A stretch of DNA of 64,000 nucleotides from Alphaproteobacteria bacterium (lineage in GTDB: Bacteria > Pseudomonadota > Alphaproteobacteria > UBA828), in NCBI GenBank assembly GCA_965214705.1, contig CBDCCI010000002.1, forward strand, positions 2,240,001-2,304,000, written 5' to 3'. Below the pieces are notes generated by a model. That model worked only from the letters and a program-made list of their open reading frames with translations, was not told the DNA's origin and did not search any database. Below, piece by piece: positions 1 to 64,000 of this stretch (its first letter is position 1; each line of letters begins with the position of its first letter). Both the position numbers and the translations under genes were made by a program.

Positions 1-186
1 CCGCCCCGCGAGTTCGTCCTGATCGATCGCTCGGCGATCGGCCTCGGCTCGGTCTATCTGCACCTCAAGGCCGAGCTCAACTGGCATCGGCTCTACGAGG
101 AGCTGATCGCGGACTTCGACGCCGCCCGACTGACCCGCCGACAGGCCGCCGCACTGGACCGTTGCGGCGTGCCCGAGGCCGCCTGA
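1..186 (+). CDS. AarF/ABC1/UbiB kinase family protein, C-terminal fragment (5' end outside window)
   Basis: Frame 1 reads PPREFVLIDRSAIGLGSVYLHLKAELNWHRLYEELI...PEAA* (TGA 184-186), resembling the C-terminus of alphaproteobacterial ABC1/UbiB kinases. Confidence 0.65.
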   Translation, partial: PPREFVLIDRSAIGLGSVYLHLKAELNWHRLYEELIADFDAARLTRRQAAALDRCGVPEAA

Positions 187-314
187 CACGCGGTAGCAAT
201 GCGCATTGTGGGCCCGAATCAACCCTCCGTGAAAACGCGCGGTGCTGGTCTTGGCAAACCGCACCGGGCGGGGCATTGTGACGCCGCTCCCGGGCAGGCG
301 GAGTCGATGCGCGT

Positions 315-1466
315 ATGAGGATCGGGGTTCCGAAGGAAATCGTCCCGGGCGAGACCCGCATTGCCGCCTCCCCGGACTCGATCAGGAAATTCACGGCGCT
401 CGGCGTCGAGGTGCTGGTTGAAAGCGGTGCCGGAGCCGGCGCCCAGATGTCGGACGAAGTGCTGGCGGAGGCGGGTGCCCACATCGTCGTCGACGCAAAG
501 ACCGTCTACGGCGACGCCGACCTCGTCACCAAGGTCCGCGCTCCGCTCTGTGACGGAAACGCGGCCGACGAGCTCTCTCTCTTGAATTCTGATGCGGTGC
601 TGGTGGGCCTGCTCGCACCGTTGCAACAGCGCGAGCAGGTCGATCGCTACGCGTCACTCGGAGTCACCTCCTTCGCGATGGAGCTGATCCCGCGCATCAG
701 CCGCGCACAATCGATGGATGCGCTGTCGTCGCAAAGCAACATCGCGGGCTACAAGGCGGTGATCGACGCCGCCGATCATTTCGGCCGGATTCTGCCGATG
801 ATGATGACCGCCGCCGGCACCGTGGCCCCGGCGCGGGTCGTCGTGCTTGGCGCGGGCGTCGCCGGTCTTCAGGCGATCGCGACCGCCAAGCGACTGGGCG
901 GGCTGGTCTCCGCCTTCGACGTGCGCCCCGCCGTGAAGGAGCAGGTCGAGAGCCTCGGCGCCAAGTTCATCTCCGTCGATGCCGACGCCGGCAATGCCGA
1001 GACCGCAGGCGGCTACGCCAGGGAGATGGGCGATCTGTACAAGGCGCGTCAGGCCGCATTGATTCACGAGACGCTCACGAAGCAGGACATCTGCATCACC
1101 ACCGCGCAAATTCCGGGCAAGCCCGCCCCGGAATTGATCACCGAGGCGATGGTCAAGGACATGAAGCCCGGCTCGGTCATCGTGGACTTGGCTGTCGAGA
1201 GCGGCGGCAATTGCGCGCTGAGCGCCTACGACCAGGTGGTCGTGCGCCACGGCGTCACCATCATCGGCCACGCCAACTATCCGGCGCGGGTTCCGGTCGA
1301 CACCAGCACGCTCTATGCACGCAACCTGTTCAACTTCATCCAGCCGATGATCAACGCGGAAAGCCGTTCGCTCGAGATCGACTGGGAGGACGAGGTGATA
1401 CGGGGAGCCTTGCTGACCAAGGACGGGGCGGTGGTGAACCCGGCGCTTGAAGGCGAGGAAATGTAA
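315..1466 (+). CDS. pntAA: NAD(P) transhydrogenase subunit alpha, part 1 (dI domain)
   Basis: MRIGVPKE start, [27 protein letters not shown] Rossmann motif, GGYAREM loop. Confidence 0.97.
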
Positions 1467-1468
1467 CC

Positions 1469-1771
1469 GTGGAGCACGTGCTCGAACTGCATCCCCTGGT
1501 CATTGCCATCACGGTTTTCGTGCTCGCCGTGTTCATCGGATACTACGTGGTGTGGAGCGTCACGCCGGCGCTGCACACGCCGCTCATGTCGGTCACGAAC
1601 GCCATTTCGAGCGTGATCATCGTGGGCGCGTTGTTGGCGGCGACACCCGCCGAGGGCAGTGTCCTGGCCAAGATATTGGGCGGAGTCGCCGTCGGCCTCG
1701 CAGCCGTCAACATATTCGGAGGATTCACGGTCACACAACGAATGCTGTCGATGTTCAAGAAGAAGAAATAG
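1469..1771 (+). CDS. pntAB: NAD(P) transhydrogenase subunit alpha, part 2 (membrane)
   Basis: [18 protein letters not shown] and [16 protein letters not shown] motifs; split alpha subunit as in Rhodospirillum. Confidence 0.96.
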
Positions 1772-1782
1772 GCGGCGCTCCC

Positions 1783-3165
1783 ATGACCTCCAATCTGGCA
1801 GCGATTCTCTATCTGATCGCTGGCGTCTGTTTCATCATGGCCTTGCGCGGCCTGTCGTCGCCCGCGACCGCGCGCAGCGGCAACATCTTCGGCATTGCCG
1901 GCATGGTGATCGCCATCGGCACGACTCTCGGCCAGCCGGGTGTCGAAGACTACTTGTGGGTCGGCGTCGGCATCGTGGTCGGCGGGCTCATCGGCACGCT
2001 GATCGCGCTCCGCATCCGCATGACCGCGATGCCCCAGCTCGTGGCCGGATTCCACAGCCTGGTGGGGCTCGCCGCCGTGCTGGTCGCAGGCGCAGCCTTC
2101 TACGCGCCGGAGACCTTCCACATCGGCACGCCCGGCGACATCAGACTGGTGAGCCGGATCGAGATGTGCTTCGGCGTGGTGATCGGCGCGCTGACCTTCA
2201 CGGGATCGGTCGTCGCCTTCGCCAAGCTTCAGGAATTGATGACCGGCGCGCCGCTGGTCTTCCGCGGCCAGCACCTGCTCAATCTCGCCCTCATCATCGC
2301 GATCATTGCGCTAGGCGTGGTCTTCTCCATCGAGCAGCAGGAGAGCGTGTTCTGGGCCATGACCGGCCTCGCGTTGCTCTTCGGCGTGCTGCTGATCGTC
2401 CCCATCGGCGGCGCCGACATGCCGGTGGTCATCTCGATGCTGAACTCCTACTCGGGATGGGCGGCGGCGGGTATCGGCTTCACGCTGGAGAATACGGTGC
2501 TCATCGTGGTCGGCGCCCTGGTGGGCTCAGCCGGCGCGATCCTGAGCTACATCATGTGCCGCGCGATGAACCGCTCCTTCATCAGCGTGATTCTCGGCGG
2601 CTTCGGCACCGATTCCTCGAAATCCGTCTCCGCGACCGACCGCACCCACAAGGCGGGCAGCGCCGACGACGCCGCCTTCATCATGCGCAACGCAGGCTCG
2701 GTCGTCATCGTGCCAGGCTATGGCCTCGCCGTCGCGCAGGCCCAGCACGCTATACGCGAGATGGCCGGTATGCTCCAAAAGGAGGGGGTCGACGTCCGCT
2801 ACGCCATCCATCCCGTGGCTGGCCGTATGCCGGGGCACATGAACGTGCTGCTGGCCGAGGCCAATGTCCCCTACGACGAGGTCTTCGAGCTGGAGGACAT
2901 CAACAGCGACATGCCCAACACCGATGTTGCCCTCGTGATCGGCGCCAACGACGTGGTCAATCCGGTTGCGAAGACCGATCCGCAGAGCCCGATTGCGGGC
3001 ATGCCGATTCTCGATGTGGAGCTCTGCAAGACGGTGCTGTTCGTCAAGCGCTCGCTGGCGCCGGGCTACGCCGGAATCGACAACCCGGTGTTCTACCGGG
3101 ACAACACAATGATGTTATTCGGCGACGCCAAGAAAATGGTCGAAGAGATCGTAAAGTCGCTCTGA
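1783..3165 (+). CDS. pntB: NAD(P) transhydrogenase subunit beta
   Basis: MTAMPQLVA, GGADMPVVISMLNSYSG, HPVAGRMPGHMNVLLAEA; ATG at 1783 chosen instead of the ORF-track start. Confidence 0.97.
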   Translation: MTSNLAAILYLIAGVCFIMALRGLSSPATARSGNIFGIAGMVIAIGTTLGQPGVEDYLWVGVGIVVGGLIGTLIALRIRMTAMPQLVAGFHSLVGLAAVLVAGAAFYAPETFHIGTPGDIRLVSRIEMCFGVVIGALTFTGSVVAFAKLQELMTGAPLVFRGQHLLNLALIIAIIALGVVFSIEQQESVFWAMTGLALLFGVLLIVPIGGADMPVVISMLNSYSGWAAAGIGFTLENTVLIVVGALVGSAGAILSYIMCRAMNRSFISVILGGFGTDSSKSVSATDRTHKAGSADDAAFIMRNAGSVVIVPGYGLAVAQAQHAIREMAGMLQKEGVDVRYAIHPVAGRMPGHMNVLLAEANVPYDEVFELEDINSDMPNTDVALVIGANDVVNPVAKTDPQSPIAGMPILDVELCKTVLFVKRSLAPGYAGIDNPVFYRDNTMMLFGDAKKMVEEIVKSL

Positions 3166-3272
3166 CCCCTCGTTTCACTTAAATGCAGACGAGTTCCGCG
3201 CCGCGGCAACCGGCCCGGCGTGAAAATTTCCTAGAGTAATTCGCGGCGTCGAGAGGCCGCAATTGGCGGGGG

Positions 3273-3476
3273 TTATTCCTCCCGCTGGGCGCGCTTGCGA
3301 GCGAGTTTCCGGGCGCGACGGACCGCTTCCGCCTTTTCCCGCGCCCGCCGCTCCGAGGGCTTCTCGTAGTGGCGGCGCATCTTCATTTCCCGGAAAATTC
3401 CCTCGCGCTGCATTTTCTTTTTGAGGGCCTTCAGCGCCTGATCGACATTGTTTTCGCGTACGACTACATGAACCAA
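3273..3476 (-). CDS. rpsU: 30S ribosomal protein S21
   Basis: [29 protein letters not shown]...YEKPSE. Confidence 0.98.
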
Positions 3477-3641
3477 ATTTCTGCTTCCCTTCCTCAGAAT
3501 TCGGGTTTCATTCCTGAGCGGGCGGCTCTATAGCACGCCGCGCCAGGGCTGTGAAGGCGACCCCGGCACTGCCCGCGGCCGCTTGCTGGCGGTAAAGTAG
3601 CACGCCGCGCCCCGATTTGTGAGGCGTAAAGGGAGAGCGCC

Positions 3642-4133
3642 ATGAGCGAGGCCACCGCCCAGGTCGGGATCATCATGGGGAGCCAGTCGGACTGGGAGAC
3701 CATGCGCCACGCCGCCGAGACCCTGGAGGCGCTCGGTGTCCGGTTCGAGACCCGCATCGTCTCCGCGCACCGCACGCCCAAGCGGCTCTATGCCTACGCC
3801 GAGGAGGCACGCGGGCGCGGGCTCAAGGTGATCGTGGCCGGCGCCGGCGGCGCGGCGCACCTGCCCGGCATGGCCGCCTCGATGACGCCGCTTCCCGTCA
3901 TCGGCGTGCCGGTCGAGAGCAAGAGCCTCAAGGGCATGGACAGCCTGCTCTCCATCGTCCAGATGCCGGCGGGCGTGCCGGTGGGCACGGTCGCCATCGG
4001 GCGCGCGGGCGCGGTCAACGCGGCCCTGCTCGCCGCCGCCATCGTCGCCCTCGGCGACGAGCGGGTTGCCGCCGCGCTCGATGAGTGGCGGGCCAAGCAG
4101 ACCGCGGCGGTCGCCGAAACGCCGCAGTCCTGA
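3642..4133 (+). CDS. purE: N5-carboxyaminoimidazole ribonucleotide mutase
   Basis: [37 protein letters not shown]. Confidence 0.98.
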
Positions 4134-4137
4134 TCCC

Positions 4138-5250
4138 GTGATCGCGCCGGGCGCCACCATCGGCATCCTCGGCGGCGGCCAGCTCGGCCGGATGCTGGCG
4201 ATTGCCGCAGCACCTCTCGGCTACCGCTGCCACATCTTCTCGCCGGAGCCCGGCGGCCCGGCGGCGCAGGTCTCGGCCGCCGAGACCGTCGCGGCCTACG
4301 ACGACCACGCGGCCCTCGATGCTTTCGGCGCGGCGGTGGATGTCGTCACCACCGAGTTCGAGAACGTGCCGGCATCGGCGCTGGAGCGGCTCGCAGACCG
4401 GGTTCCTGTCCGACCGGCCGCGGGTTCGCTCCGCGTCGCCCAGAATCGCATCGCCGAAAAGGACTTCGTGCGCGGACTCGGGTTGGAGACGACGCCCTAT
4501 GCGGCGGTCGAGGTGGGTGCCGACAACGCGGCTGCCGATGCACGGATCGGCCGGCCCGCCGTGCTCAAGACCCAGACCCTCGGCTACGACGGCAAGGGTC
4601 AGGTCGTGCTGACGGAAGGCGACGACCTGCTCATGGCCTGGCGCGACACCCTCGGCAGCCTTCCGGCGATCCTGGAAGCGTTGGCCCCGATCGAGCGCGA
4701 GGTCTCGGTGATCGTGGCCCGCGCGCCGGACGGGCAGGTCGCGTGCTTCGATCCCGTCGAGAACCGCCATGTGAACGGCATCCTCGACGTGACGCTGGCG
4801 CCGGCTGGCATCCCCCCCTCCCTCGCGGAGACCGCACGGGAGGGTGCCAAACGCATCGCCCAGGCGGCGGACCACGTGGGCGTGCTCTGCGTCGAGCTCT
4901 TTATCACCGACGACGGCCGGCTGCTCGTCAACGAGATCGCCCCCCGCGTCCACAACTCGGGCCACTGGACAATCGAGGGCTGCGAGACCAGTCAGTTCGC
5001 GCAGCACATTCGTGCCGTCTGCGGCCTGCCGCTCGGCTCCACGGCACGGCGGGCCAACGGCTGCATGAAGAACCTGATCGGTGCCGATGTCGAGCGCTGG
5101 CCGGCGCTCGCCGCGGACCCAGCCGCACACCTCCATCTTTACGGCAAGGCAGAAACCCGTGCCGGCCGCAAGATGGGCCACGTTACCTGGCTCGGCCCTC
5201 TCGACGCGCCGCCGCCGGAGCCGCCCTGGCCGCCGGAAAGCGCTCCCTAA
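4138..5250 (+). CDS. purK: N5-carboxyaminoimidazole ribonucleotide synthase
   Basis: GILGGGQLGRML, GYDGKGQ, NEIAPRVHNSGH, RKMGHV; GTG at 4138 just after the purE stop. Confidence 0.96.
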   Translation: MIAPGATIGILGGGQLGRMLAIAAAPLGYRCHIFSPEPGGPAAQVSAAETVAAYDDHAALDAFGAAVDVVTTEFENVPASALERLADRVPVRPAAGSLRVAQNRIAEKDFVRGLGLETTPYAAVEVGADNAAADARIGRPAVLKTQTLGYDGKGQVVLTEGDDLLMAWRDTLGSLPAILEALAPIEREVSVIVARAPDGQVACFDPVENRHVNGILDVTLAPAGIPPSLAETAREGAKRIAQAADHVGVLCVELFITDDGRLLVNEIAPRVHNSGHWTIEGCETSQFAQHIRAVCGLPLGSTARRANGCMKNLIGADVERWPALAADPAAHLHLYGKAETRAGRKMGHVTWLGPLDAPPPEPPWPPESAP

Positions 5251-5966
5251 CGGCTGCGCACCAGCGCCATGAAGTTGTCGTAGAGGATGCGGGCGTCCCG
5301 GTTGAAGGACGGCATGTTCCGCGCGGCCTCGGCCTCGAACGGCGCGAGACCGTCGGGGCCCAGCGCGCGCTCCAACGAATCCTGATAGGCCGGTACGGCG
5401 CCCCAGTCGCTGACCGTCGTCGGCGTCAGTTCCACGTGATACTGCAAGCCGTAGGCGTGGCGCCCGACCCGGAAGGCCTGGACTGCGCAGAGCGGCGATG
5501 ACGCGAGGCTGACGCCGCCGTCCGGCATCACGGTCACCGCGCAGCCATGCCATTGCAGGCAGGTCACGGTCGGATCGAGGCCGGCGAGCAGCGGGTCCAC
5601 GCGCCCGGCCTCGGTGAGATCGACCGTCATGATGCCGACCTCGGGCTCGGCCATGGTCTCCACCCGGCCGCCGAGCGCATCGGCGAGAAGCTGATGGCCG
5701 AGGCAGACGCCGAGAAAAGGCATGTCGCGCTCCGCCACGGCCTCGCGAATGGCCACCTTCTCGTCGGCGAGCCAGGGATGCTCCTCCTCCTCGAAGACAT
5801 CCATCGGCCCGCCCATGGAGATTAGCGCGTCGTAACCCTCCAATGGCGGGATCGCCTCGCCTTCGTCGAGCTCGACCGCATCCCATTCGACCCCGTCGGC
5901 GCGCATGAAGTCGCGGAAAATGCCCGGATGCTCGATATCGATGTGCTGCAGCACGAGGAACTTCAT
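5247..5966 (-). CDS. Class I glutamine amidotransferase (GMP-synthase-like, stand-alone)
   Basis: MGGPM oxyanion strand, GVCLGHQ nucleophile, QYHVE His-Glu dyad. Confidence 0.9.
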   Translation of the reverse strand: MKFLVLQHIDIEHPGIFRDFMRADGVEWDAVELDEGEAIPPLEGYDALISMGGPMDVFEEEEHPWLADEKVAIREAVAERDMPFLGVCLGHQLLADALGGRVETMAEPEVGIMTVDLTEAGRVDPLLAGLDPTVTCLQWHGCAVTVMPDGGVSLASSPLCAVQAFRVGRHAYGLQYHVELTPTTVSDWGAVPAYQDSLERALGPDGLAPFEAEAARNMPSFNRDARILYDNFMALVRSR

Positions 5967-5990
5967 CGCCGGTTTCTCCGGTGTGTGGCG

Positions 5991-8459
5991 CTATCGCGGG
6001 GCGGCCGCCGCCTGCGGCGGGAACGCAGCGGCCAGGGCATAGAGCACCAAAGCACAGCCGAGCACGGGCGTGAAGCCGACATGGAGCGCGATGAAGGTCG
6101 CGAGTGAGGCGCTCACCACCGAGGCGCAGGCGTTGATCCCCCAGGCCCAGGGCACCAGCGCGGGCGCGCGGGCGCCGAGGGCCTTGAGCCCGAGCGGGAA
6201 CGGCATCCCGAGGAAGAAGCCGATGGGGCCGAGCAGCGCGAGCGCCACGGCGAGGCGCGCGGCGGTCGGCCAGCCCTGCGCCGCCTCGAACACCCAGGGT
6301 AGCAGCCCCAGATAAGCACCGCCGACGGCGATGATCCCGGCTGCGACAAGCACGATGGGCGGCCTGCGCCCGGCCAGGCGTGAGAGGCGATCGATCGCGC
6401 CCGCGCCCAGGCCGGCGAAGACCAGGAGGCCGGCGAGCACCACCGCGATGGCGTAGAGCGGATGCCCGAGAAACACCGCAAAGCGCTGCATGAACGCGAT
6501 TTCGATGAAGAGGAACGCCAATCCAAGGCACGCGAAGAAGAGCACCACCCGCCAGCGGGCCGGCGGGCGCGCGTCCGTCGTGCGCGGGGCGCGAAGCGCG
6601 AGCAGCGGTGCCAGGATCAACAACGCCGCAGCAACGAACGCCTGCACCAAGGTCGCGACGAGGATCACGAAGCCCCATTCGATCAGCGGTAGCCCGCCCT
6701 GCGCACGCAGCGCGAGCAGCTCGGGCAGGGTCGACCACTTGAGGGTGTGGAAGAAGAACGGCCGGTCGTCGGTCGCGGGCGTGAGCGCGAACTTGTAGCG
6801 GGCCGCGTATCCCTCCGGATCGGGGCCAAGTATTGCTGAGGCGCCGCGATAGAACTCGGGCTGGGCCAGGCGGTTGTGGCGGTTGGCGTCGCCCTCGACG
6901 ATCCCCGGATGCCAGACCAGATCGAAGGCATAATCATTGGCGAAGGCACGCAGTCGGTCCATCGCGAGGCCGGAGAAGGGCTCGTTTCCGATTACCAGTG
7001 TCGTCGTCTTCCAGCCGCGGATCATGACGAGGTGCGATGCCGGATCCGCGACGCCCCGCGCCTCCAGCGCCCTCCGCGCGGTCCAGAGCAGCCTGAGCGA
7101 ATCCCGCGGCGGCAGCTTGAGCCAGCGGGTGACGGCGAGTACGCCGCCCGGCGCAAGACGATCCAGAAAGGTCTCGAACGCCTCCACCGTGTAGAGCAGG
7201 GATTCGTCGAGCGCGTGAACGCCCGCCGCCGCGGCGCTGAAGGAATCCACCAGCGCGATCTGAATCAGGTCCCACTGTTCGGAGGCGCGCGCCGCGAAGC
7301 TGCGGGCGTCGGCCACGTGGGTGCGGACGCTCTCTCCCTCCCACACGGCTCCGGGCGCCTCCGCCAGCACCTCGCGCACGATGGCGAGCACGTCCGGGTT
7401 CAGCTCCACCGCATCGACCGCGCGGGCGCCGTGGCGCAGCGCCCGCAGCACCTCCGCCCCGCCGCCGGCACCCAGCACCAGCACTCGCGGGGGCTCCACC
7501 AGATGGTAGGGGAGCGCGGCGGTCTCGACCTCCAGATAACGCAGGTCGGCATCGGCGCGGGTGATCGCGCCGGGGGCGCCGCCGTCGGTGAAGAGCCCGA
7601 CCTGCTCCGGCGGGCCGGCCGGCGCCATCAGGCTGAGGCCGGGCGCATGACGGAAGGGCACGCGCGGGCTCTCTACCGCGGCGAGCCAGCCGAGCGGGCC
7701 GTGACGCTCTGCGACGATGCGCGCATCGGGCGCGGTCAGCGCCAAGCTCAGCCCCTTGTAGGGCGAGGGGTGCGGGCGCAGCCAGTGATCGGGGAGCGCC
7801 GCGGGCAGGGTGAGCCCCGCGCACAGCGCCAGCAGTGCGCCGCCTCGCGCGAGCCGGCGGACGTTCCCGGTCAGCAGGACCACGCCGCCCGCAGCGGCGC
7901 CCAGCGCACCCACGACCCGCAACGCATCGGCGAGCGGCAGGGCGTCCAGCAGGAACACCATGCCCAGCGCCCCGAGGCCCGCGCCGACCAGGTCCATGCG
8001 GTAGAGCGCGCCGGCGCGCGCGGCATGTGCCCGAAAGGCCAACGCCAGGGCCAGCGCCGCGCTGAAGAACGGCACTGACAGCACAAGGTAGAGAGCGAAG
8101 AGCCAGCCGAGCTGCGCGCGGTCCCACGCAATCTCCAGCGCGTTGAACGGGAGTGACTGCGCCAGGGCGAAGGCCAAGGGCGCCCCGGCCCCGAAGCCCA
8201 ATGCCGCGCCGCCGAAGGCCCAGCGAAAATGCGCGAGGAGTCTGCGTTGCAGCACCGCGACCAGGCTGCCCGCCGCGCCGAAGCCGAGCAGCGCAACGGC
8301 GATGATCATGTAGGCGAAGTGGTGCCAGTGGACGATCGCCAGCAGGCGCGCGAGCAGGATCTCGTAACCCAGAATGCCGGCCGCGAGCAGCGCCACGGCG
8401 AAGAAGACGGCGAGACGGGACGGGCCGTTCGTTCCCTCTCCCGCGCCCTCGCCCGTCAC
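5991..8459 (-). CDS. Multi-pass membrane protein with central spermidine-synthase-like SAM-binding domain
   Basis: Hydrophobic N- and C-terminal helix bundles; VLVLGAGGG...VELNP, DARSF and TDDRPFF motifs. Confidence 0.8.
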   Translation of the reverse strand: MTGEGAGEGTNGPSRLAVFFAVALLAAGILGYEILLARLLAIVHWHHFAYMIIAVALLGFGAAGSLVAVLQRRLLAHFRWAFGGAALGFGAGAPLAFALAQSLPFNALEIAWDRAQLGWLFALYLVLSVPFFSAALALALAFRAHAARAGALYRMDLVGAGLGALGMVFLLDALPLADALRVVGALGAAAGGVVLLTGNVRRLARGGALLALCAGLTLPAALPDHWLRPHPSPYKGLSLALTAPDARIVAERHGPLGWLAAVESPRVPFRHAPGLSLMAPAGPPEQVGLFTDGGAPGAITRADADLRYLEVETAALPYHLVEPPRVLVLGAGGGAEVLRALRHGARAVDAVELNPDVLAIVREVLAEAPGAVWEGESVRTHVADARSFAARASEQWDLIQIALVDSFSAAAAGVHALDESLLYTVEAFETFLDRLAPGGVLAVTRWLKLPPRDSLRLLWTARRALEARGVADPASHLVMIRGWKTTTLVIGNEPFSGLAMDRLRAFANDYAFDLVWHPGIVEGDANRHNRLAQPEFYRGASAILGPDPEGYAARYKFALTPATDDRPFFFHTLKWSTLPELLALRAQGGLPLIEWGFVILVATLVQAFVAAALLILAPLLALRAPRTTDARPPARWRVVLFFACLGLAFLFIEIAFMQRFAVFLGHPLYAIAVVLAGLLVFAGLGAGAIDRLSRLAGRRPPIVLVAAGIIAVGGAYLGLLPWVFEAAQGWPTAARLAVALALLGPIGFFLGMPFPLGLKALGARAPALVPWAWGINACASVVSASLATFIALHVGFTPVLGCALVLYALAAAFPPQAAAAPR

Positions 8460-8465
8460 TCTGTG

Positions 8466-9215
8466 TCAGTGTCCGCCGGTCAGCGGAACGAAGATGACCG
8501 GCAATATCTGGCGGCTGGTGACGGCGCCGTCCTCTCTCTTCTCGATCAGCAGGAGCTGCTGCGTGAGGAAGGGGCTGCCCACGGGGATCACCATGCGCCC
8601 GCCCGGCTTGAGCTGGGCAATGAGCGGCGGCGGCACGTGGCTCGCGGCCGCGGTCACCACGATGATGTCGAAGGGCGCGTGCTCGGGCCAGCCGAAGTAG
8701 CCGTCGCCGGCCCGCACGATCACGTTGTCGTAGCCGAGCGCATCGAGTCGGTCCGTAGCGCTCGCCGCCAGCGGCTCCACGATCTCGACCGTGTAGACCT
8801 GGGCTACGAGCTCGGCCAGCACCGCCGCCTGATAGCTCGATCCGGTGCCGAGCTCGAACGCCACATCGTCGGGCTCCGGCGCCAGCAAGTCGGTCATTAA
8901 CGCGACGATATAGGGCTGCGAGATGGTCTGGCCGTAGCCGATGGGGAGCGGCCTGTTCAGGTAGCCGAAATCCTGCAGCTCCGGCGGCACGAAGAGATGG
9001 CGCGGCACCCGCCCCATCGCCTCCATCACGCGAGGCGCCAGCTCCCCCTTGCCGATCCACTCGGCGGTGCGCTCGGCGTCCAGGGCGACGGCGCGCACCA
9101 TGGCGGCCCGCGCCTCGGCGAACGGATCGTCATCGGCTGTGGCGACGGCGGAGTTCGCGAAAAGCAGCAGAGCCGTTGCGGCAAGCGCGACAAGGCCGGG
9201 TAGGGTCGGTCGCAT
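8466..9215 (-). CDS. pcm: Protein-L-isoaspartate O-methyltransferase with signal-peptide-like N-terminus
   Basis: VPRHLFVP, GQTISQPYIVA, ELGTGSSYQAA, GWPEHAPFD; N-terminus MRPTLPGLVALAATALLLFANSAVATA. Confidence 0.9.
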   Translation of the reverse strand: MRPTLPGLVALAATALLLFANSAVATADDDPFAEARAAMVRAVALDAERTAEWIGKGELAPRVMEAMGRVPRHLFVPPELQDFGYLNRPLPIGYGQTISQPYIVALMTDLLAPEPDDVAFELGTGSSYQAAVLAELVAQVYTVEIVEPLAASATDRLDALGYDNVIVRAGDGYFGWPEHAPFDIIVVTAAASHVPPPLIAQLKPGGRMVIPVGSPFLTQQLLLIEKREDGAVTSRQILPVIFVPLTGGH

Positions 9216-9241
9216 CGCTCTCCCGGCCACCCGGCGCCGCG

Positions 9242-10885
9242 TCAGAGCGCGGCGGCGCGCTCCCTCAGCACGTACTTCTGGACCTTGCCGGTCGAGGTCT
9301 TGGGCAGCGCGCCGAACACCACGGTCTTCGGGCACTTGTAGCGCGCAAGCTCGCCCCGGCAGAAGTCGATCAGCGCGGCCTCGTCGACCTGCTCGCCGTC
9401 CTTCAGCGTGACGAAGGCGCAGGGCGTCTCGCCCCAGGTCTCGTCGGGCCGCGCCACCACGGCGGCTTCAAGCACCGCCGGGTGGCGGTAGAGCGCACCC
9501 TCGACCTCGATGGTGGAGATGTTCTCGCCGCCCGAGATGATGATGTCCTTGGCCCTGTCCCGGAGCTCGATGTAGCCGTTGGTGTGAACCACGCCGAGGT
9601 CGCCGGTGTGGAACCAGCCGCCGGCGAAGGCCTCCTCGGTCGCTTGGGGATTGGCGAGGTATCCCTTCATCACGGTGTTACCGCGCATGAAGACTTCGCC
9701 CATGGTCTCGCCGTCCGGCGGCACGGGCTCCAGCGTCTTGGAGTCGGCCACCATGAGCCCGTCGAGGGTGGGGTAAGCGACGCCCTGGCGGGCCTTGAGC
9801 GCCGCCTGTTCCTGGAGGGGCAGCGCATCCCACTCGTCGTGCCAGGCGCACACGGTGGCCGGGCCGTAGACCTCGGTCAGCCCATAGACGTGCGTGACGT
9901 GGAAGCCGGCCGCCTCGATGCGCGCGATGACGGCGGCGGGCGGCGGGGCCGCGGCGGTCATCACCTCGACACGGTGGTCGAAGGGCACGCGCTCCTCCTC
10001 ACTCGCGTTGCTGAGCAGGTTGAGCACGATGGGCGCGCCGCAGAAATGCGTGACCCCGTGCTCGGCAATCGCCTGAAAGATGGCGCCTGCCTCGACCTTG
10101 CGCAGGCACACGTGTGTCCCCGCATAGGCGCTGACCGCCCAGGTGAAGCACCAGCCGTTGCAGTGGAACATGGGCAGCGTCCAGAGATAGACCTGCCCAT
10201 GCGGCATGGCCCATGTGACGCCATCGCCGAGCGAGTTCAGATAGGCGCCCCGGTGGTGATAGACCACGCCCTTGGGGTTGCCCGTGGTGCCGGAGGTGTA
10301 GTTGAGCGAGATCGCCTCCCACTCGTCCTCGGGCCAGCGCCAGTCGTACTCGGGATCGCCGTCGGCCAGCAACGCCTCGTATTCGATGCCGCCGAGCAGG
10401 TCGCCGCCTTCCTCGGGCGCATCGTCGATATCGATGACCAGCGGCGCCGCTTCGGCCCGCGCGAGCGCATCGGCAATCACGGGCGAGAACGAGCGGTCGG
10501 TGAGCAGCACCCTGGCCTTGGCGTGGTCGAGGATGAAGCCGAGCGAGGCGGCATCCAGCCGGTAGTTGAGCGCGTTGAGCACGGCGCCGCACATGGGAAC
10601 GCCGTAGTGCGCCTCCAGCATCGCCGGCGTGTTGGGGGACATGATGGCGACCGTATCGCCGGGGCGGATGCCGCGCTTCGCCAACGCCGACGCGAGGCGC
10701 CGGCAGCGCGCGTAGAATTCAGCGTAGCTCGCTCGACGGCCGCCGTGAATCCAAGCCGTCCGCTCGGGGAATACCGCTGCGGCGCGACGCAGGAAGGAGA
10801 GCGGGGTCAGAGGGACGTAGTTCGCGTCGTTGCGCTCGAGCCCGGCCTCATACGGGCTCTTGTCGGTGCGCGTGCCGCCCATCAT
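9242..10885 (-). CDS. Acyl-CoA synthetase (AMP-forming; DmdB/FadD-like)
   Basis: YTSGTTGNPKG, YGLTE, WFHTGD, DIIISGGENI, LPKTSTGK. Confidence 0.93.
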   Translation of the reverse strand: MMGGTRTDKSPYEAGLERNDANYVPLTPLSFLRRAAAVFPERTAWIHGGRRASYAEFYARCRRLASALAKRGIRPGDTVAIMSPNTPAMLEAHYGVPMCGAVLNALNYRLDAASLGFILDHAKARVLLTDRSFSPVIADALARAEAAPLVIDIDDAPEEGGDLLGGIEYEALLADGDPEYDWRWPEDEWEAISLNYTSGTTGNPKGVVYHHRGAYLNSLGDGVTWAMPHGQVYLWTLPMFHCNGWCFTWAVSAYAGTHVCLRKVEAGAIFQAIAEHGVTHFCGAPIVLNLLSNASEEERVPFDHRVEVMTAAAPPPAAVIARIEAAGFHVTHVYGLTEVYGPATVCAWHDEWDALPLQEQAALKARQGVAYPTLDGLMVADSKTLEPVPPDGETMGEVFMRGNTVMKGYLANPQATEEAFAGGWFHTGDLGVVHTNGYIELRDRAKDIIISGGENISTIEVEGALYRHPAVLEAAVVARPDETWGETPCAFVTLKDGEQVDEAALIDFCRGELARYKCPKTVVFGALPKTSTGKVQKYVLRERAAAL

Positions 10886-10986
10886 GATCTCCCCATCGCC
10901 GAAACGGGGCGCGATTCTGGTCGCGCGCCACCGCGATTGCAAACAGCGAATGCAACCAGACCGACAACCACGAGCGAGGAGGCGGC

Positions 10987-11505
10987 GTGCGGCGGCTCTA
11001 CCTGATGCGCCACGGCAAGGCGCAGGCCGGCATGCCGCCCGGCGGCGGCGATCTCGACCGCGCGCTGGTCGGCAGAGGCCGGAAAGAGAGCCGGAGCATG
11101 GGCGCCTTCTGCCGCGACCAGGCGCAACCGCCGACGCTGATTCTCTGCTCGCCCTCGCGGCGCACTGTGGAGACCTGCGAGTCGTTTTGCGAAGGCTTCG
11201 GCGAGAGCCTGCCGCGCCGGATCGTTGACGACATCTACATGGGCAGCCCGTCGGCGCTCCTGTACGCGGTGGCCGAGGCCGGTGGCAGCGAGCCCGGCGT
11301 CCTTCTCATCGGCCACAATCCCGGCATTCACGCGCTGGCGCTTGCGCTCGCCCGACGCGAGCCGGGACCGAATTACGCCCGGCTCTCCACGCGGTTCCCG
11401 ACGGCGGCGCTCGCCGTGTTCGAGACCGGGATCGACGACTGGGCCGCGTTCAGGGACGGGAGCGCACGACTGGTGGCCTTCAAGATGCCGAAGGAGATGC
11501 GCTGA
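10987..11505 (+). CDS. sixA: SixA-type histidine phosphatase
   Basis: LMRHGKA, CSPSRRT, LIGHNPG, FPTAAL. Confidence 0.85.
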   Translation: MRRLYLMRHGKAQAGMPPGGGDLDRALVGRGRKESRSMGAFCRDQAQPPTLILCSPSRRTVETCESFCEGFGESLPRRIVDDIYMGSPSALLYAVAEAGGSEPGVLLIGHNPGIHALALALARREPGPNYARLSTRFPTAALAVFETGIDDWAAFRDGSARLVAFKMPKEMR

Positions 11506-11529
11506 CGCGCGACCGGGCGCGCCTTTGCG

Positions 11530-12567
11530 TCAGTGCACTCTTTCGGTGCAGAAATCCACCACGTCGAGCAGGGCGTCTTTGGCCTCGGACGCGGGGAACA
11601 GACCAAGCGCGTCGCGGGCCATCGCGCTGTAGTGACGCGCCCGCTCCACCGAATCGGCGATCGCGTCGTGGCGGGTGAGCAGGGCCATCGCCCGCGCGAA
11701 GTCGTCGTCTCCCTGCTCCTCGTCCTCCATGGTGCGCCGCCAGAAAGCGCGCTCCTCATCGTCGCCCCGGCGAAACGCCAGCACCACGGGCAGCGTGATC
11801 TTGCCTTCGCGGAAATCGTCGCCCACCGACTTGCCGAGCACCGCTTCGCGGGCGCCGTAGTCGAGGGCGTCGTCGACCAGCTGATAGGCGATGCCGAGAT
11901 TGAGCCCGAAGCTCCTGAGCGCCTCCTCCTCGGCGGCGGAGCGCTCGGCCACCACCGCACCGAGCTGGCAGGCGGCGGCGAAGAGCGCGGCGGTCTTCGC
12001 GGTCACCACCTTCATATAGGCGGCCTCGCTGGTCTCGGTGTCGTTGGAGGTGGTGAGCTGCATTACTTCGCCTTCGGCGAGAGTGGCAGCAGTATCGGCG
12101 AGGATGCCGAGCACGCGGAGCGAGCCGTCGGCCACGGAGATCTGGAACGCGCGGCTGAACAGGAAGTCGCCCACCAGCACGCTCGGCTTGTTGCCCCAGA
12201 CCGCGTTGGCGGTCGCCGTGCCCCGCCTGAGTGCGCTGTCGTCGACCACGTCATCGTGAAGTAGCGTCGCGGTGTGAATGAACTCGACGCAGGCGGCGAG
12301 GTCGATGTGGCGCTTGCCGGTGTAGCCGCAGAGCCGCGCTGAGCCGAGCGTCATCATCGGCCGGAGGCGCTTTCCGCCGGCCGCGACGATGTGCGCGGCG
12401 AGCTCCGAAATGAGCATCACCGAGCTTTCCATGTTGTCCAGAATGACGCCGTTGACGGCGCGCAGATCTTCCGCGACCAGCCCGTGAAGCGGGTCCAGCG
12501 AGGCCCCGGAGGCCGCCTTGCGCCGCGCAGCAGCCCGCCCTTCGAGCGGAACGACCGTGTCCGACAT
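11530..12567 (-). CDS. ispB: Octaprenyl/decaprenyl diphosphate synthase
   Basis: GGKRLRP, HDDVVD (first Asp-rich motif), QLVDDALD (second), GKITLP. Confidence 0.93.
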   Translation of the reverse strand: MSDTVVPLEGRAAARRKAASGASLDPLHGLVAEDLRAVNGVILDNMESSVMLISELAAHIVAAGGKRLRPMMTLGSARLCGYTGKRHIDLAACVEFIHTATLLHDDVVDDSALRRGTATANAVWGNKPSVLVGDFLFSRAFQISVADGSLRVLGILADTAATLAEGEVMQLTTSNDTETSEAAYMKVVTAKTAALFAAACQLGAVVAERSAAEEEALRSFGLNLGIAYQLVDDALDYGAREAVLGKSVGDDFREGKITLPVVLAFRRGDDEERAFWRRTMEDEEQGDDDFARAMALLTRHDAIADSVERARHYSAMARDALGLFPASEAKDALLDVVDFCTERVH

Positions 12568-12692
12568 AGACCCTCTCGCTTGACGGCGCGCGCGCGCAAG
12601 GGCATCCATGCGCAACCGCGCCGGCGCTAACGTAACACTTGGCGCGCGGTCCGGCACGAATCGAGTGGGCCCGCCACGGGAGTCGGGACAGA

Positions 12693-12905
12693 ATGGTCGA
12701 GCTCCTGCGCACGAACGACCTGGTGCAGCTCTCGTTCCTCGGCGCCGTGCTGAGAGACGGCGGGATCGAGCCCATCGTGCTCGATCAGCACATGAGCGTG
12801 CTGGAGGGGAGCGCAGGCGCGATCCCGCGACGCCTCATGGTCGCCGACGAGGACGCCGATGCGGCACGGCGCATCTTGAGAGAGGTCGGTGCGCTCGATG
12901 ACTGA
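12693..12905 (+). CDS. DUF2007 domain protein
   Basis: MVELLRTNDLV...DQHMSVLEGS...IPRRLMV; usual position divergent from ispB in alphaproteobacteria. Confidence 0.85.
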   Translation: MVELLRTNDLVQLSFLGAVLRDGGIEPIVLDQHMSVLEGSAGAIPRRLMVADEDADAARRILREVGALDD

Positions 12906-13689
12906 GACCGAGTCCGCGCGGGTCACCAGCGACACGCTGCTCGGCGGCAGGGTCGCGCTGAACCAGCCGGCGGCGGGCTACCGGGTCGCGATCGATCCGG
13001 TCCTGCTTGCGGCCGCGGTGCCGGCCTCGGACGGCGAGCGCGCGCTCGATGTCGGCTGCGGGGTGGGCGCCGGCGCGCTCTGCCTCGCGAGCCGCGTGAC
13101 CGGCCTGCACGTTACCGGGATCGAGGTGGACCGCACCTTCGCCCAGCTCGCCAAGGACAACGCCGCGCTCAACGGGCTGGAGGAACGGCTGGACGTGTGG
13201 GTGGGCGATTTCGAGCGGCCACCGCCCAAGCTGCCGCCGAAGGGCTTCGACCACGTGTTCGCGAACCCGCCATTCTTCGAGGAGGGCGCGAACCAAGCGC
13301 CGGCCTCCCGCAGCCGCGCGCAGGCGACGGTGGAAGGCGCGACCGGGCTCGACGCCTGGATCGAGTTCTGCGCCCGGATGGTCCGCCCTGGCGGCTCTAT
13401 CACGATCATCCATAGGCCGGAGCGTCTGGCCCAAATTCTGGGCGGTCTGTCACAGGCGCGGGCCGGCGCCATCGTCGTCTATCCACTGTGGTCTCATAAC
13501 CCGTTCAGCGGCGCGCGCACCAAGAAGACCGCGAACCGCATCATCGTGCAGGCGACGGCCGAGCACGGCGGGTCCTTGCAGATCGCCTGCGGCATGATCC
13601 TGCACGACGACGACGGCAGCTACTCCCACACGGCGGACCGGGTCCTGCGCGGCGGCGGCGCGCTCACCCTCCTGGAGGAAGAGGCCTGA
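12898..13689 (+). CDS. tRNA1(Val) A37 N6-methyltransferase-like (TrmN6/YfiC family)
   Basis: GYRVAIDPVLLAA, LDVGCGVG, NPPF, IHRPERL. Confidence 0.85.
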   Translation: MTETESARVTSDTLLGGRVALNQPAAGYRVAIDPVLLAAAVPASDGERALDVGCGVGAGALCLASRVTGLHVTGIEVDRTFAQLAKDNAALNGLEERLDVWVGDFERPPPKLPPKGFDHVFANPPFFEEGANQAPASRSRAQATVEGATGLDAWIEFCARMVRPGGSITIIHRPERLAQILGGLSQARAGAIVVYPLWSHNPFSGARTKKTANRIIVQATAEHGGSLQIACGMILHDDDGSYSHTADRVLRGGGALTLLEEEA

Positions 13690-14543
13690 TGAGGCGGTTG
13701 CTGGCACGCCTGACCTTCCGCCGCCCGCCGCCGGTGGTCTCGGTCGTGCGGCTTTCCGGCGTGATCGGGCGACCCGGCATGTTCGGCGGCCGCATCAGCA
13801 TGGAGGGAGTCGCTCCCGTGCTGCAACGGGCCTTCCGCCAGCCGGGGCTGAAAGCCGTGGCGCTCGAGATCAACTCGCCGGGCGGCTCCGCGGCGCAGTC
13901 GGCGCTGATCCACAACCGGATTCGCGCGCTTGCGGCGGAACGCGACGTGCCGGTGATGGCCTTCGTGGAGGATGTCGCCGCGTCGGGTGGATACTGGCTC
14001 GCCGCGGCGGCCGACGAGATTTTCGTGGATGACAATTCCATTCTCGGCAGCATCGGCGTCATCTACTCGGGTTTCGGCTTCCACGAAGCCATCGAGAAGC
14101 TCGGCGTCGAGCGGCGGCTCTACACCGCCGGCGAGAAGAAGTCGCTGCTCGACCCGTTCCTCGCCGTGCAACCGGACGATCTCGATCGCCTGCGCCGGGT
14201 GCAGGGCGACATTCACGACAACTTCAAGGAGCTGATCCGCGCACGGCGCGGCGCGCGTCTCGCCGAGAGCGATCCCGATCTCTTCAGCGGCGAGTTCTGG
14301 CTGGGCCGGAAGGCGATCGGCCTGGGGCTCGCCGACGGCATCGGCGATATCCGAAGCGTGCTGCGCGAGCGCTATGGCCGCAAGGTGGTCATGCGCAAGA
14401 TCGGCCGCCCGCGCGGCTGGCTGGCGCGGCGCCTGCGGCCGGGCCTCTTGCTCGGAGGCGATGGCGACGAAGCCGGCTCGCTGGCCGGTGACCTGCTCGG
14501 CGCGATCGAAGCCCGCCTCTGGTGGTCCCGCTACGGGCTCTGA
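13689..14543 (+). CDS. S49 family peptidase (SppA/SohB-like)
   Basis: INSPGGS, DVAASGGYWLA, GSIGV. Confidence 0.92.
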   Translation: MRRLLARLTFRRPPPVVSVVRLSGVIGRPGMFGGRISMEGVAPVLQRAFRQPGLKAVALEINSPGGSAAQSALIHNRIRALAAERDVPVMAFVEDVAASGGYWLAAAADEIFVDDNSILGSIGVIYSGFGFHEAIEKLGVERRLYTAGEKKSLLDPFLAVQPDDLDRLRRVQGDIHDNFKELIRARRGARLAESDPDLFSGEFWLGRKAIGLGLADGIGDIRSVLRERYGRKVVMRKIGRPRGWLARRLRPGLLLGGDGDEAGSLAGDLLGAIEARLWWSRYGL

Positions 14544-14719
14544 TCGACCCGGCGCGCTGCCTAACCAGCGGCCGATCACCTACATAGCGTTAGACCCCAA
14601 CGCCCCCTCTCCAAAATTCGCCGGAACTCCCGATCTTGCTGGAGGCGGTTCCGGGCATCGACTAACATCCGAATCAGGCTGCCCGTAAAGGGCCGGTCGG
14701 CGACTACAGGAGAGGGCCA

Positions 14720-15172
14720 ATGATTTCGCTGAAGATCAACGGCGTCAGTCGCCAGTTCCACGGCGATCCTGACATGCCGCTTCTCTGGTACGTCCGAGAC
14801 GAGCTCGGACTGACAGGGAGCAAGTTCGGCTGCGGCGCAGCGCTCTGCGGCGCCTGCACGATTCACGTGGACGGTGAGGCCGTCCGCTCCTGCGTCACTC
14901 CGGTATCGGAGGCCGACGGCAGGGACGTCACAACCATCGAGGGTCTCGATCCCGAGGGCAACCACCCCGTGCAGCGGGCCTGGCGCGCTCACAACGTGCC
15001 GCAGTGCGGCTACTGCCAGTCCGGGCAGATCATGTCGGCTGCGGCGCTGCTCAACGAGAACCCCGACCCCAGCGACGAAGAGATCGTTGACGGCATGGCC
15101 GGCAACATCTGTCGCTGCGGCACCTACCAGCGGATCTTCGCGGCGGTCCGCACAGCGGCGCAGGAGGTCTGA
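14720..15172 (+). CDS. (2Fe-2S)-binding subunit of isoquinoline 1-oxidoreductase-type molybdoenzyme (IorA-like)
   Basis: [31 protein letters not shown]. Confidence 0.93.
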
Positions 15173-15174
15173 CC

Positions 15175-17469
<2,295 letters not shown>

Positions 17470-17483
17470 ACTCGCGGACGACG

Positions 17484-17521
17484 GGGCGGCGGGGGATGCG
17501 AGACCCCCCGCCGCCCTTTTT
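17484..17521 (+). terminator. Rho-independent terminator after the iorAB-like operon
   Basis: Perfect 12-bp stem GGGCGGCGGGGG / CCCCCGCCGCCC followed by TTTTT. Confidence 0.88.
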
Positions 17522-17659
17522 CTTGTCATGTCGGGTAAGGCGGCCCGGCTCGACTAGAGCGTGTTCGTCTTTGACGGACACGCGACAGGCCGCGACCGCG
17601 GCCCGCCGCTCCTGCGGCGCCCTCGCGGAAGCGCCGGCCGTAGGCCGGCTGCCGTGAGC

Positions 17660-17987
17660 GACAAAACGTTAGAGCGTTTCCGTGTAGAACATAGAGAGCT
17701 GCATTCGTGGCTTTAGGGATTGATCCGATATGCGATGGTCGTCCATTTCTAGTTTGGTATAACAGGTGCTTAGAGAATATTCAACCATGGACTTTCAAGA
17801 CTTGTGGCCATGGAAGTATTTTCCTGTCTTGTGGTGATAGTGACACCTGGGTGTTGAAAGGTCCCTCATACGGACGATTATCTGCGGCTTATGGGGTGTA
17901 TCCCGATGGCTGATATGTTGTCCGTATGGTTGGTATGGTTCAATAGGGACGATATCGGGCATCCTCCATAGGATAGCGAGCAGGCCG
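17660..17987. other. AT-rich non-coding region, candidate oriT
   Basis: Abrupt drop in GC upstream of three RHH-like genes; contains GGGGTGTAT (17893-17901), similar to MobF nic sites. Confidence 0.35.
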
Positions 17988-18320
17988 ATGCCGGCGAGAC
18001 AAAAGGGCGAAAAGCGGAAGCAGCGCTGGGTCGGTGCAACCGATGCCGAATGGGCCGAGATCAGCGAAGACGCGCAAGCGGCGGGATTGTCCAATTCCGA
18101 CTACGTCATCCGGTGCTGCCTTGAGGGCAAGGCGCGGGCCGAGCTTACCGATGTCGGTCTGCCCTCGCCGGTTCTGCGCCGGGCAGTGAAGGCGGTATTG
18201 ATCCTCGAAGAACTGCAAAGGCTGCGGCTCGCGAACGACGGCGAGACAGGCGAAGCACTGTGGCGGAGGGCGGTGGGCGAGGTGGACGCCTGGATCAAGG
18301 GCGAGGGCGATCTGGGATGA
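17988..18320 (+). CDS. Ribbon-helix-helix (MobC/TraY-like) protein 1
   Basis: RKQRWVGATDAEWAEISEDAQAAGLSNSDYVIRCCL matches the strand-helix-GLSxSxY-helix pattern. Confidence 0.65.
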   Translation: MPARQKGEKRKQRWVGATDAEWAEISEDAQAAGLSNSDYVIRCCLEGKARAELTDVGLPSPVLRRAVKAVLILEELQRLRLANDGETGEALWRRAVGEVDAWIKGEGDLG

Positions 18321-18333
18321 AGCGGAAGGTTCC

Positions 18334-18660
18334 GTGATCCTCGCGAAGAAGCGCTGCATCTACTGCTCCCCAGAGACGCGGGAGAAGATGCGGCGGCGGG
18401 CCAGGAAGGAGAGGATTCCGCTCTCGCGCCTGGTCATTCTGTGCTGCCGCCGGGTTGCGAGCGCGAGCGCTCCTCCGGAACCGCCCGGTTATCCGCTGGC
18501 GCTTGCCGAGGACGCGCAGCGTCGCCTTTACGAGGACAGCCGCGTTCTCGCCCGGTCGAAGAGTATCGTTGTCGATGCGCAGGAAGGCGGGAAGGCGACC
18601 CTGGCGATCCATGAAGTGGTTCGCTTTCTGCTGCTTTGCGAAGAAGAGCAGGAGGCATGA
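18334..18660 (+). CDS. RHH-like protein 2
   Basis: KKRCIYCSPETREKMRRRARKERIPLSRLVILC; stop overlaps next start (ATGA). Confidence 0.5.
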   Translation: MILAKKRCIYCSPETREKMRRRARKERIPLSRLVILCCRRVASASAPPEPPGYPLALAEDAQRRLYEDSRVLARSKSIVVDAQEGGKATLAIHEVVRFLLLCEEEQEA

Positions 18661-19154
18661 GCAAGCCGCGCGTGCGCAGGGCGGGGACCGAACAAACGAT
18701 TTCCGCGACCGACGAGGAATGGGCCGACGTCCAGTCGGGGGCGGACGAAGCCGGAATGTCGGTGTCGGCCTGGGTGGTCCATTGCGTGCTGACGGTGGAC
18801 CTCCTGCCGCGGAAGCATCGGCGGCTGGTCCTCGACGAGAAACAGCAGAGATCCATCTCACGGGCCGTGAGCGAGCATGCACGGAGCCTGCGCTCGGACG
18901 TCGACGCGCCTTCGCAGCTCACCGACGACCTCGGCGCGCTGCTGAAGGCGCGGCTTGAGACGATGGACCGGCAGGGCCGGGGCAGTGAAGCCGCGACGCT
19001 CCTTCGGCAGGTATTCGGCGAGGAGCGGGCAGCAATTATCGCCGCCGCCTTCATGCCGAATGTGCGAACGACGCCGGAAGCGGCGCCGAAACCGCAGAAG
19101 CCCGCACCCCGAAAGAAAAGCATCCGCGACTCCGGTCAAGGCGAGTTGTTCTGA
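18657..19154 (+). CDS. RHH (MobC-like) protein 3
   Basis: QTISATDEEWADVQSGADEAGMSVSAWVVHC; GGAGG RBS; paralogous to 17988-18320. Confidence 0.65.
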   Translation: MSKPRVRRAGTEQTISATDEEWADVQSGADEAGMSVSAWVVHCVLTVDLLPRKHRRLVLDEKQQRSISRAVSEHARSLRSDVDAPSQLTDDLGALLKARLETMDRQGRGSEAATLLRQVFGEERAAIIAAAFMPNVRTTPEAAPKPQKPAPRKKSIRDSGQGELF

Positions 19155-19446
19155 TTGCAGGCAGGCAGATCGGGCGAACAGGTGCGGCAGTCAAGAGAGG
19201 GAGCGAGGTCGACCCGAGCGGGCCTCTACCCCCGACGGTGTCGGGCTCGAAATACGGGGCACTTCCGATGACGTCCCTTGATCATCGAGGCAAGGGCCGC
19301 GGGGATCCGGCCGGTCGACGAATGGCGGGAGCGCTCGCCGCGCTGCATCGAACGGGCCCAGGCCAGGCGCCGGCACGGCGCCACTCCCGCGATCATTTCG
19401 GACGGCAGCGTCCCGGCGCTCTTGTCGGTGAAGTGCATCGGAGGGC

Positions 19447-20796
19447 ATGGGAGGGACGATCATGGCTCTCGAGGTCGTAAGAGCGTTCACCCTGGAGCAC
19501 GTTCGGTGGCTCGCGCCTCTCGAGGAATACGCCCTGCGTGAGGTCAAGGACGCGAGGGTAAGGGGCCGGAAGGTGAACCCGGCGACGCGAATGCTCTACG
19601 ACGCCGTGACCGAGGCCGTCCGCGACGCGGAGTACTGGATCCTGTGCGACTGTCTGCCCGAGGGGTGGGAGCAGCCGGTCATCGTGCCCTCGCGGGGATC
19701 GCACGGCATGCGTCTCGGCAACCTTCCCGACGCTTCCGTGCCGCATGACGGGAACTGCGTCTTCCGCCTGCGATCCTTTCAAGGCACCTCCGGGTTCTTC
19801 TTCAATCCGTTGTCGCACGAGGGGCGCGTCTCGGCTTCGGCAGAACGCGACCCGGAGCATGAATCCCGGAGCCGGACGGGCCGGTCGGTCCCGGTCGTGG
19901 CCCACGTGCTCAAGTGCTTCATCCGGGAGGCGCGGCTGCACACGCTGGCCGGTGCGGAGCGGTTTCCGTCACCGGCGGACTGGCTCACGGAACTCAAGCG
20001 CGCCGCAGTTGCGTTCCCCGTCGCGCCGAACGTTCCGGCGTCGGAGGTTCTGTTCACGGACCCCGCGAGCTGGCGCTCGGGCGAATTCCGGGAAAGGCTG
20101 GACGAGCGCGCGCAGCATTGGCCGAACGATCCCCCGCCTTGCGGCTACCTGTGCTGGGTCGCGCACGATGTCGAGGACCACGAGATCGACGGCAAGACCG
20201 GGGGCGCCGGCCATGTGAGGGTGACGTCTCCCGTGGTCTCCCCGGTCATCCACAACAAGAGGGTGGAGGGACCCTATCTCTTCCTGGGCGCGCTGGCGCG
20301 GTCCGCAGACGTGCAAGGGTGGGAGTGCCGCATGGCCTACGCGCAGCCCATTGCCGCGCCGGAGTTGCCGATCCCGGTCGAGTCGGACTACGAGCGCCAG
20401 GCGCTCCTGTCGCTTCCACAACTGGTTGAGGATCTGCGGCGCGGCAAGGAGCTGCAGGAGGCGCTCGGCGGTGTCGTCCGGGTCGAGCTTCAGAAGCCGC
20501 TCTTCCCGATAAGGGTGCGCGACGGCCGTTGTCATCCGGACGTCCTTCTCACCGTCAGCGGCCCGGGGGGCTCCACCGACGGCGGCGACAAGGCGCGCTA
20601 CGTCATCGAGGTCATGGGGTTTGGCAACGCGGAATACGAGAAGAAGAAGAAAGAGACCCACCGCCTGATGAAGCGGATCGGCAGGGTCATCCGTCTGGAG
20701 GGGCGGCAATTCGGGTCCGCGCACAACGGCCTGGAGCGGCAGCGCGACAGGATCGCCAGGCAGATCTCGAAGGACCTCCTGTGGCGGTGGACATGA
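19447..20796 (+). CDS. DUF1173-like protein, putative Zn-binding plus PD-(D/E)xK-like nuclease
   Basis: N-terminal CDC...HDGNC; C-terminal PVESDYER, KPLF, HPDVLL...IEVMG..Y..KK. Confidence 0.5.
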   Translation: MGGTIMALEVVRAFTLEHVRWLAPLEEYALREVKDARVRGRKVNPATRMLYDAVTEAVRDAEYWILCDCLPEGWEQPVIVPSRGSHGMRLGNLPDASVPHDGNCVFRLRSFQGTSGFFFNPLSHEGRVSASAERDPEHESRSRTGRSVPVVAHVLKCFIREARLHTLAGAERFPSPADWLTELKRAAVAFPVAPNVPASEVLFTDPASWRSGEFRERLDERAQHWPNDPPPCGYLCWVAHDVEDHEIDGKTGGAGHVRVTSPVVSPVIHNKRVEGPYLFLGALARSADVQGWECRMAYAQPIAAPELPIPVESDYERQALLSLPQLVEDLRRGKELQEALGGVVRVELQKPLFPIRVRDGRCHPDVLLTVSGPGGSTDGGDKARYVIEVMGFGNAEYEKKKKETHRLMKRIGRVIRLEGRQFGSAHNGLERQRDRIARQISKDLLWRWT

Positions 20797-21336
20797 AGCT
20801 GGCGGTGCCGGTTGCCGCGGCGCTGAGACCCCCTGTCCTGAAATTGCCGAACCGGCGGCGCTTCAGGGGATGCCGGCGATCACGGGTGCCTCGCCGGCCG
20901 CGACCTGCGTGGTGACGTTCCGCTCGGGCTCGTCGGTGGGCTCACTTGTTCGCCTTCTTCACCGGACTGGGTCTCGCACGCCGCCGAGGAATGGCGCGTG
21001 GCACTGCAGACGCATCAGCGACGGCTACCACGCGGTCAGCGCGGCCGTGTTGTCCGAGACTATTTCGACTTCGTCGGGGCAGAGGCCGGGAAACGCCAGC
21101 GCGGCCACCGCCTGGGCATGGCTTTCGAAGGTGGCCAATTCGAGACCGGTGGCGAGCTCGACGATGGTGAAGAGGGGATGAGATACCGGCACTCCTCGAT
21201 ACTCAGTCGAGCGCACGCGGGCTTGCCGCGAACAAGGCTCGCACGAGGCGGCCGCGCCCGACCAGGCACCGCATCTTGAACAAAGCTTCCGGGCACGACG
21301 GCGGGCATAGCGCTTTCGATCGGCGGCGTTCTCTTG

Positions 21337-21395
21337 CCGTTCGCCGCGAGCCGCCCCGACATCTCCCGCCAGTCGGAGTAGTCTTCCAGTCCGGC
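21337..21395 (-). repeat. Relaxase fragment, direct repeat of 38705-38763
   Basis: 52/59 nt identical by manual alignment; AGLEDYSDWREMSGRLAANG versus AGLEDYPDWREMSGRLAANG. Confidence 0.85.
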
Positions 21396-21506
21396 ATGCG
21401 ACACCCCGGCGACGGCCCTCCCTTCCCGCAGAAATGACCGATCAGTCCGGGAAATGCGCGTGCCCATCGCGCCAAATAATCCGGGAAATCCGTCGTCAGA
21501 TAATCC

Positions 21507-21700
21507 GGAAAACAACACCAAGCCCAACAGCAACGCCACGAGGCCGGGCGTGTAAGCCTGCGGCCCGTCGGTCAGGCCGAGCCACGCGATCAGGTTTTCG
21601 ACGCCGGCCGTTCGCGACAGGATGGTCGACCACGCAAAACCAATGATGACCTCGGAGAGCAATAGAACGGAGAGAATTAACACCAAGATGAGGGCCAGGC
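21507..21700 (-). pseudogene. Fragment of a PotB-like ABC transporter permease
   Basis: LSVLLLSEVIIGFAWSTILSRTAGVENLIAWLGL...YTPG; no start context and runs into unrelated sequence. Confidence 0.55.
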
Positions 21701-21852
21701 GTCTGGGTCCGTGGAAGAGGGCGAGTGTGCTTTGAACGGAATAGCCGTAGATCCGACAGCCTGGCCCGATGTGGTCTGACCGGCTTTCTGTGGCGTCTCG
21801 GGATCAAGTGTCATAATGCCGGCACGCATCTGTTGCAGGGGAGGGAACGACC

Positions 21853-23100
21853 ATGGCCCAGCGCAAGCCGCTCAAGACGCTGCGTATCGGGATGATCGGC
21901 TCAGGCTTCATCGCGCGCTTCCACCTCGAATCCTTCACCGGCGTGCGCAACTGCGCCATCACCGGGGTTTACAGCCCAACGAAGGAGAGCCGCAGCGCGC
22001 TCGCGGCGCGGGCCAACGAGCTCGACCTCGGCCCCTGCACGGCTCATTCGTCGCTCGACAGGATGATCCGGGCCAAGGACGTGGATGCGCTCTGGATCCT
22101 CTCGCCCAACGACACCCGCGTCGCCACGATGGAGGCAATCCACAAGGCGGTGAAGGGCGGCAAGCGACTCAGAGGCGTCGCCTGCGAGAAGCCGCTCGCG
22201 CGCAACTTGGCGGAGGCCCGCGCCATGGTGCGACTCGCCGACGATGCCAGGCTCGCCACCGGCTATCTGGAGAACCAGGTGTTCTCGACGGCGGTCGAGC
22301 GCGGCAAGGAGATCATCTGGCGCCGCGCGGTGCCGCTCACCGGCCGGCCTTATCTCGCGCGCGCGGCGGAGGAGCATTCCGGCCCGCACATGCCCTGGTT
22401 CTGGCAGGGCGAGAAGCAGGGCGGCGGCGTGCTCTCGGACATGATGTGCCACTCGGTGGAGGTCGCGCGTCACATGCTGACCGCGCCGGGCGAGGCCCGT
22501 GACACGCTCAGGGTGAAGAGCGCCAACGCCACCATCGCCAATCTCAAGTGGACCCGGCCGGCCTACGTGCGCCGCCTCAAGCGCGAGATGGGGCGCGAGG
22601 TCGATTACGGCCGTCGGCCGGCCGAGGACTTCGCGCGCGGCACGCTGGTTCTGGAGGACCCGGACGGCAACGAGGCGATGATCGAGACCACCACGTCGTG
22701 GGCCTACGTCGGCGCGGGCCTACGTATCCAGCTCGAGCTGCTGGGGCCTGAATACTCGATGGAGTTCTCCTCCCTCGGCACCGGTCTCAAGGTCTTCATC
22801 TCGCGCGCGGTGAAGGGCGACGCGGGCGAAGACCTGGTGGAGAAGCAGAACGCCGAGCAGGGCCTTATGCCGGCGCTGGAGGACGAAGCGGGCGTCTACG
22901 GCTACACCAGCGAGAACCGCCACATGGTGGAATGCTTCCGCACCGGGACGACGCCCGCCGAGACTTTCCGCGACGGGCTTGCCGTGACCGAGATCCTGAT
23001 GACCCTCTACCGCTCCGCCGAGCTCGGCCGCACCCTCAACTTCGGCGAAGAGGACCTCACCGACTACATCCCACCGGTGGCCCGTGCCTCTTCCCGATAG
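21853..23100 (+). CDS. Gfo/Idh/MocA family oxidoreductase
   Basis: IGMIGSGFIA, CEKPLA, GGGVLSDMMCH. Confidence 0.9.
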   Translation: MAQRKPLKTLRIGMIGSGFIARFHLESFTGVRNCAITGVYSPTKESRSALAARANELDLGPCTAHSSLDRMIRAKDVDALWILSPNDTRVATMEAIHKAVKGGKRLRGVACEKPLARNLAEARAMVRLADDARLATGYLENQVFSTAVERGKEIIWRRAVPLTGRPYLARAAEEHSGPHMPWFWQGEKQGGGVLSDMMCHSVEVARHMLTAPGEARDTLRVKSANATIANLKWTRPAYVRRLKREMGREVDYGRRPAEDFARGTLVLEDPDGNEAMIETTTSWAYVGAGLRIQLELLGPEYSMEFSSLGTGLKVFISRAVKGDAGEDLVEKQNAEQGLMPALEDEAGVYGYTSENRHMVECFRTGTTPAETFRDGLAVTEILMTLYRSAELGRTLNFGEEDLTDYIPPVARASSR

Positions 23101-23200
23101 CACCGGGACAAGCCCGGCTACCCCATCCGCCCGCTCGGCGTCCGCGGGTATCGGTTGGCTGGCCTTGGCAGCTACCGGTCCTCCGCGCCAAATTCACGGA

Positions 23201-24358
23201 TCAGACCTTGTCGTAGATTCCTTTGTTGAACGCGGTCACCGGTTCCACGAAGTCGAGATAGGGTTCATCCCACGGGTCCTTGATTCCCCAGCCTCTGGCG
23301 GTGTTCTCGACATAGGCGCACCAGTGCCAACCGATGAACCAGGGCTCTTCGATCATCGGGGTCAGCGATTCGACATAGTTCGTGCCGCGCTCGGCCTGTG
23401 AGGAAAGGCCGGTACTGCGGTTTGGGTTGAGCTTGGTCGCCGTCCAGTTTCCGAGATCGGCGTTTAGGACAGGCTTTTCCGTGATCGCCTGCCACTCCGC
23501 GAAGGCGTTCCGCATGGCGATATGGTCGTCCATGGTCGGCCCGGAGAAATACTGGATCGACAAGACATCGACGAAGGGCTTCATGGCACGCAGCGCCGCG
23601 GTTGGGATGCCTTTGTTGCCGTTGTAGCGATCACCCAGAATGAGGTGGTTGGGGTCATGCGAGCGGACATGCTTGGTGATTGTCTCGTAGTATTTACTCG
23701 CAACATCATAGAGCTTGGTCGCGTGGGCCTCCTCGCTCAGGCTTTCGAAGCCACCGAAGAAGCGCCCGCTCGCATGGGGCAGCCATGACGGGATGTCGCC
23801 CAAGAAATAACCGAGCAGATTCGAGCTCTCGGCGTGATCGAGGCAGATGCTCCGCGCCAGATACTCGCAATAGACGTCGAAATCGGGGTGATAGACATCG
23901 GGAAAGGCGGGCTGGCCCTTCCAGTCTTCGATTTCGGCGACCCGTAGAAGAAGGGCGTACGGCATGTTGGCGACCTTGAAATCGGCGGCTGCCCAGGGCG
24001 CCGACGAATGGCCGAGGTCGATGGGGTCGCCGAACCAGTCAAGTGCTACGCCCCAATCGCCGCTGATGTATTCCTGAGTCCATCCGATGGTGTTGAAGCC
24101 CCACTCCCTGAAGTCCTTGGCGACGCCGTCCCGCAGCCAGCTCTCGCGCGAGCCGTACTTTTGTTTCCAGATGTCCCGATTGTGGGGGTACTTGAGATTT
24201 GATTCTTCGGCGTGATTGACCCCGATGCTGATGAAGGCCGCACCGTCGGGATCGACCAGCCACCAGCGTTCGTCCGTCCGCTCCAGGCGGAAGAAGCCCG
24301 TCGCGTCGAAGGTTCTACGCGTGTCGCCCCCATACGCGCTGAGGTGCGTCTGAGCCAT
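23201..24358 (-). CDS. GH50/agarase-like glycoside hydrolase, no signal peptide
   Basis: TGFFRL...WWLVDPDG, WGFNTIG, DPNHLILGDRY, DVLSIQY, IGWHWC. Confidence 0.7.
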   Translation of the reverse strand: MAQTHLSAYGGDTRRTFDATGFFRLERTDERWWLVDPDGAAFISIGVNHAEESNLKYPHNRDIWKQKYGSRESWLRDGVAKDFREWGFNTIGWTQEYISGDWGVALDWFGDPIDLGHSSAPWAAADFKVANMPYALLLRVAEIEDWKGQPAFPDVYHPDFDVYCEYLARSICLDHAESSNLLGYFLGDIPSWLPHASGRFFGGFESLSEEAHATKLYDVASKYYETITKHVRSHDPNHLILGDRYNGNKGIPTAALRAMKPFVDVLSIQYFSGPTMDDHIAMRNAFAEWQAITEKPVLNADLGNWTATKLNPNRSTGLSSQAERGTNYVESLTPMIEEPWFIGWHWCAYVENTARGWGIKDPWDEPYLDFVEPVTAFNKGIYDKV

Positions 24359-24379
24359 TCGAAGACCTCCCTGCATCCG

Positions 24380-24409
24380 GCCGCCGGCGGCCCCGAAGCC
24401 GCCGGCGGC
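24380..24409. other. GC hairpin between binding-protein gene and hydrolase (possible mRNA-stabilising stem)
   Basis: GCCGCCGGCGGC-cccgaa-GCCGCCGGCGGC, a palindromic 12-mer present twice. Confidence 0.45.
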
Positions 24410-24423
24410 GCGCCAATAGACAA

Positions 24424-25587
24424 CTACATGCAGCCGTTCTCGGCCTTGCAGGCCTCAAGAAGCTCCGGCGGCGGATCCTCGTGGAACACCACCCGGTAGG
24501 ACTCTGTAAGGTTGCTGGGTAGCACCGGCACCGCCGGCAGCACGATCCAAGGCGGCGGCTGGTTGCCCAGCAGCACCTGTAGAGCGGCTTCTGCCTCCGC
24601 CACGCCCTGGTCGTAGGGCTGTTGCGCGGCAATCCCCTTGATTAGCCCGCACTTCGCGAGCTCGACGCCGGCCTGGATGCCGAGGTCGATCGTGGTGATC
24701 GGAATGTCCTTACCCTGTGCCCTGAGCTCGGCCGCGACCTGCATGGCCGGCGCGTCCCAGACCACCCACATCCCGTTGATGTCGGGGTTTGCGGTGAGGA
24801 AACTCGACGCGGCGTCGCCCGCCCGGGTCGTGTCGACAAAGTCCACCTGCTTAATCGTCACGTCAGGCCGGTTCTCGGCGAACCACGACTTCACCCGTCG
24901 GGTGCGCTCGTTGGTAGTGAAAAAATCGACACCGAAGTCGACGATCCCGACCACTCCGTCCTGCGGGATGTGCGCGGCAAGTATCTGCGCGGCGACCTGA
25001 CCGTTTCCCTGGTTGTCGGGCGAGATCACTGCCTGATAGTCGTCGGGATAGGTTAGACCCTGAGGCACCTGATGCATCAGGATCAGCTTGATACCGGCCT
25101 CGGCGATCGACTTGTACGCCTCGGCGGTGGCGGTGTTGTCCACCGGGATGCTGATGATCGCATCGGGCTGGAGCTGGATCATGTCTCCGATCTGCGCCAC
25201 CTGGCGGTCGACGCGGAAGCTCGGGTTGGTCACAGCGACCAGCTCAACACCGTACTTCTCCAGCGTATCCGTAATGCCAGCGACAACTAGGGTCGACCAG
25301 TCGATATCCATCGTCTGCATGACGACACCGACGCGGAAATTGCCGGCCCTCACCGCTTCGCCCTGCTCGTCGGTTAGCTTGACACTGTCCACTGTGGACG
25401 GCGATTCGCCGAAGGGGCCGCCGCCGACGATCCCGTCTGGCACCAGGGCGGCCAGGTCGAGGCTGTTCGCAATCTCGCAGCTTCCGGCATGCGCCTGGCC
25501 CGCTGCCCCCGCGACCATGCCGATCGACATGGCGAGCGCACCGAGCAGGCCGACAGTCCTTCCCTTGTGGCGGATGTGCTTTCTCAT
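24424..25587 (-). CDS. Sugar ABC transporter substrate-binding protein (RbsB-like)
   Basis: Signal peptide ending AHA; IISIPVD, IKGIAAQQPYDQG. Confidence 0.9.
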   Translation of the reverse strand: MRKHIRHKGRTVGLLGALAMSIGMVAGAAGQAHAGSCEIANSLDLAALVPDGIVGGGPFGESPSTVDSVKLTDEQGEAVRAGNFRVGVVMQTMDIDWSTLVVAGITDTLEKYGVELVAVTNPSFRVDRQVAQIGDMIQLQPDAIISIPVDNTATAEAYKSIAEAGIKLILMHQVPQGLTYPDDYQAVISPDNQGNGQVAAQILAAHIPQDGVVGIVDFGVDFFTTNERTRRVKSWFAENRPDVTIKQVDFVDTTRAGDAASSFLTANPDINGMWVVWDAPAMQVAAELRAQGKDIPITTIDLGIQAGVELAKCGLIKGIAAQQPYDQGVAEAEAALQVLLGNQPPPWIVLPAVPVLPSNLTESYRVVFHEDPPPELLEACKAENGCM

Positions 25588-25640
25588 GTTTCTCTCTCCC
25601 TTGTTTACGCGGGCGCTCCGGCCCGCCACTGCGATACCGT

Positions 25641-26606
25641 TCACTGCCTCCGTGCGGTGACGGCAATCCAGATGATGAAGCCCTTGATCGCGATCTGGAG
25701 GGAGCTGTCGACTCCCACCAGAACCAGCCCGTTATTGACGATGCCGATGATGAGGCTTCCGACCAGCGCGCCGGCGATCGTGCCGCGCCCGCCCGAGAGT
25801 GCGGCACCGCCGAGGATGACCGCGGTGATGACATCAAGTTCCAGGCCCGCGCCGACATCGGGGCGCGCAGCGTGGGAGCGGGCGCTCAGCACCACACCGG
25901 CAAAGCCCGCGAGAAGCCCGGTCAGCGTCAGTGTCGCGATGCGGATGCGGTAGGTGGAGATGCCAGAGTAGAGAGCGGCGGTCGTGTTGCCGCCGGTAGC
26001 AAAGACCTTGCGGCCGAACGTGCTGAAGTGGAGCAGGATCGCGCCGGCCACCATGAGCACCGCTGTCCAGGCGATCACGACCGGGATGCCAAGCACGTGG
26101 CCTTCGCCGAAAATCTTGAAGTAGGGCTCGTTGGTGATGACGATCGGTCTGGTGTCCGTCAGCATCATCGCGAAGCCGCGGGCGATTCCGAGCGAGCCGA
26201 GGGTGATCAGGAAGGACGGCGTGCGGAACTGGACGGTGAGGAAGCCGTTCACGAACCCGACCAGCGCGCCGGTGGCGAGCCCGACCACGGCGCCCAAGAG
26301 CCAGTGGTCGCCAAGCAGCCGCATTGAGATCGCCGACGTTACTCCCGCCAGCGCCAGGACCGAACCGACGGAGAGATCGAACTCGCCGGAGACGATGACG
26401 AAGGTCATGCCGACCGCGATGATCGAGACCAGCGCCGTCTGCCGGCCTATATTCTCGAAATTGGAAAGAGTCAGGAAGTACGGCGATGAGACCGAGAACA
26501 CAATGATGAGGATGACGAAGGCGATGTAGATCATGCCCTCGCCCGAGAGGACCCGCCGACGAATCGTGTCGATCCACTCCGTCGCTATCGGAGACCCCTT
26601 GCTCAA
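25641..26606 (-). CDS. Sugar ABC transporter permease (RbsC-like)
   Basis: GEFDLSVGS, PSFLITLG, GGNTTAALYSGI, ELDVITAVILGG. Confidence 0.93.
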   Translation of the reverse strand: MSKGSPIATEWIDTIRRRVLSGEGMIYIAFVILIIVFSVSSPYFLTLSNFENIGRQTALVSIIAVGMTFVIVSGEFDLSVGSVLALAGVTSAISMRLLGDHWLLGAVVGLATGALVGFVNGFLTVQFRTPSFLITLGSLGIARGFAMMLTDTRPIVITNEPYFKIFGEGHVLGIPVVIAWTAVLMVAGAILLHFSTFGRKVFATGGNTTAALYSGISTYRIRIATLTLTGLLAGFAGVVLSARSHAARPDVGAGLELDVITAVILGGAALSGGRGTIAGALVGSLIIGIVNNGLVLVGVDSSLQIAIKGFIIWIAVTARRQ

Positions 26607-28174
26607 GGCTGCACCTCCTGAACGATCTGGTGGAGGTGTTCCTCGTTGCGGAGCTCGGACACCGGCAGGACGTAGACCACGCGCCCACCGGCCACCACGG
26701 CGATGCGGTCGGTCAGCATCAGGAGTTCGCCCAAGTCGGAGGAAACGATGAGCGCCGCGGCACCGCCCGAGACCATGGTGCGCACGACCTCGTAGATCTG
26801 CTCGCGGGCGCCGACATCGACGCCCACCGTGGGCTCATCGAGCAGAAGCAGACTCGGCGTGGGATCGCTCCAGCGACCGAACACGACCTTCTGCTGATTG
26901 CCGCCGGAAAGCTCGGCCGCTCGGGTCCCGGTCGACGGTGCCACGATTGAGAGCCCATCGATCGCGGCGCGCGCTCGCGCCTTCGACTCTCGGCGGCGAA
27001 ATAGGCCGAAAAAGTCGAGACGGTCGAGGCGCGGCAAGGCGACGTTGCGCTCGATGGAATGATCGAGAACGAGCCCCTGAAGGTGACGATCCTCTGGGAC
27101 CAGCCCGGCGCCGAGGCCAATCGCCTGCATCGGCCCCCGAACCTTGCGCCTCTCGCCGTTCACGCGCAGCTCTCCCGAGGCAATACGGCGAAGGCCGAAG
27201 ATGCTCTCGAGGATTTCGGTCCGGCCACTACCGATCATGCCGGCGAGACCTACGACCTCACCAGCCCACACGGCGAGATTGACACCATTGAGGCGATCGT
27301 TGCTCACATCGACGAGCTCAAGCACGGGCTGGCCAGTCGCGCTCGGCTGGGCACGCTCATAGTCCTCGGGCTTGCTGGCCGCTCCGGCTCCCGCCGGGCC
27401 GACGATGGCGCCGACCAGCTGCTCCATAGTCACGTCGCTGGTCGCAAAGGTGCCGACATTGGCACCGTCCCGCAGCACCGTCACGCGATCAGAGAGCTTG
27501 AACACCTCCTCCAGCCGGTGGGTCACGTAGATGACACCGACGCCGCGACGGCTGACCTGGCGGACCGCGTCGAACAGGATCTCTTCCTCACCGCGCGAAA
27601 GCGACGAGGTCGGCTCGTCGAGTACCAGAATGCGGACCTCGCCGGACAATGCCTTGGCGATTTCGGTCAACTGGCGGTACGCGAAGGGCAGATGCTCGAC
27701 CCGCGCGGTCGGATTGAGCGGCAAACCCTGCTCCTGAAGGAACTTCCGGGCATCCGCGATCAGCTTCCGCCTGTTGACGAGGCCGAACCGGCTCGGCTCG
27801 CGCGCCAAGTAAAGATTGTCTGCGACCCTCATCGACGGCACGAGGCTGAGCTCCTGATAGACCACCGCGACGCCTGCTGCACGAGCCGCAGCAGCGGACT
27901 TGAATTCGGCCTCCTTCCCTTCGACGCGGATAGTGCCGCTGTCCTTGTCCAGCACGCCGGCGAAAATCTTGATCAGGGTCGACTTGCCCGCGCCGTTCTG
28001 GCCCAGAAGTGCGTGCACCTCACCCGGGCGTAGGTCGAAGTGGACGCCGCGCAGCGCATGAACATTGCCGAAGTGCTTGACCACGTCATCGAGCTCGATT
28101 AGAGGCGGAAGCTGCGCCGCTTCTCCGGCAGACCCTGCCGACGAGCGGATCGAATCGGAGCCGGACCCGCTCAT
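26603..28174 (-). CDS. Sugar ABC transporter ATP-binding protein (RbsA-like, two NBDs)
   Basis: GQNGAGKST, LDEPT twice, LSGGNQQKV. Confidence 0.94.
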   Translation of the reverse strand: MSGSGSDSIRSSAGSAGEAAQLPPLIELDDVVKHFGNVHALRGVHFDLRPGEVHALLGQNGAGKSTLIKIFAGVLDKDSGTIRVEGKEAEFKSAAAARAAGVAVVYQELSLVPSMRVADNLYLAREPSRFGLVNRRKLIADARKFLQEQGLPLNPTARVEHLPFAYRQLTEIAKALSGEVRILVLDEPTSSLSRGEEEILFDAVRQVSRRGVGVIYVTHRLEEVFKLSDRVTVLRDGANVGTFATSDVTMEQLVGAIVGPAGAGAASKPEDYERAQPSATGQPVLELVDVSNDRLNGVNLAVWAGEVVGLAGMIGSGRTEILESIFGLRRIASGELRVNGERRKVRGPMQAIGLGAGLVPEDRHLQGLVLDHSIERNVALPRLDRLDFFGLFRRRESKARARAAIDGLSIVAPSTGTRAAELSGGNQQKVVFGRWSDPTPSLLLLDEPTVGVDVGAREQIYEVVRTMVSGGAAALIVSSDLGELLMLTDRIAVVAGGRVVYVLPVSELRNEEHLHQIVQEVQP

Positions 28175-28202
28175 CACAATCGCCTTGGGGTTCCTTGCCT
28201 GC

Positions 28203-29183
28203 TCACCGGACGCGCCGTCTGCTGAGGGCAATCGCGAACCAGATGATGAGACCCTTGACGGCAAGTTGCAAAGACGGATCCACCCCCACGAGATTGAGCC
28301 CGTTGTTGAGAACGCCGATGATCAGGCTTCCGACCACGGCTCCGACGATCGTCCCTGTACCGCCGCCGAGCGCGGCGCCGCCGAGGATGACCGCCGCGAT
28401 CACGTCCAGCTCGATCCCGGCACCGGCGTCCGGCCGGGCGGCGTGGGAACGCGCGGTCAGCACCAGCGCCGCCAGCCCCGCCAGCATTCCGGTGATCGTA
28501 AGCGTCGTGACCTTCACGAAGTCCGTATTGACGCCCGAATAGCGCGCCGCGGTGGTGTTGCCGCCGGTCGCGTAGATCTTGCGGCCGAAGGTGCTGAAAT
28601 GAAGGAGGATGACGCCGCCGATGGCACAGACGATGGTCCACACGATCGGCACAGGGATGCCGACCAGGTGGCCCTCGCCGAAGATCATGATGTAGTCCTC
28701 GCTGAGGATGTTCACCGGGCGCGTGCCGGTAACGAGCAGCGCCAATCCCCGCGCGATACTGAGCGATCCCAGCGTGATCAGGAACGAGGGCATCCCGAGC
28801 TTGACGGTCAGCAGGCCATTGACCATGCCCACCATGGCGCCGGTCGACAGCGCCACCACGGCGCCCACGATCCATTCGTGCCCGACCATCTTCATCGTGA
28901 TGGCGGCGAATACGCCGGACAGCGCCATGGTCGAGCCGACGGAAAGATCGAATTCGCCGTTGATGATCACGAGCGCCATGCCGACGGCGATGATCGAGAC
29001 CAGCGTCGTCTGGCGCCCGATATTGGCGAAGTTCTCGGCACTCAGGAAGACGGGCGATGCGAAGGCGAAGGCGATCATGAGCGCGAGCAGCCCGAGGTAG
29101 ATCAGGCCGCCCGACGCGATTAGCGTCTGCCAAGCGGTACGGAGCGTTCCGGCGCCAGTCGGTTCCGGATCCGTGTCGCTCAT
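28203..29183 (-). CDS. Sugar ABC transporter permease (RbsC-like)
   Basis: Paralogue of 25641-26606 with the same motifs. Confidence 0.93.
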   Translation of the reverse strand: MSDTDPEPTGAGTLRTAWQTLIASGGLIYLGLLALMIAFAFASPVFLSAENFANIGRQTTLVSIIAVGMALVIINGEFDLSVGSTMALSGVFAAITMKMVGHEWIVGAVVALSTGAMVGMVNGLLTVKLGMPSFLITLGSLSIARGLALLVTGTRPVNILSEDYIMIFGEGHLVGIPVPIVWTIVCAIGGVILLHFSTFGRKIYATGGNTTAARYSGVNTDFVKVTTLTITGMLAGLAALVLTARSHAARPDAGAGIELDVIAAVILGGAALGGGTGTIVGAVVGSLIIGVLNNGLNLVGVDPSLQLAVKGLIIWFAIALSRRRVR

Positions 29184-30349
29184 GAACCGAGCGACACCCA
29201 GCCACTTGTCTCGCCGGACTCGAGGATCCCGTCTGCAATCGTTGAAATCCGCCAGCCATCCTCGAAGTCAGGCGATACACTTCCGCCGGCCACGATGGCG
29301 GAGATGAAATCGTGGCACTCGATGATCTTGGTCTCGCCGTAGCCCGTACCAAGCCCAGGGATGGGCCAGAGCGCATCGCCGTAGGGATGGGCGGGGCCCG
29401 TGTAGACCGTGCGGAAACCGCGCGCGTCCGCCGGATCGTCCGCGAACATGACCTGCAGCTCGTCGAGCCGCTCATAGTTGAACGCAATGGAGCCTTCGCT
29501 GCCATGCACCTCGAAGGTCAGGAAATTGTTGCGGCCATAGGCGTTGCGCGTCGCCTCGACCGAGCCGACCGCGCCGTTCTCGAACTTCAATAGTGCGATC
29601 ATCTCGTCGTCGACGTCGACCTTGCCGCGCGGTCCGCCTCCACTCTTGTCGGACGCCCCCAGCTTGTCCAGTCCGCCGGCTTGCAGCGGTCGATCCTTGA
29701 TATAGGTGTGGACCATGGCGTTAACGGCGGTGACCTCGCCAACCAAATAGCGTGCGAAATCGAGGACATGCGTTCCGATGTCGCCGACCGTGCCGGCGCC
29801 GGCGATGTCCTTCTGGAAGCGCCACGACAGCGGGCCGTTAGGATCGGCCGACCAGTCCTGAAGGTAGGTTCCGCGGAAGTTGAGGATTCGGCCGATGCGG
29901 CCCTCCTCGATGTAATTTTTGGCGAGCGCGACAGCCGGCGTGCGGCGGTAGTTGAAGGCCACCATGGTGACGGTCCCGGCCTTGCGGGCCGCATCGAGCA
30001 TGGTCCTGGCCTCGGCGCCGGAGCGCGCCAGCGGCTTTTCGCACAAGACATGCTTGCCCGCCTCGAGCGCCGCAATGGCGATTTCCGCGTGACTGTCGTT
30101 CGGCGTGACGATATCGACCACGTCGATGTCATCGCGGGTAACCGCTTCCTTCCAGTCGCCGGTCGATTCCTCAAAGCCGAAGCGAGCGGCGCCAACGGCG
30201 GCGAGGTCGGCCGTTATGTCGGCCAGGACTTTCCTCAGCGGCACGGCCGGTGCCGGCCAGAAGAACATCGGCATTGTGGCATAGGCCATCGCGTGCGCCT
30301 TGCCCATGAATCCGCCACCGATCATGGCGATGCTAAGCGTCCTGGTCAT
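29180..30349 (-). CDS. lgdA: Levoglucosan dehydrogenase homologue (Gfo/Idh/MocA)
   Basis: GGGFMGKAH..AY..MPMFFWPAPA, FRGTYLQDWSADP..PLSWRFQK, RGFRTVYTGPAHPYG..LWPIP.LG.GYGETKIIE; blocks I recognise from Pseudarthrobacter LGDH. Confidence 0.8.
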   Translation of the reverse strand: MTRTLSIAMIGGGFMGKAHAMAYATMPMFFWPAPAVPLRKVLADITADLAAVGAARFGFEESTGDWKEAVTRDDIDVVDIVTPNDSHAEIAIAALEAGKHVLCEKPLARSGAEARTMLDAARKAGTVTMVAFNYRRTPAVALAKNYIEEGRIGRILNFRGTYLQDWSADPNGPLSWRFQKDIAGAGTVGDIGTHVLDFARYLVGEVTAVNAMVHTYIKDRPLQAGGLDKLGASDKSGGGPRGKVDVDDEMIALLKFENGAVGSVEATRNAYGRNNFLTFEVHGSEGSIAFNYERLDELQVMFADDPADARGFRTVYTGPAHPYGDALWPIPGLGTGYGETKIIECHDFISAIVAGGSVSPDFEDGWRISTIADGILESGETSGWVSLGS

Positions 30350-30414
30350 TCTGTCCAACCGTTTGCTGAAAGTGAGACTGGCTTCCCGTCATGCGCCCGC
30401 ACCTGCCGCACGGG

Positions 30415-31248
30415 TCACGCCTGTGCGGCCTCGGAGCGCTGCAGATAGGCCATGCTGCGGGCTGCAGCCGCCCTGGGATCCGGCCAACTGTCGAGCTCGA
30501 CCAGGATCCAGCCGTCGTAGGCGATGTCGCGCAACGCGTCGATCACCGTGTCCATGTTCAGACTGCCCTCGTCGAGTGGCGTGAAGGCAAAGGGCTTCGC
30601 CTGGAAGCCCTTCAGATGAACGTAGGAGATGCGGTCCCGATGCTCCCGGATCAGGGCCGGAACGTCGGCGCCGGCAGCCGCGAGATGGGCGGTATCCGGG
30701 CAGAGGTCGATCGAGGTCTCGGCCAAGGCTGAACGCACTTCTTCGGCGTTCTCGGCGATCGTTGTCAGGTGGGGATGATAGTGTGCGGTCAATCCGTGCT
30801 TACGGGCGATTTCAACGACCCGCTCGAGACCCGCTCCGAGGCGCTTGAAGTCGTCCGGCCTGGAGCCGCCGGCGCGCTTGGCGCCCCCGCCGACCACCAG
30901 ATAGGCGGCGCCGGCCTCGACCGCCGCCGCCGCGCCGCGCTCGATACGGACCAGCTCTTCCTCGAGAATCTCTTCAAAGATGAAGTTGGCGCCCGCATAG
31001 ATTGCGAGAAGCCGGACGCCGTTCGCGTCGAGCACCATTCTCAGGTCGCCGAGACGATCCTCGTAGTCGAGAAGATTGCCGTCGAAGAGCTCGCAACCGC
31101 TATAGCCCAGCTCGCCGATTTCGCGGATCGCCTGCTCCATATCGCCGAAGGTGCGGTAGGTGAGCCGGGTGATCGAGGTTACGCCGACCGCATCGCCGCC
31201 GAGGCCGCCCCAGCAATTGGCGTGATAGGCCTTGTTCCAAGTGGTCAT
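30415..31248 (-). CDS. Xylose-isomerase-like TIM-barrel protein (LgdB-like 3-keto-sugar eliminase/hydratase)
   Basis: GYSGCELFDG, YHPHL, PDTAHL, YVHLK, YDGWILVELD metal-ligand pattern; directly upstream of lgdA. Confidence 0.75.
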   Translation of the reverse strand: MTTWNKAYHANCWGGLGGDAVGVTSITRLTYRTFGDMEQAIREIGELGYSGCELFDGNLLDYEDRLGDLRMVLDANGVRLLAIYAGANFIFEEILEEELVRIERGAAAAVEAGAAYLVVGGGAKRAGGSRPDDFKRLGAGLERVVEIARKHGLTAHYHPHLTTIAENAEEVRSALAETSIDLCPDTAHLAAAGADVPALIREHRDRISYVHLKGFQAKPFAFTPLDEGSLNMDTVIDALRDIAYDGWILVELDSWPDPRAAAARSMAYLQRSEAAQA

Positions 31249-31398
31249 GGTGTTCCTTTCGCGGCGTCGTCATCGTCCAAGAGTGCCGGTGGGTCGCACG
31301 CCTCCGCCCCGAGCGAACCAGAGCACTGCAGTTGCCGTTCTCCCGTTCGGGGTGCTCCCACATGCCGCGCCAGGCGGCAGACGGGGCAGCCGCCTCAC

Positions 31399-32283
31399 TT
31401 AGTTCCCGAAGAACTTCAGGTATTCGGCGGCAAGAGCCTCGGGGCATTCCTCGGCAAGCTGGTGCCCCTTCGGCAGGATGACACCGCGCACGTCCTCGGC
31501 AACCTCGCGCATCTGGCGCTCATTGTCCTCGGCGATGAAATACTGGCTGCCGACTGCCAGCACCGGCATCTTCAGCTTGGTCTTCGCCGCCTCCCTGTTC
31601 TGCCGGCCCGACTCCAGCGTCGCCCGGTAAATGGCGAAGCAGCAGCGCAGGCCGCCGGGCGACGAGTAGCAGCGAATATACTCGTTGAGATTCTCGTCGC
31701 TGATCGCGGTGGGATCGTTGCACTCGTGCTTGATAAAGTAGGTGAAATACTCGCGCTCCCGCCCGGTGATAAGCAGCTCCGGGAAGTCCGGCACGTTGTA
31801 GAAGTTGATGTGCCAGAGCCAGACATAGGTGCTGACGTTCTCGTGCGTGAGGAACGAATAGTCCTCGAGGCCGTATCCCGGCAGGATCATCTCCTGATAG
31901 CAGAGCTTCTTCACCCGTTCCGGATAGGCGGCCGCCAACTGATAGGCGGTGGAGGCTCCCCAATCCTCGCCTGCCACTTCGAAGGTCTCGTACCCCAGAT
32001 GCGTCGCGAGCTGGGCGATATCCTCGCCCATGTTTCGCATGTCATAGCCGGACTCCGGATGCTGGGAGTCGCCCAGCCCGCGAAGATCGGGGGCGATCAC
32101 CGTGAAGTGCTCGGTGAGTAGCGGGATCACGTAGCGCCAGTGGTAGTGGGTCTTGGGAACTCCATGCAGCAGGAAGAGCGGGTCGCCGCTGCCGCCGATG
32201 ACGTAATGGAGGCGGACTCCGTTCACCTGGGCGCGGCCGTGGTCGACCGGCTTACCGTTGTGATCGACGATCGGTGTCGGCAT
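31399..32283 (-). CDS. Alpha/beta hydrolase, epoxide hydrolase/haloacetate dehalogenase type
   Basis: HGVP oxyanion motif, APDLRGLGDS, GEDWGA Asp nucleophile, C-terminal GH..AEE.P. Confidence 0.85.
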   Translation of the reverse strand: MPTPIVDHNGKPVDHGRAQVNGVRLHYVIGGSGDPLFLLHGVPKTHYHWRYVIPLLTEHFTVIAPDLRGLGDSQHPESGYDMRNMGEDIAQLATHLGYETFEVAGEDWGASTAYQLAAAYPERVKKLCYQEMILPGYGLEDYSFLTHENVSTYVWLWHINFYNVPDFPELLITGREREYFTYFIKHECNDPTAISDENLNEYIRCYSSPGGLRCCFAIYRATLESGRQNREAAKTKLKMPVLAVGSQYFIAEDNERQMREVAEDVRGVILPKGHQLAEECPEALAAEYLKFFGN

Positions 32284-32320
32284 CTCGTTTCCTCCGCGGT
32301 TCCCGCATCCTGCCTGCAGC

Positions 32321-33469
32321 CTACTCGGCGCCCGAGCAGATCGGGTTGCGGCTGCACGCGTACTCCAGGTCATCCGGCACTGGCAGGTGGAAGACCGTAT
32401 CCCAGCCCTCGATCACGTTGTTCTGAATGACCGGAACGGCGGCGTAGGCGAGGAAGGGCGGCAGCTCCTTGCCGAGCAGGCTCTTCATCGCGGCGTTCGC
32501 TTCCGTCAGGCCCTGATCGTAGGGCACCTGGGAGGCCAGGCCCTTGATCATGCCGCCCTTGGCGACCTCGATCGCGACGTCCCCTTCCAGATTGATGGTG
32601 ACGCCGGGAATATCCTTGCCCTGCCCCCGTGCCGCGGCAGCCGAGTCGAGACCCGGCGCCGACCATTCGGTGAACAGGCCGGCGATCTTGGGGTTGGCAG
32701 TCAGGAAGCTCTCCGCCACCTTGCCGGCGTCGTTCGGGTTCAGGAAGGGGGCTTCCTTGAGCACGACGTCGGGGCGGATCTCCGCCATCTTGTCCCTGAA
32801 GCCCTTGGTGCGCTCATTGGTCACGTAGAACGAGATGCCGAAGGTGATGATGCCGACCTCAGCGCCCTCGGGCAGATACTTGTCGAGGATAAGGGCGGCG
32901 ACCGCACCGAGACCCTGGCTGTCGGACGAGACGACGGTCTGATAGTCCTCCTTGTGCTTTAGGCCGGCCGGCACATTGTCCATCATGACCAGCTTGATGC
33001 CGGCCTGCTGGATCTTTCTGTAGGACGCGGCCGTTGCCACGTCGTCCACCGGGATGCTGATGATGGCGTCCGGCTTCAGCAGGATCATGTCGTCGATCTG
33101 GCCGATCTGCTTTTCGACCATGAAGTCGGGATTGGTCACGGCGATCACCTCGCCGCCGCAGCGCGCGAGCCCGTCGGTGATGCCGCGCACCTGCTCGGTC
33201 GACCACTCGATGTTCATGGTCTGCATCACGATGCCGATCCTGAACCCTTGCTCCTTGGCCGCGGCGCATTCCTCGTCGGTCAGCCACGCCAGCGCGGGAT
33301 CGGAGGCCAGGTCCCCGGCCTGGCTGGGCCCGACGATGCCATCGGGCACGAGGGTCGCCGCATCGATGTCGGCGGTGGGATCCTGGGCGAGGCCGCTGGA
33401 GACGCTGCCTGCAACAAGCAATGAGAACAGAGCGGACGCAGCCACACTGCGCCGGACAGGCCGATACAT
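32321..33469 (-). CDS. Sugar ABC substrate-binding protein, second paralogue
   Basis: Signal peptide; IISIPVD, IKGLASQVPYDQG. Confidence 0.88.
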   Translation of the reverse strand: MYRPVRRSVAASALFSLLVAGSVSSGLAQDPTADIDAATLVPDGIVGPSQAGDLASDPALAWLTDEECAAAKEQGFRIGIVMQTMNIEWSTEQVRGITDGLARCGGEVIAVTNPDFMVEKQIGQIDDMILLKPDAIISIPVDDVATAASYRKIQQAGIKLVMMDNVPAGLKHKEDYQTVVSSDSQGLGAVAALILDKYLPEGAEVGIITFGISFYVTNERTKGFRDKMAEIRPDVVLKEAPFLNPNDAGKVAESFLTANPKIAGLFTEWSAPGLDSAAAARGQGKDIPGVTINLEGDVAIEVAKGGMIKGLASQVPYDQGLTEANAAMKSLLGKELPPFLAYAAVPVIQNNVIEGWDTVFHLPVPDDLEYACSRNPICSGAE

Positions 33470-33605
33470 GGTCAATCTCCCCGTGTTCGTAGTTCGATCC
33501 GCCGCACACCGACGGTTGCCACAGCTTAGGCGCAATAATCCACTCATGGCAAATGATATTCAGCAGAAGAAGTGTAATAAAGCCGTTTTTCGCACATATC
33601 ATCAT

Positions 33606-33670
33606 AAGTTTGTTGACATGAAACCGAATATTGTCATTAAATGGAGGTCTTATGTCGCAATTCAACATAA
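33606..33670. promoter_or_regulatory. Divergent promoter region with candidate ROK operator
   Basis: AT-rich; TTGACA at 33613-33618; imperfect inverted repeat TTATGTCG-N5-CAACATAA at 33650-33670. Confidence 0.55.
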
Positions 33671-33701
33671 CAGGGGTGCAAATGGTCAGGAGTAGGAAGC
33701 C

Positions 33702-35099
33702 GTGACGGCCTCATCGGCGCGTGGGGTGAAATCCAAGCGAGAGGCCCGTCGGGCTGTCCCGGCGTGGCACGGTCTCGCGCCGATCGTCGAGCTGCTTCGC
33801 TCCAGGGAATCGTGCGCGCGGCACGACATCGAGCAGCACGCCGGGCTTGGCCGCGCCGCCGTCGCGGAACGTCTGGCGGCACTTCTCGATCTCGGTCTCA
33901 TCGAGGAGGGCGGGCTTGGCCCGACCTCCGGCGGCAGGGCGCCGCGGCTGGTCCGATTCCGGCGGGAGGCCGGGCTGATTCTGGTTGCCGTATTCGGTCA
34001 GTCGACCCTGGGCGTAGGCGTCGCGGACCTGTCCGGCCGCCTTCTCTTCGAGCATCACGAGGTCACCGAGCACGACCTCGAACCGGCCGAGATCGAAAAG
34101 CGGCTTACGGCCCTGTTCGACTGGGCGCTGGAACAGCTCAAATGCGGGAGCGGCGACGTCTGGTCGATCGCCATAGCAGTACCCGGGCCGGTCGAGGCCG
34201 CGCCCGGCGGCACCTTCGGAGTCCCCGGCCTGGCGAGTGTCCCTGCCTGGAAGAACTATCCGTTCGTCGAGCAACTCATGGTCCGTTACCGGGCGAGCGT
34301 ATGCCTGCGCAGCCGCATCCAGATGACGGCGCTCGGCGAGTTCCGGGCCGGCGGCGGCAAGGGCGCCAAGGACCTTCTCGTGATCGATATCGGCCAGGAG
34401 ATCAAGGCGGGCGTGATCTCGAACGGGCAGCCTCACGCCGGCGCGCAAGGGGCGGCGGGAATGATCGGCCACATCGCCACCGGCGAGAGCAACACGGTCC
34501 TCTGCACCTGCGGGAACACGGGTTGTCTCGAAGCCCTGGCGGGCGCGAGCGCAATCGCGGCCGAGGGCATGCGCGCCGCCTGCGCGGGAAGCAGCGACGA
34601 TCTGGCCCACGCTCTCAAAGAGAACGGCAGAATCGCTGCGACTGACGTTCTGATCGCGGCCCAGCACGGAGATTCCTTCAGCGCCGACCTCCTGGCGCGA
34701 TGCGGGCGCTTGATTGGGGGCGTGATCGCGGGGCTCGTGAACACGCTGAATCCGTCGCTTGTGGTGTTGACCGGGACGATCGCGCAGTCCGGCGACATTC
34801 TCCTCGCCTCGGTTCGCGAGACGGTGTACCGGCACTCCCATCCTCTGGTCACCCGTGACCTTCAGATCACCACATCCGAATTGGGCAGATCGGCGGGCCT
34901 CGTCGGCGCGGCGCTCGTGGCCGCGGATGAGCTGTTCGAGCTCGACGCGCTTCGCGGCTGGATCGCCGCCGGCTCGCCGCTCGCTCATCCCGACCTCGAG
35001 AAAGCACTTGCCAGGGCCGAGCGTCTTCTTGAGGCGAGCGGTGCAGAACGGCAATCGCCACGCGCCGAGTCGCAGCCCGCTGCCAGCGCAGTGATATAG
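33702..35099 (+). CDS. ROK family transcriptional regulator
   Basis: N-terminal HTH ending SGGRAP; GAAGMIGHI, CTCGNTGCLEA zinc motif. Confidence 0.92.
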   Translation: MTASSARGVKSKREARRAVPAWHGLAPIVELLRSRESCARHDIEQHAGLGRAAVAERLAALLDLGLIEEGGLGPTSGGRAPRLVRFRREAGLILVAVFGQSTLGVGVADLSGRLLFEHHEVTEHDLEPAEIEKRLTALFDWALEQLKCGSGDVWSIAIAVPGPVEAAPGGTFGVPGLASVPAWKNYPFVEQLMVRYRASVCLRSRIQMTALGEFRAGGGKGAKDLLVIDIGQEIKAGVISNGQPHAGAQGAAGMIGHIATGESNTVLCTCGNTGCLEALAGASAIAAEGMRAACAGSSDDLAHALKENGRIAATDVLIAAQHGDSFSADLLARCGRLIGGVIAGLVNTLNPSLVVLTGTIAQSGDILLASVRETVYRHSHPLVTRDLQITTSELGRSAGLVGAALVAADELFELDALRGWIAAGSPLAHPDLEKALARAERLLEASGAERQSPRAESQPAASAVI

Positions 35100-35204
35100 G
35101 AGCCTCTTCGGCTGCGCGATGCCCGAACGCTGTCTTCGCGACCGGCTGGCCTCGTCCCTTCTGCGGCGCGATAATGACGCGTGGGTGTCGTTGTGAGACG
35201 GCAG

Positions 35205-36221
35205 ATGCAATCTAGGCCGATGACCATCAGGGGCCTGGGGCCGCACGGCGAAATTGCGGCCCCGCCGGAGCAACTGAATTTACGCGAAGAGGACCAGCAC
35301 GCGGCGCGTGCGCGACGGTTCACCGCCGCCGTCGTTCTTCACACGACCGAGAGCGATTGGTCCAAACAGCAGCTCGCCGGCATCGTCACCACGCTCGGTC
35401 AGTATTCTGCCGTGGTCGTCGATGTGATCGATTGCACGTTCAGCATCGAGGCCCAGATCGATGCGCTCGACCGCGTCGTCGAGGCGGCGCCGGACGCGGT
35501 TATCAGCATCCCCATCGGCAACACCGCGGTGGCGGAGGCGCATCGCACGGTGTCGCGCGCCGGCATCAGGCTCCTGCTGATGGATAACGCGCCGGTCGGG
35601 CTCTTGCCCGGCACCGACTACGTCACCGTGGTGTCCGCGGACAATTTCGGCCTCGGTCAGATCGCGGCAAAGGTTCTCTCCGGCTACATTCCGCCCGGCG
35701 GGATCGTCGGGATCCTCGCCTATGGGGTCGACTTCTTCGCGACCAACGAGCGAGAGATCGCGTTCGGGCGCTGGATGGACAGCGAGAGGGCGGACGTGCA
35801 CCTTGTACGCGCGGAATTCGCCGACCTGGATGGGGTCGACGGCGCGGTCGCCGGAATCCTCGACTCCACGCCCCGCCTGCACGGCCTCTTCGCGGTCTGG
35901 GACGAGCCAGCGATCCGCGCGCTAACGACGCTCCGGACCAAGGGGCTGGAGGTTCCGATCACCACCATCGACCTCGGCAACGATGCCGCGATCGAGATGG
36001 CGAATGGCGGATTGATCAAGGGCATCGGTGCCCAGAGACCATACGACCAGGGCTCTGCTATCGCCGAGGCCACCATCATGTCACTCACGGGCTTGCGACC
36101 ACCGTCCTGGGTTGCCCTGCCCGGATTGTCAGTGACGGCGCGAAACGTCATTGAGGCCTACCAGGTCATTTGGCATGCGCCCGCACCGCCCGCACTCAGA
36201 CGAGCGAGCCAAGCGCGTTGA
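35205..36221 (+). CDS. Sugar-binding protein paralogue lacking signal peptide
   Basis: VISIPIG, GVDFFATNER, ITTIDLG, IKGIGAQRPYDQG shared with the other two binding proteins; no hydrophobic leader. Confidence 0.8.
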   Translation: MQSRPMTIRGLGPHGEIAAPPEQLNLREEDQHAARARRFTAAVVLHTTESDWSKQQLAGIVTTLGQYSAVVVDVIDCTFSIEAQIDALDRVVEAAPDAVISIPIGNTAVAEAHRTVSRAGIRLLLMDNAPVGLLPGTDYVTVVSADNFGLGQIAAKVLSGYIPPGGIVGILAYGVDFFATNEREIAFGRWMDSERADVHLVRAEFADLDGVDGAVAGILDSTPRLHGLFAVWDEPAIRALTTLRTKGLEVPITTIDLGNDAAIEMANGGLIKGIGAQRPYDQGSAIAEATIMSLTGLRPPSWVALPGLSVTARNVIEAYQVIWHAPAPPALRRASQAR

Positions 36222-39200
36222 CTGCAGGGATCCCTCGCCAGCAGTGTTGTAAAGCACGTTTTGTTGACCCCCCACAATCCATCCAGATCAATTGTTTATC
36301 GCGCCGATCGGCACCAAACCCGTGCGCCGATCAACAACGTGAGCATTTCGCCGGCGGGGAGGCGGCCGCGCGGATCAGTCGGATCGCTCTCTAGAGCTTC
36401 ATGACGTAGTGCCGTCCCTCCTGGAGCAATGTGGCCCGTCTCTGGTCCAGCTCAGTCTTCTGAGCGAGCGCCTCGGACCAGCGCTCATCCTCGTCCCGGA
36501 ATGCGCGCGCTCGCGCGAACGCCATGAGTTCGTCGAGCGAAAGGCTGAATTCCTGACAGGGCTCGTCATCCGAACGCGAGAGTTCGCGAAGCGTGCAGCT
36601 GTCCTCCGCTTCGGTCTTCCCCGCCGTTCTCTCGACCACCTCCAGCTCGATCTGCACGACCGTCGGACGGCCCAGGCGCGAGCTCGTCGGCGCAGCCGTT
36701 TCCGATCGGCCGACCTCGCTGCACCACAACCGGTCGCCCCTGGTGAGATCCCGTGAGCAGGCGAGTGGATAGCGGTCCGGGGGTTCCGGCCGCTGGCGCT
36801 CCAGTTCGTCTTGCCGGAGCTTCTCGTCGCTCCACTCCGCCCGAAGGACGTCGCAGCCCGCGAGCGTCAGCCCGGACATTCGTGTCGCCGGCTCTTCGGG
36901 TATGCGCCCCGTCGCCGACGCAACCCACTCGAGTTCCACCACGTCGTCGGGAGTGCATCCACCCGCCCGTCCAGGCCGGCGCACCACCGCTTCGAGTCGC
37001 GGTTCATCGTCGGATCGCCGCAGACTTATCCGCTCGCCCGCGAGCAACGGCTCCTGTCCCGTCCAGCGTCCGGTGAATGCATGTGAGGCGCCGGGGTCGC
37101 GGAGCCGGGCAAGTTCGGCGCCCACCATGTCCGCGCTCCTGCCCGCCTCCAGCTCCGGAACGGCCTCCCGCTCGCGTGAGAGCCGAAGTCCTTCTTCAAT
37201 GCGCTCAAGCATATGCGGGCGGCCTTGCCAGCGCTCCCGGGTGTCGTCGTCGTATAGCGCCCACCGGGCATCTTCCTCGAACTCGCGGTTTCGTTCCTGC
37301 CATGCAGGCCATTCGGCAAGCAGCGACAGCGGCAGTGTCTCCCGCGTCGCGCGTTCCTCGAGTTCGCGATATTGCTCGTCCACCTCATTCGCCTCCCGGA
37401 ACAGGCCTTGGAACGTCATCCAATCGGCCGACAGCGCAGCATGCTCGTCAATCCGGGTCTGCAGCCAGCGCCGGGCCGCTTCGTCCAGGTCCGGTACCCT
37501 GGCCAAGTGATCCGCTCTGCGGATGGCCTTGCCGCACCCCTCGTCGTCGGCGGGCGATATGCCCTGCTCGAGCGCGCTGTGCTTCGTATCCTCGATCTGG
37601 GCCTTCACCGAGACGAAGCGGTCTAGCAGACGGTGTCTGTTCAACCGTTGCAACGCGGCAGCCAGCGTTCCCCTGCCGTCCGGTATCCGGTCAAGATGGG
37701 GACCGTAGGTGTCCTCGTCCTTGTGGATCGACCGTCCCGTGGCCGGCAGCTTCACCGAAAAGTCGGTGAGGGACCGGTAGTCGGGCAGGTCGGTGACGAG
37801 GAAGTCCAGGTCCTGCCGGACGCGCCGCTTCGCTTCTTCCTGCAGAGTGTCCCAGTACTGCGCATGTTCCCTGGCGTCCTTGAGGAAGCCGACGACGGTG
37901 GCGCGCTCCGCGCTGCGTTCGCTGTCGTAGTCCAGCACCCGCTGCGCCATTTCCCCGGCCTGGTCCGGCAAGCCCTCCCGTTGGCCGAGCGCGCGGGCCT
38001 CCTCGACGAGCTCTTTCCAGTCCGGCAGATAGAAGGCGATGACGTTCCCGGCCTTCGCCCGGTCCGCCATCGCCAGACGCTTCTCGAACACCCACGCCCA
38101 GGCCAGGTTGTGGTCGCCGAGTTCGTCAAACCGCTCGACGGCGGCCGCGATCTCCCCCGCTTCATTCTTCATCCGGTCGAGATGGGGTTGCCATGTATCA
38201 TGGGGCCGCCATGTATCCGGCTCTTCACGCATGGCGCGCCAGCCTTCGCCCAGCTCTCCGCAACGCGCCAGCCAGTCGGCATAGCCTGCCAGTTCGGTGG
38301 GCGGGGTGAATGTAGATCGGTACTCCGTGCTGGCGCGGTCCTCCAGCGTCGTCCGCTCATCCAGAAGCCCGGCCGCCATGTCATGAAGCGCAACGATTGC
38401 CGCCTTCCGTTCTTCGCAGGCCTCTGCATGGGCAATGACCTGTTCGGCGGTTGCGAGTGCCCATGCCGGGAGCGGGGAGCGCCTGGCAAGTGTCGTGGCG
38501 CGCTCGACGAGATCGTCATGGCCCTCGGCGTAGAACGGGATCGTGCCGCCCTCCGCGGCCCGCGCCACTACCTCGCGGCGCAGCGTGTCGAATTCGAGGA
38601 CCGTGTCGTCGACCGCCAGGAGGCTGGCGAGCTCCCCGAGGCGCCGGGAGATCGTGCCGCCGGCCTCGCCCGCGCGCTCACCCAGCTCCGTGAGCAGGGC
38701 CTCTCCGTTCGCTGCGAGCCGCCCCGACATCTCTCGCCAGTCCGGGTAATCTTCCAGGCCCGCAACCGGGCACGTTGCGGACTCTGCGGCCTCGTCCAGC
38801 CCGCGCCTCCTTGCGTCATGTCCATCGAGCAGCCCGAGAAACTCCACCGCCGCCCTGTCCTCCTCGCGGCAAGCGCGGTCATAGGCCAGCAGCCCGTCCA
38901 CGACCTCCCGCGTCAGGGCCGGCAGGTCCGGCTTCCCGGCGAGCTCCCGCGCGCGTCCGATCAGCTTCCCGTAACCATCCGCCAGGAACAGCACCGTGCC
39001 CTCGCGCCGCGCCCGCCGTTCCAGCGCCTCCCATTCCTCGCGCGGCGTCCACACCGGCTCCTTCTCCGCCAGCAGCCGGACGATTTCCTCCGGCTCCAGC
39101 TCGAGCGGAGCGTCGACCGCCTCGATCGCCGTCGGCCGCTCCCCAGTGTTGTCGGCCAGAACCTTCACCAGCTGCTCGGCATTGTCGGTGAGCACCACCG

Positions 39201-40799
39201 CCCGGTCCCGCGCCCGGCTGATCTCGACGTAGAAGGTGGACTGGTCGGCAAGCGCGCCGTGGCTCGAATCCAGCACCGCGATCACCCCGTCCGCCGTGCT
39301 TCCCTGCGCGCCGTGAACGGTCGAGGTCCAGGCGTGGTCGATATGCCGCAGCTGCGGATCGTCCAACCGGAGCGACAGCCCCCGCCCGTCCGCCAGTCTG
39401 AACCGCACCCGGCCCTTGGCGATGCCCTCCACCTCGGCCCGCTCGCCGTTGATCAGGGACCGCTTCCTGTCGTTCCGGGTCCAACGGATCCGGTCGCCCG
39501 CGCGGACCTCCATGGGACGGGTCTCGTAGACGTCGAGCTGGTAGCGGATCGAGCCCGCCGGGCGGATCCAGCGCGGCTTTCCGTCGGGATGGAGAAGCAT
39601 CACCCGGTCGTAGTCGATCCCGGTTACCGTCAGGATCTCGTCCTTCCTCAGCCGGTAGTTGACCAGGTCCTGGTGGAACACTACCAGGTCGCCTTCCCGG
39701 TAGTTGCGTACGTCGCCCTTCTCGGTCCGGGTCAAGCCCAGGCTGACCAGGCGCTCGATCCCGAGCGTCTTCCCCCGAAGCACACCCTCGTCCGCCAGTG
39801 CTTCCCGGACGGTTCCGTTGATCTCTTCCCTCAGCGCATGGGTCGGCGCGACCAGGAGGGTGTTGTCGCGGGTGGCGGGGTCGAGCGCCAGCCAGGCCCG
39901 CGCCGCCTTCTCGCCCAGCTCTTCGTGCGCCACTTCGTGCACGCTGCTGCCGAGCAGCTCCACCGCCTCGGCTGGATCGCCCGCCAGAACCGCCTGCACC
40001 GCCGCCCGCAGCTCCGGGTTCCGCTGGCGCAGGATGTCGTCCATCGCCGCCGTCGTCATCCCCGCCCGCTGCAGCAGACGGAACGGCTGCCCGGCTTCCA
40101 CCGCGCGGAGCTGGCTGCTGTCGCCCACCAGCACCACGCGGGACGCGTCTATCTCGTCCGCCGCCCGCAGCAGAGAGCGCATCTGGTCGGTCGACACCAT
40201 CGAGGCCTCGTCCAGCACCAGCACCGCGCCGCCGAAGGTCTCCCTCAACGCCTCCAGCGCCTGTCCGTTGCCGCCCGCCGCCCGGCGGCGCGCCAGGAGC
40301 CACTGAAGCGTGCGGGCATGAATGCCGGTCTCGCGACCCAGCGCCGCGGCCGCCGCAGCCGAGGGCGCGAGTCCGAACACCGGCTTCTCCCCGGCAAGCG
40401 CCCGCACCTGGCGCAGCATGGTCGTCTTGCCGGTGCCGGCTCGGCCCTGCACGCCGACGATCCGGTCGTGCGCCAGCAGGATCGTGCGAACCGCCTCCTC
40501 CTGTCCCTCGGTGAGCCCGGCGCCGTCGAGACGGGCGGCCACGTCCCTCTCCCGGGCCAGCGCCGCGCCGGCGCCGATCCCGGCCTTCATCATGGCGATC
40601 GTGGACCGCTCCGCCTTCAGCGCCCGGTCGGTGACGAAGGCCCGGTCGGCGCGCCGCAGCTCGGCGTCGATCAGGTGCCCGTCGCGGACCAGCCAGGCGA
40701 TCGCGTCCCGTATCTCCCCGAGCGAATGCCGGCCCGGCGAATGGCCGAGAGCCAGCGCCTCGAGCTCGTGTTCGGAGAAGACCGATTGCCGTTCCTCAA

Positions 40800-42959
40800 C
40801 CCAGGTTGGCACTTTTGTCCTACCCATGTCCTTTATCATGTTGATGTAACGCGATATTTCTCTCGGCCGATTCCAACATGGCACTACATTTTGTTGGATT
40901 CTGTCAGTTCGGCAGGCGGGTCCTCGTGCGGTGGATGGCGGGTTCCACGCCCGCCGCCGAGGAGATTGCGGCTACCTCAGCGGCCGGGCGCGTGTCCTGT
41001 CGATTGACGATCAACGTGCCGTCGGTCTGGCGCAGGCGCGTGGTGATCCGCACCCAGGTCCGCATGCTCTCGCGGATCGATGCCCAGCACTTGTGGATGC
41101 CGCGCGCGGCCAGCCGGGTACGGATCAGATGCACGGCGTGGTAGGCCAGCACGGCGATCAGCAGGTGGGCCGCGATGCGCCGGTCGAGCTGGTGCCAGAT
41201 CGGGCGAAGGCCGAGCTCGGATTTTAGGCTCTTGAATGTCGCCTCGATATCCGTGATCCGCCAGTACGTCCGCAGGACCGTCTCGATATCCCAGTCGACG
41301 TGGCTGGTGCGCAGCACATAGGCACCGGCGCCCTCATCGGCCTCGTCGTATCGCGGCCTGCGCTTGAAGCGCACGGCGGTGGCATTGGGGCCGGTTTTCG
41401 CCTTCTCGACCGTGATCTCGTAGTGCCTGGCGACGGCGGAGAAGCGCTGCTTGAGGCGGCCTATGCTCTCCAGCACCTTGTCGTAGCGCTTGAGGCGGCG
41501 CTTGACCGGGAGGCCGCTGTGGAGCCTTTCCAGCGCCGCCTCGAAGCGGTTCCGCCTCAGGCCGATGATCGCGTTCTCGGCCTTCTTCTTGCCCTCGCTG
41601 ACGACGTAGAGCCGCGCCTCGCCGTCCTCGCTGGCAAGCCGCCAGGCCCGCACCTCGTGGCGCGCGCTGGTGATCAGCAGGGCCTCGGGTCCGCCCTCGG
41701 GCGGCGCAGGCCTGGCACCGCGGCTGACCGCGATCCAGTCGTAGCCCTGCTCGCCCAGCCACGCGATGTTTTTCTCGGTGGCGATGCCCGCGTCCATGAC
41801 CACCGTGGGCTTCGGCGCCGTGCCGCCGCACACCGCCTCGAGCCGCGCCAGCGCCTCGTGCAGCGTGCCCGGCTCGCTCACGTTGCCCGGCAGGATCTCG
41901 CAACTGCGCGGGAAGCCCGCGCCGTCGAGCGCCAGCGCCAGCGTGATGAGGGGACAGTCGTCGCGCTTCTGCTTGGAGCGCCCGAACCTGGGAAGCTCGC
42001 CGCCCGTGTGGCCGTGGTAGTGGACGTTGGTGAGATCGTAGAAGGCGATCGTCTCGGGCAGGTCGAGCAGCGCGCGCTCACGGTTGAACAGTTCCCTCTG
42101 GATGGCGGCCCGGTGGCGCCAGAGCAGGTCGCCGATGCGGTAGAGCGTCTTGCGCCGCAGCGCCTTGCGGTCGCCCTCCAGGCCCAGGAGCTCGGCGGCC
42201 GCGCTGTCGTGGCGGAGCCAGCGGCTGGTATCACGCTCGCTGGCGGGATGGACCATCCTGGCGACGATCAGCGCGCTCGCGATGCGCCCGTCTCGGCCTT
42301 TGATGCCAAGGCCGTGGAGGATGTCGGCGAAGCCAAGGTCGTCGAGGGCCTTGAGGCACAGGCGCTCGCAGCCGACGGTGCGCGGGTTCTCGTGCTCCAG
42401 GGTATCGAGGTCGACGGTGGCGATCTCGGGCTTGCGCGCCTCTTCCTGCATCGCCTCGACGCGGAACCCCCTGGCCCTGAGCTTGGCGACGATGTCCTCG
42501 GCTGCGGCCTGCACGTCCGGGACGGCTTGGAGCAGCGGCGGGCGGCCGTGCAGCAGCGCCTCGGCGAGTTCGGCCACTTCGCGCCATTTCTCCTTCGGCA
42601 CCGGATAGTCGGTGCCGAGGTTGAGGAGCGTGCGCTGCCTGACCTTGTCGCCGATGCGCTGGGAGAGCACGAGGCGATGGCTTCGGACGGGCTTGCCGTC
42701 GGTGGTGTGGGTCTTGGTTGCCCTGATGAACATGTCGCCCGTCGCGAGATTGTTGCGAGGGGCCAAGATTTGTCGGCTTGGGGTCTGGGGTCAAGGGAAA
42801 ATCGTCAATACCTAACAACTCCTGGCACTACAACGCGCTTCCAGCGCCTCAATTACACATATAGTGGCATCATCTCGGAGCTACCCCAATATGTGGTACT
42901 TCGGTCCGCAAAATATGGGCAGACCGGCATTGAGCAACCGGAAAAAGTGCCAACTTGGG
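40800..42959 (-). mobile_element. IS1634-family insertion sequence, 2160 bp
   Basis: Terminal IRs CCCAGGTTGGCACTTTT / AAAAGTGCCAACTTGGG; 4-bp TSD TCAA (40796-40799, 42960-42963). Confidence 0.9.
40904..42733 (-). CDS. IS1634-family DDE transposase
   Basis: MFIR..., KVRQRTLLNLG, FYDLTN, FGRSKQKRDD, VVMDAG, IEATFKSLKSELGLRPIWH. Confidence 0.9.
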   Translation of the reverse strand: MFIRATKTHTTDGKPVRSHRLVLSQRIGDKVRQRTLLNLGTDYPVPKEKWREVAELAEALLHGRPPLLQAVPDVQAAAEDIVAKLRARGFRVEAMQEEARKPEIATVDLDTLEHENPRTVGCERLCLKALDDLGFADILHGLGIKGRDGRIASALIVARMVHPASERDTSRWLRHDSAAAELLGLEGDRKALRRKTLYRIGDLLWRHRAAIQRELFNRERALLDLPETIAFYDLTNVHYHGHTGGELPRFGRSKQKRDDCPLITLALALDGAGFPRSCEILPGNVSEPGTLHEALARLEAVCGGTAPKPTVVMDAGIATEKNIAWLGEQGYDWIAVSRGARPAPPEGGPEALLITSARHEVRAWRLASEDGEARLYVVSEGKKKAENAIIGLRRNRFEAALERLHSGLPVKRRLKRYDKVLESIGRLKQRFSAVARHYEITVEKAKTGPNATAVRFKRRPRYDEADEGAGAYVLRTSHVDWDIETVLRTYWRITDIEATFKSLKSELGLRPIWHQLDRRIAAHLLIAVLAYHAVHLIRTRLAARGIHKCWASIRESMRTWVRITTRLRQTDGTLIVNRQDTRPAAEVAAISSAAGVEPAIHRTRTRLPN

Positions 42960-44227
42960 TCAAGCTGCCGCATGCAGCGGCGCACGATCGCCAGCGTCGA
43001 CGGGCCCTCCGGAAGCATGATCGCTTGCTCGGAGCGCGCCTCCGTGAGCGCAGTATCGAGGCTCAATTCCTGCGCGCGGTCTCGCCATAGCTCCTGCAGT
43101 TGAGCCCGCACCGGCTCCGCCTTCCGCTTGCGCGTCGCCAGCGTCGCCGCCTGCATCGCCGCCGCGCCGCGGTCCCAGCCCTTCTCGTCCACATAGGCCA
43201 GTATCTCGTGCCTGCGCGTCGAGAAGGCTCTCCGCAGTTCCCCGCCGTAGCCCGCAAGCTCGAAGCTCGGCAGCCGGCCCACCATCGCCGGCACGATCGA
43301 ATAGCCCTTCTCCATCAGCAGCCGCGCCAGCCGGTCTCGGTAATACGCTCCGATCAATCTTGCATTGCGGTGCAGCAGCGTCGGCTCCACGCTCTTCCAC
43401 CGCCCCTCCTCGTCCCGGGTCATGTTGGCGATCACCGCGTGAGTGTGGAGCTGCGGATCGAGGTTGCGGCTTGCGATGTGGCGGAACAGCGCCGCCACCA
43501 TGCAGGGCGCCTTCACCCGCGGCCGTCTGCCGGTGGCGGGGTCCCAGCCCCGGGTCTCCAGCAGCGAACCCTCGATCCAGTCGAGCGTCTCGCGCACCGC
43601 TGCATTGTGCGCGCGAATGACCATCCGGTCCCCGTGCGGGTGCTCCTCCGTCGGCAGAAGCGCCGCCAGCGACACTGACTTGGGCGCCGAGAACGTGATG
43701 TCGAAGCCCGGACGGTGCTCGTGCTGCCCGTCACGCAGCCGCCCGAGCCGCTGCTTCGTCCCGATCACGTGGCTCTGTAGAAGCTTCTCGAAGGCGCCCG
43801 CCGCGACCGGCTTGCCGGGATGCAATCCCAGGGCAACCGCGCCGCTGCCGTGCCAGGTGCTCGCGTTCCGGTGCTCTGCCCGCTTGGCCCGAAGGTCCGC
43901 CGCGTCCTCGCCCTTCCTCAAATAGTAGCCGCCGTCCTGGCGGAAATACTCCGACGTGGCGGACGAAGAGGTCAGGTTGCGGACCGTCGCGACCATGACA
44001 GGCGATCATAGCGGGCCGGTGGAGAGGTAGCGGTCAAAATACAACCCGAGTTGGGGCTTGCGCCAAACCATGGGTAATGGTGTTGTGATCATTGAAGACC
44101 CATCCTGCGCGCATTGCCGGGGCTGAGGTGCTGGTCGCGACCTCGGTCGAAGGACGCCAACGCTAGCATGACCTTTGCCCCGAACCTGCTCCGCGTACAT
44201 CTCCCACTGGTGTTCGGCGCCCAATGA

Positions 44228-44257
44228 CCCTACGGGATCACCTCAATCAATGAGTTA
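44228..44257 (+). other. Candidate att remnant: tRNA-3'-like CCCTACGGGATCACC followed by IHF consensus
   Basis: AATCAATGAGTTA (44245-44257) matches WATCAANNNNTTR; preceding 15-mer resembles a tRNA T-stem/acceptor 3' end. Confidence 0.35.
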
Positions 44258-44296
44258 GCGCGTTGATCGGCGTCCAATTCACGTGCCGATCAAGAG

Positions 44297-44486
44297 ATGT
44301 TCGCGGCCGCGGAAATCCGCCGACTGGGCGCGGTGATGACACGTCATGAAGCCGACCGGCCGTAGGTCGTGGCGATCATCCGCCTGCTGTTGTTCACCGG
44401 GTGCCGTAAGAGTGAGGTCGTTACGCTGAAGTGGTCCTATTGCCGCGAGGGCAAACTGTTCTTGCGCGACAGCAAGACAGGCGCAT
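44297..44486 (+). pseudogene. Tyrosine integrase remnant
   Basis: AAEIRRLGAVM...RP*VVAIIRLLLFTGCRKSEVVTLKW...LRDSKTG with internal stop; no N- or C-terminus. Confidence 0.8.
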
Positions 44487-44514
44487 ATTTCCCTCCGGTA
44501 CCAGTCGGGTGCTT

Positions 44515-44579
44515 GCAGTATCACGCAGTATCTAACTGACTATTCCATTTAGACTTTTCTCTCTCCTTGGCGTCCCCAC
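44515..44579. other. Candidate att site: arm-type direct repeats plus tRNA-Glu-like core
   Basis: GCAGTATC twice at 10-bp period (44515, 44525); TGGCGTCCCCAC (44568-44579) is the reverse complement of a typical tRNA-Glu 3' end; just upstream of integrases. Confidence 0.4.
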
Positions 44580-44708
44580 CCCCTTGAAACGGGACCACAC
44601 GGGTTCTAAGCTACCCCCTCGGGTTGATGCCGCACGTTTGCGGTTTGATGACACGATCTGGACCGCTTCCGTCGCTGTCCGGATCGCGCCGCACCGCCGG
44701 GGAACGCC

Positions 44709-45893
44709 ATGCCGAAGAGAAGCACCCTCCGCCTCACCACCCGCAGCGTCGCCGCCCTGCCGGCCACCGGCAGCGACGCCGTGCACTGGGACCGCGATCT
44801 CGCGGGCTTCGGCGTGCGCATCCAGCGCAACGGCCGCAAGGTCTACGTCGTCCAGTCGCGCGGGCCCGCCGGGCTGAAGCGCGTCACCCTCGGACCCGTC
44901 GCCGGGGAGGCAATCGACCAGCGACGCCGCGAGGCCGCCGAGGTCATCGACCGCATCAAGCGCGGCCTCGACCCGGTCCCGCCGGAGCCCGAGCCCGACC
45001 CCACCGTCGCCGACCTCGCGGAGCGCTGCATGCGCGCCTACGTGAAGGTCCACTGCAAGCCGAAGACGGAAAGCCTCTACCGGACCGCCATCGACCTTCA
45101 CATCGTCCCCGCGCTCGGCGCCATGGCGGTGAAGGACGTGCGCTCCAGCCACGTCATCGAATTCCACGACTGCCTGCGCGACACGCCGTCGATGGCCAAC
45201 CACCTCATACGCATGCTGTCGAAGATGTTCACGCTCGCGCAGACATGGGACCTCGTGCCCCGGGGCCGCAATCCCTGCCGGGCGGTCAACCAATACCGCG
45301 AGCACTCCCGGGAGCGGTTCCTGTCGCCCGAGGAGTACCGGAGCGTCGGCGCTTCTCTCAAGGCCGCGGAAGCCGAGGGCTGGATGTGGCCGCCGGCGAT
45401 CGCGGCGATCCGCCTGCTGATGCTGACCGGCTGCCGCAAGTCCGAAATCCTCACCCTTCGTTGGGACGACGTCGACCGCACGGCGGGCGAGTTCCGGCTC
45501 CGCGACGGCAAGCGTGGTCCGCGCATGGTGCCGCTGACCACGCCGGCGCTGAAGGTCCTCGACGGCATCGAGCGCGTCGACGGCAATCCCTGGGTCATCC
45601 GGAGCAGGAAGCCCGACATCCACCTGCCCGACCTGACCTACTACTGGAACCGCATCCAGGCCCATGCCGGGCTGGAAGGGGTGCGCATCCATGACCTGCG
45701 TCACAGCCACGCCTCGCGGGCGCTCGCGCTCGGCGAGAGCCTGACCATGATCGGCCGGCTGCTCGGGCATTCCAAGGTCGGCACCACCGCCCGGTATGCG
45801 CATCTCGTGCACGACGCCGAGAAGGCCGCCGCGGCGCGCACCGGCGACAGCATCGGCGCCCATCTCGCGCCGCAAGACGCCGAGGCGGCTTAG
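44709..45893 (+). CDS. Tyrosine recombinase/integrase A (P4-like arm-binding N-terminus)
   Basis: WDRDLAGFGVR arm domain; TGCRKSE, HDLRH, LLGH, TARYAH catalytic set complete. Confidence 0.93.
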   Translation: MPKRSTLRLTTRSVAALPATGSDAVHWDRDLAGFGVRIQRNGRKVYVVQSRGPAGLKRVTLGPVAGEAIDQRRREAAEVIDRIKRGLDPVPPEPEPDPTVADLAERCMRAYVKVHCKPKTESLYRTAIDLHIVPALGAMAVKDVRSSHVIEFHDCLRDTPSMANHLIRMLSKMFTLAQTWDLVPRGRNPCRAVNQYREHSRERFLSPEEYRSVGASLKAAEAEGWMWPPAIAAIRLLMLTGCRKSEILTLRWDDVDRTAGEFRLRDGKRGPRMVPLTTPALKVLDGIERVDGNPWVIRSRKPDIHLPDLTYYWNRIQAHAGLEGVRIHDLRHSHASRALALGESLTMIGRLLGHSKVGTTARYAHLVHDAEKAAAARTGDSIGAHLAPQDAEAA

Positions 45894-45905
45894 GGAGCGC
45901 GGGCG

Positions 45906-47102
45906 ATGGCAGTGCTGCAAACCAGGAAGCTCTCCAACCGCACCGTGGCGGCGCTCTCGGTCGAGCGCGACACGGTGTTCTGGGACCGCGAGCTCACCGG
46001 CTTCGGGGTCCGGGTGTATCCGGCCGGCGGCAAGGTCTTCGTCGCCCAGGCGCGCGGCCCCGACGGGCCGGACAATCGACACAAGCCGAGGCGGATCACG
46101 GTCGGGCGCCACCCGGTGCTCAACGCCGAGCAGGCGCGCCAGCGCGCCGCCCTCATCATCGCGCGGGTCAAGGCCGGGGAAGAGCCGGTGCCGCTGCCGC
46201 TCCCGGCGAAATACGCCAAAGGCCCGAAGGTGGCGGACCTGGCCAAACGCTATCTCGAAGACCATGTCACGGTCCGCTGCAAGCCGAAGACGCAGCGCAC
46301 CGCGCGCAGCGTGGTCAACCGCCACATTGTGCCGGCGCTCGGCAGGCTGCCGCTCCAGGCGGTGGAGCGGAGCCACGTCATGGCGATGCACGAGAGCCTC
46401 TGCGAAATCCCCGCGATGGCCAACATGGCGGTCGAGACCCTGAGCCACATGTACAAGCTCGCCCGGGGCTGGGACATGGTGCCCGAGGACTGCGACGACC
46501 CCTGCGAGTCCATCCCGCTGAACCCGAAGCGCAAGCGGGAGCGGTTCCTCACCGACGCCGAGTTCACCAAGCTCGGTCAGGTGCTGGACGAGGTCTCGAA
46601 CAATGGCAGTCAGGTATCGGCCGGGGCGATCACGACGATCCGCCTGCTGATGCTGACGGGCTGCCGCAAGAGCGAGATCATGAGCCTCCCCTGGAAGCAC
46701 GTCGATCTCGACCGGGCCGAGATGCGCATCGTCAACGGGAAGACCGGAGACCGCACGGTCCACCTGTCGCCGGCAGCGGTCGGCATGCTCGCGGCTCTGC
46801 CGCGCGAGCCGGGCAATCCCTGGGTCGTTCCGGGAGCCAAGCCGGGCACCCACATGGCCGACATCGACGGGGCGTGGCAGAGCATCCGCGCGAAGGCCGG
46901 ACTGCACGACGTGCGCATCCACGACATCAGGCATTCCTTCGCCTCCCGGGCGCTCGCGCTCGGCGAGGGGCTGCCGATCATCGGCCGGCTGCTCGGTCAC
47001 CGCAGGGTGGAAACGACCGCGCGCTATGCTCATCTCGCGCGTGACTCAGTGAGGGAATCCGCCGAGCGCATCGCCCTCAGTATCGCGGCCGATATCCTGT
47101 AG
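45906..47102 (+). CDS. Tyrosine recombinase/integrase B
   Basis: Same architecture; TGCRKSE, KTG, HDIRH, LLGH, TARYAH; 12 bp after integrase A. Confidence 0.93.
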   Translation: MAVLQTRKLSNRTVAALSVERDTVFWDRELTGFGVRVYPAGGKVFVAQARGPDGPDNRHKPRRITVGRHPVLNAEQARQRAALIIARVKAGEEPVPLPLPAKYAKGPKVADLAKRYLEDHVTVRCKPKTQRTARSVVNRHIVPALGRLPLQAVERSHVMAMHESLCEIPAMANMAVETLSHMYKLARGWDMVPEDCDDPCESIPLNPKRKRERFLTDAEFTKLGQVLDEVSNNGSQVSAGAITTIRLLMLTGCRKSEIMSLPWKHVDLDRAEMRIVNGKTGDRTVHLSPAAVGMLAALPREPGNPWVVPGAKPGTHMADIDGAWQSIRAKAGLHDVRIHDIRHSFASRALALGEGLPIIGRLLGHRRVETTARYAHLARDSVRESAERIALSIAADIL

Positions 47103-47160
47103 CCTCGCTTGCGATCTACCTGGGATGCGCACTTCAAAATCAGGACACTGATCATCGATG

Positions 47161-48588
47161 CTATTGCAGTCCCAGAACCATCGAACGCTTGGCGTCGTAG
47201 GTCTTGACGTAACCCCCTAGCAGGTGCCACTCGTCCCTCACCGATCTAGCCGGATCCCATCCACAAATCAGAAGCTCCGAAACGCCGTAGATAAACAGCA
47301 GGGTATCCGTAAGGAAGAGCACAACTGCCAAATCCGCGTAGTCAATGTCGGCCCCACTCCGATCATCAGGTCCGTGCGTGTAATGGTTACGACAATTCAC
47401 GGCGAGTCGAATCACGTCCTCTATTCGTTTCAAGCTATCTCGTCCAAAACGGTCCAGTACTATTTCAGCCCGATATTCCACGATACTGCGAAGCGGAATC
47501 TTCCTGCGAGAGCGGCCTAGCGGCTCTGTCTTGGGTTTGTCTTCACTTGGTAGAAGATCGAAAGTGTTGGCAGCCGATACGATACCGTCTTCGATAACCC
47601 GATCCGATGTTCCCGGGAAGCCACCGAGAAAGCGCAGGTTGGCGCTCTTTCGCTTTGCGTTGCCATTGCGCTTCAGCCACTTCTGCATCACATCCATGAA
47701 GTGATCGGGATGGCGTGATGCGTCGATCAGAGTTCCGCAGTCCCTTGCGCCGTCGGGAATTTCCGTCCATTCATTCGGACCGAACGCTTCGAGATCGCCG
47801 TCCGTATCTCGCCGGAAACCATCTTCGTCCAGCCGCGAGGTAAAGACCAGCACGTCTTTCCACCCCGGCACGTATCCCATTACCCATGCGAAGAACTGGC
47901 GGATTTCCCGCATCTTCTCCCACGCGTCCTCCAGCGTGGTCGGATCGCCATCGAAGTCCACCGCAATGCGCGGCGTGTCTTCAATGCTGCGCCCGAAGAA
48001 GTCAACCTGCATCGACCGCCCGACGTGCACGGTCCCCAGAACGGTTTCGAATCGCGGAAGGTAGTCCCAATCCCCCGTGAAGTAGGACACCATCGCCCCT
48101 CCCTTCACGAATTCACCTTTCAAGTAGTCGGGCCTTGTCCTCTTGATCGCGTCTAGGATGGCTTCATCCGGGTCATGCAAGTGACCGAATCTTTCGAACT
48201 TGTCGTGCGCGAATACGCTCGCCTCCGCTCCCTCCAGTGTGAATTGGATGCCCCGGATGCACTTCTCGTCGATGCCGACGTGCCGCGTCCCAAATAGCGT
48301 GTACCGGAAGGAGACGTCTCCGTGATGTATCGCGAAATCACCCCAGCTGGTCGTGCCTAACATCCCGCCTCGTACGCAGTCCAGCACCGACACTTTCCCG
48401 GCCTCCGAGAGGCCGTGCAGGCAACCTCCCTCAGCGATGTGGAAGAACTCGTCGTCCGCGATGCTGACGACGTTGCTGTCGAACAGATCGCCTCTCTTCA
48501 GCTTCAACTGTCCGGCGATTCGCCGTCCTTTCCCGGCGTCGAACAGCACCCCGATTGGACGCTTGTACTTGTCTTCTCCGCGCAACAT
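47161..48588 (-). CDS. ApeA-like protein with C-terminal HEPN domain
   Basis: RNHYTH (RxxxxH) near C-terminus; beta-rich N-terminus (LHGLSEAGKVSVLDC) like ApeA N-terminal domain; AAGGA RBS before ATG 48588. Confidence 0.7.
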   Translation of the reverse strand: MLRGEDKYKRPIGVLFDAGKGRRIAGQLKLKRGDLFDSNVVSIADDEFFHIAEGGCLHGLSEAGKVSVLDCVRGGMLGTTSWGDFAIHHGDVSFRYTLFGTRHVGIDEKCIRGIQFTLEGAEASVFAHDKFERFGHLHDPDEAILDAIKRTRPDYLKGEFVKGGAMVSYFTGDWDYLPRFETVLGTVHVGRSMQVDFFGRSIEDTPRIAVDFDGDPTTLEDAWEKMREIRQFFAWVMGYVPGWKDVLVFTSRLDEDGFRRDTDGDLEAFGPNEWTEIPDGARDCGTLIDASRHPDHFMDVMQKWLKRNGNAKRKSANLRFLGGFPGTSDRVIEDGIVSAANTFDLLPSEDKPKTEPLGRSRRKIPLRSIVEYRAEIVLDRFGRDSLKRIEDVIRLAVNCRNHYTHGPDDRSGADIDYADLAVVLFLTDTLLFIYGVSELLICGWDPARSVRDEWHLLGGYVKTYDAKRSMVLGLQ

Positions 48589-48756
48589 CAGTTCCTTCTC
48601 CACCACCTTCCGCACCGCCAGGCGCTAACGTGCCATGCAAGATCAACGGCGAGCGCTCAGTCAACTACCGCACGGGCTAACGGCATCTCACGCGCGCCTC
48701 TCATTTCGACCACCGACTCGTGCAGTGTGGCCAGCACTTCGCTCCCATAGTGCCGA

Positions 48757-51102
48757 CTATTGGGATGCGTGGACGAGTGGAGCGTCGCTGTTCGGCGGGT
48801 CCGCGGCGCCAACCTCCTCCGACGCTTGCTCCGGGAGCGAGTCGCGGACGGAGTCGATCGCCCCCTTGACCAACTGCTTGACGGCATCGATGAACCGTTG
48901 CACGTGAAGCATATCGTCAGACCCGCCACCAGGAATCGGAACCTGACGCTCGTAGAGCGCTTCGATTTTCACCTTGCGGTCGAAGGTGCTGCCACGGCCC
49001 CGGAAGGCGTATGCTTCATGCCACTGAGGTTGCGGCTCTTCTCGCAGTTGGCGGTTGCAGAACCGGACAAGCTCCCCCGATACGCATTCCTTCACTCGTT
49101 CGAGGATCGCCCTCTTGTCTTCGGCGCTTGGGTTCCCTTGCCAGCGTACCGGGCTCTCCAAGAAACGGGCAATCGCAAGTGTCATGTCGTTCAGCAGATT
49201 CGATACCGGACGTATGTGGTAGCCATCGTCGAAGCCCTCTGCATAACGACGGCTCACCGCCTTGACGCTCTGCCACGGGAGGGGCCGAAACTCGCTATGG
49301 CGCTCGAGGCCCAGCTGACCGCGCCATTGCATTCGGAAACTTTCGACTCCTCTGTGCAATGCGAGTACCAACAAGTCATCAGTGTATTCGGGGAAGGCCC
49401 GCACAGGAGCAGCTGGCGCCACAATCGAGGTGAGACGGTCGAACAGAGCGTTAAGTTCCGGAACGGCAGCCTTTGGATCGGCCTTCTGGAGCGAGCCGAG
49501 ATAGAAGGAGTTGCGCTCAAGATGCGCAAGCATGAACCGAGCAACGTCTGGTGTCATCGACTTGGCAATCTGGTGTTCTGCCACGTTGCGAACCCCGTCA
49601 AACGTGTAGTCCCGCTTCGCCTGCCAGCCTTGGATATTGTCTCCCTTTACGGCGTCCATACGACTAAACACCAGCATCGTCTTGATCGTCTGACCGGCGC
49701 CACCGATAGTCTCTAGAGCCTTCCCTCCCTCGAAGGAGAACGCCACATCGCCCTTGTGCAGGAGCAGGATCGCATCGCTCTCCGCGAACAGCGAGACAAT
49801 GTGATCTGGAACATCGGGGGTCATGTTGGCTTTGTGGCCGAGACCCTCTGTGTCGATGAGAACGAAGCGCGGCAGTTCGGCATGGGAAGACCAGGAAGGG
49901 GCAAATGGCCCGGCGACCCGGATACCGTTGACCAGCGGAGTGAGCAGCTTTCCCCACAGATCGCGATCGATTCCCGAGAAAAAGCGGACGGCGGTAAGGA
50001 ACTCTCGTCGACTATCGGGCGGCGCCGTCATCAGCCAAAGCCGGGGCCAGCCGGTTGTCGTCGTGCGAACACGACCGAACGGAATATTCTTGGACTTCTC
50101 ACGCAAATCGTCGAGCAATTCGCCGGCTAGGGTGGCGTAGTCGTCGGATTGCTCCGCCAGTTCCTGTATCCAGTCGAGAGCGGTGTTACGTTCATCGGAC
50201 GACAACGCGTCGAGAGGACCTAGCAACGTCTCGACTTCATTGCGAGCGGCGGCTGTGATCTCGCGTATGGCCCCAACGTAGGCACGGAGCTTGCTGGAGA
50301 GGGCCTCGGTCTCAGCGGGTGTGACCGCCAGGGCTGAAGCGTCCCCCTGATCTTCCTGAACCTCTCCAGTATCGTCATCCGGAATCTCGTAAGGGTCGAT
50401 GTCCACCTCTCCTCGAGGCCAATCGCCCAGCAAATACTTGAGGCGAAACCGCATATCGCTGCGTTCAAGAAAGACCTTGGCGATGTCGGCATCGGTCGCA
50501 TCGTCGACGGTGCGCAAAACCGCCCCGGAAAGGCTCTGGCGGACCTCGAAGTCAGCCTCTTCCTCAGACATGAAGGTGATCGCGGCCGAGTATTCCTCGC
50601 GACCCGTAACGACCTCGGTCTCGCAGGTTGTCGTTCGATTGACCGACGTTGACGGGAAGCGGTCGTAGACGGGATGCGAACCGATCAGTTGGCGTACCAG
50701 CGTTGTCTTGCCGGCGCCAGGAACACCGAGAAGCAGAATACGGGGATAGCCCTCGCCGCGTGGTGGAAAAGGCAGGTGCTCATCTCGAAGCGCCCGATAG
50801 TCTTGCCTCTTGGATTCAATACCGTCGTAGAAGATCTCGATGACCCGGGGGTCAAAGTGGGCCGCCGCCTTGGCGCGCGCGGCCGGCGAATGAAACGCCG
50901 GATCCGCGAGAAGGCGATTGAGCTGTTCGACCAATGCCTCAGCAACAGTTTTTTCGTCCGTCCCAAGCCCTTTTCGAACCTTCCGTCCGGGTTTCCCCTG
51001 ATTGGAGGGGTCCGGTCGCGATGGATGGCGAAAATCCACGATGAAGGAGCGACGACCGGGATTCTGCCTGACTGAAGCGGTAAACGGCGCCTTCATGACC
51101 AC
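48757..51102 (-). CDS. Large P-loop GTPase (dynamin/TRAFAC-like) with integrase-arm-like N-terminal domain
   Basis: G1 GVPGAGKT, G2 RTTT, G3 DTEG, G4-like SRMD; long helical insert and tail; N-terminal FIVDFRHP...RKVRKGLGTD...AEAL. Confidence 0.7.
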   Translation of the reverse strand: MVMKAPFTASVRQNPGRRSFIVDFRHPSRPDPSNQGKPGRKVRKGLGTDEKTVAEALVEQLNRLLADPAFHSPAARAKAAAHFDPRVIEIFYDGIESKRQDYRALRDEHLPFPPRGEGYPRILLLGVPGAGKTTLVRQLIGSHPVYDRFPSTSVNRTTTCETEVVTGREEYSAAITFMSEEEADFEVRQSLSGAVLRTVDDATDADIAKVFLERSDMRFRLKYLLGDWPRGEVDIDPYEIPDDDTGEVQEDQGDASALAVTPAETEALSSKLRAYVGAIREITAAARNEVETLLGPLDALSSDERNTALDWIQELAEQSDDYATLAGELLDDLREKSKNIPFGRVRTTTTGWPRLWLMTAPPDSRREFLTAVRFFSGIDRDLWGKLLTPLVNGIRVAGPFAPSWSSHAELPRFVLIDTEGLGHKANMTPDVPDHIVSLFAESDAILLLHKGDVAFSFEGGKALETIGGAGQTIKTMLVFSRMDAVKGDNIQGWQAKRDYTFDGVRNVAEHQIAKSMTPDVARFMLAHLERNSFYLGSLQKADPKAAVPELNALFDRLTSIVAPAAPVRAFPEYTDDLLVLALHRGVESFRMQWRGQLGLERHSEFRPLPWQSVKAVSRRYAEGFDDGYHIRPVSNLLNDMTLAIARFLESPVRWQGNPSAEDKRAILERVKECVSGELVRFCNRQLREEPQPQWHEAYAFRGRGSTFDRKVKIEALYERQVPIPGGGSDDMLHVQRFIDAVKQLVKGAIDSVRDSLPEQASEEVGAADPPNSDAPLVHASQ

Positions 51103-51123
51103 GAGTCCTATGATGTTCCAGGG

Positions 51124-51183
51124 TGTGCCATACTACTGGCCGAGCACCATATCGTCAAGCCGAATTTGGCACACGCTGGCACA
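51124..51183 (-). promoter_or_regulatory. Sigma70 promoter for the GTPase flanked by three TGGCACA boxes
   Basis: Minus strand TTGACG (51158-51153)-N17-TAGTAT (51135-51130); TGTGCCA 51124-51130, TGGCACA 51167 and 51177. Confidence 0.65.
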
Positions 51184-51268
51184 ACGCTTCACCTAGGCTG
51201 TCGATGACGGGCTGTTCAGGAACAAGATGCCGACCGGCGCGATCGACCGCGCGGAATTGGCGCTGGGG

Positions 51269-52357
51269 CTCCAACCGCACCGTGGCGGCGCTCTCGGTCG
51301 AGCGCGACACGGTGTTCTGGGACCGCGAGCTCACCGGTTTCGGGGTCCGGGTGTATCCTGCCGGCGGCAAGGTCTTCGTCGCCGAGCAGGCACGACAGCG
51401 GGCCGCGCTCATCATCGCGCGGGTCAAGGCCGGCGAGGAGCCGGTCCCGCTGCCGCTCCCGGCGAAATACGCCAAAGGCCCGAAGGTGGCGGACCTGGCC
51501 AAGCGCTATCTCGAAGACCATATCGCTGTCCGCTGCAAGCCCAAGACACAGCGCACCGCGCGCAGCGTAGTCAACCGCCATATCGTGCCGGCACTGGGCA
51601 GGCTGCCGCTCCAAGCGGTGGAGCGGAGCCATGTCATGGCCATGCACGAGAGCCTCTGCGAAATCCCCGCGATGGCCAACGTGGCGGTCGAGACGCTGAG
51701 CCACATGTACAAGCTCGCCAGGGGCTGGGACATGGTGCCGGAGGACTGCGACGACCCCTGCGAGTCCATCCCGCTGAACCCGAAGCGCAAGCGCGAGCGG
51801 TTCCTCACCGACGCCGAGTTCACCCGCCTCGGGCAGGTGCTGGACGAGGTCTCATGCAACGGCAGTCAGGTATCGGCCGGGGCGATCACGACGATCCGCC
51901 TGCTGATGCTGACGGGCTGCCGCAGAGCGAGATCATGGCCCTGCCCTGGAAGCACGTCGATCTCGAACAGGCCGAGATGCGCATCGTCAACGGGAAGACC
52001 GGCGACCGCACCGTTCACCTGTCGCCGGCGGCGGTCGGCGTGCTCGCGGCCCTGCCGCGCCAGCCGGACAATCCCTGGGTCGTTCCCGGCGCCAAGCCGG
52101 GCACGCACATGGCAGACATCGACGGGGCTTGGCAGAGCATCCGCGCGAAGGCCGGGCTTCACGACGTGCGCATCCATGACATCCGCCACAGCTTCGCCTC
52201 CCGGGCGCTCGCGCTCGGCGAGGGGCTGCCGATCATCGGCCGGCTGCTTGGTCACCGCAGGGTGGAGACGACCGCGCGGTATACGCATCTCGCGCGCGAC
52301 TCGGTCAGGGAGTCCGCCGAGCACGTCGCCCTCAGCATCGCCGCCGATATTCTGTAG
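51269..52357 (+). pseudogene. Decayed near-copy of integrase B
   Basis: Missing start; 81-bp in-frame deletion (equivalent to 46047-46127, CGCC microhomology); 1-bp deletion in TGCRKSE near 51924. Confidence 0.92.
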
Positions 52358-52487
52358 GCGCTTCAATCCGACCTGCATGAAAGCACGGCATATGCGGGGT
52401 TCCCCATTCGCCCGCCTCTCCGAACTTGCCAGGAACACCGTCGCCCGATAGCCTAAGTTGACACATCAGCAGGCTTGGAACTCTCCC

Positions 52488-52814
52488 ATGGCGACCGTCC
52501 TGAACCCATCGCCGAACCACTGGGTGGTTCACCTAGCATCGCGGTCCGAGGCCGACAGCGAGGTCACGGTGGAGTTGCGCATGAGCAAGGCTACCGCCGA
52601 CAGGCTCGCCCGCCTCGTAACTGCGCAAATTGCGGAACTCAACCCCGGTACGCCCTGCTCAACCAGCCAGGACGTAGGTTCCGCGGTTCTCACCGTCGTG
52701 TCTTCAGCTGCCGCCGTCGCCCGGGTCAAGGAATGTGCAAGCGGCTCCGACCAACAGGAAGTCATGGATCTCATCGAGGACGAGGTGAGCGCCGCACGTG
52801 CGGGTCGTCCTTGA
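52488..52814 (+). CDS. Hypothetical protein, possible antitoxin
   Basis: Ends MDLIEDEVSAARAGRP and overlaps a PIN-toxin-like start. Confidence 0.4.
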   Translation: MATVLNPSPNHWVVHLASRSEADSEVTVELRMSKATADRLARLVTAQIAELNPGTPCSTSQDVGSAVLTVVSSAAAVARVKECASGSDQQEVMDLIEDEVSAARAGRP

Positions 52815-52830
52815 CACGCACGTAGTGGGT
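52798..52830 (+). pseudogene. Truncated PIN-domain toxin start
   Basis: GTG start after GAGGTG; MRVVLDTHVV resembles PIN N-terminus MRVVLDTNV; similarity lost after about 10 codons. Confidence 0.45.
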
Positions 52831-53616
52831 AATGCTAAACCCCTGTTATATAAGTCCTATTTCCTCCGCTTCAAAATCCGCAAGCGTTTAGGTAGCGATC
52901 GCGCTTCAAATATGCACGCGTTCTCGGACCCCCTCTACGCTTCCCTGACGAAACCGTCCTCCGCCGGCCACCGTCCCTAGAATCGGACTCGCCGATTCTC
53001 CGGTGGGCTCGACCCGGTACGGACGAACAGTCTCCACCAAAGACGGGCACGGCGTGGTCGGCGTCAATCCCCGTCAACGCCACGGCCAAGACCTATAGCG
53101 AGGGAGCCCGCCCCCTACACCGGATGCGCCTCAAGTCTACTGACTAAGCCAGACCGCTCGCGTAGAGTCGTATCCGCGCCCGGGGAACTGATCGGTATCG
53201 ACCGAGATACGCGCTTTCACCCACCCGCGACCGGCGCGGCAGACCGGACGCTTGGCTGCTAGCGCTCCACACCCCAGGTCAGCGGGCCACTGCCTTGACC
53301 GTCGCCACCCGGCGGCGGGCACCTCAACCTCTGTGCAAAACCACCGCTCCCCTTCCAGACGCCACCAAGAGTTAGGGTTGGGCTGCAAGCGGGGCGGTGG
53401 TTGAATGTGTCGTAGAGATCATTCCAGCCGCTGCCATCCCACAGCACCAAGGAGCCGGTACGATGCACTTGGCCATTGCCAATATCAGCAATCCGCGTAC
53501 CAGCCGCGCAACCCGCCCCCATCCACCCAAATCCGTTTCCGAAGACCCAAGGCTACGTCTCCCGCACATCTCCAATCATTCGCGCAGTTCTCCGAGCACA
53601 CCCAACCGGATGATAC

Positions 53617-53668
53617 TGGACATCGACGCGCACCTATGTTACTTTAGTGCCCTCGATGACATAGGTGC
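53617..53668 (+). promoter_or_regulatory. Sigma70 promoter and operator of RHH-methyltransferase operon
   Basis: TGGACA (53617)-N17-TACTTT (53640) with extended TG; perfect inverted repeat GCACCTATGT (53630-53639) / ACATAGGTGC (53659-53668). Confidence 0.75.
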
Positions 53669-53672
53669 TCCG

Positions 53673-53858
53673 ATGCCAAAGGCGAATTCAGGTCGGATTG
53701 TTGTCGCTGTAGACCCGGACCTCAAGCGGCGCCTCTACAGCGTATTGGCCATGGAGAACTCAACCCTTAAGGACTGGTTTATTCGGTCCGCAGAGAACTA
53801 TATCGACGAGACACACAAGCTTACTCAACACTCCAATTCGGAAGGACCCAAGGAATGA
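53673..53858 (+). CDS. Small ribbon-helix-helix regulator (61 aa)
   Basis: SGRIVVAVDPDLKRRLYSVLAMENSTLKDWF; ATGA overlap with methyltransferase. Confidence 0.7.
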   Translation: MPKANSGRIVVAVDPDLKRRLYSVLAMENSTLKDWFIRSAENYIDETHKLTQHSNSEGPKE

Positions 53859-55504
53859 ACTTCCTTGATTCTCAGACCGAACAAAAGCTGCGTGGCGGAT
53901 ACTACACCCCACCTGATCTTGCCACTTTTCTCGTCCGATGGATTGCCGCCATCAACCCCAAAGAAATTCTCGAACCGAGTTGCGGCGATGGCATTTTTCT
54001 CGAAAAACTAGCTCAGCACCTGCATGAGCCAATCGTCACGGGATTTGAGATCAACAAAGAGGAAGCTGCAAAGGCGTCAACACGTGCCACCGAATCCGGT
54101 CTCAAACACGCTAACGTAACAAACACAGACTTCCTTGGTTGGGCCATTGACGCATTGCAAGGCAGGCAAGAGCGATTCGATGCCATCCTTGGAAATCCCC
54201 CATTTATTCGTTATCAGTATTTGCCAAGACTATTTCAGCTTCGATCCGAAGAGATTTTCTCCAAGCTGAATTGCAAATTCACGAAGCACACAAACGCATG
54301 GGTTCCGTTCATCCTTGCATCATTTGCTTTGCTCCGCCCTGGTGGTCGCCTCGCGATGGTAGTTCCCGCCGAAATCATTCACGTCATGCACGCCGGTTCT
54401 TTGCGCGCCTACTTGGGAAAAAATGCAAAGAAACTAATCATTATCGACCCCGAGGAACTTTGGTTTCCGGGAACTCTTCAAGGTGCAGTCCTGCTCCTCG
54501 CACAAAAGCGCGATGCCTCACGGGACGACGCAGAGGGACTTGGCATTTTTCCGGTACGTGGCCGTGATTTCGTTGCTCGCAACCCTGAAAAGATCTTCAA
54601 CACTCCACACCCAATCAATGGAAGGACGGTTGAAGGCAAGTGGACACGAGCACTTCTGGATCCCAAAACCCGCGAGCTTCTTGATGGACTTATCGATGAC
54701 AACGCGGTTCGTCGTTTTTCGGACGTGGCTGCAGTCGATGTTGGCATTGTAACTGGTGCCAATAAGTTCTTTCTTGTCGAAGACCATACAGTGAAGAAAT
54801 TTGCACTGGACGCATGGGCCCATCCAATGTTCGGGAGAAGCGCACATTGTCCCGGCATAATCTACGATGACGCTCAACATCAAGCGAACGCGATCAACGG
54901 AAATCCGACAAATTTTGTTTGGTTTAGAGATCGAAGCGTTGAACAAAGCCCGCGAGGAAAAGCATACATCAAATATGGCGAACGCCAGATGTTACATACT
55001 CGGTACAAATGTCGCATTCGAGACCCGTGGTACTCAGTGCCATCTGTCTACGCAACCGAAATTGGAATGCTGAAACGGTCTCACAGCGCCCCCCGTTTAG
55101 TTCTCAACAAACTTCGGGCATTTACTACTGATACAGCCTATCGTATCAAGGTCAAGGTCGGAACCGCCAACCAACTGGTATATCTCTTCGTGAACCCCTT
55201 AACTGCATTGAGCGCAGAACTGGAAGGTCGTCACTATGGAGGAGGTGTGCTCGAACTGGTGCCTTCCGAAATTGAACGGCTTCTAATCCCACGACCGAAG
55301 AAGCTAAGGGCTAACGTTAACGGTTTGGACAAGGCGGTGCGAAGGCTGTCCATGGAGTTAGTCCTCGAACGTCAAGGCGAGGTGGTACTGGGCGCTTCCG
55401 GGTTAACTCCATCTGAACAAGCTCAAGTAATAGACGGCTGGAGAAAACTCAGAGACAGACGGCATCGTACTTCATCACCGCACACTAGTCGATCTCGAGG
55501 ATGA
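53855..55504 (+). CDS. N6-adenine DNA methyltransferase (gamma class, Eco57I/TaqI-like)
   Basis: GGYYTP, EPSCGDGIF (motif I), GNPPF (motif IV), C-terminal target-recognition region; visibly lower GC than host genes. Confidence 0.9.
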   Translation: MNFLDSQTEQKLRGGYYTPPDLATFLVRWIAAINPKEILEPSCGDGIFLEKLAQHLHEPIVTGFEINKEEAAKASTRATESGLKHANVTNTDFLGWAIDALQGRQERFDAILGNPPFIRYQYLPRLFQLRSEEIFSKLNCKFTKHTNAWVPFILASFALLRPGGRLAMVVPAEIIHVMHAGSLRAYLGKNAKKLIIIDPEELWFPGTLQGAVLLLAQKRDASRDDAEGLGIFPVRGRDFVARNPEKIFNTPHPINGRTVEGKWTRALLDPKTRELLDGLIDDNAVRRFSDVAAVDVGIVTGANKFFLVEDHTVKKFALDAWAHPMFGRSAHCPGIIYDDAQHQANAINGNPTNFVWFRDRSVEQSPRGKAYIKYGERQMLHTRYKCRIRDPWYSVPSVYATEIGMLKRSHSAPRLVLNKLRAFTTDTAYRIKVKVGTANQLVYLFVNPLTALSAELEGRHYGGGVLELVPSEIERLLIPRPKKLRANVNGLDKAVRRLSMELVLERQGEVVLGASGLTPSEQAQVIDGWRKLRDRRHRTSSPHTSRSRG

Positions 55505-56678
55505 AAGAGTCTTGCTCCTCGTCGTCGAGGTAAAGGAACAGGGTACGATTAAGCAGATCTTCCCGAGCGACGTACGGCCGAACGACGGCGCCCCAGTGCA
55601 GGCTCGTCATGCTGTTTCGTTGCTCATACGCTGCGGTGTCGGTGCGAGTATTGTGGGAAATTCGTAGAGAAAAAACGCCGCAGTCAACGTCACGAATTAC
55701 GAGCCGGAATCGTGCTTCCGCCCTTTCAATATGTCGGCGCCGAGGGGCCGCGTCAGGGTTCCAATCGAGCCTATCAAATACTTCGTCACGAAAATAATGG
55801 CGTTGATCGATGTCACGCATTGCACCTTGAGACAGCAGCATTGAGCCAGTCGGATTAGTGTTTGGACCCGTCGGGATATTCAAATCTCGGCGTGTCAATG
55901 GTCGGCTCTCCCACATTAGAGACCAGCGCTCCCTTACCGATTCCGCGACATTTGCCAGCCGCACCTCACCATTATCCTCTCCGTTCTGTGCGACTGAGAA
56001 GGGCTCCGGGCGGGGATGTGATATTCGTCGCGGTCTAAGTGGCATTCTGGGGATTGAATCTAAGCTTGGGTCTCTTGCTACCGCACTAGGTACCGGTTGA
56101 GATCTGGTGCTTTCGTCAATTACCCGTCCTGCGTCGAGTAACTCTTGTATCAGCTCTCTGTTGAGAATAGGAAACACGTGGTCAGGGTAATCCGCCATCA
56201 TTTCTTCATATTTCGCATCTACATCGTCAATAAGAGCAGCTCCCCGTGCGTTGTTGCGGTCAATTGTAAGACAAAGGCTGGCCTCAATATTCGAGTTCAA
56301 ACCACCGATAGTAAGATTTGCACTACCAACGATGATTCGCGCCTCATTGGGATTGTACGAAAAGTAGATTTTTGGATGAAAGATGGCGGTACGCGTTCCT
56401 GTATCGACAGCGTAAATGGAGCACCCCATTTCTACGGCTAACTGTAACCCCTGTGCTGAGGTGATTCCATTTCTTATTCCGGCCAAAATTGTAGTCTGAT
56501 CGGCGACACGGAGTAGAGATTCACGAACAAGAGATAGTCCACCATGAGTCATAAATGCAACGCTGATGACTATTCGGTCTGGGTCTGGGATGTCGAGCAG
56601 AGTCGTAACGGCGTCCAGATGAGTGGATGCCGTTACACCCTGGAGCAATAGTTCGCCCCTAATGGTCATTTGGTTCAC
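55485..56678 (-). CDS. Phospholipase-D-family restriction endonuclease (BfiI/NgoFVII-like)
   Basis: ISVAF, FHPKIY, GSANLTIGGLNSNIE single PLD motif; separate C-terminal domain; convergent with the methyltransferase. Confidence 0.8.
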   Translation of the reverse strand: MNQMTIRGELLLQGVTASTHLDAVTTLLDIPDPDRIVISVAFMTHGGLSLVRESLLRVADQTTILAGIRNGITSAQGLQLAVEMGCSIYAVDTGTRTAIFHPKIYFSYNPNEARIIVGSANLTIGGLNSNIEASLCLTIDRNNARGAALIDDVDAKYEEMMADYPDHVFPILNRELIQELLDAGRVIDESTRSQPVPSAVARDPSLDSIPRMPLRPRRISHPRPEPFSVAQNGEDNGEVRLANVAESVRERWSLMWESRPLTRRDLNIPTGPNTNPTGSMLLSQGAMRDIDQRHYFRDEVFDRLDWNPDAAPRRRHIERAEARFRLVIRDVDCGVFSLRISHNTRTDTAAYEQRNSMTSLHWGAVVRPYVAREDLLNRTLFLYLDDEEQDSFILEID

Positions 56679-57280
56679 TCCATCGACATTTCATCGGAAG
56701 GGAGGGCGGAAGCGACCCAAGGGAGTTCAACACCAATGTGGTTCGCGCCGTGGAAACAGCTATTCGCGATGTACGTCGCGAAAGGGTGGCATCTTCGCGT
56801 GTCTGAGGCACCGATGTAATTGTTTCCATACGGTTTTCCAGGCTCCTCGTTACGTCACGACACCGAGCCGCGTGACCTTCGCGTAAGCATACAGGAAACC
56901 ACCCAGTTCCAAGACCAACGCACGCTGTGCTGCTCCTGTCGTCAGGGCCTCTCCTGACGGGCGGGGTCGCTGCGTACACGCAACACGGCCCATGTCGAGT
57001 CTCGCCGGTAACCGGCGATCCCGCTTCGTTTCCGTCCGTCATTCCCCCGCCACCGTAGAGTCCTCCGGCGTTTCGGCCAGCGCGTGCCCTCGGCTTGGGG
57101 GCGTTCGGTCAACTCCAGTCTCTCCCGGTTCGCGGCAACCAGGACGGGCAGATCCTCGGGGAACCTTGTCCGCGCTACTCCGTCGGGAGTCGAGCCGAGC
57201 GGACGGAGGGCGTTCCGGCAGGGGCTCGGAGAAAGCCGCCGAGACGGCCCGGAGCGGTTCCTTTCCGACGGGAGCATGAC

Positions 57281-58198
57281 ATGACCACGAACGCGAAACT
57301 CACTCGCGTCATCGCCGACGCCCTCATAGGCGCGTACGGCGAGGAAGCCATCGAGTGGCTCGAAGACGGCGGGCGAGCGAACGTCGAGCGCATCCTCGCC
57401 GAATGGCGCACCGCGATCGAAGAGGGCGGCTGGATCGAGCGAATCGAGGACGTGCTGGTCCTCCGGGCGCTCCGCCACGAGGCGCACTGGGTGGAGGTGC
57501 TCGGCGGGCCGGACGCGGAAACACTCATCCGCGAGCTCGTGGACGAGGACTGGCGCGCACGGGAAGTCGAGACGGCAACGCGGATCGGCGAAATCTTCGC
57601 GCACGAGCTCCTTCGTGGCGACACGGGGGAGCCGTTCGAGTCCATCGAGTACGACTGGCGTGAGCACGGGTGCGCGATCCGCGGCGAGGACGACGAGCAG
57701 CGGTGGAACGCGGCGGCCCCCCTCTCGGGTGCCGAAACCCGTATCGAGGCGTGTCTCATCGAGGCGCGCTACATCGAGCGCCGGGTGCCGTTCGTCGACC
57801 TCCCGGGAAAGGTCCGCCAGGCGAAAGCGGCGGCGGACGCGGGGGACGAGAGCGGATGGACGCCGGTCTCGGACGGTCCGGTGTTCCGGTATGTCCGGGC
57901 CCTGCGCGAGGACGGGGTGGAGCGGGTCATTCCGCCAGACCTTCGGCTTCGCACGCTCTACACCGTCGAGCTCGTCTGCGCGCCCGGCCGCTCGGTGGTG
58001 CTCGTCGAGGAGGGGCTCCGCGGCCGGCTCGAGGACGTCGCCTCGAAGGCGGTCGAGAGCGCGCGGGTGAGCGAGCGGTGGCGGGTCGAGCCCGGCGAGC
58101 CCATCTTCGTCAGGCGCATGCGCTACGACCTCGACGAGTGGTCGGACCTTCCCGTGCCGGAGGGGTACCGGATGGACCCGTTCCGCGACTCCGGCTGA
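57281..58198 (+). CDS. Hypothetical acidic protein (305 aa)
   Basis: GGGAG RBS, host-like codon usage, no recognised motif. Confidence 0.6.
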   Translation: MTTNAKLTRVIADALIGAYGEEAIEWLEDGGRANVERILAEWRTAIEEGGWIERIEDVLVLRALRHEAHWVEVLGGPDAETLIRELVDEDWRAREVETATRIGEIFAHELLRGDTGEPFESIEYDWREHGCAIRGEDDEQRWNAAAPLSGAETRIEACLIEARYIERRVPFVDLPGKVRQAKAAADAGDESGWTPVSDGPVFRYVRALREDGVERVIPPDLRLRTLYTVELVCAPGRSVVLVEEGLRGRLEDVASKAVESARVSERWRVEPGEPIFVRRMRYDLDEWSDLPVPEGYRMDPFRDSG

Positions 58199-58622
58199 GC
58201 CCGGTGTCCGCCGCGGACCCCACCGCCAGGAAGCCAAGACCGGCTCCGGCCGGTGGAACCGGGGGTGCCCGCCCACATCACCGAGGAACACCGCCGCGCT
58301 TGGACCGCCCGCGCTCTTGCGACACGCCGGACTCCGCCCGTCGCCCGCTACACGATCAGTTGCGTGCAGCTCCCACCCAGCCGGTTTCGGGGCGACTTGC
58401 ATCGCCCTGCCTGGAAAGCGCTCGCACCCGGCAACCGTTCCGGAACGATTCCGGCTTCCAGACTCCTCCCTGATGCAGGGTCTTGAGGCTACGGGAATCA
58501 GGTTCCTCCTTGGAAGTCTCTTCAGATGTTGCGTAAGCGGTATCGGGCCCCCATACTTCCAGCGGATCTGATTTCGGGGCTGACTCTCCGCCTTGACCAC
58601 GAGCCACACAGGAGAGATCGCG

Positions 58623-59048
58623 ATGACAGATTCGATTTTGGCATCTGGCGACGGTGTCGCTGTTGCTTCGGTTGAGATCCCAGCTTCTGAGGGAGCCGCC
58701 CCGGCTCCGTCTGAGCCGGCCCCCATGCGACGCTGGCCGGACGATGAGAAGGCGCGGATTGTCTCGGAGAGCTTTGAGCCGGGCTCTTCGGTTGCGGCGG
58801 TCGCGCGCCGCCATGGCGTCAGCGATACGACCCTGACCAAGTGGCGGCGGCGCGCGCGGGAGGGAACTCTTCCGGGCGCTCGGATTGGTGGCTCTGCACC
58901 GCCATTTGTTCCCGTGGTGGTTGATAGCGTGACGTCCGAGCGGACGGTGGCGATCGAGGCGCTAGGCGTGGTCGTTCGCCTTCCGGTGGAGAGCGCGGTC
59001 GATCGGATTGTTGCGGTGGCCTCGGGCCTGGGCCGGGCGTCGTCATGA
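58623..59048 (+). CDS. tnpA: IS66 TnpA (HTH)
   Basis: RRWPDDEKARIVSESFEPGSSVAAVARRHG. Confidence 0.9.
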   Translation: MTDSILASGDGVAVASVEIPASEGAAPAPSEPAPMRRWPDDEKARIVSESFEPGSSVAAVARRHGVSDTTLTKWRRRAREGTLPGARIGGSAPPFVPVVVDSVTSERTVAIEALGVVVRLPVESAVDRIVAVASGLGRASS

Positions 59049-59395
59049 TCGCGGCCCCCTCGCTTCGCATCGTGTTGGCGACGCGGCCGGTTGATTTTCG
59101 TCGCGGCCACGACGCGCTTGCGGCGACGGCGGCGGGGGAGCTGGACCTCGATATCTATTCCGGGGTGATCGTGATCTTCCGCTCGCGCCGCGGCGACAGG
59201 CTCAAGCTCCTTGCGTGGGACGGCAGCGGTCTGGTGATGACCTACAAGCGTCTGGAGCAGGGCCGCTTCGCCTGGCCTCGGATCGAGGATGGTGTGATGC
59301 GCCTTACGAAGGGCCAGTTCGAGGCCCTCTTCGAGGGTCTGGACTGGCGCCGGGTGAAGGCCCGCCCGGTTCGCCGCCCGCTGGCGGCGGAGTGA
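59045..59395 (+). CDS. tnpB: IS66 accessory protein TnpB
   Basis: PVDFRRGHD, DRLKLLAWDGSG, KRLEQGRF. Confidence 0.95.
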   Translation: MIAAPSLRIVLATRPVDFRRGHDALAATAAGELDLDIYSGVIVIFRSRRGDRLKLLAWDGSGLVMTYKRLEQGRFAWPRIEDGVMRLTKGQFEALFEGLDWRRVKARPVRRPLAAE

Positions 59396-59488
59396 GGCGG
59401 CACGCAGGCGGGGCCGCAGATTTCGGTCGCGGTCCCGCCTGCACTTTTCCCTGGTCATGCATTGGCGAATCGGATTAAGGGGTGGCCC

Positions 59489-61204
59489 ATGCCGAAGGTC
59501 ACGCCCTCACCCCTCAGCAGCGCCGGTTCGCCGTCGCCTGCGGTGGTTTCGGCGGCGCTGGCGGCCCTGCATGCGGAGCTTGACGACGAGCGCGCGGCGC
59601 GCCGGGCGACGGAAGCAGCCCTATGCGAAGCGGAGCAGGCACGCGGCGCGGCGGAGGCGGCGAGGCAGACGGCGGAAGCGCGGGCGGCACGGCTGGAGGC
59701 CGAGAACGCGCAGAGCGCGGAGCAGATCAGCCGGCTTGAGCATCTCAACAAGGAGCTCAGGAAGGCGCTGTTCGGTCCGCGCTCCGAGAAGCTCGGCGAG
59801 GACGAGCGCCAGCTTACGTTCGAGGAGTTTTGGGCGGCGATCGCTGAAGCCGGCGGTCGGCCCGAGGCAGATGACCAGGAGCAGGACGAGGGGGCTGGCG
59901 GCAAGCGCCGGCGGCGCTCTTCCCGGGGGTCGCGCAGCGGGGTGCGCTTCGGGCCCCAGGTCGACCGGCGCGAGGAGGTGATCGAGCCGGACACGATCAT
60001 GTGCCCCTGCGGCTGCGGCGAGATGACGAAGATCGGCGAGGACCGCAGCGAGCGGCTGGACTATGAGCCGGCGAAGTTCACCGTCATCGAGACCGTGCGC
60101 CCCCGCTACGCCTGCAACAAGTGCAAGGGGGGCGGGGTGGTGCAGTCGCCGGCGCCGGCCGCTCTGGTCGAGGGCGGCCTTCCCACCGAGGCTCTTCTGG
60201 CGCAGGTGCTGATCGCGAAGTACGGCGATCATTGCCCGCTCTATCGCCAGTCGCAGATCTACGAGCGCTCGGGGATCGAGGTTCACCGTGCGACGCTGGC
60301 GACGTGGGTGGGCCAGGCGTCGTTTCACCTGCGCCCCGTGGTCGCTTGCCTGGAGGATGAGCTGAAGAAGTCGGATCACCTGGGTCTGGACGAGACCACG
60401 ATCCGCGTTCTCGACCCGGGCCGGGGCAAGACGAAGACGGGCTACATGTGGACCCTTGTGCGTGACGAGCGCCACTGGAGCGGCACGGACCCGCCGGGCG
60501 TCGTCTATCGCTATGCGCCCGGCCGCGGCGGCAAGTATGGCGCCGAGCTTATGGAGGGCTTTTCGGGGACGGTGCAGCTCGACGGCTACTCGGGCCACAA
60601 CATCCTGGCGCGGCCGGACCGGGCGGAAGGCCCTGTGACGCGGGCCCTCTGTTGGGCGCATGTAAGACGGAAGCTGAAAGAGGTATACGACTCGAGCGCA
60701 TCGCCGATCGCGCTGGCCGGTCTGAATCGGATCGCGAAGCTCTATGCGATCGAGAAGAAGATCCGGGGCAAGCCGCCGGCGGAGCGCCGCGCGATCCGTT
60801 GGGAGGAGTCGGCGCCGATCGTGAACACCTTCGGTGTCTGGCTCGACGAGCAGCGCTCGCGCGTCTCACCGCGCTCGCGTCTCGGCGAGAAGCTGACCTA
60901 TATCGCCAACCAGTGGGACGGGCTGCTGGAGTTCCTGCACGACGGTCGTGTCGAGATCGACTCGAACCTGGTGGAAAACCGAATCCGGCCGCTGAAGCTC
61001 ACCGCCAAGAACGCGCTCTTCGCCGGCAACGACGAGGGTGCGCAAGCCTGGGCCCGCATCGCCTCGCTGATCGAGACCTGCAAGATGAACGGCGTCGAGC
61101 CCTACGCCTGGATGCGGAGCACGCTCGAGAAGATCGCCAAGGGCCACCCGCAGTCGGGCATCCAGGAGCTTCTGCCGTGGAACTTCCAGCCCGAGGCAAA
61201 ATGA
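59489..61204 (+). CDS. tnpC: IS66 DDE transposase TnpC
   Basis: FGPRSE, CPCGC, PLYRQ, LDET, CWAHVRR, DSNLVENRIRP, LLPWN. Confidence 0.95.
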   Translation: MPKVTPSPLSSAGSPSPAVVSAALAALHAELDDERAARRATEAALCEAEQARGAAEAARQTAEARAARLEAENAQSAEQISRLEHLNKELRKALFGPRSEKLGEDERQLTFEEFWAAIAEAGGRPEADDQEQDEGAGGKRRRRSSRGSRSGVRFGPQVDRREEVIEPDTIMCPCGCGEMTKIGEDRSERLDYEPAKFTVIETVRPRYACNKCKGGGVVQSPAPAALVEGGLPTEALLAQVLIAKYGDHCPLYRQSQIYERSGIEVHRATLATWVGQASFHLRPVVACLEDELKKSDHLGLDETTIRVLDPGRGKTKTGYMWTLVRDERHWSGTDPPGVVYRYAPGRGGKYGAELMEGFSGTVQLDGYSGHNILARPDRAEGPVTRALCWAHVRRKLKEVYDSSASPIALAGLNRIAKLYAIEKKIRGKPPAERRAIRWEESAPIVNTFGVWLDEQRSRVSPRSRLGEKLTYIANQWDGLLEFLHDGRVEIDSNLVENRIRPLKLTAKNALFAGNDEGAQAWARIASLIETCKMNGVEPYAWMRSTLEKIAKGHPQSGIQELLPWNFQPEAK

Positions 61205-61647
61205 CTCGCGCGCTCACGGCGCTCCTCAAGAAATCCCCGTCGTAGTCAAGCCAGATTCCGGTATGGGGTCTGCGTACCGCTTACGATGTTGCTGCTGGTC
61301 GTGCCACCGCCGTGTTCGTTCGGAACGAATTCGGTGTCGGTGAGTGGGAGATGGGTGATAGAAGAGCGGGCGTCGCGGAGTTCGCTGCGCAGGAGCTTCG
61401 TCAACGTGGAAGCCATCTTCTTGTCGCCGGCTGAGTTCATGCTGCGGCCTCGCGACGCGTACGGGGTGTGCTCAACTGAAGTGCGGTGGAGATCGCCGGC
61501 TGAATGCAAGCCCCGGTTCGAACGGGCCGCGGCAGGACCCTACGTCGGCCAGACCGCCGTTGCGCGCCTTCCGACGCCTTCCGAACCCCAATCGCCCATC
61601 GGGTCCGTGACCGTACCGAGGGCCGTTCGCAATCTGGAACCGTGCTT

Positions 61648-62340
61648 TTACGCGGCTTCAAGCGCAACAACGCACTCGGGGTCGTCGTTGCGAGGATTGT
61701 TCACCCGGAGACCGACCCGGTGCATCACGAGCCAATCCTCGGGCGCCGGCGCGAGCCGCACATCCTCGCCCGAGAGCCAGGGCCGGAACGCCTCCTCCGG
61801 CAAGATGACCGGCATCCGGTGATGCAGCGCGCGCATGGTCGCGTTCGCCTCGGTGGTGAGGATAGTGAAGGTCTCCACCACATCGCCCGGCCGGCGCTCT
61901 GCCAGCGAGCCTCGAAGCACCGCGCCCTCGGGCACCCGCCAGCCCTCCCATAGTCCGGCGAACGCCATCGGTGCGCCGTCGCGCCGGGCGATGAGCCAGG
62001 GCTGGCGGACCGAGCTCTCGCGCCGCCACTCGTAGAACCCGTCCGCCGGGACGAGACACCGCCGCTTCGAGAACGCCGCCCGGAACGCAGGCTTGACCGC
62101 GGCGGTCTCGGCTCGGGCATTGATGAGCTTGTGCCCGATGCCGGGGTCCCTCGCCCAGGCCGGAATGAGCCCCCAGCGCAAGCTGGAGAGACGGCACTCG
62201 CCGGTGTCGCTCCGCACCACCGCGGCGTCCTGGCTCGGCGCGAGGTTGTAGCGCGGGCGGAGGTTCGCCGCCGGCCCGCCCAGGCTCAGCAGCGCATGGA
62301 TTTCGCGCCAGGAGAGGCGTTGAGTGAGGCGGCCGCACAT
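61648..62340 (-). CDS. SOS response-associated peptidase (SRAP/YedK/HMCES abasic-site protein)
   Basis: MCGR start (catalytic Cys2), RYNLAPSQ, WGLIP, INARAET, GFYEW, HHRMPV. Confidence 0.95.
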   Translation of the reverse strand: MCGRLTQRLSWREIHALLSLGGPAANLRPRYNLAPSQDAAVVRSDTGECRLSSLRWGLIPAWARDPGIGHKLINARAETAAVKPAFRAAFSKRRCLVPADGFYEWRRESSVRQPWLIARRDGAPMAFAGLWEGWRVPEGAVLRGSLAERRPGDVVETFTILTTEANATMRALHHRMPVILPEEAFRPWLSGEDVRLAPAPEDWLVMHRVGLRVNNPRNDDPECVVALEAA

Positions 62341-62878
62341 GGCCGAAAGGCTACCCGCGGAACCGGGAGCGGCGCCAGCCGGAGAACGAGTCGCGCCCCT
62401 CGGTCGGCAATCCCTGTTGGCCGTCAGGGAGTAGCACGGACAGTTCCCGGGGCGCGGTGTGAATTCTGCGCGAGTGGTCCCGACCTGACCATCGACCCGG
62501 GGCACGTCGGCGGTAGGCCGCGGGCCCGGTCGCTGTAGGCGCGGTTCGCCCTCGCTCCGTACGCGCGCTCGGCATTCGGCGCCTCCAGCCCCGGTCCGTT
62601 GCGCGCCGCGTGGACGTGATGCCCGGCGGGCATCGGCGGCGCACCGCTTCTCGACCGCCCGACCGTCCCCCCGGACGCGCTCCCCTCGCCGGTTCATGGC
62701 CGGCGCCGCTCCCCTGCGGCCGGGCATCGAGTCCGAGCCGGTACCCCCCGGCGTGTTCACCACCCCCATCGGTCGGGCCGCGAGGAGGCGGAGCCCGGCG
62801 GCGGACGGTCGAGGCGGGTGTCGCGGAGCGAGTCCGCCGCACCCCTCCCGTGCCATCCACCCAAAGGGAGAGTCCGCC

Positions 62879-63118
62879 ATGTCCACCAACATCACCGAGC
62901 CGCACCGCCACGCCTTCCAAGCCCTGGTGAGCGGCGAGTACGACAACTTCGCGCTCTTCTCGTGCTTCATCGACGGTGCGCCCGGCGCCGCCATCGTTGC
63001 CGTCAACCCCTGCCCGCCGGGCGAGGAAGGCGCGGCGCCCGAGTACGCCGTTCGGCCCCTGTTCGTCTCCGTCACTCCGGCGATGACGATCACCGACCAC
63101 GACGGCACCGAGGCATGA
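62879..63118 (+). CDS. Small hypothetical protein (79 aa)
   Basis: GGGAGAG RBS; MSTNITEPHRHAFQALVSGEYDNFALFSCF; ATGA overlap with next gene. Confidence 0.65.
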   Translation: MSTNITEPHRHAFQALVSGEYDNFALFSCFIDGAPGAAIVAVNPCPPGEEGAAPEYAVRPLFVSVTPAMTITDHDGTEA

Positions 63119-63978
63119 GCGGCGGTTCGCCGCTCCGTCGCCGGTCCGACCTCCTCGTCCCTCCCGCATGCCGCGCGCTCATCGACCACGGGGCGCTCGT
63201 TGCCGTCAATCACTCGGGCGGCAAGGACAGTCAGGCGATGACGATCCTGCTCTCGCGCATCGTTCCACGCGAGCAGCTCCTGTTCGTTCATGCACCGCTC
63301 GGCGAGGTCGAGTGGCCCGGGACCATCGAGCACATCGAGCGCACGATTCCGCCGGACCTGCCCCTCGTCCTGGCCCCGGTCGCGTCGGGCAAGACCCTGC
63401 TCGACCGCATCGAGGAGCGGCGCATGTTCCCGTCGAGCTCAGCGCGCTGGTGCACCTCGGATTTCAAGAGATCGCCTATCGAGCGCGAGCTGCGCCGGTA
63501 TCTGAAGGGCCATCCGCGGTTCGGTGGCCGCATCGTCAACGCGATGGGGATGCGCGCCTCGGAGAGCCTCGCGCGTTCGAGGCTCGTGCCCTGGCGGCGC
63601 AGCGACCGCAACAGCCGGGCGGGCCGCGAGTGGTACGACTGGCTTCCCGTCCACGGCCTGGAGAGGGCGGAGGTGTTCCGCATCATCCGCGACGCCGGCC
63701 AGTCGCCGCACTGGGCCTACGCCGCGGGCATGTCGCGGCTCAGTTGCAGCTTCTGCATCCTCGCCTCGCGCGCCGACCTTTGCCGGGCGGCGGAGCTGAG
63801 GTCCGGACTGTACCGCCAGTACGTCGACCTGGAGCGTCGCATCGGCCACACGCTCTCGCCGACGCGGGTGCCCCTGCCGCAGTTGACCGGCATTCCGGTC
63901 GAGCCCGCTCCCGCCGCGTCCCGCCCCTGCGAGCGCTTTCGCCTCGGCCACCGCGCCACGCCTTCCGCCCGCCCGTAG
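63115..63978 (+). CDS. PAPS-reductase-family (PP-loop) protein, mobile-element type
   Basis: SGGKDS PP-loop, RWCTSDFK, GMRASES, RLSCSFC. Confidence 0.85.
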   Translation: MSGGSPLRRRSDLLVPPACRALIDHGALVAVNHSGGKDSQAMTILLSRIVPREQLLFVHAPLGEVEWPGTIEHIERTIPPDLPLVLAPVASGKTLLDRIEERRMFPSSSARWCTSDFKRSPIERELRRYLKGHPRFGGRIVNAMGMRASESLARSRLVPWRRSDRNSRAGREWYDWLPVHGLERAEVFRIIRDAGQSPHWAYAAGMSRLSCSFCILASRADLCRAAELRSGLYRQYVDLERRIGHTLSPTRVPLPQLTGIPVEPAPAASRPCERFRLGHRATPSARP

Positions 63979-64000
63979 AGGGCCGGTCCCGGCCCTCCAG

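Follow-up and report, generated by a model that had tools for sequence, protein, structure and literature searches.

ApeA is reported to be a single, self-contained sensor and effector that carries its own pocket for an activating ligand and protects alone, causing abortive infection through tRNA anticodon cleavage upon ligand binding (10.64898/2026.01.26.701840). Eleos is a two-gene system (LeoA/LeoBC) built on a dynamin-superfamily GTPase, and mutants in its P-loop are reported to lose defense (10.1101/2022.05.11.491447). For systems based on DO-GTPases and GAP1, a role in conflict has been predicted (Kaur et al. 2020, PMC7159879); the same source describes a conserved GAP1 partner, pairing of GTPases in 38% of systems and N-terminal zinc ribbons in 60%. 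Here, we compare these systems with a neighboring GTPase gene and ApeA-family gene in a 64,000-nucleotide window of an alphaproteobacterial genome (GenBank assembly GCA_965214705.1, contig CBDCCI010000002.1). Our analysis suggests that the two are probably independent single-gene cassettes that happen to occupy one small cargo slot, bounded by integrases, within a mobile-element mosaic. The locus comprises the following features:

44709..45893 (+): int_A, a third, more distant integrase paralogue (Pfam; repeats at 63-75% identity)
45906..47102 (+): int_B, an intact tyrosine integrase (Pfam Arm-DNA-bind_3, SAM_3, Phage_integrase)
47161..48615 (-): ApeA-family HEPN gene; 484-aa ORF from GTG, likely start ATG 48588, giving 475 aa (record P0123)
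47374..47391 (-): HEPN RxxxxH motif of that gene, R409-N-H-Y-T-H414
48589..48756 (no strand): intergenic gap between the GTPase and ApeA genes, 168 nt counted from ATG 48588
48757..51102 (-): GTPase gene; 781-aa ORF from GTG, likely start ATG 51096, giving 779 aa (record P0003)
51123..52451 (+): int_B', a degenerate int_B copy (repeat 51269-52357, 92-97% nucleotide identity)
51130..51158 (-): promoter-like site 5' of the GTPase gene (consensus scan, 9 of 12 positions)
53855..56678 (both strands): restriction-modification-like module; type II methyltransferase (+) and PLD-family ORF (-), ~50% GC

An ORF check found both open reading frames co-oriented on the minus strand, and their likely ATG starts (51096 and 48588) were placed by aligning relatives; judged from sequence, both are real genes. 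As the sequence-only reading had described, the pair sits in an integrase cargo slot close to a restriction-modification system. It is flanked by two copies of one integrase gene: int_B, identified by repeat analysis as the left direct repeat bracketing the cargo, and int_B', which lacks 74 nt present at 46050-46123 of int_B and has also lost a single nucleotide, a frameshift that precedes the catalytic domain. int_A lies directly upstream of int_B, and the type II methyltransferase (PADLOC MTase_II, 1e-189), accompanied by the PLD-family ORF, is 2.7 kb from the pair. The GC content of the pair is 57-60%, versus ~68-70% in its surroundings. GC3 is near-equal in the GTPase and ApeA genes (0.685 and 0.678) and differs in the integrases (0.79-0.92) and the restriction-modification module (0.48-0.50), suggesting that the pair probably arrived together or from one donor. 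A simple scan of the 168-nt gap found no promoter-like or terminator-like site; given the co-orientation of the genes, the lack of a terminator-like site makes co-transcription possible. The promoter-like site upstream of the GTPase gene is weak, with one site found against 1.4 expected from shuffles.

Profile and motif evidence places the downstream gene in the ApeA family, within a divergent sub-family. It has the ApeA_NTD1 plus HEPN_Apea layout of known ApeA proteins: ApeA_NTD1 (PF18862) matches residues 31-246 above its cut-off (E 4.7e-6; 26.7 bits versus 25.5), and HEPN_Apea (PF18739) scores 20.5 bits, under its 24.4 cut-off, yet is annotated in many proteins of this sub-family. We found 132 matching relatives, and C408, R409, T413, H414 and G415 are invariant across 22 sequences, which bears out the earlier description of an ApeA-like protein whose RxxxxH motif is intact. 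At its other loci the gene stands alone, as ApeA does. In this protein, as in its 90% relative, ~30 residues immediately before the HEPN domain are missing. Profile searching turned up no solved structure, and the protein's sole PADLOC match at E<=1 was Cas13-ApeA (E 0.058).

The GTPase is divided as follows:

50818..51096 (-): N-terminal domain, residues 3-95; three strands and a helix, then two short helices; basic
49408..50763 (-): G domain, residues 114-565, from invariant columns and VIA alignments (model residues 114 to ~565)
50089..50346 (-): helical insert between G2 and G3, residues 253-338, from the predicted model
48838..49380 (-): C-terminal helical region, residues 575-755; VIA ranges reach model residues 756-759

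Relatives of this protein are numerous (1190 matches at E<=0.001 among 7999 scored candidates), and the family, for which Pfam, NCBIfam and PADLOC v2 hold no name, contains 985 representatives of 50%-identity clusters. Homologues are full-length, with conservation spanning the whole protein; a search for longer, fused forms returned none, which is weak evidence. The G1 motif corresponds to G126-T134 (GVPGAGKTT), G2 to T157-T159, G3 to D417-T-E-G420 and G4 to S480-R-M-D483, the last being non-canonical, i.e., not [NT]KxD. In an alignment of 90 sequences, G126, K132, T158, D417 and G420 never vary, and at least 90% of the sequences retain D483. The insert between G2 and G3 forms helices at 262-294, 302-318 and 320-338 in the model. 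The motif assignments and the helical insert of the sequence-only reading therefore hold.

Its predicted fold assigns the GTPase to the dynamin superfamily: a large G domain joined to a helical bundle, as in SynDLP, Campylobacter DLP1/2, IniA, BDLP and Fzo1/MFN. The model is confident (pLDDT 91.4, pTM 0.89). Foldseek matches to dynamin-like proteins and mitofusins range from E 2e-7, obtained with SynDLP, to 1e-4, and VIA Z scores range from 12.6 to 15.2 over 224-383 residues (Fzo1 15.2, with 281 residues at 5.0 A; Campylobacter DLP 14.7; IniA 13.5; BDLP 12.6). In the VIA alignments, the C-terminal region aligns with the helical bundles of Fzo1, IniA, BDLP and EHD2. Pfam Dynamin_N is not significant in the protein (E 0.18); among relatives at 46-50% identity, many have PF00350 on record. 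However, the GTPase is only ~10-15% identical to bacterial dynamin-like proteins and mitofusins, and it differs from them in its G4 motif ([ST][RH]MD), in its apparent lack of a hydrophobic paddle or transmembrane segment, in bearing an additional integrase-type N-terminal domain, and in its stand-alone, patchy and accessory distribution.

At its extreme N-terminus, the protein is predicted to form a three-strand sheet packed on a helix (strands 9-13, 20-31 and 37-45; helix 51-66), a topology compatible with an integrase arm-type domain, and its strands are basic in composition. hhalign against DUF6538 gave a probability of 73% (P 3.1e-5), versus 1% (P 0.05) for the reversed control, over 34 columns that begin at the end of strand 2, span strand 3 and reach into the helix; 7 of 27 family members also matched DUF6538 weakly (best E 0.024). 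DUF6538, an N-terminal domain of tyrosine integrases, precedes Phage_integrase in 14 of the 20 frames tested. The profile similarity to it is moderate. The earlier proposal of an arm-like N-terminus agrees with this match and with the predicted three-strand-plus-helix shape. The similarity does not extend to Arm-DNA-bind_3, where the probability of 2.5% did not improve on the reversed control, and structurally the lambda Int arm domain (1z1b_A) is a weak match (Z 3.8, rmsd 2.3 A over 51 residues). AP2 domains score Z 3.6-3.8, enolase N-domains outrank both AP2 and lambda Int (Z 5.7), and a Foldseek search with the domain found nothing at E<=1e-3. Unlike in integrases, the domain is attached here to a GTPase and not to a recombinase.

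The GTPase can also be set against the GTPases of known defense systems. With DO-GTPases it shares membership of the TRAFAC GTPases and a glutamate in Walker B/G3 (DTEG here; PMC7159879), but it has no conserved neighbor, its N-terminus consists of three strands and a helix, and no Pfam family of GAP1 systems is listed for it at E<=1. Eleos likewise places a dynamin-superfamily GTPase in defense islands; however, the LeoA model matches our protein only at residues 412-499 (E 0.031), no neighbor is conserved across 59 loci, and the only second copy in the genome is on another contig.

The sequence-only reading had proposed a new two-gene anti-phage system, and had itself counted rare co-occurrence of the genes against that proposal. 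Using tblastn (E<=1e-3), we detected an ApeA homologue in none of the 59 GTPase loci from species genomes, 52 of which extend at least 1.1 kb downstream, and in none of four further loci (one viral contig, two plasmids and the genome's own paralogue), that is, in 0 of 63. Conversely, no GTPase was found at three loci of the close ApeA subfamily or at three of distant ApeA relatives; the upstream view, on the GTPase side, is usable in two of these six (6 kb in L062 and 2.3 kb in L061, slightly less than the 2.34 kb of the GTPase gene), with little or none in the other four (50 nt in L060, 1.5 kb in each distant locus). The closest GTPase relative (L001, 87% identity) has a different downstream region: similarity ends ~70 nt before the stop codon, and the 464 nt downstream are unrelated to ApeA. 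In sequencing run X10, a 95-98%-identical GTPase relative passes into unlike sequence ~160 nt into the ApeA frame, as seen in one low-depth contig. Clustering all flanking ORFs from the 59 loci revealed no conserved neighbor of the GTPase family; the largest true neighbor cluster covers 8 of the 59 loci, and its two tested members are generic ABC ATPases.

A GTPase that senses foreign nucleic acid through its N-terminal domain and gates or boosts the ApeA RNase would be consistent with the adjacency and co-orientation of the genes, the 168-nt spacing free of terminator-like sites, and their matching GC3 values. The unit is moreover intact in other sequencing runs: one contig of X5 contains it contiguously at ~99.5% identity, and pieces from X6 and X7 match it at 100%. 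Because X6 also has an identical int_B-ApeA junction, these recurrences appear to represent one and the same island rather than independent co-occurrence. Against such a system stand the separate occurrence of the two genes throughout the loci above, the diverging downstream sequences of the closest GTPase relatives, and the reported ability of ApeA to sense through its own pocket and protect alone (10.64898/2026.01.26.701840). We therefore regard a two-gene system, even one confined to this lineage, as very unlikely; the proposed gating of the RNase is not supported, and no new architecture in which a sensor gates an RNase is to be claimed from this locus.

Elsewhere, the GTPase family occupies variable surroundings. 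A specific PADLOC match (E<=1e-10) adjoins the GTPase in 13 of 58 loci, a raw rate, free of matched control, that counts only the nearest ORF of at least 150 aa on each side. These neighbors are DruE, BrxA, JetD, DUF4238 (twice), PD-T4-5, PD-Lambda-2_A, a type I methyltransferase and a DndH-like protein, as well as PDC-S13, -S68, -M14A and -M41B. Pfam neighbors include integrases, HipA, MqsA, HigB, PIN, AbiU2, SLFN/AlbA_2 and MTaX1. Near plasmid copies are found a brxL gene of BREX and a DGQHR cluster, and a copy on a viral contig has a VapE-type primase gene 1 kb away. The frequent proximity of integrase, toxin-antitoxin and defense genes makes the stand-alone GTPases credible single-gene candidates for defense or mobile-element conflict.

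A role in mobile-element biology also fits, as TrwC relaxase genes lie beside both copies of the GTPase in this genome. The protein could then be non-immune and serve its carrier element, handling DNA in integration, transfer, partition or exclusion through an integrase-derived DNA-binding domain. The resemblance of the N-terminal domain to that of integrases is consistent with this, as are relatives adjoining MobA relaxase, RepB or DUF2857 and relatives on 11 plasmid records. We nevertheless consider it unlikely: the family showed no conserved linkage to transfer, partition or integrase genes, many copies lie between housekeeping genes or beside defense genes, and one sub-family lacks the N-terminal domain altogether. 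Far less probable still is a housekeeping protein that remodels membranes in the manner of DynA, IniA or BDLP. Membrane-active dynamin-like proteins and mitofusins do supply the best fold matches, but the GTPase turned up in just 7 of 401 genomes from the class, each in a different genus, and the gene analyzed here is in a low-GC island. Its product has an integrase-type N-terminal domain and no hydrophobic segment (top 19-residue Kyte-Doolittle mean 1.16).

If the two genes are indeed separate cassettes, the ApeA-family protein, by analogy with studied ApeA proteins, would be a self-contained abortive-infection RNase that oligomerizes, uses its own pocket to sense a small molecule produced upon infection, and cuts tRNA anticodon loops with its RxxxxH site. 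The GTPase would act without a partner gene. Its basic, DUF6538-like N-terminal domain would most likely tether it to nucleic acid, and the G domain and helical bundle would use GTP for nucleotide-dependent self-assembly or remodeling on the target. A tentative extension, possible though doubtful, is that this family of ~760-aa GTPases represents a new single-protein mechanoenzyme of immunity or anti-mobile-element activity, set onto foreign DNA by a domain borrowed from integrases. On that immune reading, the protein would amount to a bacterial counterpart of Mx proteins, directed at DNA and needing no separate effector.

The analysis exposes a large, unnamed GTPase family in which a dynamin-like engine is coupled to an integrase-type front domain; its genomic behavior resembles that of accessory genes of defense islands or mobile elements. 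Should the GTPase protect alone, it would add to the few dynamin-like proteins known in bacterial immunity (Eleos, DynA) and offer a tractable model for how such GTPases recognize invaders. The locus itself holds its defense cargo between direct repeats of an integrase gene, an arrangement that could let recombination swap or delete the cargo.

From sequence alone, the GTPase and the ApeA-like gene had been read as a candidate two-gene anti-phage system in which the GTPase would gate a HEPN RNase. We confirm the observation of both genes, whose open reading frames (ORFs) have exactly the coordinates assigned to them and are both on the minus strand; the two-gene system is not supported. Both ORFs are real genes with many homologs: the GTPase has 1190 matches at E ≤ 0.001 (7999 candidates scored) and a family that comprises 985 clusters at 50% identity (311 of their representatives at E ≤ 1e-30), and the ApeA-like protein has 132 matches. 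With the likely starts taken from alignment with relatives, the genes are separated by 168 nt, and the GC content of their segment is 57-60% against a background of about 68-70%.

Features of the cargo region and its surroundings
36391-40884, minus strand: TraI-like helicase ORF, parted from the relaxase ORF by a transposase gene
40904-42766, minus strand: DDE transposase gene, between the relaxase and helicase ORFs
42881-43996, minus strand: TrwC relaxase-domain ORF, left of the integrases
44709 (start): int_A, third integrase paralog, directly upstream of int_B
45906-47102: int_B, intact integrase
47161-48615, minus strand: ApeA-like ORF, 484 aa; likely start ATG 48588 (475 aa, record P0123)
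48757-51102, minus strand: GTPase ORF, 781 aa; likely start ATG 51096 (779 aa, record P0003)
51123-52451: int_B', integrase copy with the repeat at 51269-52357, without 74 nt in the arm-domain region and with a 1-nt deletion shifting the frame
53855-56678: restriction-modification-like module of about 50% GC, beyond int_B'

The cargo genes are bracketed by direct repeats of one integrase gene (~1.1 kb, 92-97% nucleotide identity), and the low-GC methyltransferase module lies beyond the right-hand copy. The sequence-only reading of this setting, an integrase cargo slot near an R-M system, was accurate. The window holds three tyrosine integrase paralogs in tandem (44709-47102 and 51123-52451), with the third copy broken by the 74-nt deletion and frameshift. 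The ~50% GC module is probably the cargo of this broken copy. It comprises a type II methyltransferase with an M.Eco57I-like C-terminal domain (PADLOC MTase_II, 1e-189) and a convergent, overlapping PLD-family ORF with weak PLDc_2 and ZacB matches. Further right is an IS66 transposase gene; between it and the PLD-family ORF is an 838-aa ORF (56942-59458, minus strand, ~69% GC), matched by nothing in Pfam or PADLOC, that may be either a real gene or an antisense artifact of high GC. To the left, the relaxase looks to have been interrupted by an insertion sequence, since a paralogous locus elsewhere in the genome encodes relaxase and helicase in a single 992-aa ORF. The 64-kb window contains no tRNA gene, and a repeat search around the integrase copies detected no short att-like repeats.

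In the neighborhood comparison, the two families do not co-occur. Scanning one genome per species yielded 59 GTPase loci, with relatives at 31-87% identity. None contains an ApeA-like homolog (tblastn, E ≤ 1e-3; 52 of the 59 extend 1.1 kb or more downstream), and none was present in four further loci (one viral contig, two plasmids and a paralog in the same genome). Clustering of all flanking ORFs from the 59 loci identified no conserved neighbor of the GTPase; antisense ORFs within the GTPase gene aside, the largest cluster spans eight loci, and its two scanned members are generic ABC ATPases. For the closest relative (87% amino acid and 85% nucleotide identity), similarity ends ~70 nt before the stop codon, and the 464 nt downstream of that gene are unrelated to ApeA. 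Conversely, the GTPase is absent from all six ApeA loci, three of the ApeA sub-family (all that a metagenome scan yielded) and three distant ones (from 401 genomes of the class), with the upstream side, where it would sit, largely visible only in one of them (L062) and partly in another (L061).

Some evidence points toward linkage. The genes are co-oriented, no terminator-like site was found in the 168-nt gap, and their third-position GC contents are nearly equal (0.685 and 0.678; the integrases are at 0.79-0.92 and the restriction-modification module is at 0.48-0.50). These features suggest joint arrival, not joint function. The pair recurs in three public sequencing runs: a single contig of X5 covers 47137-51298 and shows 22 differences, and identical pieces of both genes are present in X6 and X7. 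The junction between int_B and the ApeA-like gene in X6 is identical to that of the window, which argues that these runs sample the same island and therefore do not represent independent co-occurrence. Another run, X10, contains a relative of the GTPase region (95-98% identical in its longer pieces) in which similarity persists through the gap and the first ~160 nt of the ApeA frame. Beyond that point (near window position 48430) the sequence turns unlike, in one contig of depth ~2. A close relative may already have lost the linkage.

Considered individually, the ApeA-like gene is a further member of an already known kind. Its product scores 26.7 bits for the Pfam domain ApeA_NTD1 (cut-off 25.5) and 20.5 bits for HEPN_Apea, just under the cut-off of 24.4. 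The RxxxxH motif noted in the sequence-only reading is indeed intact: R409-H414 is unchanged throughout an alignment of 22 relatives. In PADLOC, the sole match for the ApeA-like protein was Cas13-ApeA at E 0.058, and the GTPase gave sub-threshold P-loop matches only. No solved structure matched the profile of the ApeA sub-family at E ≤ 1. These results place the protein on a branch that is divergent within the ApeA family. According to a 2026 preprint, ApeA acts as one protein, assembles into ring-shaped oligomers, is activated when its own pocket binds a ligand and cleaves tRNA anticodon loops (10.64898/2026.01.26.701840). A scan of viral contigs detected no sub-family relatives. We also observed that ~30 residues just before the HEPN domain (P0002 ~365-370, window ~47500-47520) are absent from the ApeA-like protein, as they are from P0124 (its 90% relative), and present in the other 20 aligned relatives.

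The GTPase deserves consideration as a single gene, apart from its ApeA-like neighbor. Pfam, NCBIfam and PADLOC returned nothing for it beyond the sub-threshold P-loop matches, and conservation in the family runs from end to end. P-loop residues G126 and K132 are invariant, as are T158, D417 and G420; D483 is nearly so, within a G4 motif, [ST][RH]MD, that differs from [NT]KxD. A confident AlphaFold model built with 90 sequences (pLDDT 91.4, pTM 0.89) has its best Foldseek matches exclusively in the dynamin superfamily, including SynDLP (E 2e-7), Campylobacter DLP1/2, IniA, dynamin, MxB and EHD2. VIA-align gave Z scores of 15.2 for Fzo1, 14.7 for Campylobacter DLP, 14.6 for mitofusin 1, 13.5 for IniA and 12.6 for BDLP, with several alignments continuing past the G domain to include C-terminal helices. 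The model places a helical insert between G2 and G3 at residues 253-338, and the earlier description of a dynamin-like insert holds as a predicted fold. No hydrophobic segment is present in the protein, and no fused, longer forms were detected in a search, which is weak evidence. We regard the GTPase as an uncharacterized variant of the dynamin-like kind.

The N-terminus had been likened to the arm-binding domain of phage integrases, a proposal that holds in part. Both the full model and a separate domain model (pLDDT 88) predict that residues 3-95 form three strands and a helix, with two short helices after them. Foldseek found no match for the domain at E ≤ 1e-3, and an atlas search with residues 3-100 gave no usable match. 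A wide VIA search ranked enolase-type N-domains first (Z 5.7), ahead of both the arm domain of lambda integrase (Z 3.8, 51 residues at rmsd 2.3 Å) and AP2 domains (Z 3.6-3.8). At the level of sequence, Pfam DUF6538 is matched weakly by 7 of 27 family members (best E 0.024). Against 25 DUF6538 segments gathered from genomes, a 90-sequence N-terminal profile reached a probability of 73% in hhalign (P 3.1e-5, 34 columns), compared with 1% (P 0.05) for the reversed control; a 27-sequence profile reached 58.7%. Tyrosine integrases carry DUF6538 as an N-terminal domain: of the 20 frames tested, 14 also contain Phage_integrase (E ≤ 1e-3), one more has only Int_N and SAM_5, and locus L066 has the same layout. 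However, Arm-DNA-bind_3 (32 sequences) scored equal to its reversed control, and hhalign comparisons with single integrase sequences were near noise. We consider "integrase-type N-terminal domain" a moderately supported designation at the sequence level, and we infer that it may be an arm-type DNA-binding domain. The domain seems to be an optional module, because about 20 of 150 listed representatives and five Rhodococcus plasmid matches begin near residue 100; truncated gene calls are an alternative. These Rhodococcus plasmids encode a GTPase sub-family without the N-terminal domain, whose members are ~640-670 aa long.

Among known systems, Eleos is a defense operon of two dynamin-like genes (10.1101/2022.05.11.491447) and DynA is a dynamin-like protein known in defense (PMC8844932); neither arrangement fits the GTPase of the window. 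DO-GTPase systems share its Walker B glutamate but differ in having a conserved GAP1 partner, frequent pairing and, commonly, zinc ribbons (PMC7159879); the GTPase here shows none of these features. We found no literature description of the family, a weak negative.

Neighbors of the GTPase vary widely between loci. In 13 of 58 loci, one of the nearest flanking ORFs (150 aa or longer) has a specific PADLOC match (E ≤ 1e-10), a raw rate with no matched control set; this count omits L048, a duplicate of L047, and discounts as unspecific ABC-ATPase, sigma-54 activator, cysteine-desulfurase and ThiF matches and a weak DrmD/mad2 match. Pfam families among the neighbors include integrases, HipA, MqsA, HigB, PIN, AbiU2, SLFN/AlbA_2, MTaX1, NYN and relaxases, and ordinary housekeeping genes also adjoin GTPase copies. 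The window's own integrases and relaxase have relatives in one to three of the 59 loci per query (tblastn), with no consistent link. BREX brxL and a DGQHR/radical-SAM cluster each occur close to plasmid copies, and a copy on a viral contig is 1 kb away from a VapE-type primase gene; a phage collection gave no match. Within the class, 7 of 401 genomes encode the GTPase, each from a different genus. Such variable defense and mobile-element neighbors, plasmid and viral copies and sparse distribution form the pattern of an accessory gene of defense islands or mobile elements.

In one Rhodococcus plasmid, brxL lies 5.5 kb from the GTPase sub-family gene. The window's genome encodes a second GTPase (G000:C1:333685-335925; L065:8671-10974; 767 aa, 35% identity). 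It is preceded by an intact TrwC relaxase-helicase gene at a distance of ~440 nt, and a gene with a YAcAr/SLOG domain follows 2 kb further along. On an Agrobacterium plasmid (NZ_CP072139.1), a 598-aa ORF (L102 8652-10448) begins 12 nt after a GTPase of 35% identity; it has no Pfam or PADLOC match, is absent from the other stored loci by tblastn and may be a branch-specific partner.
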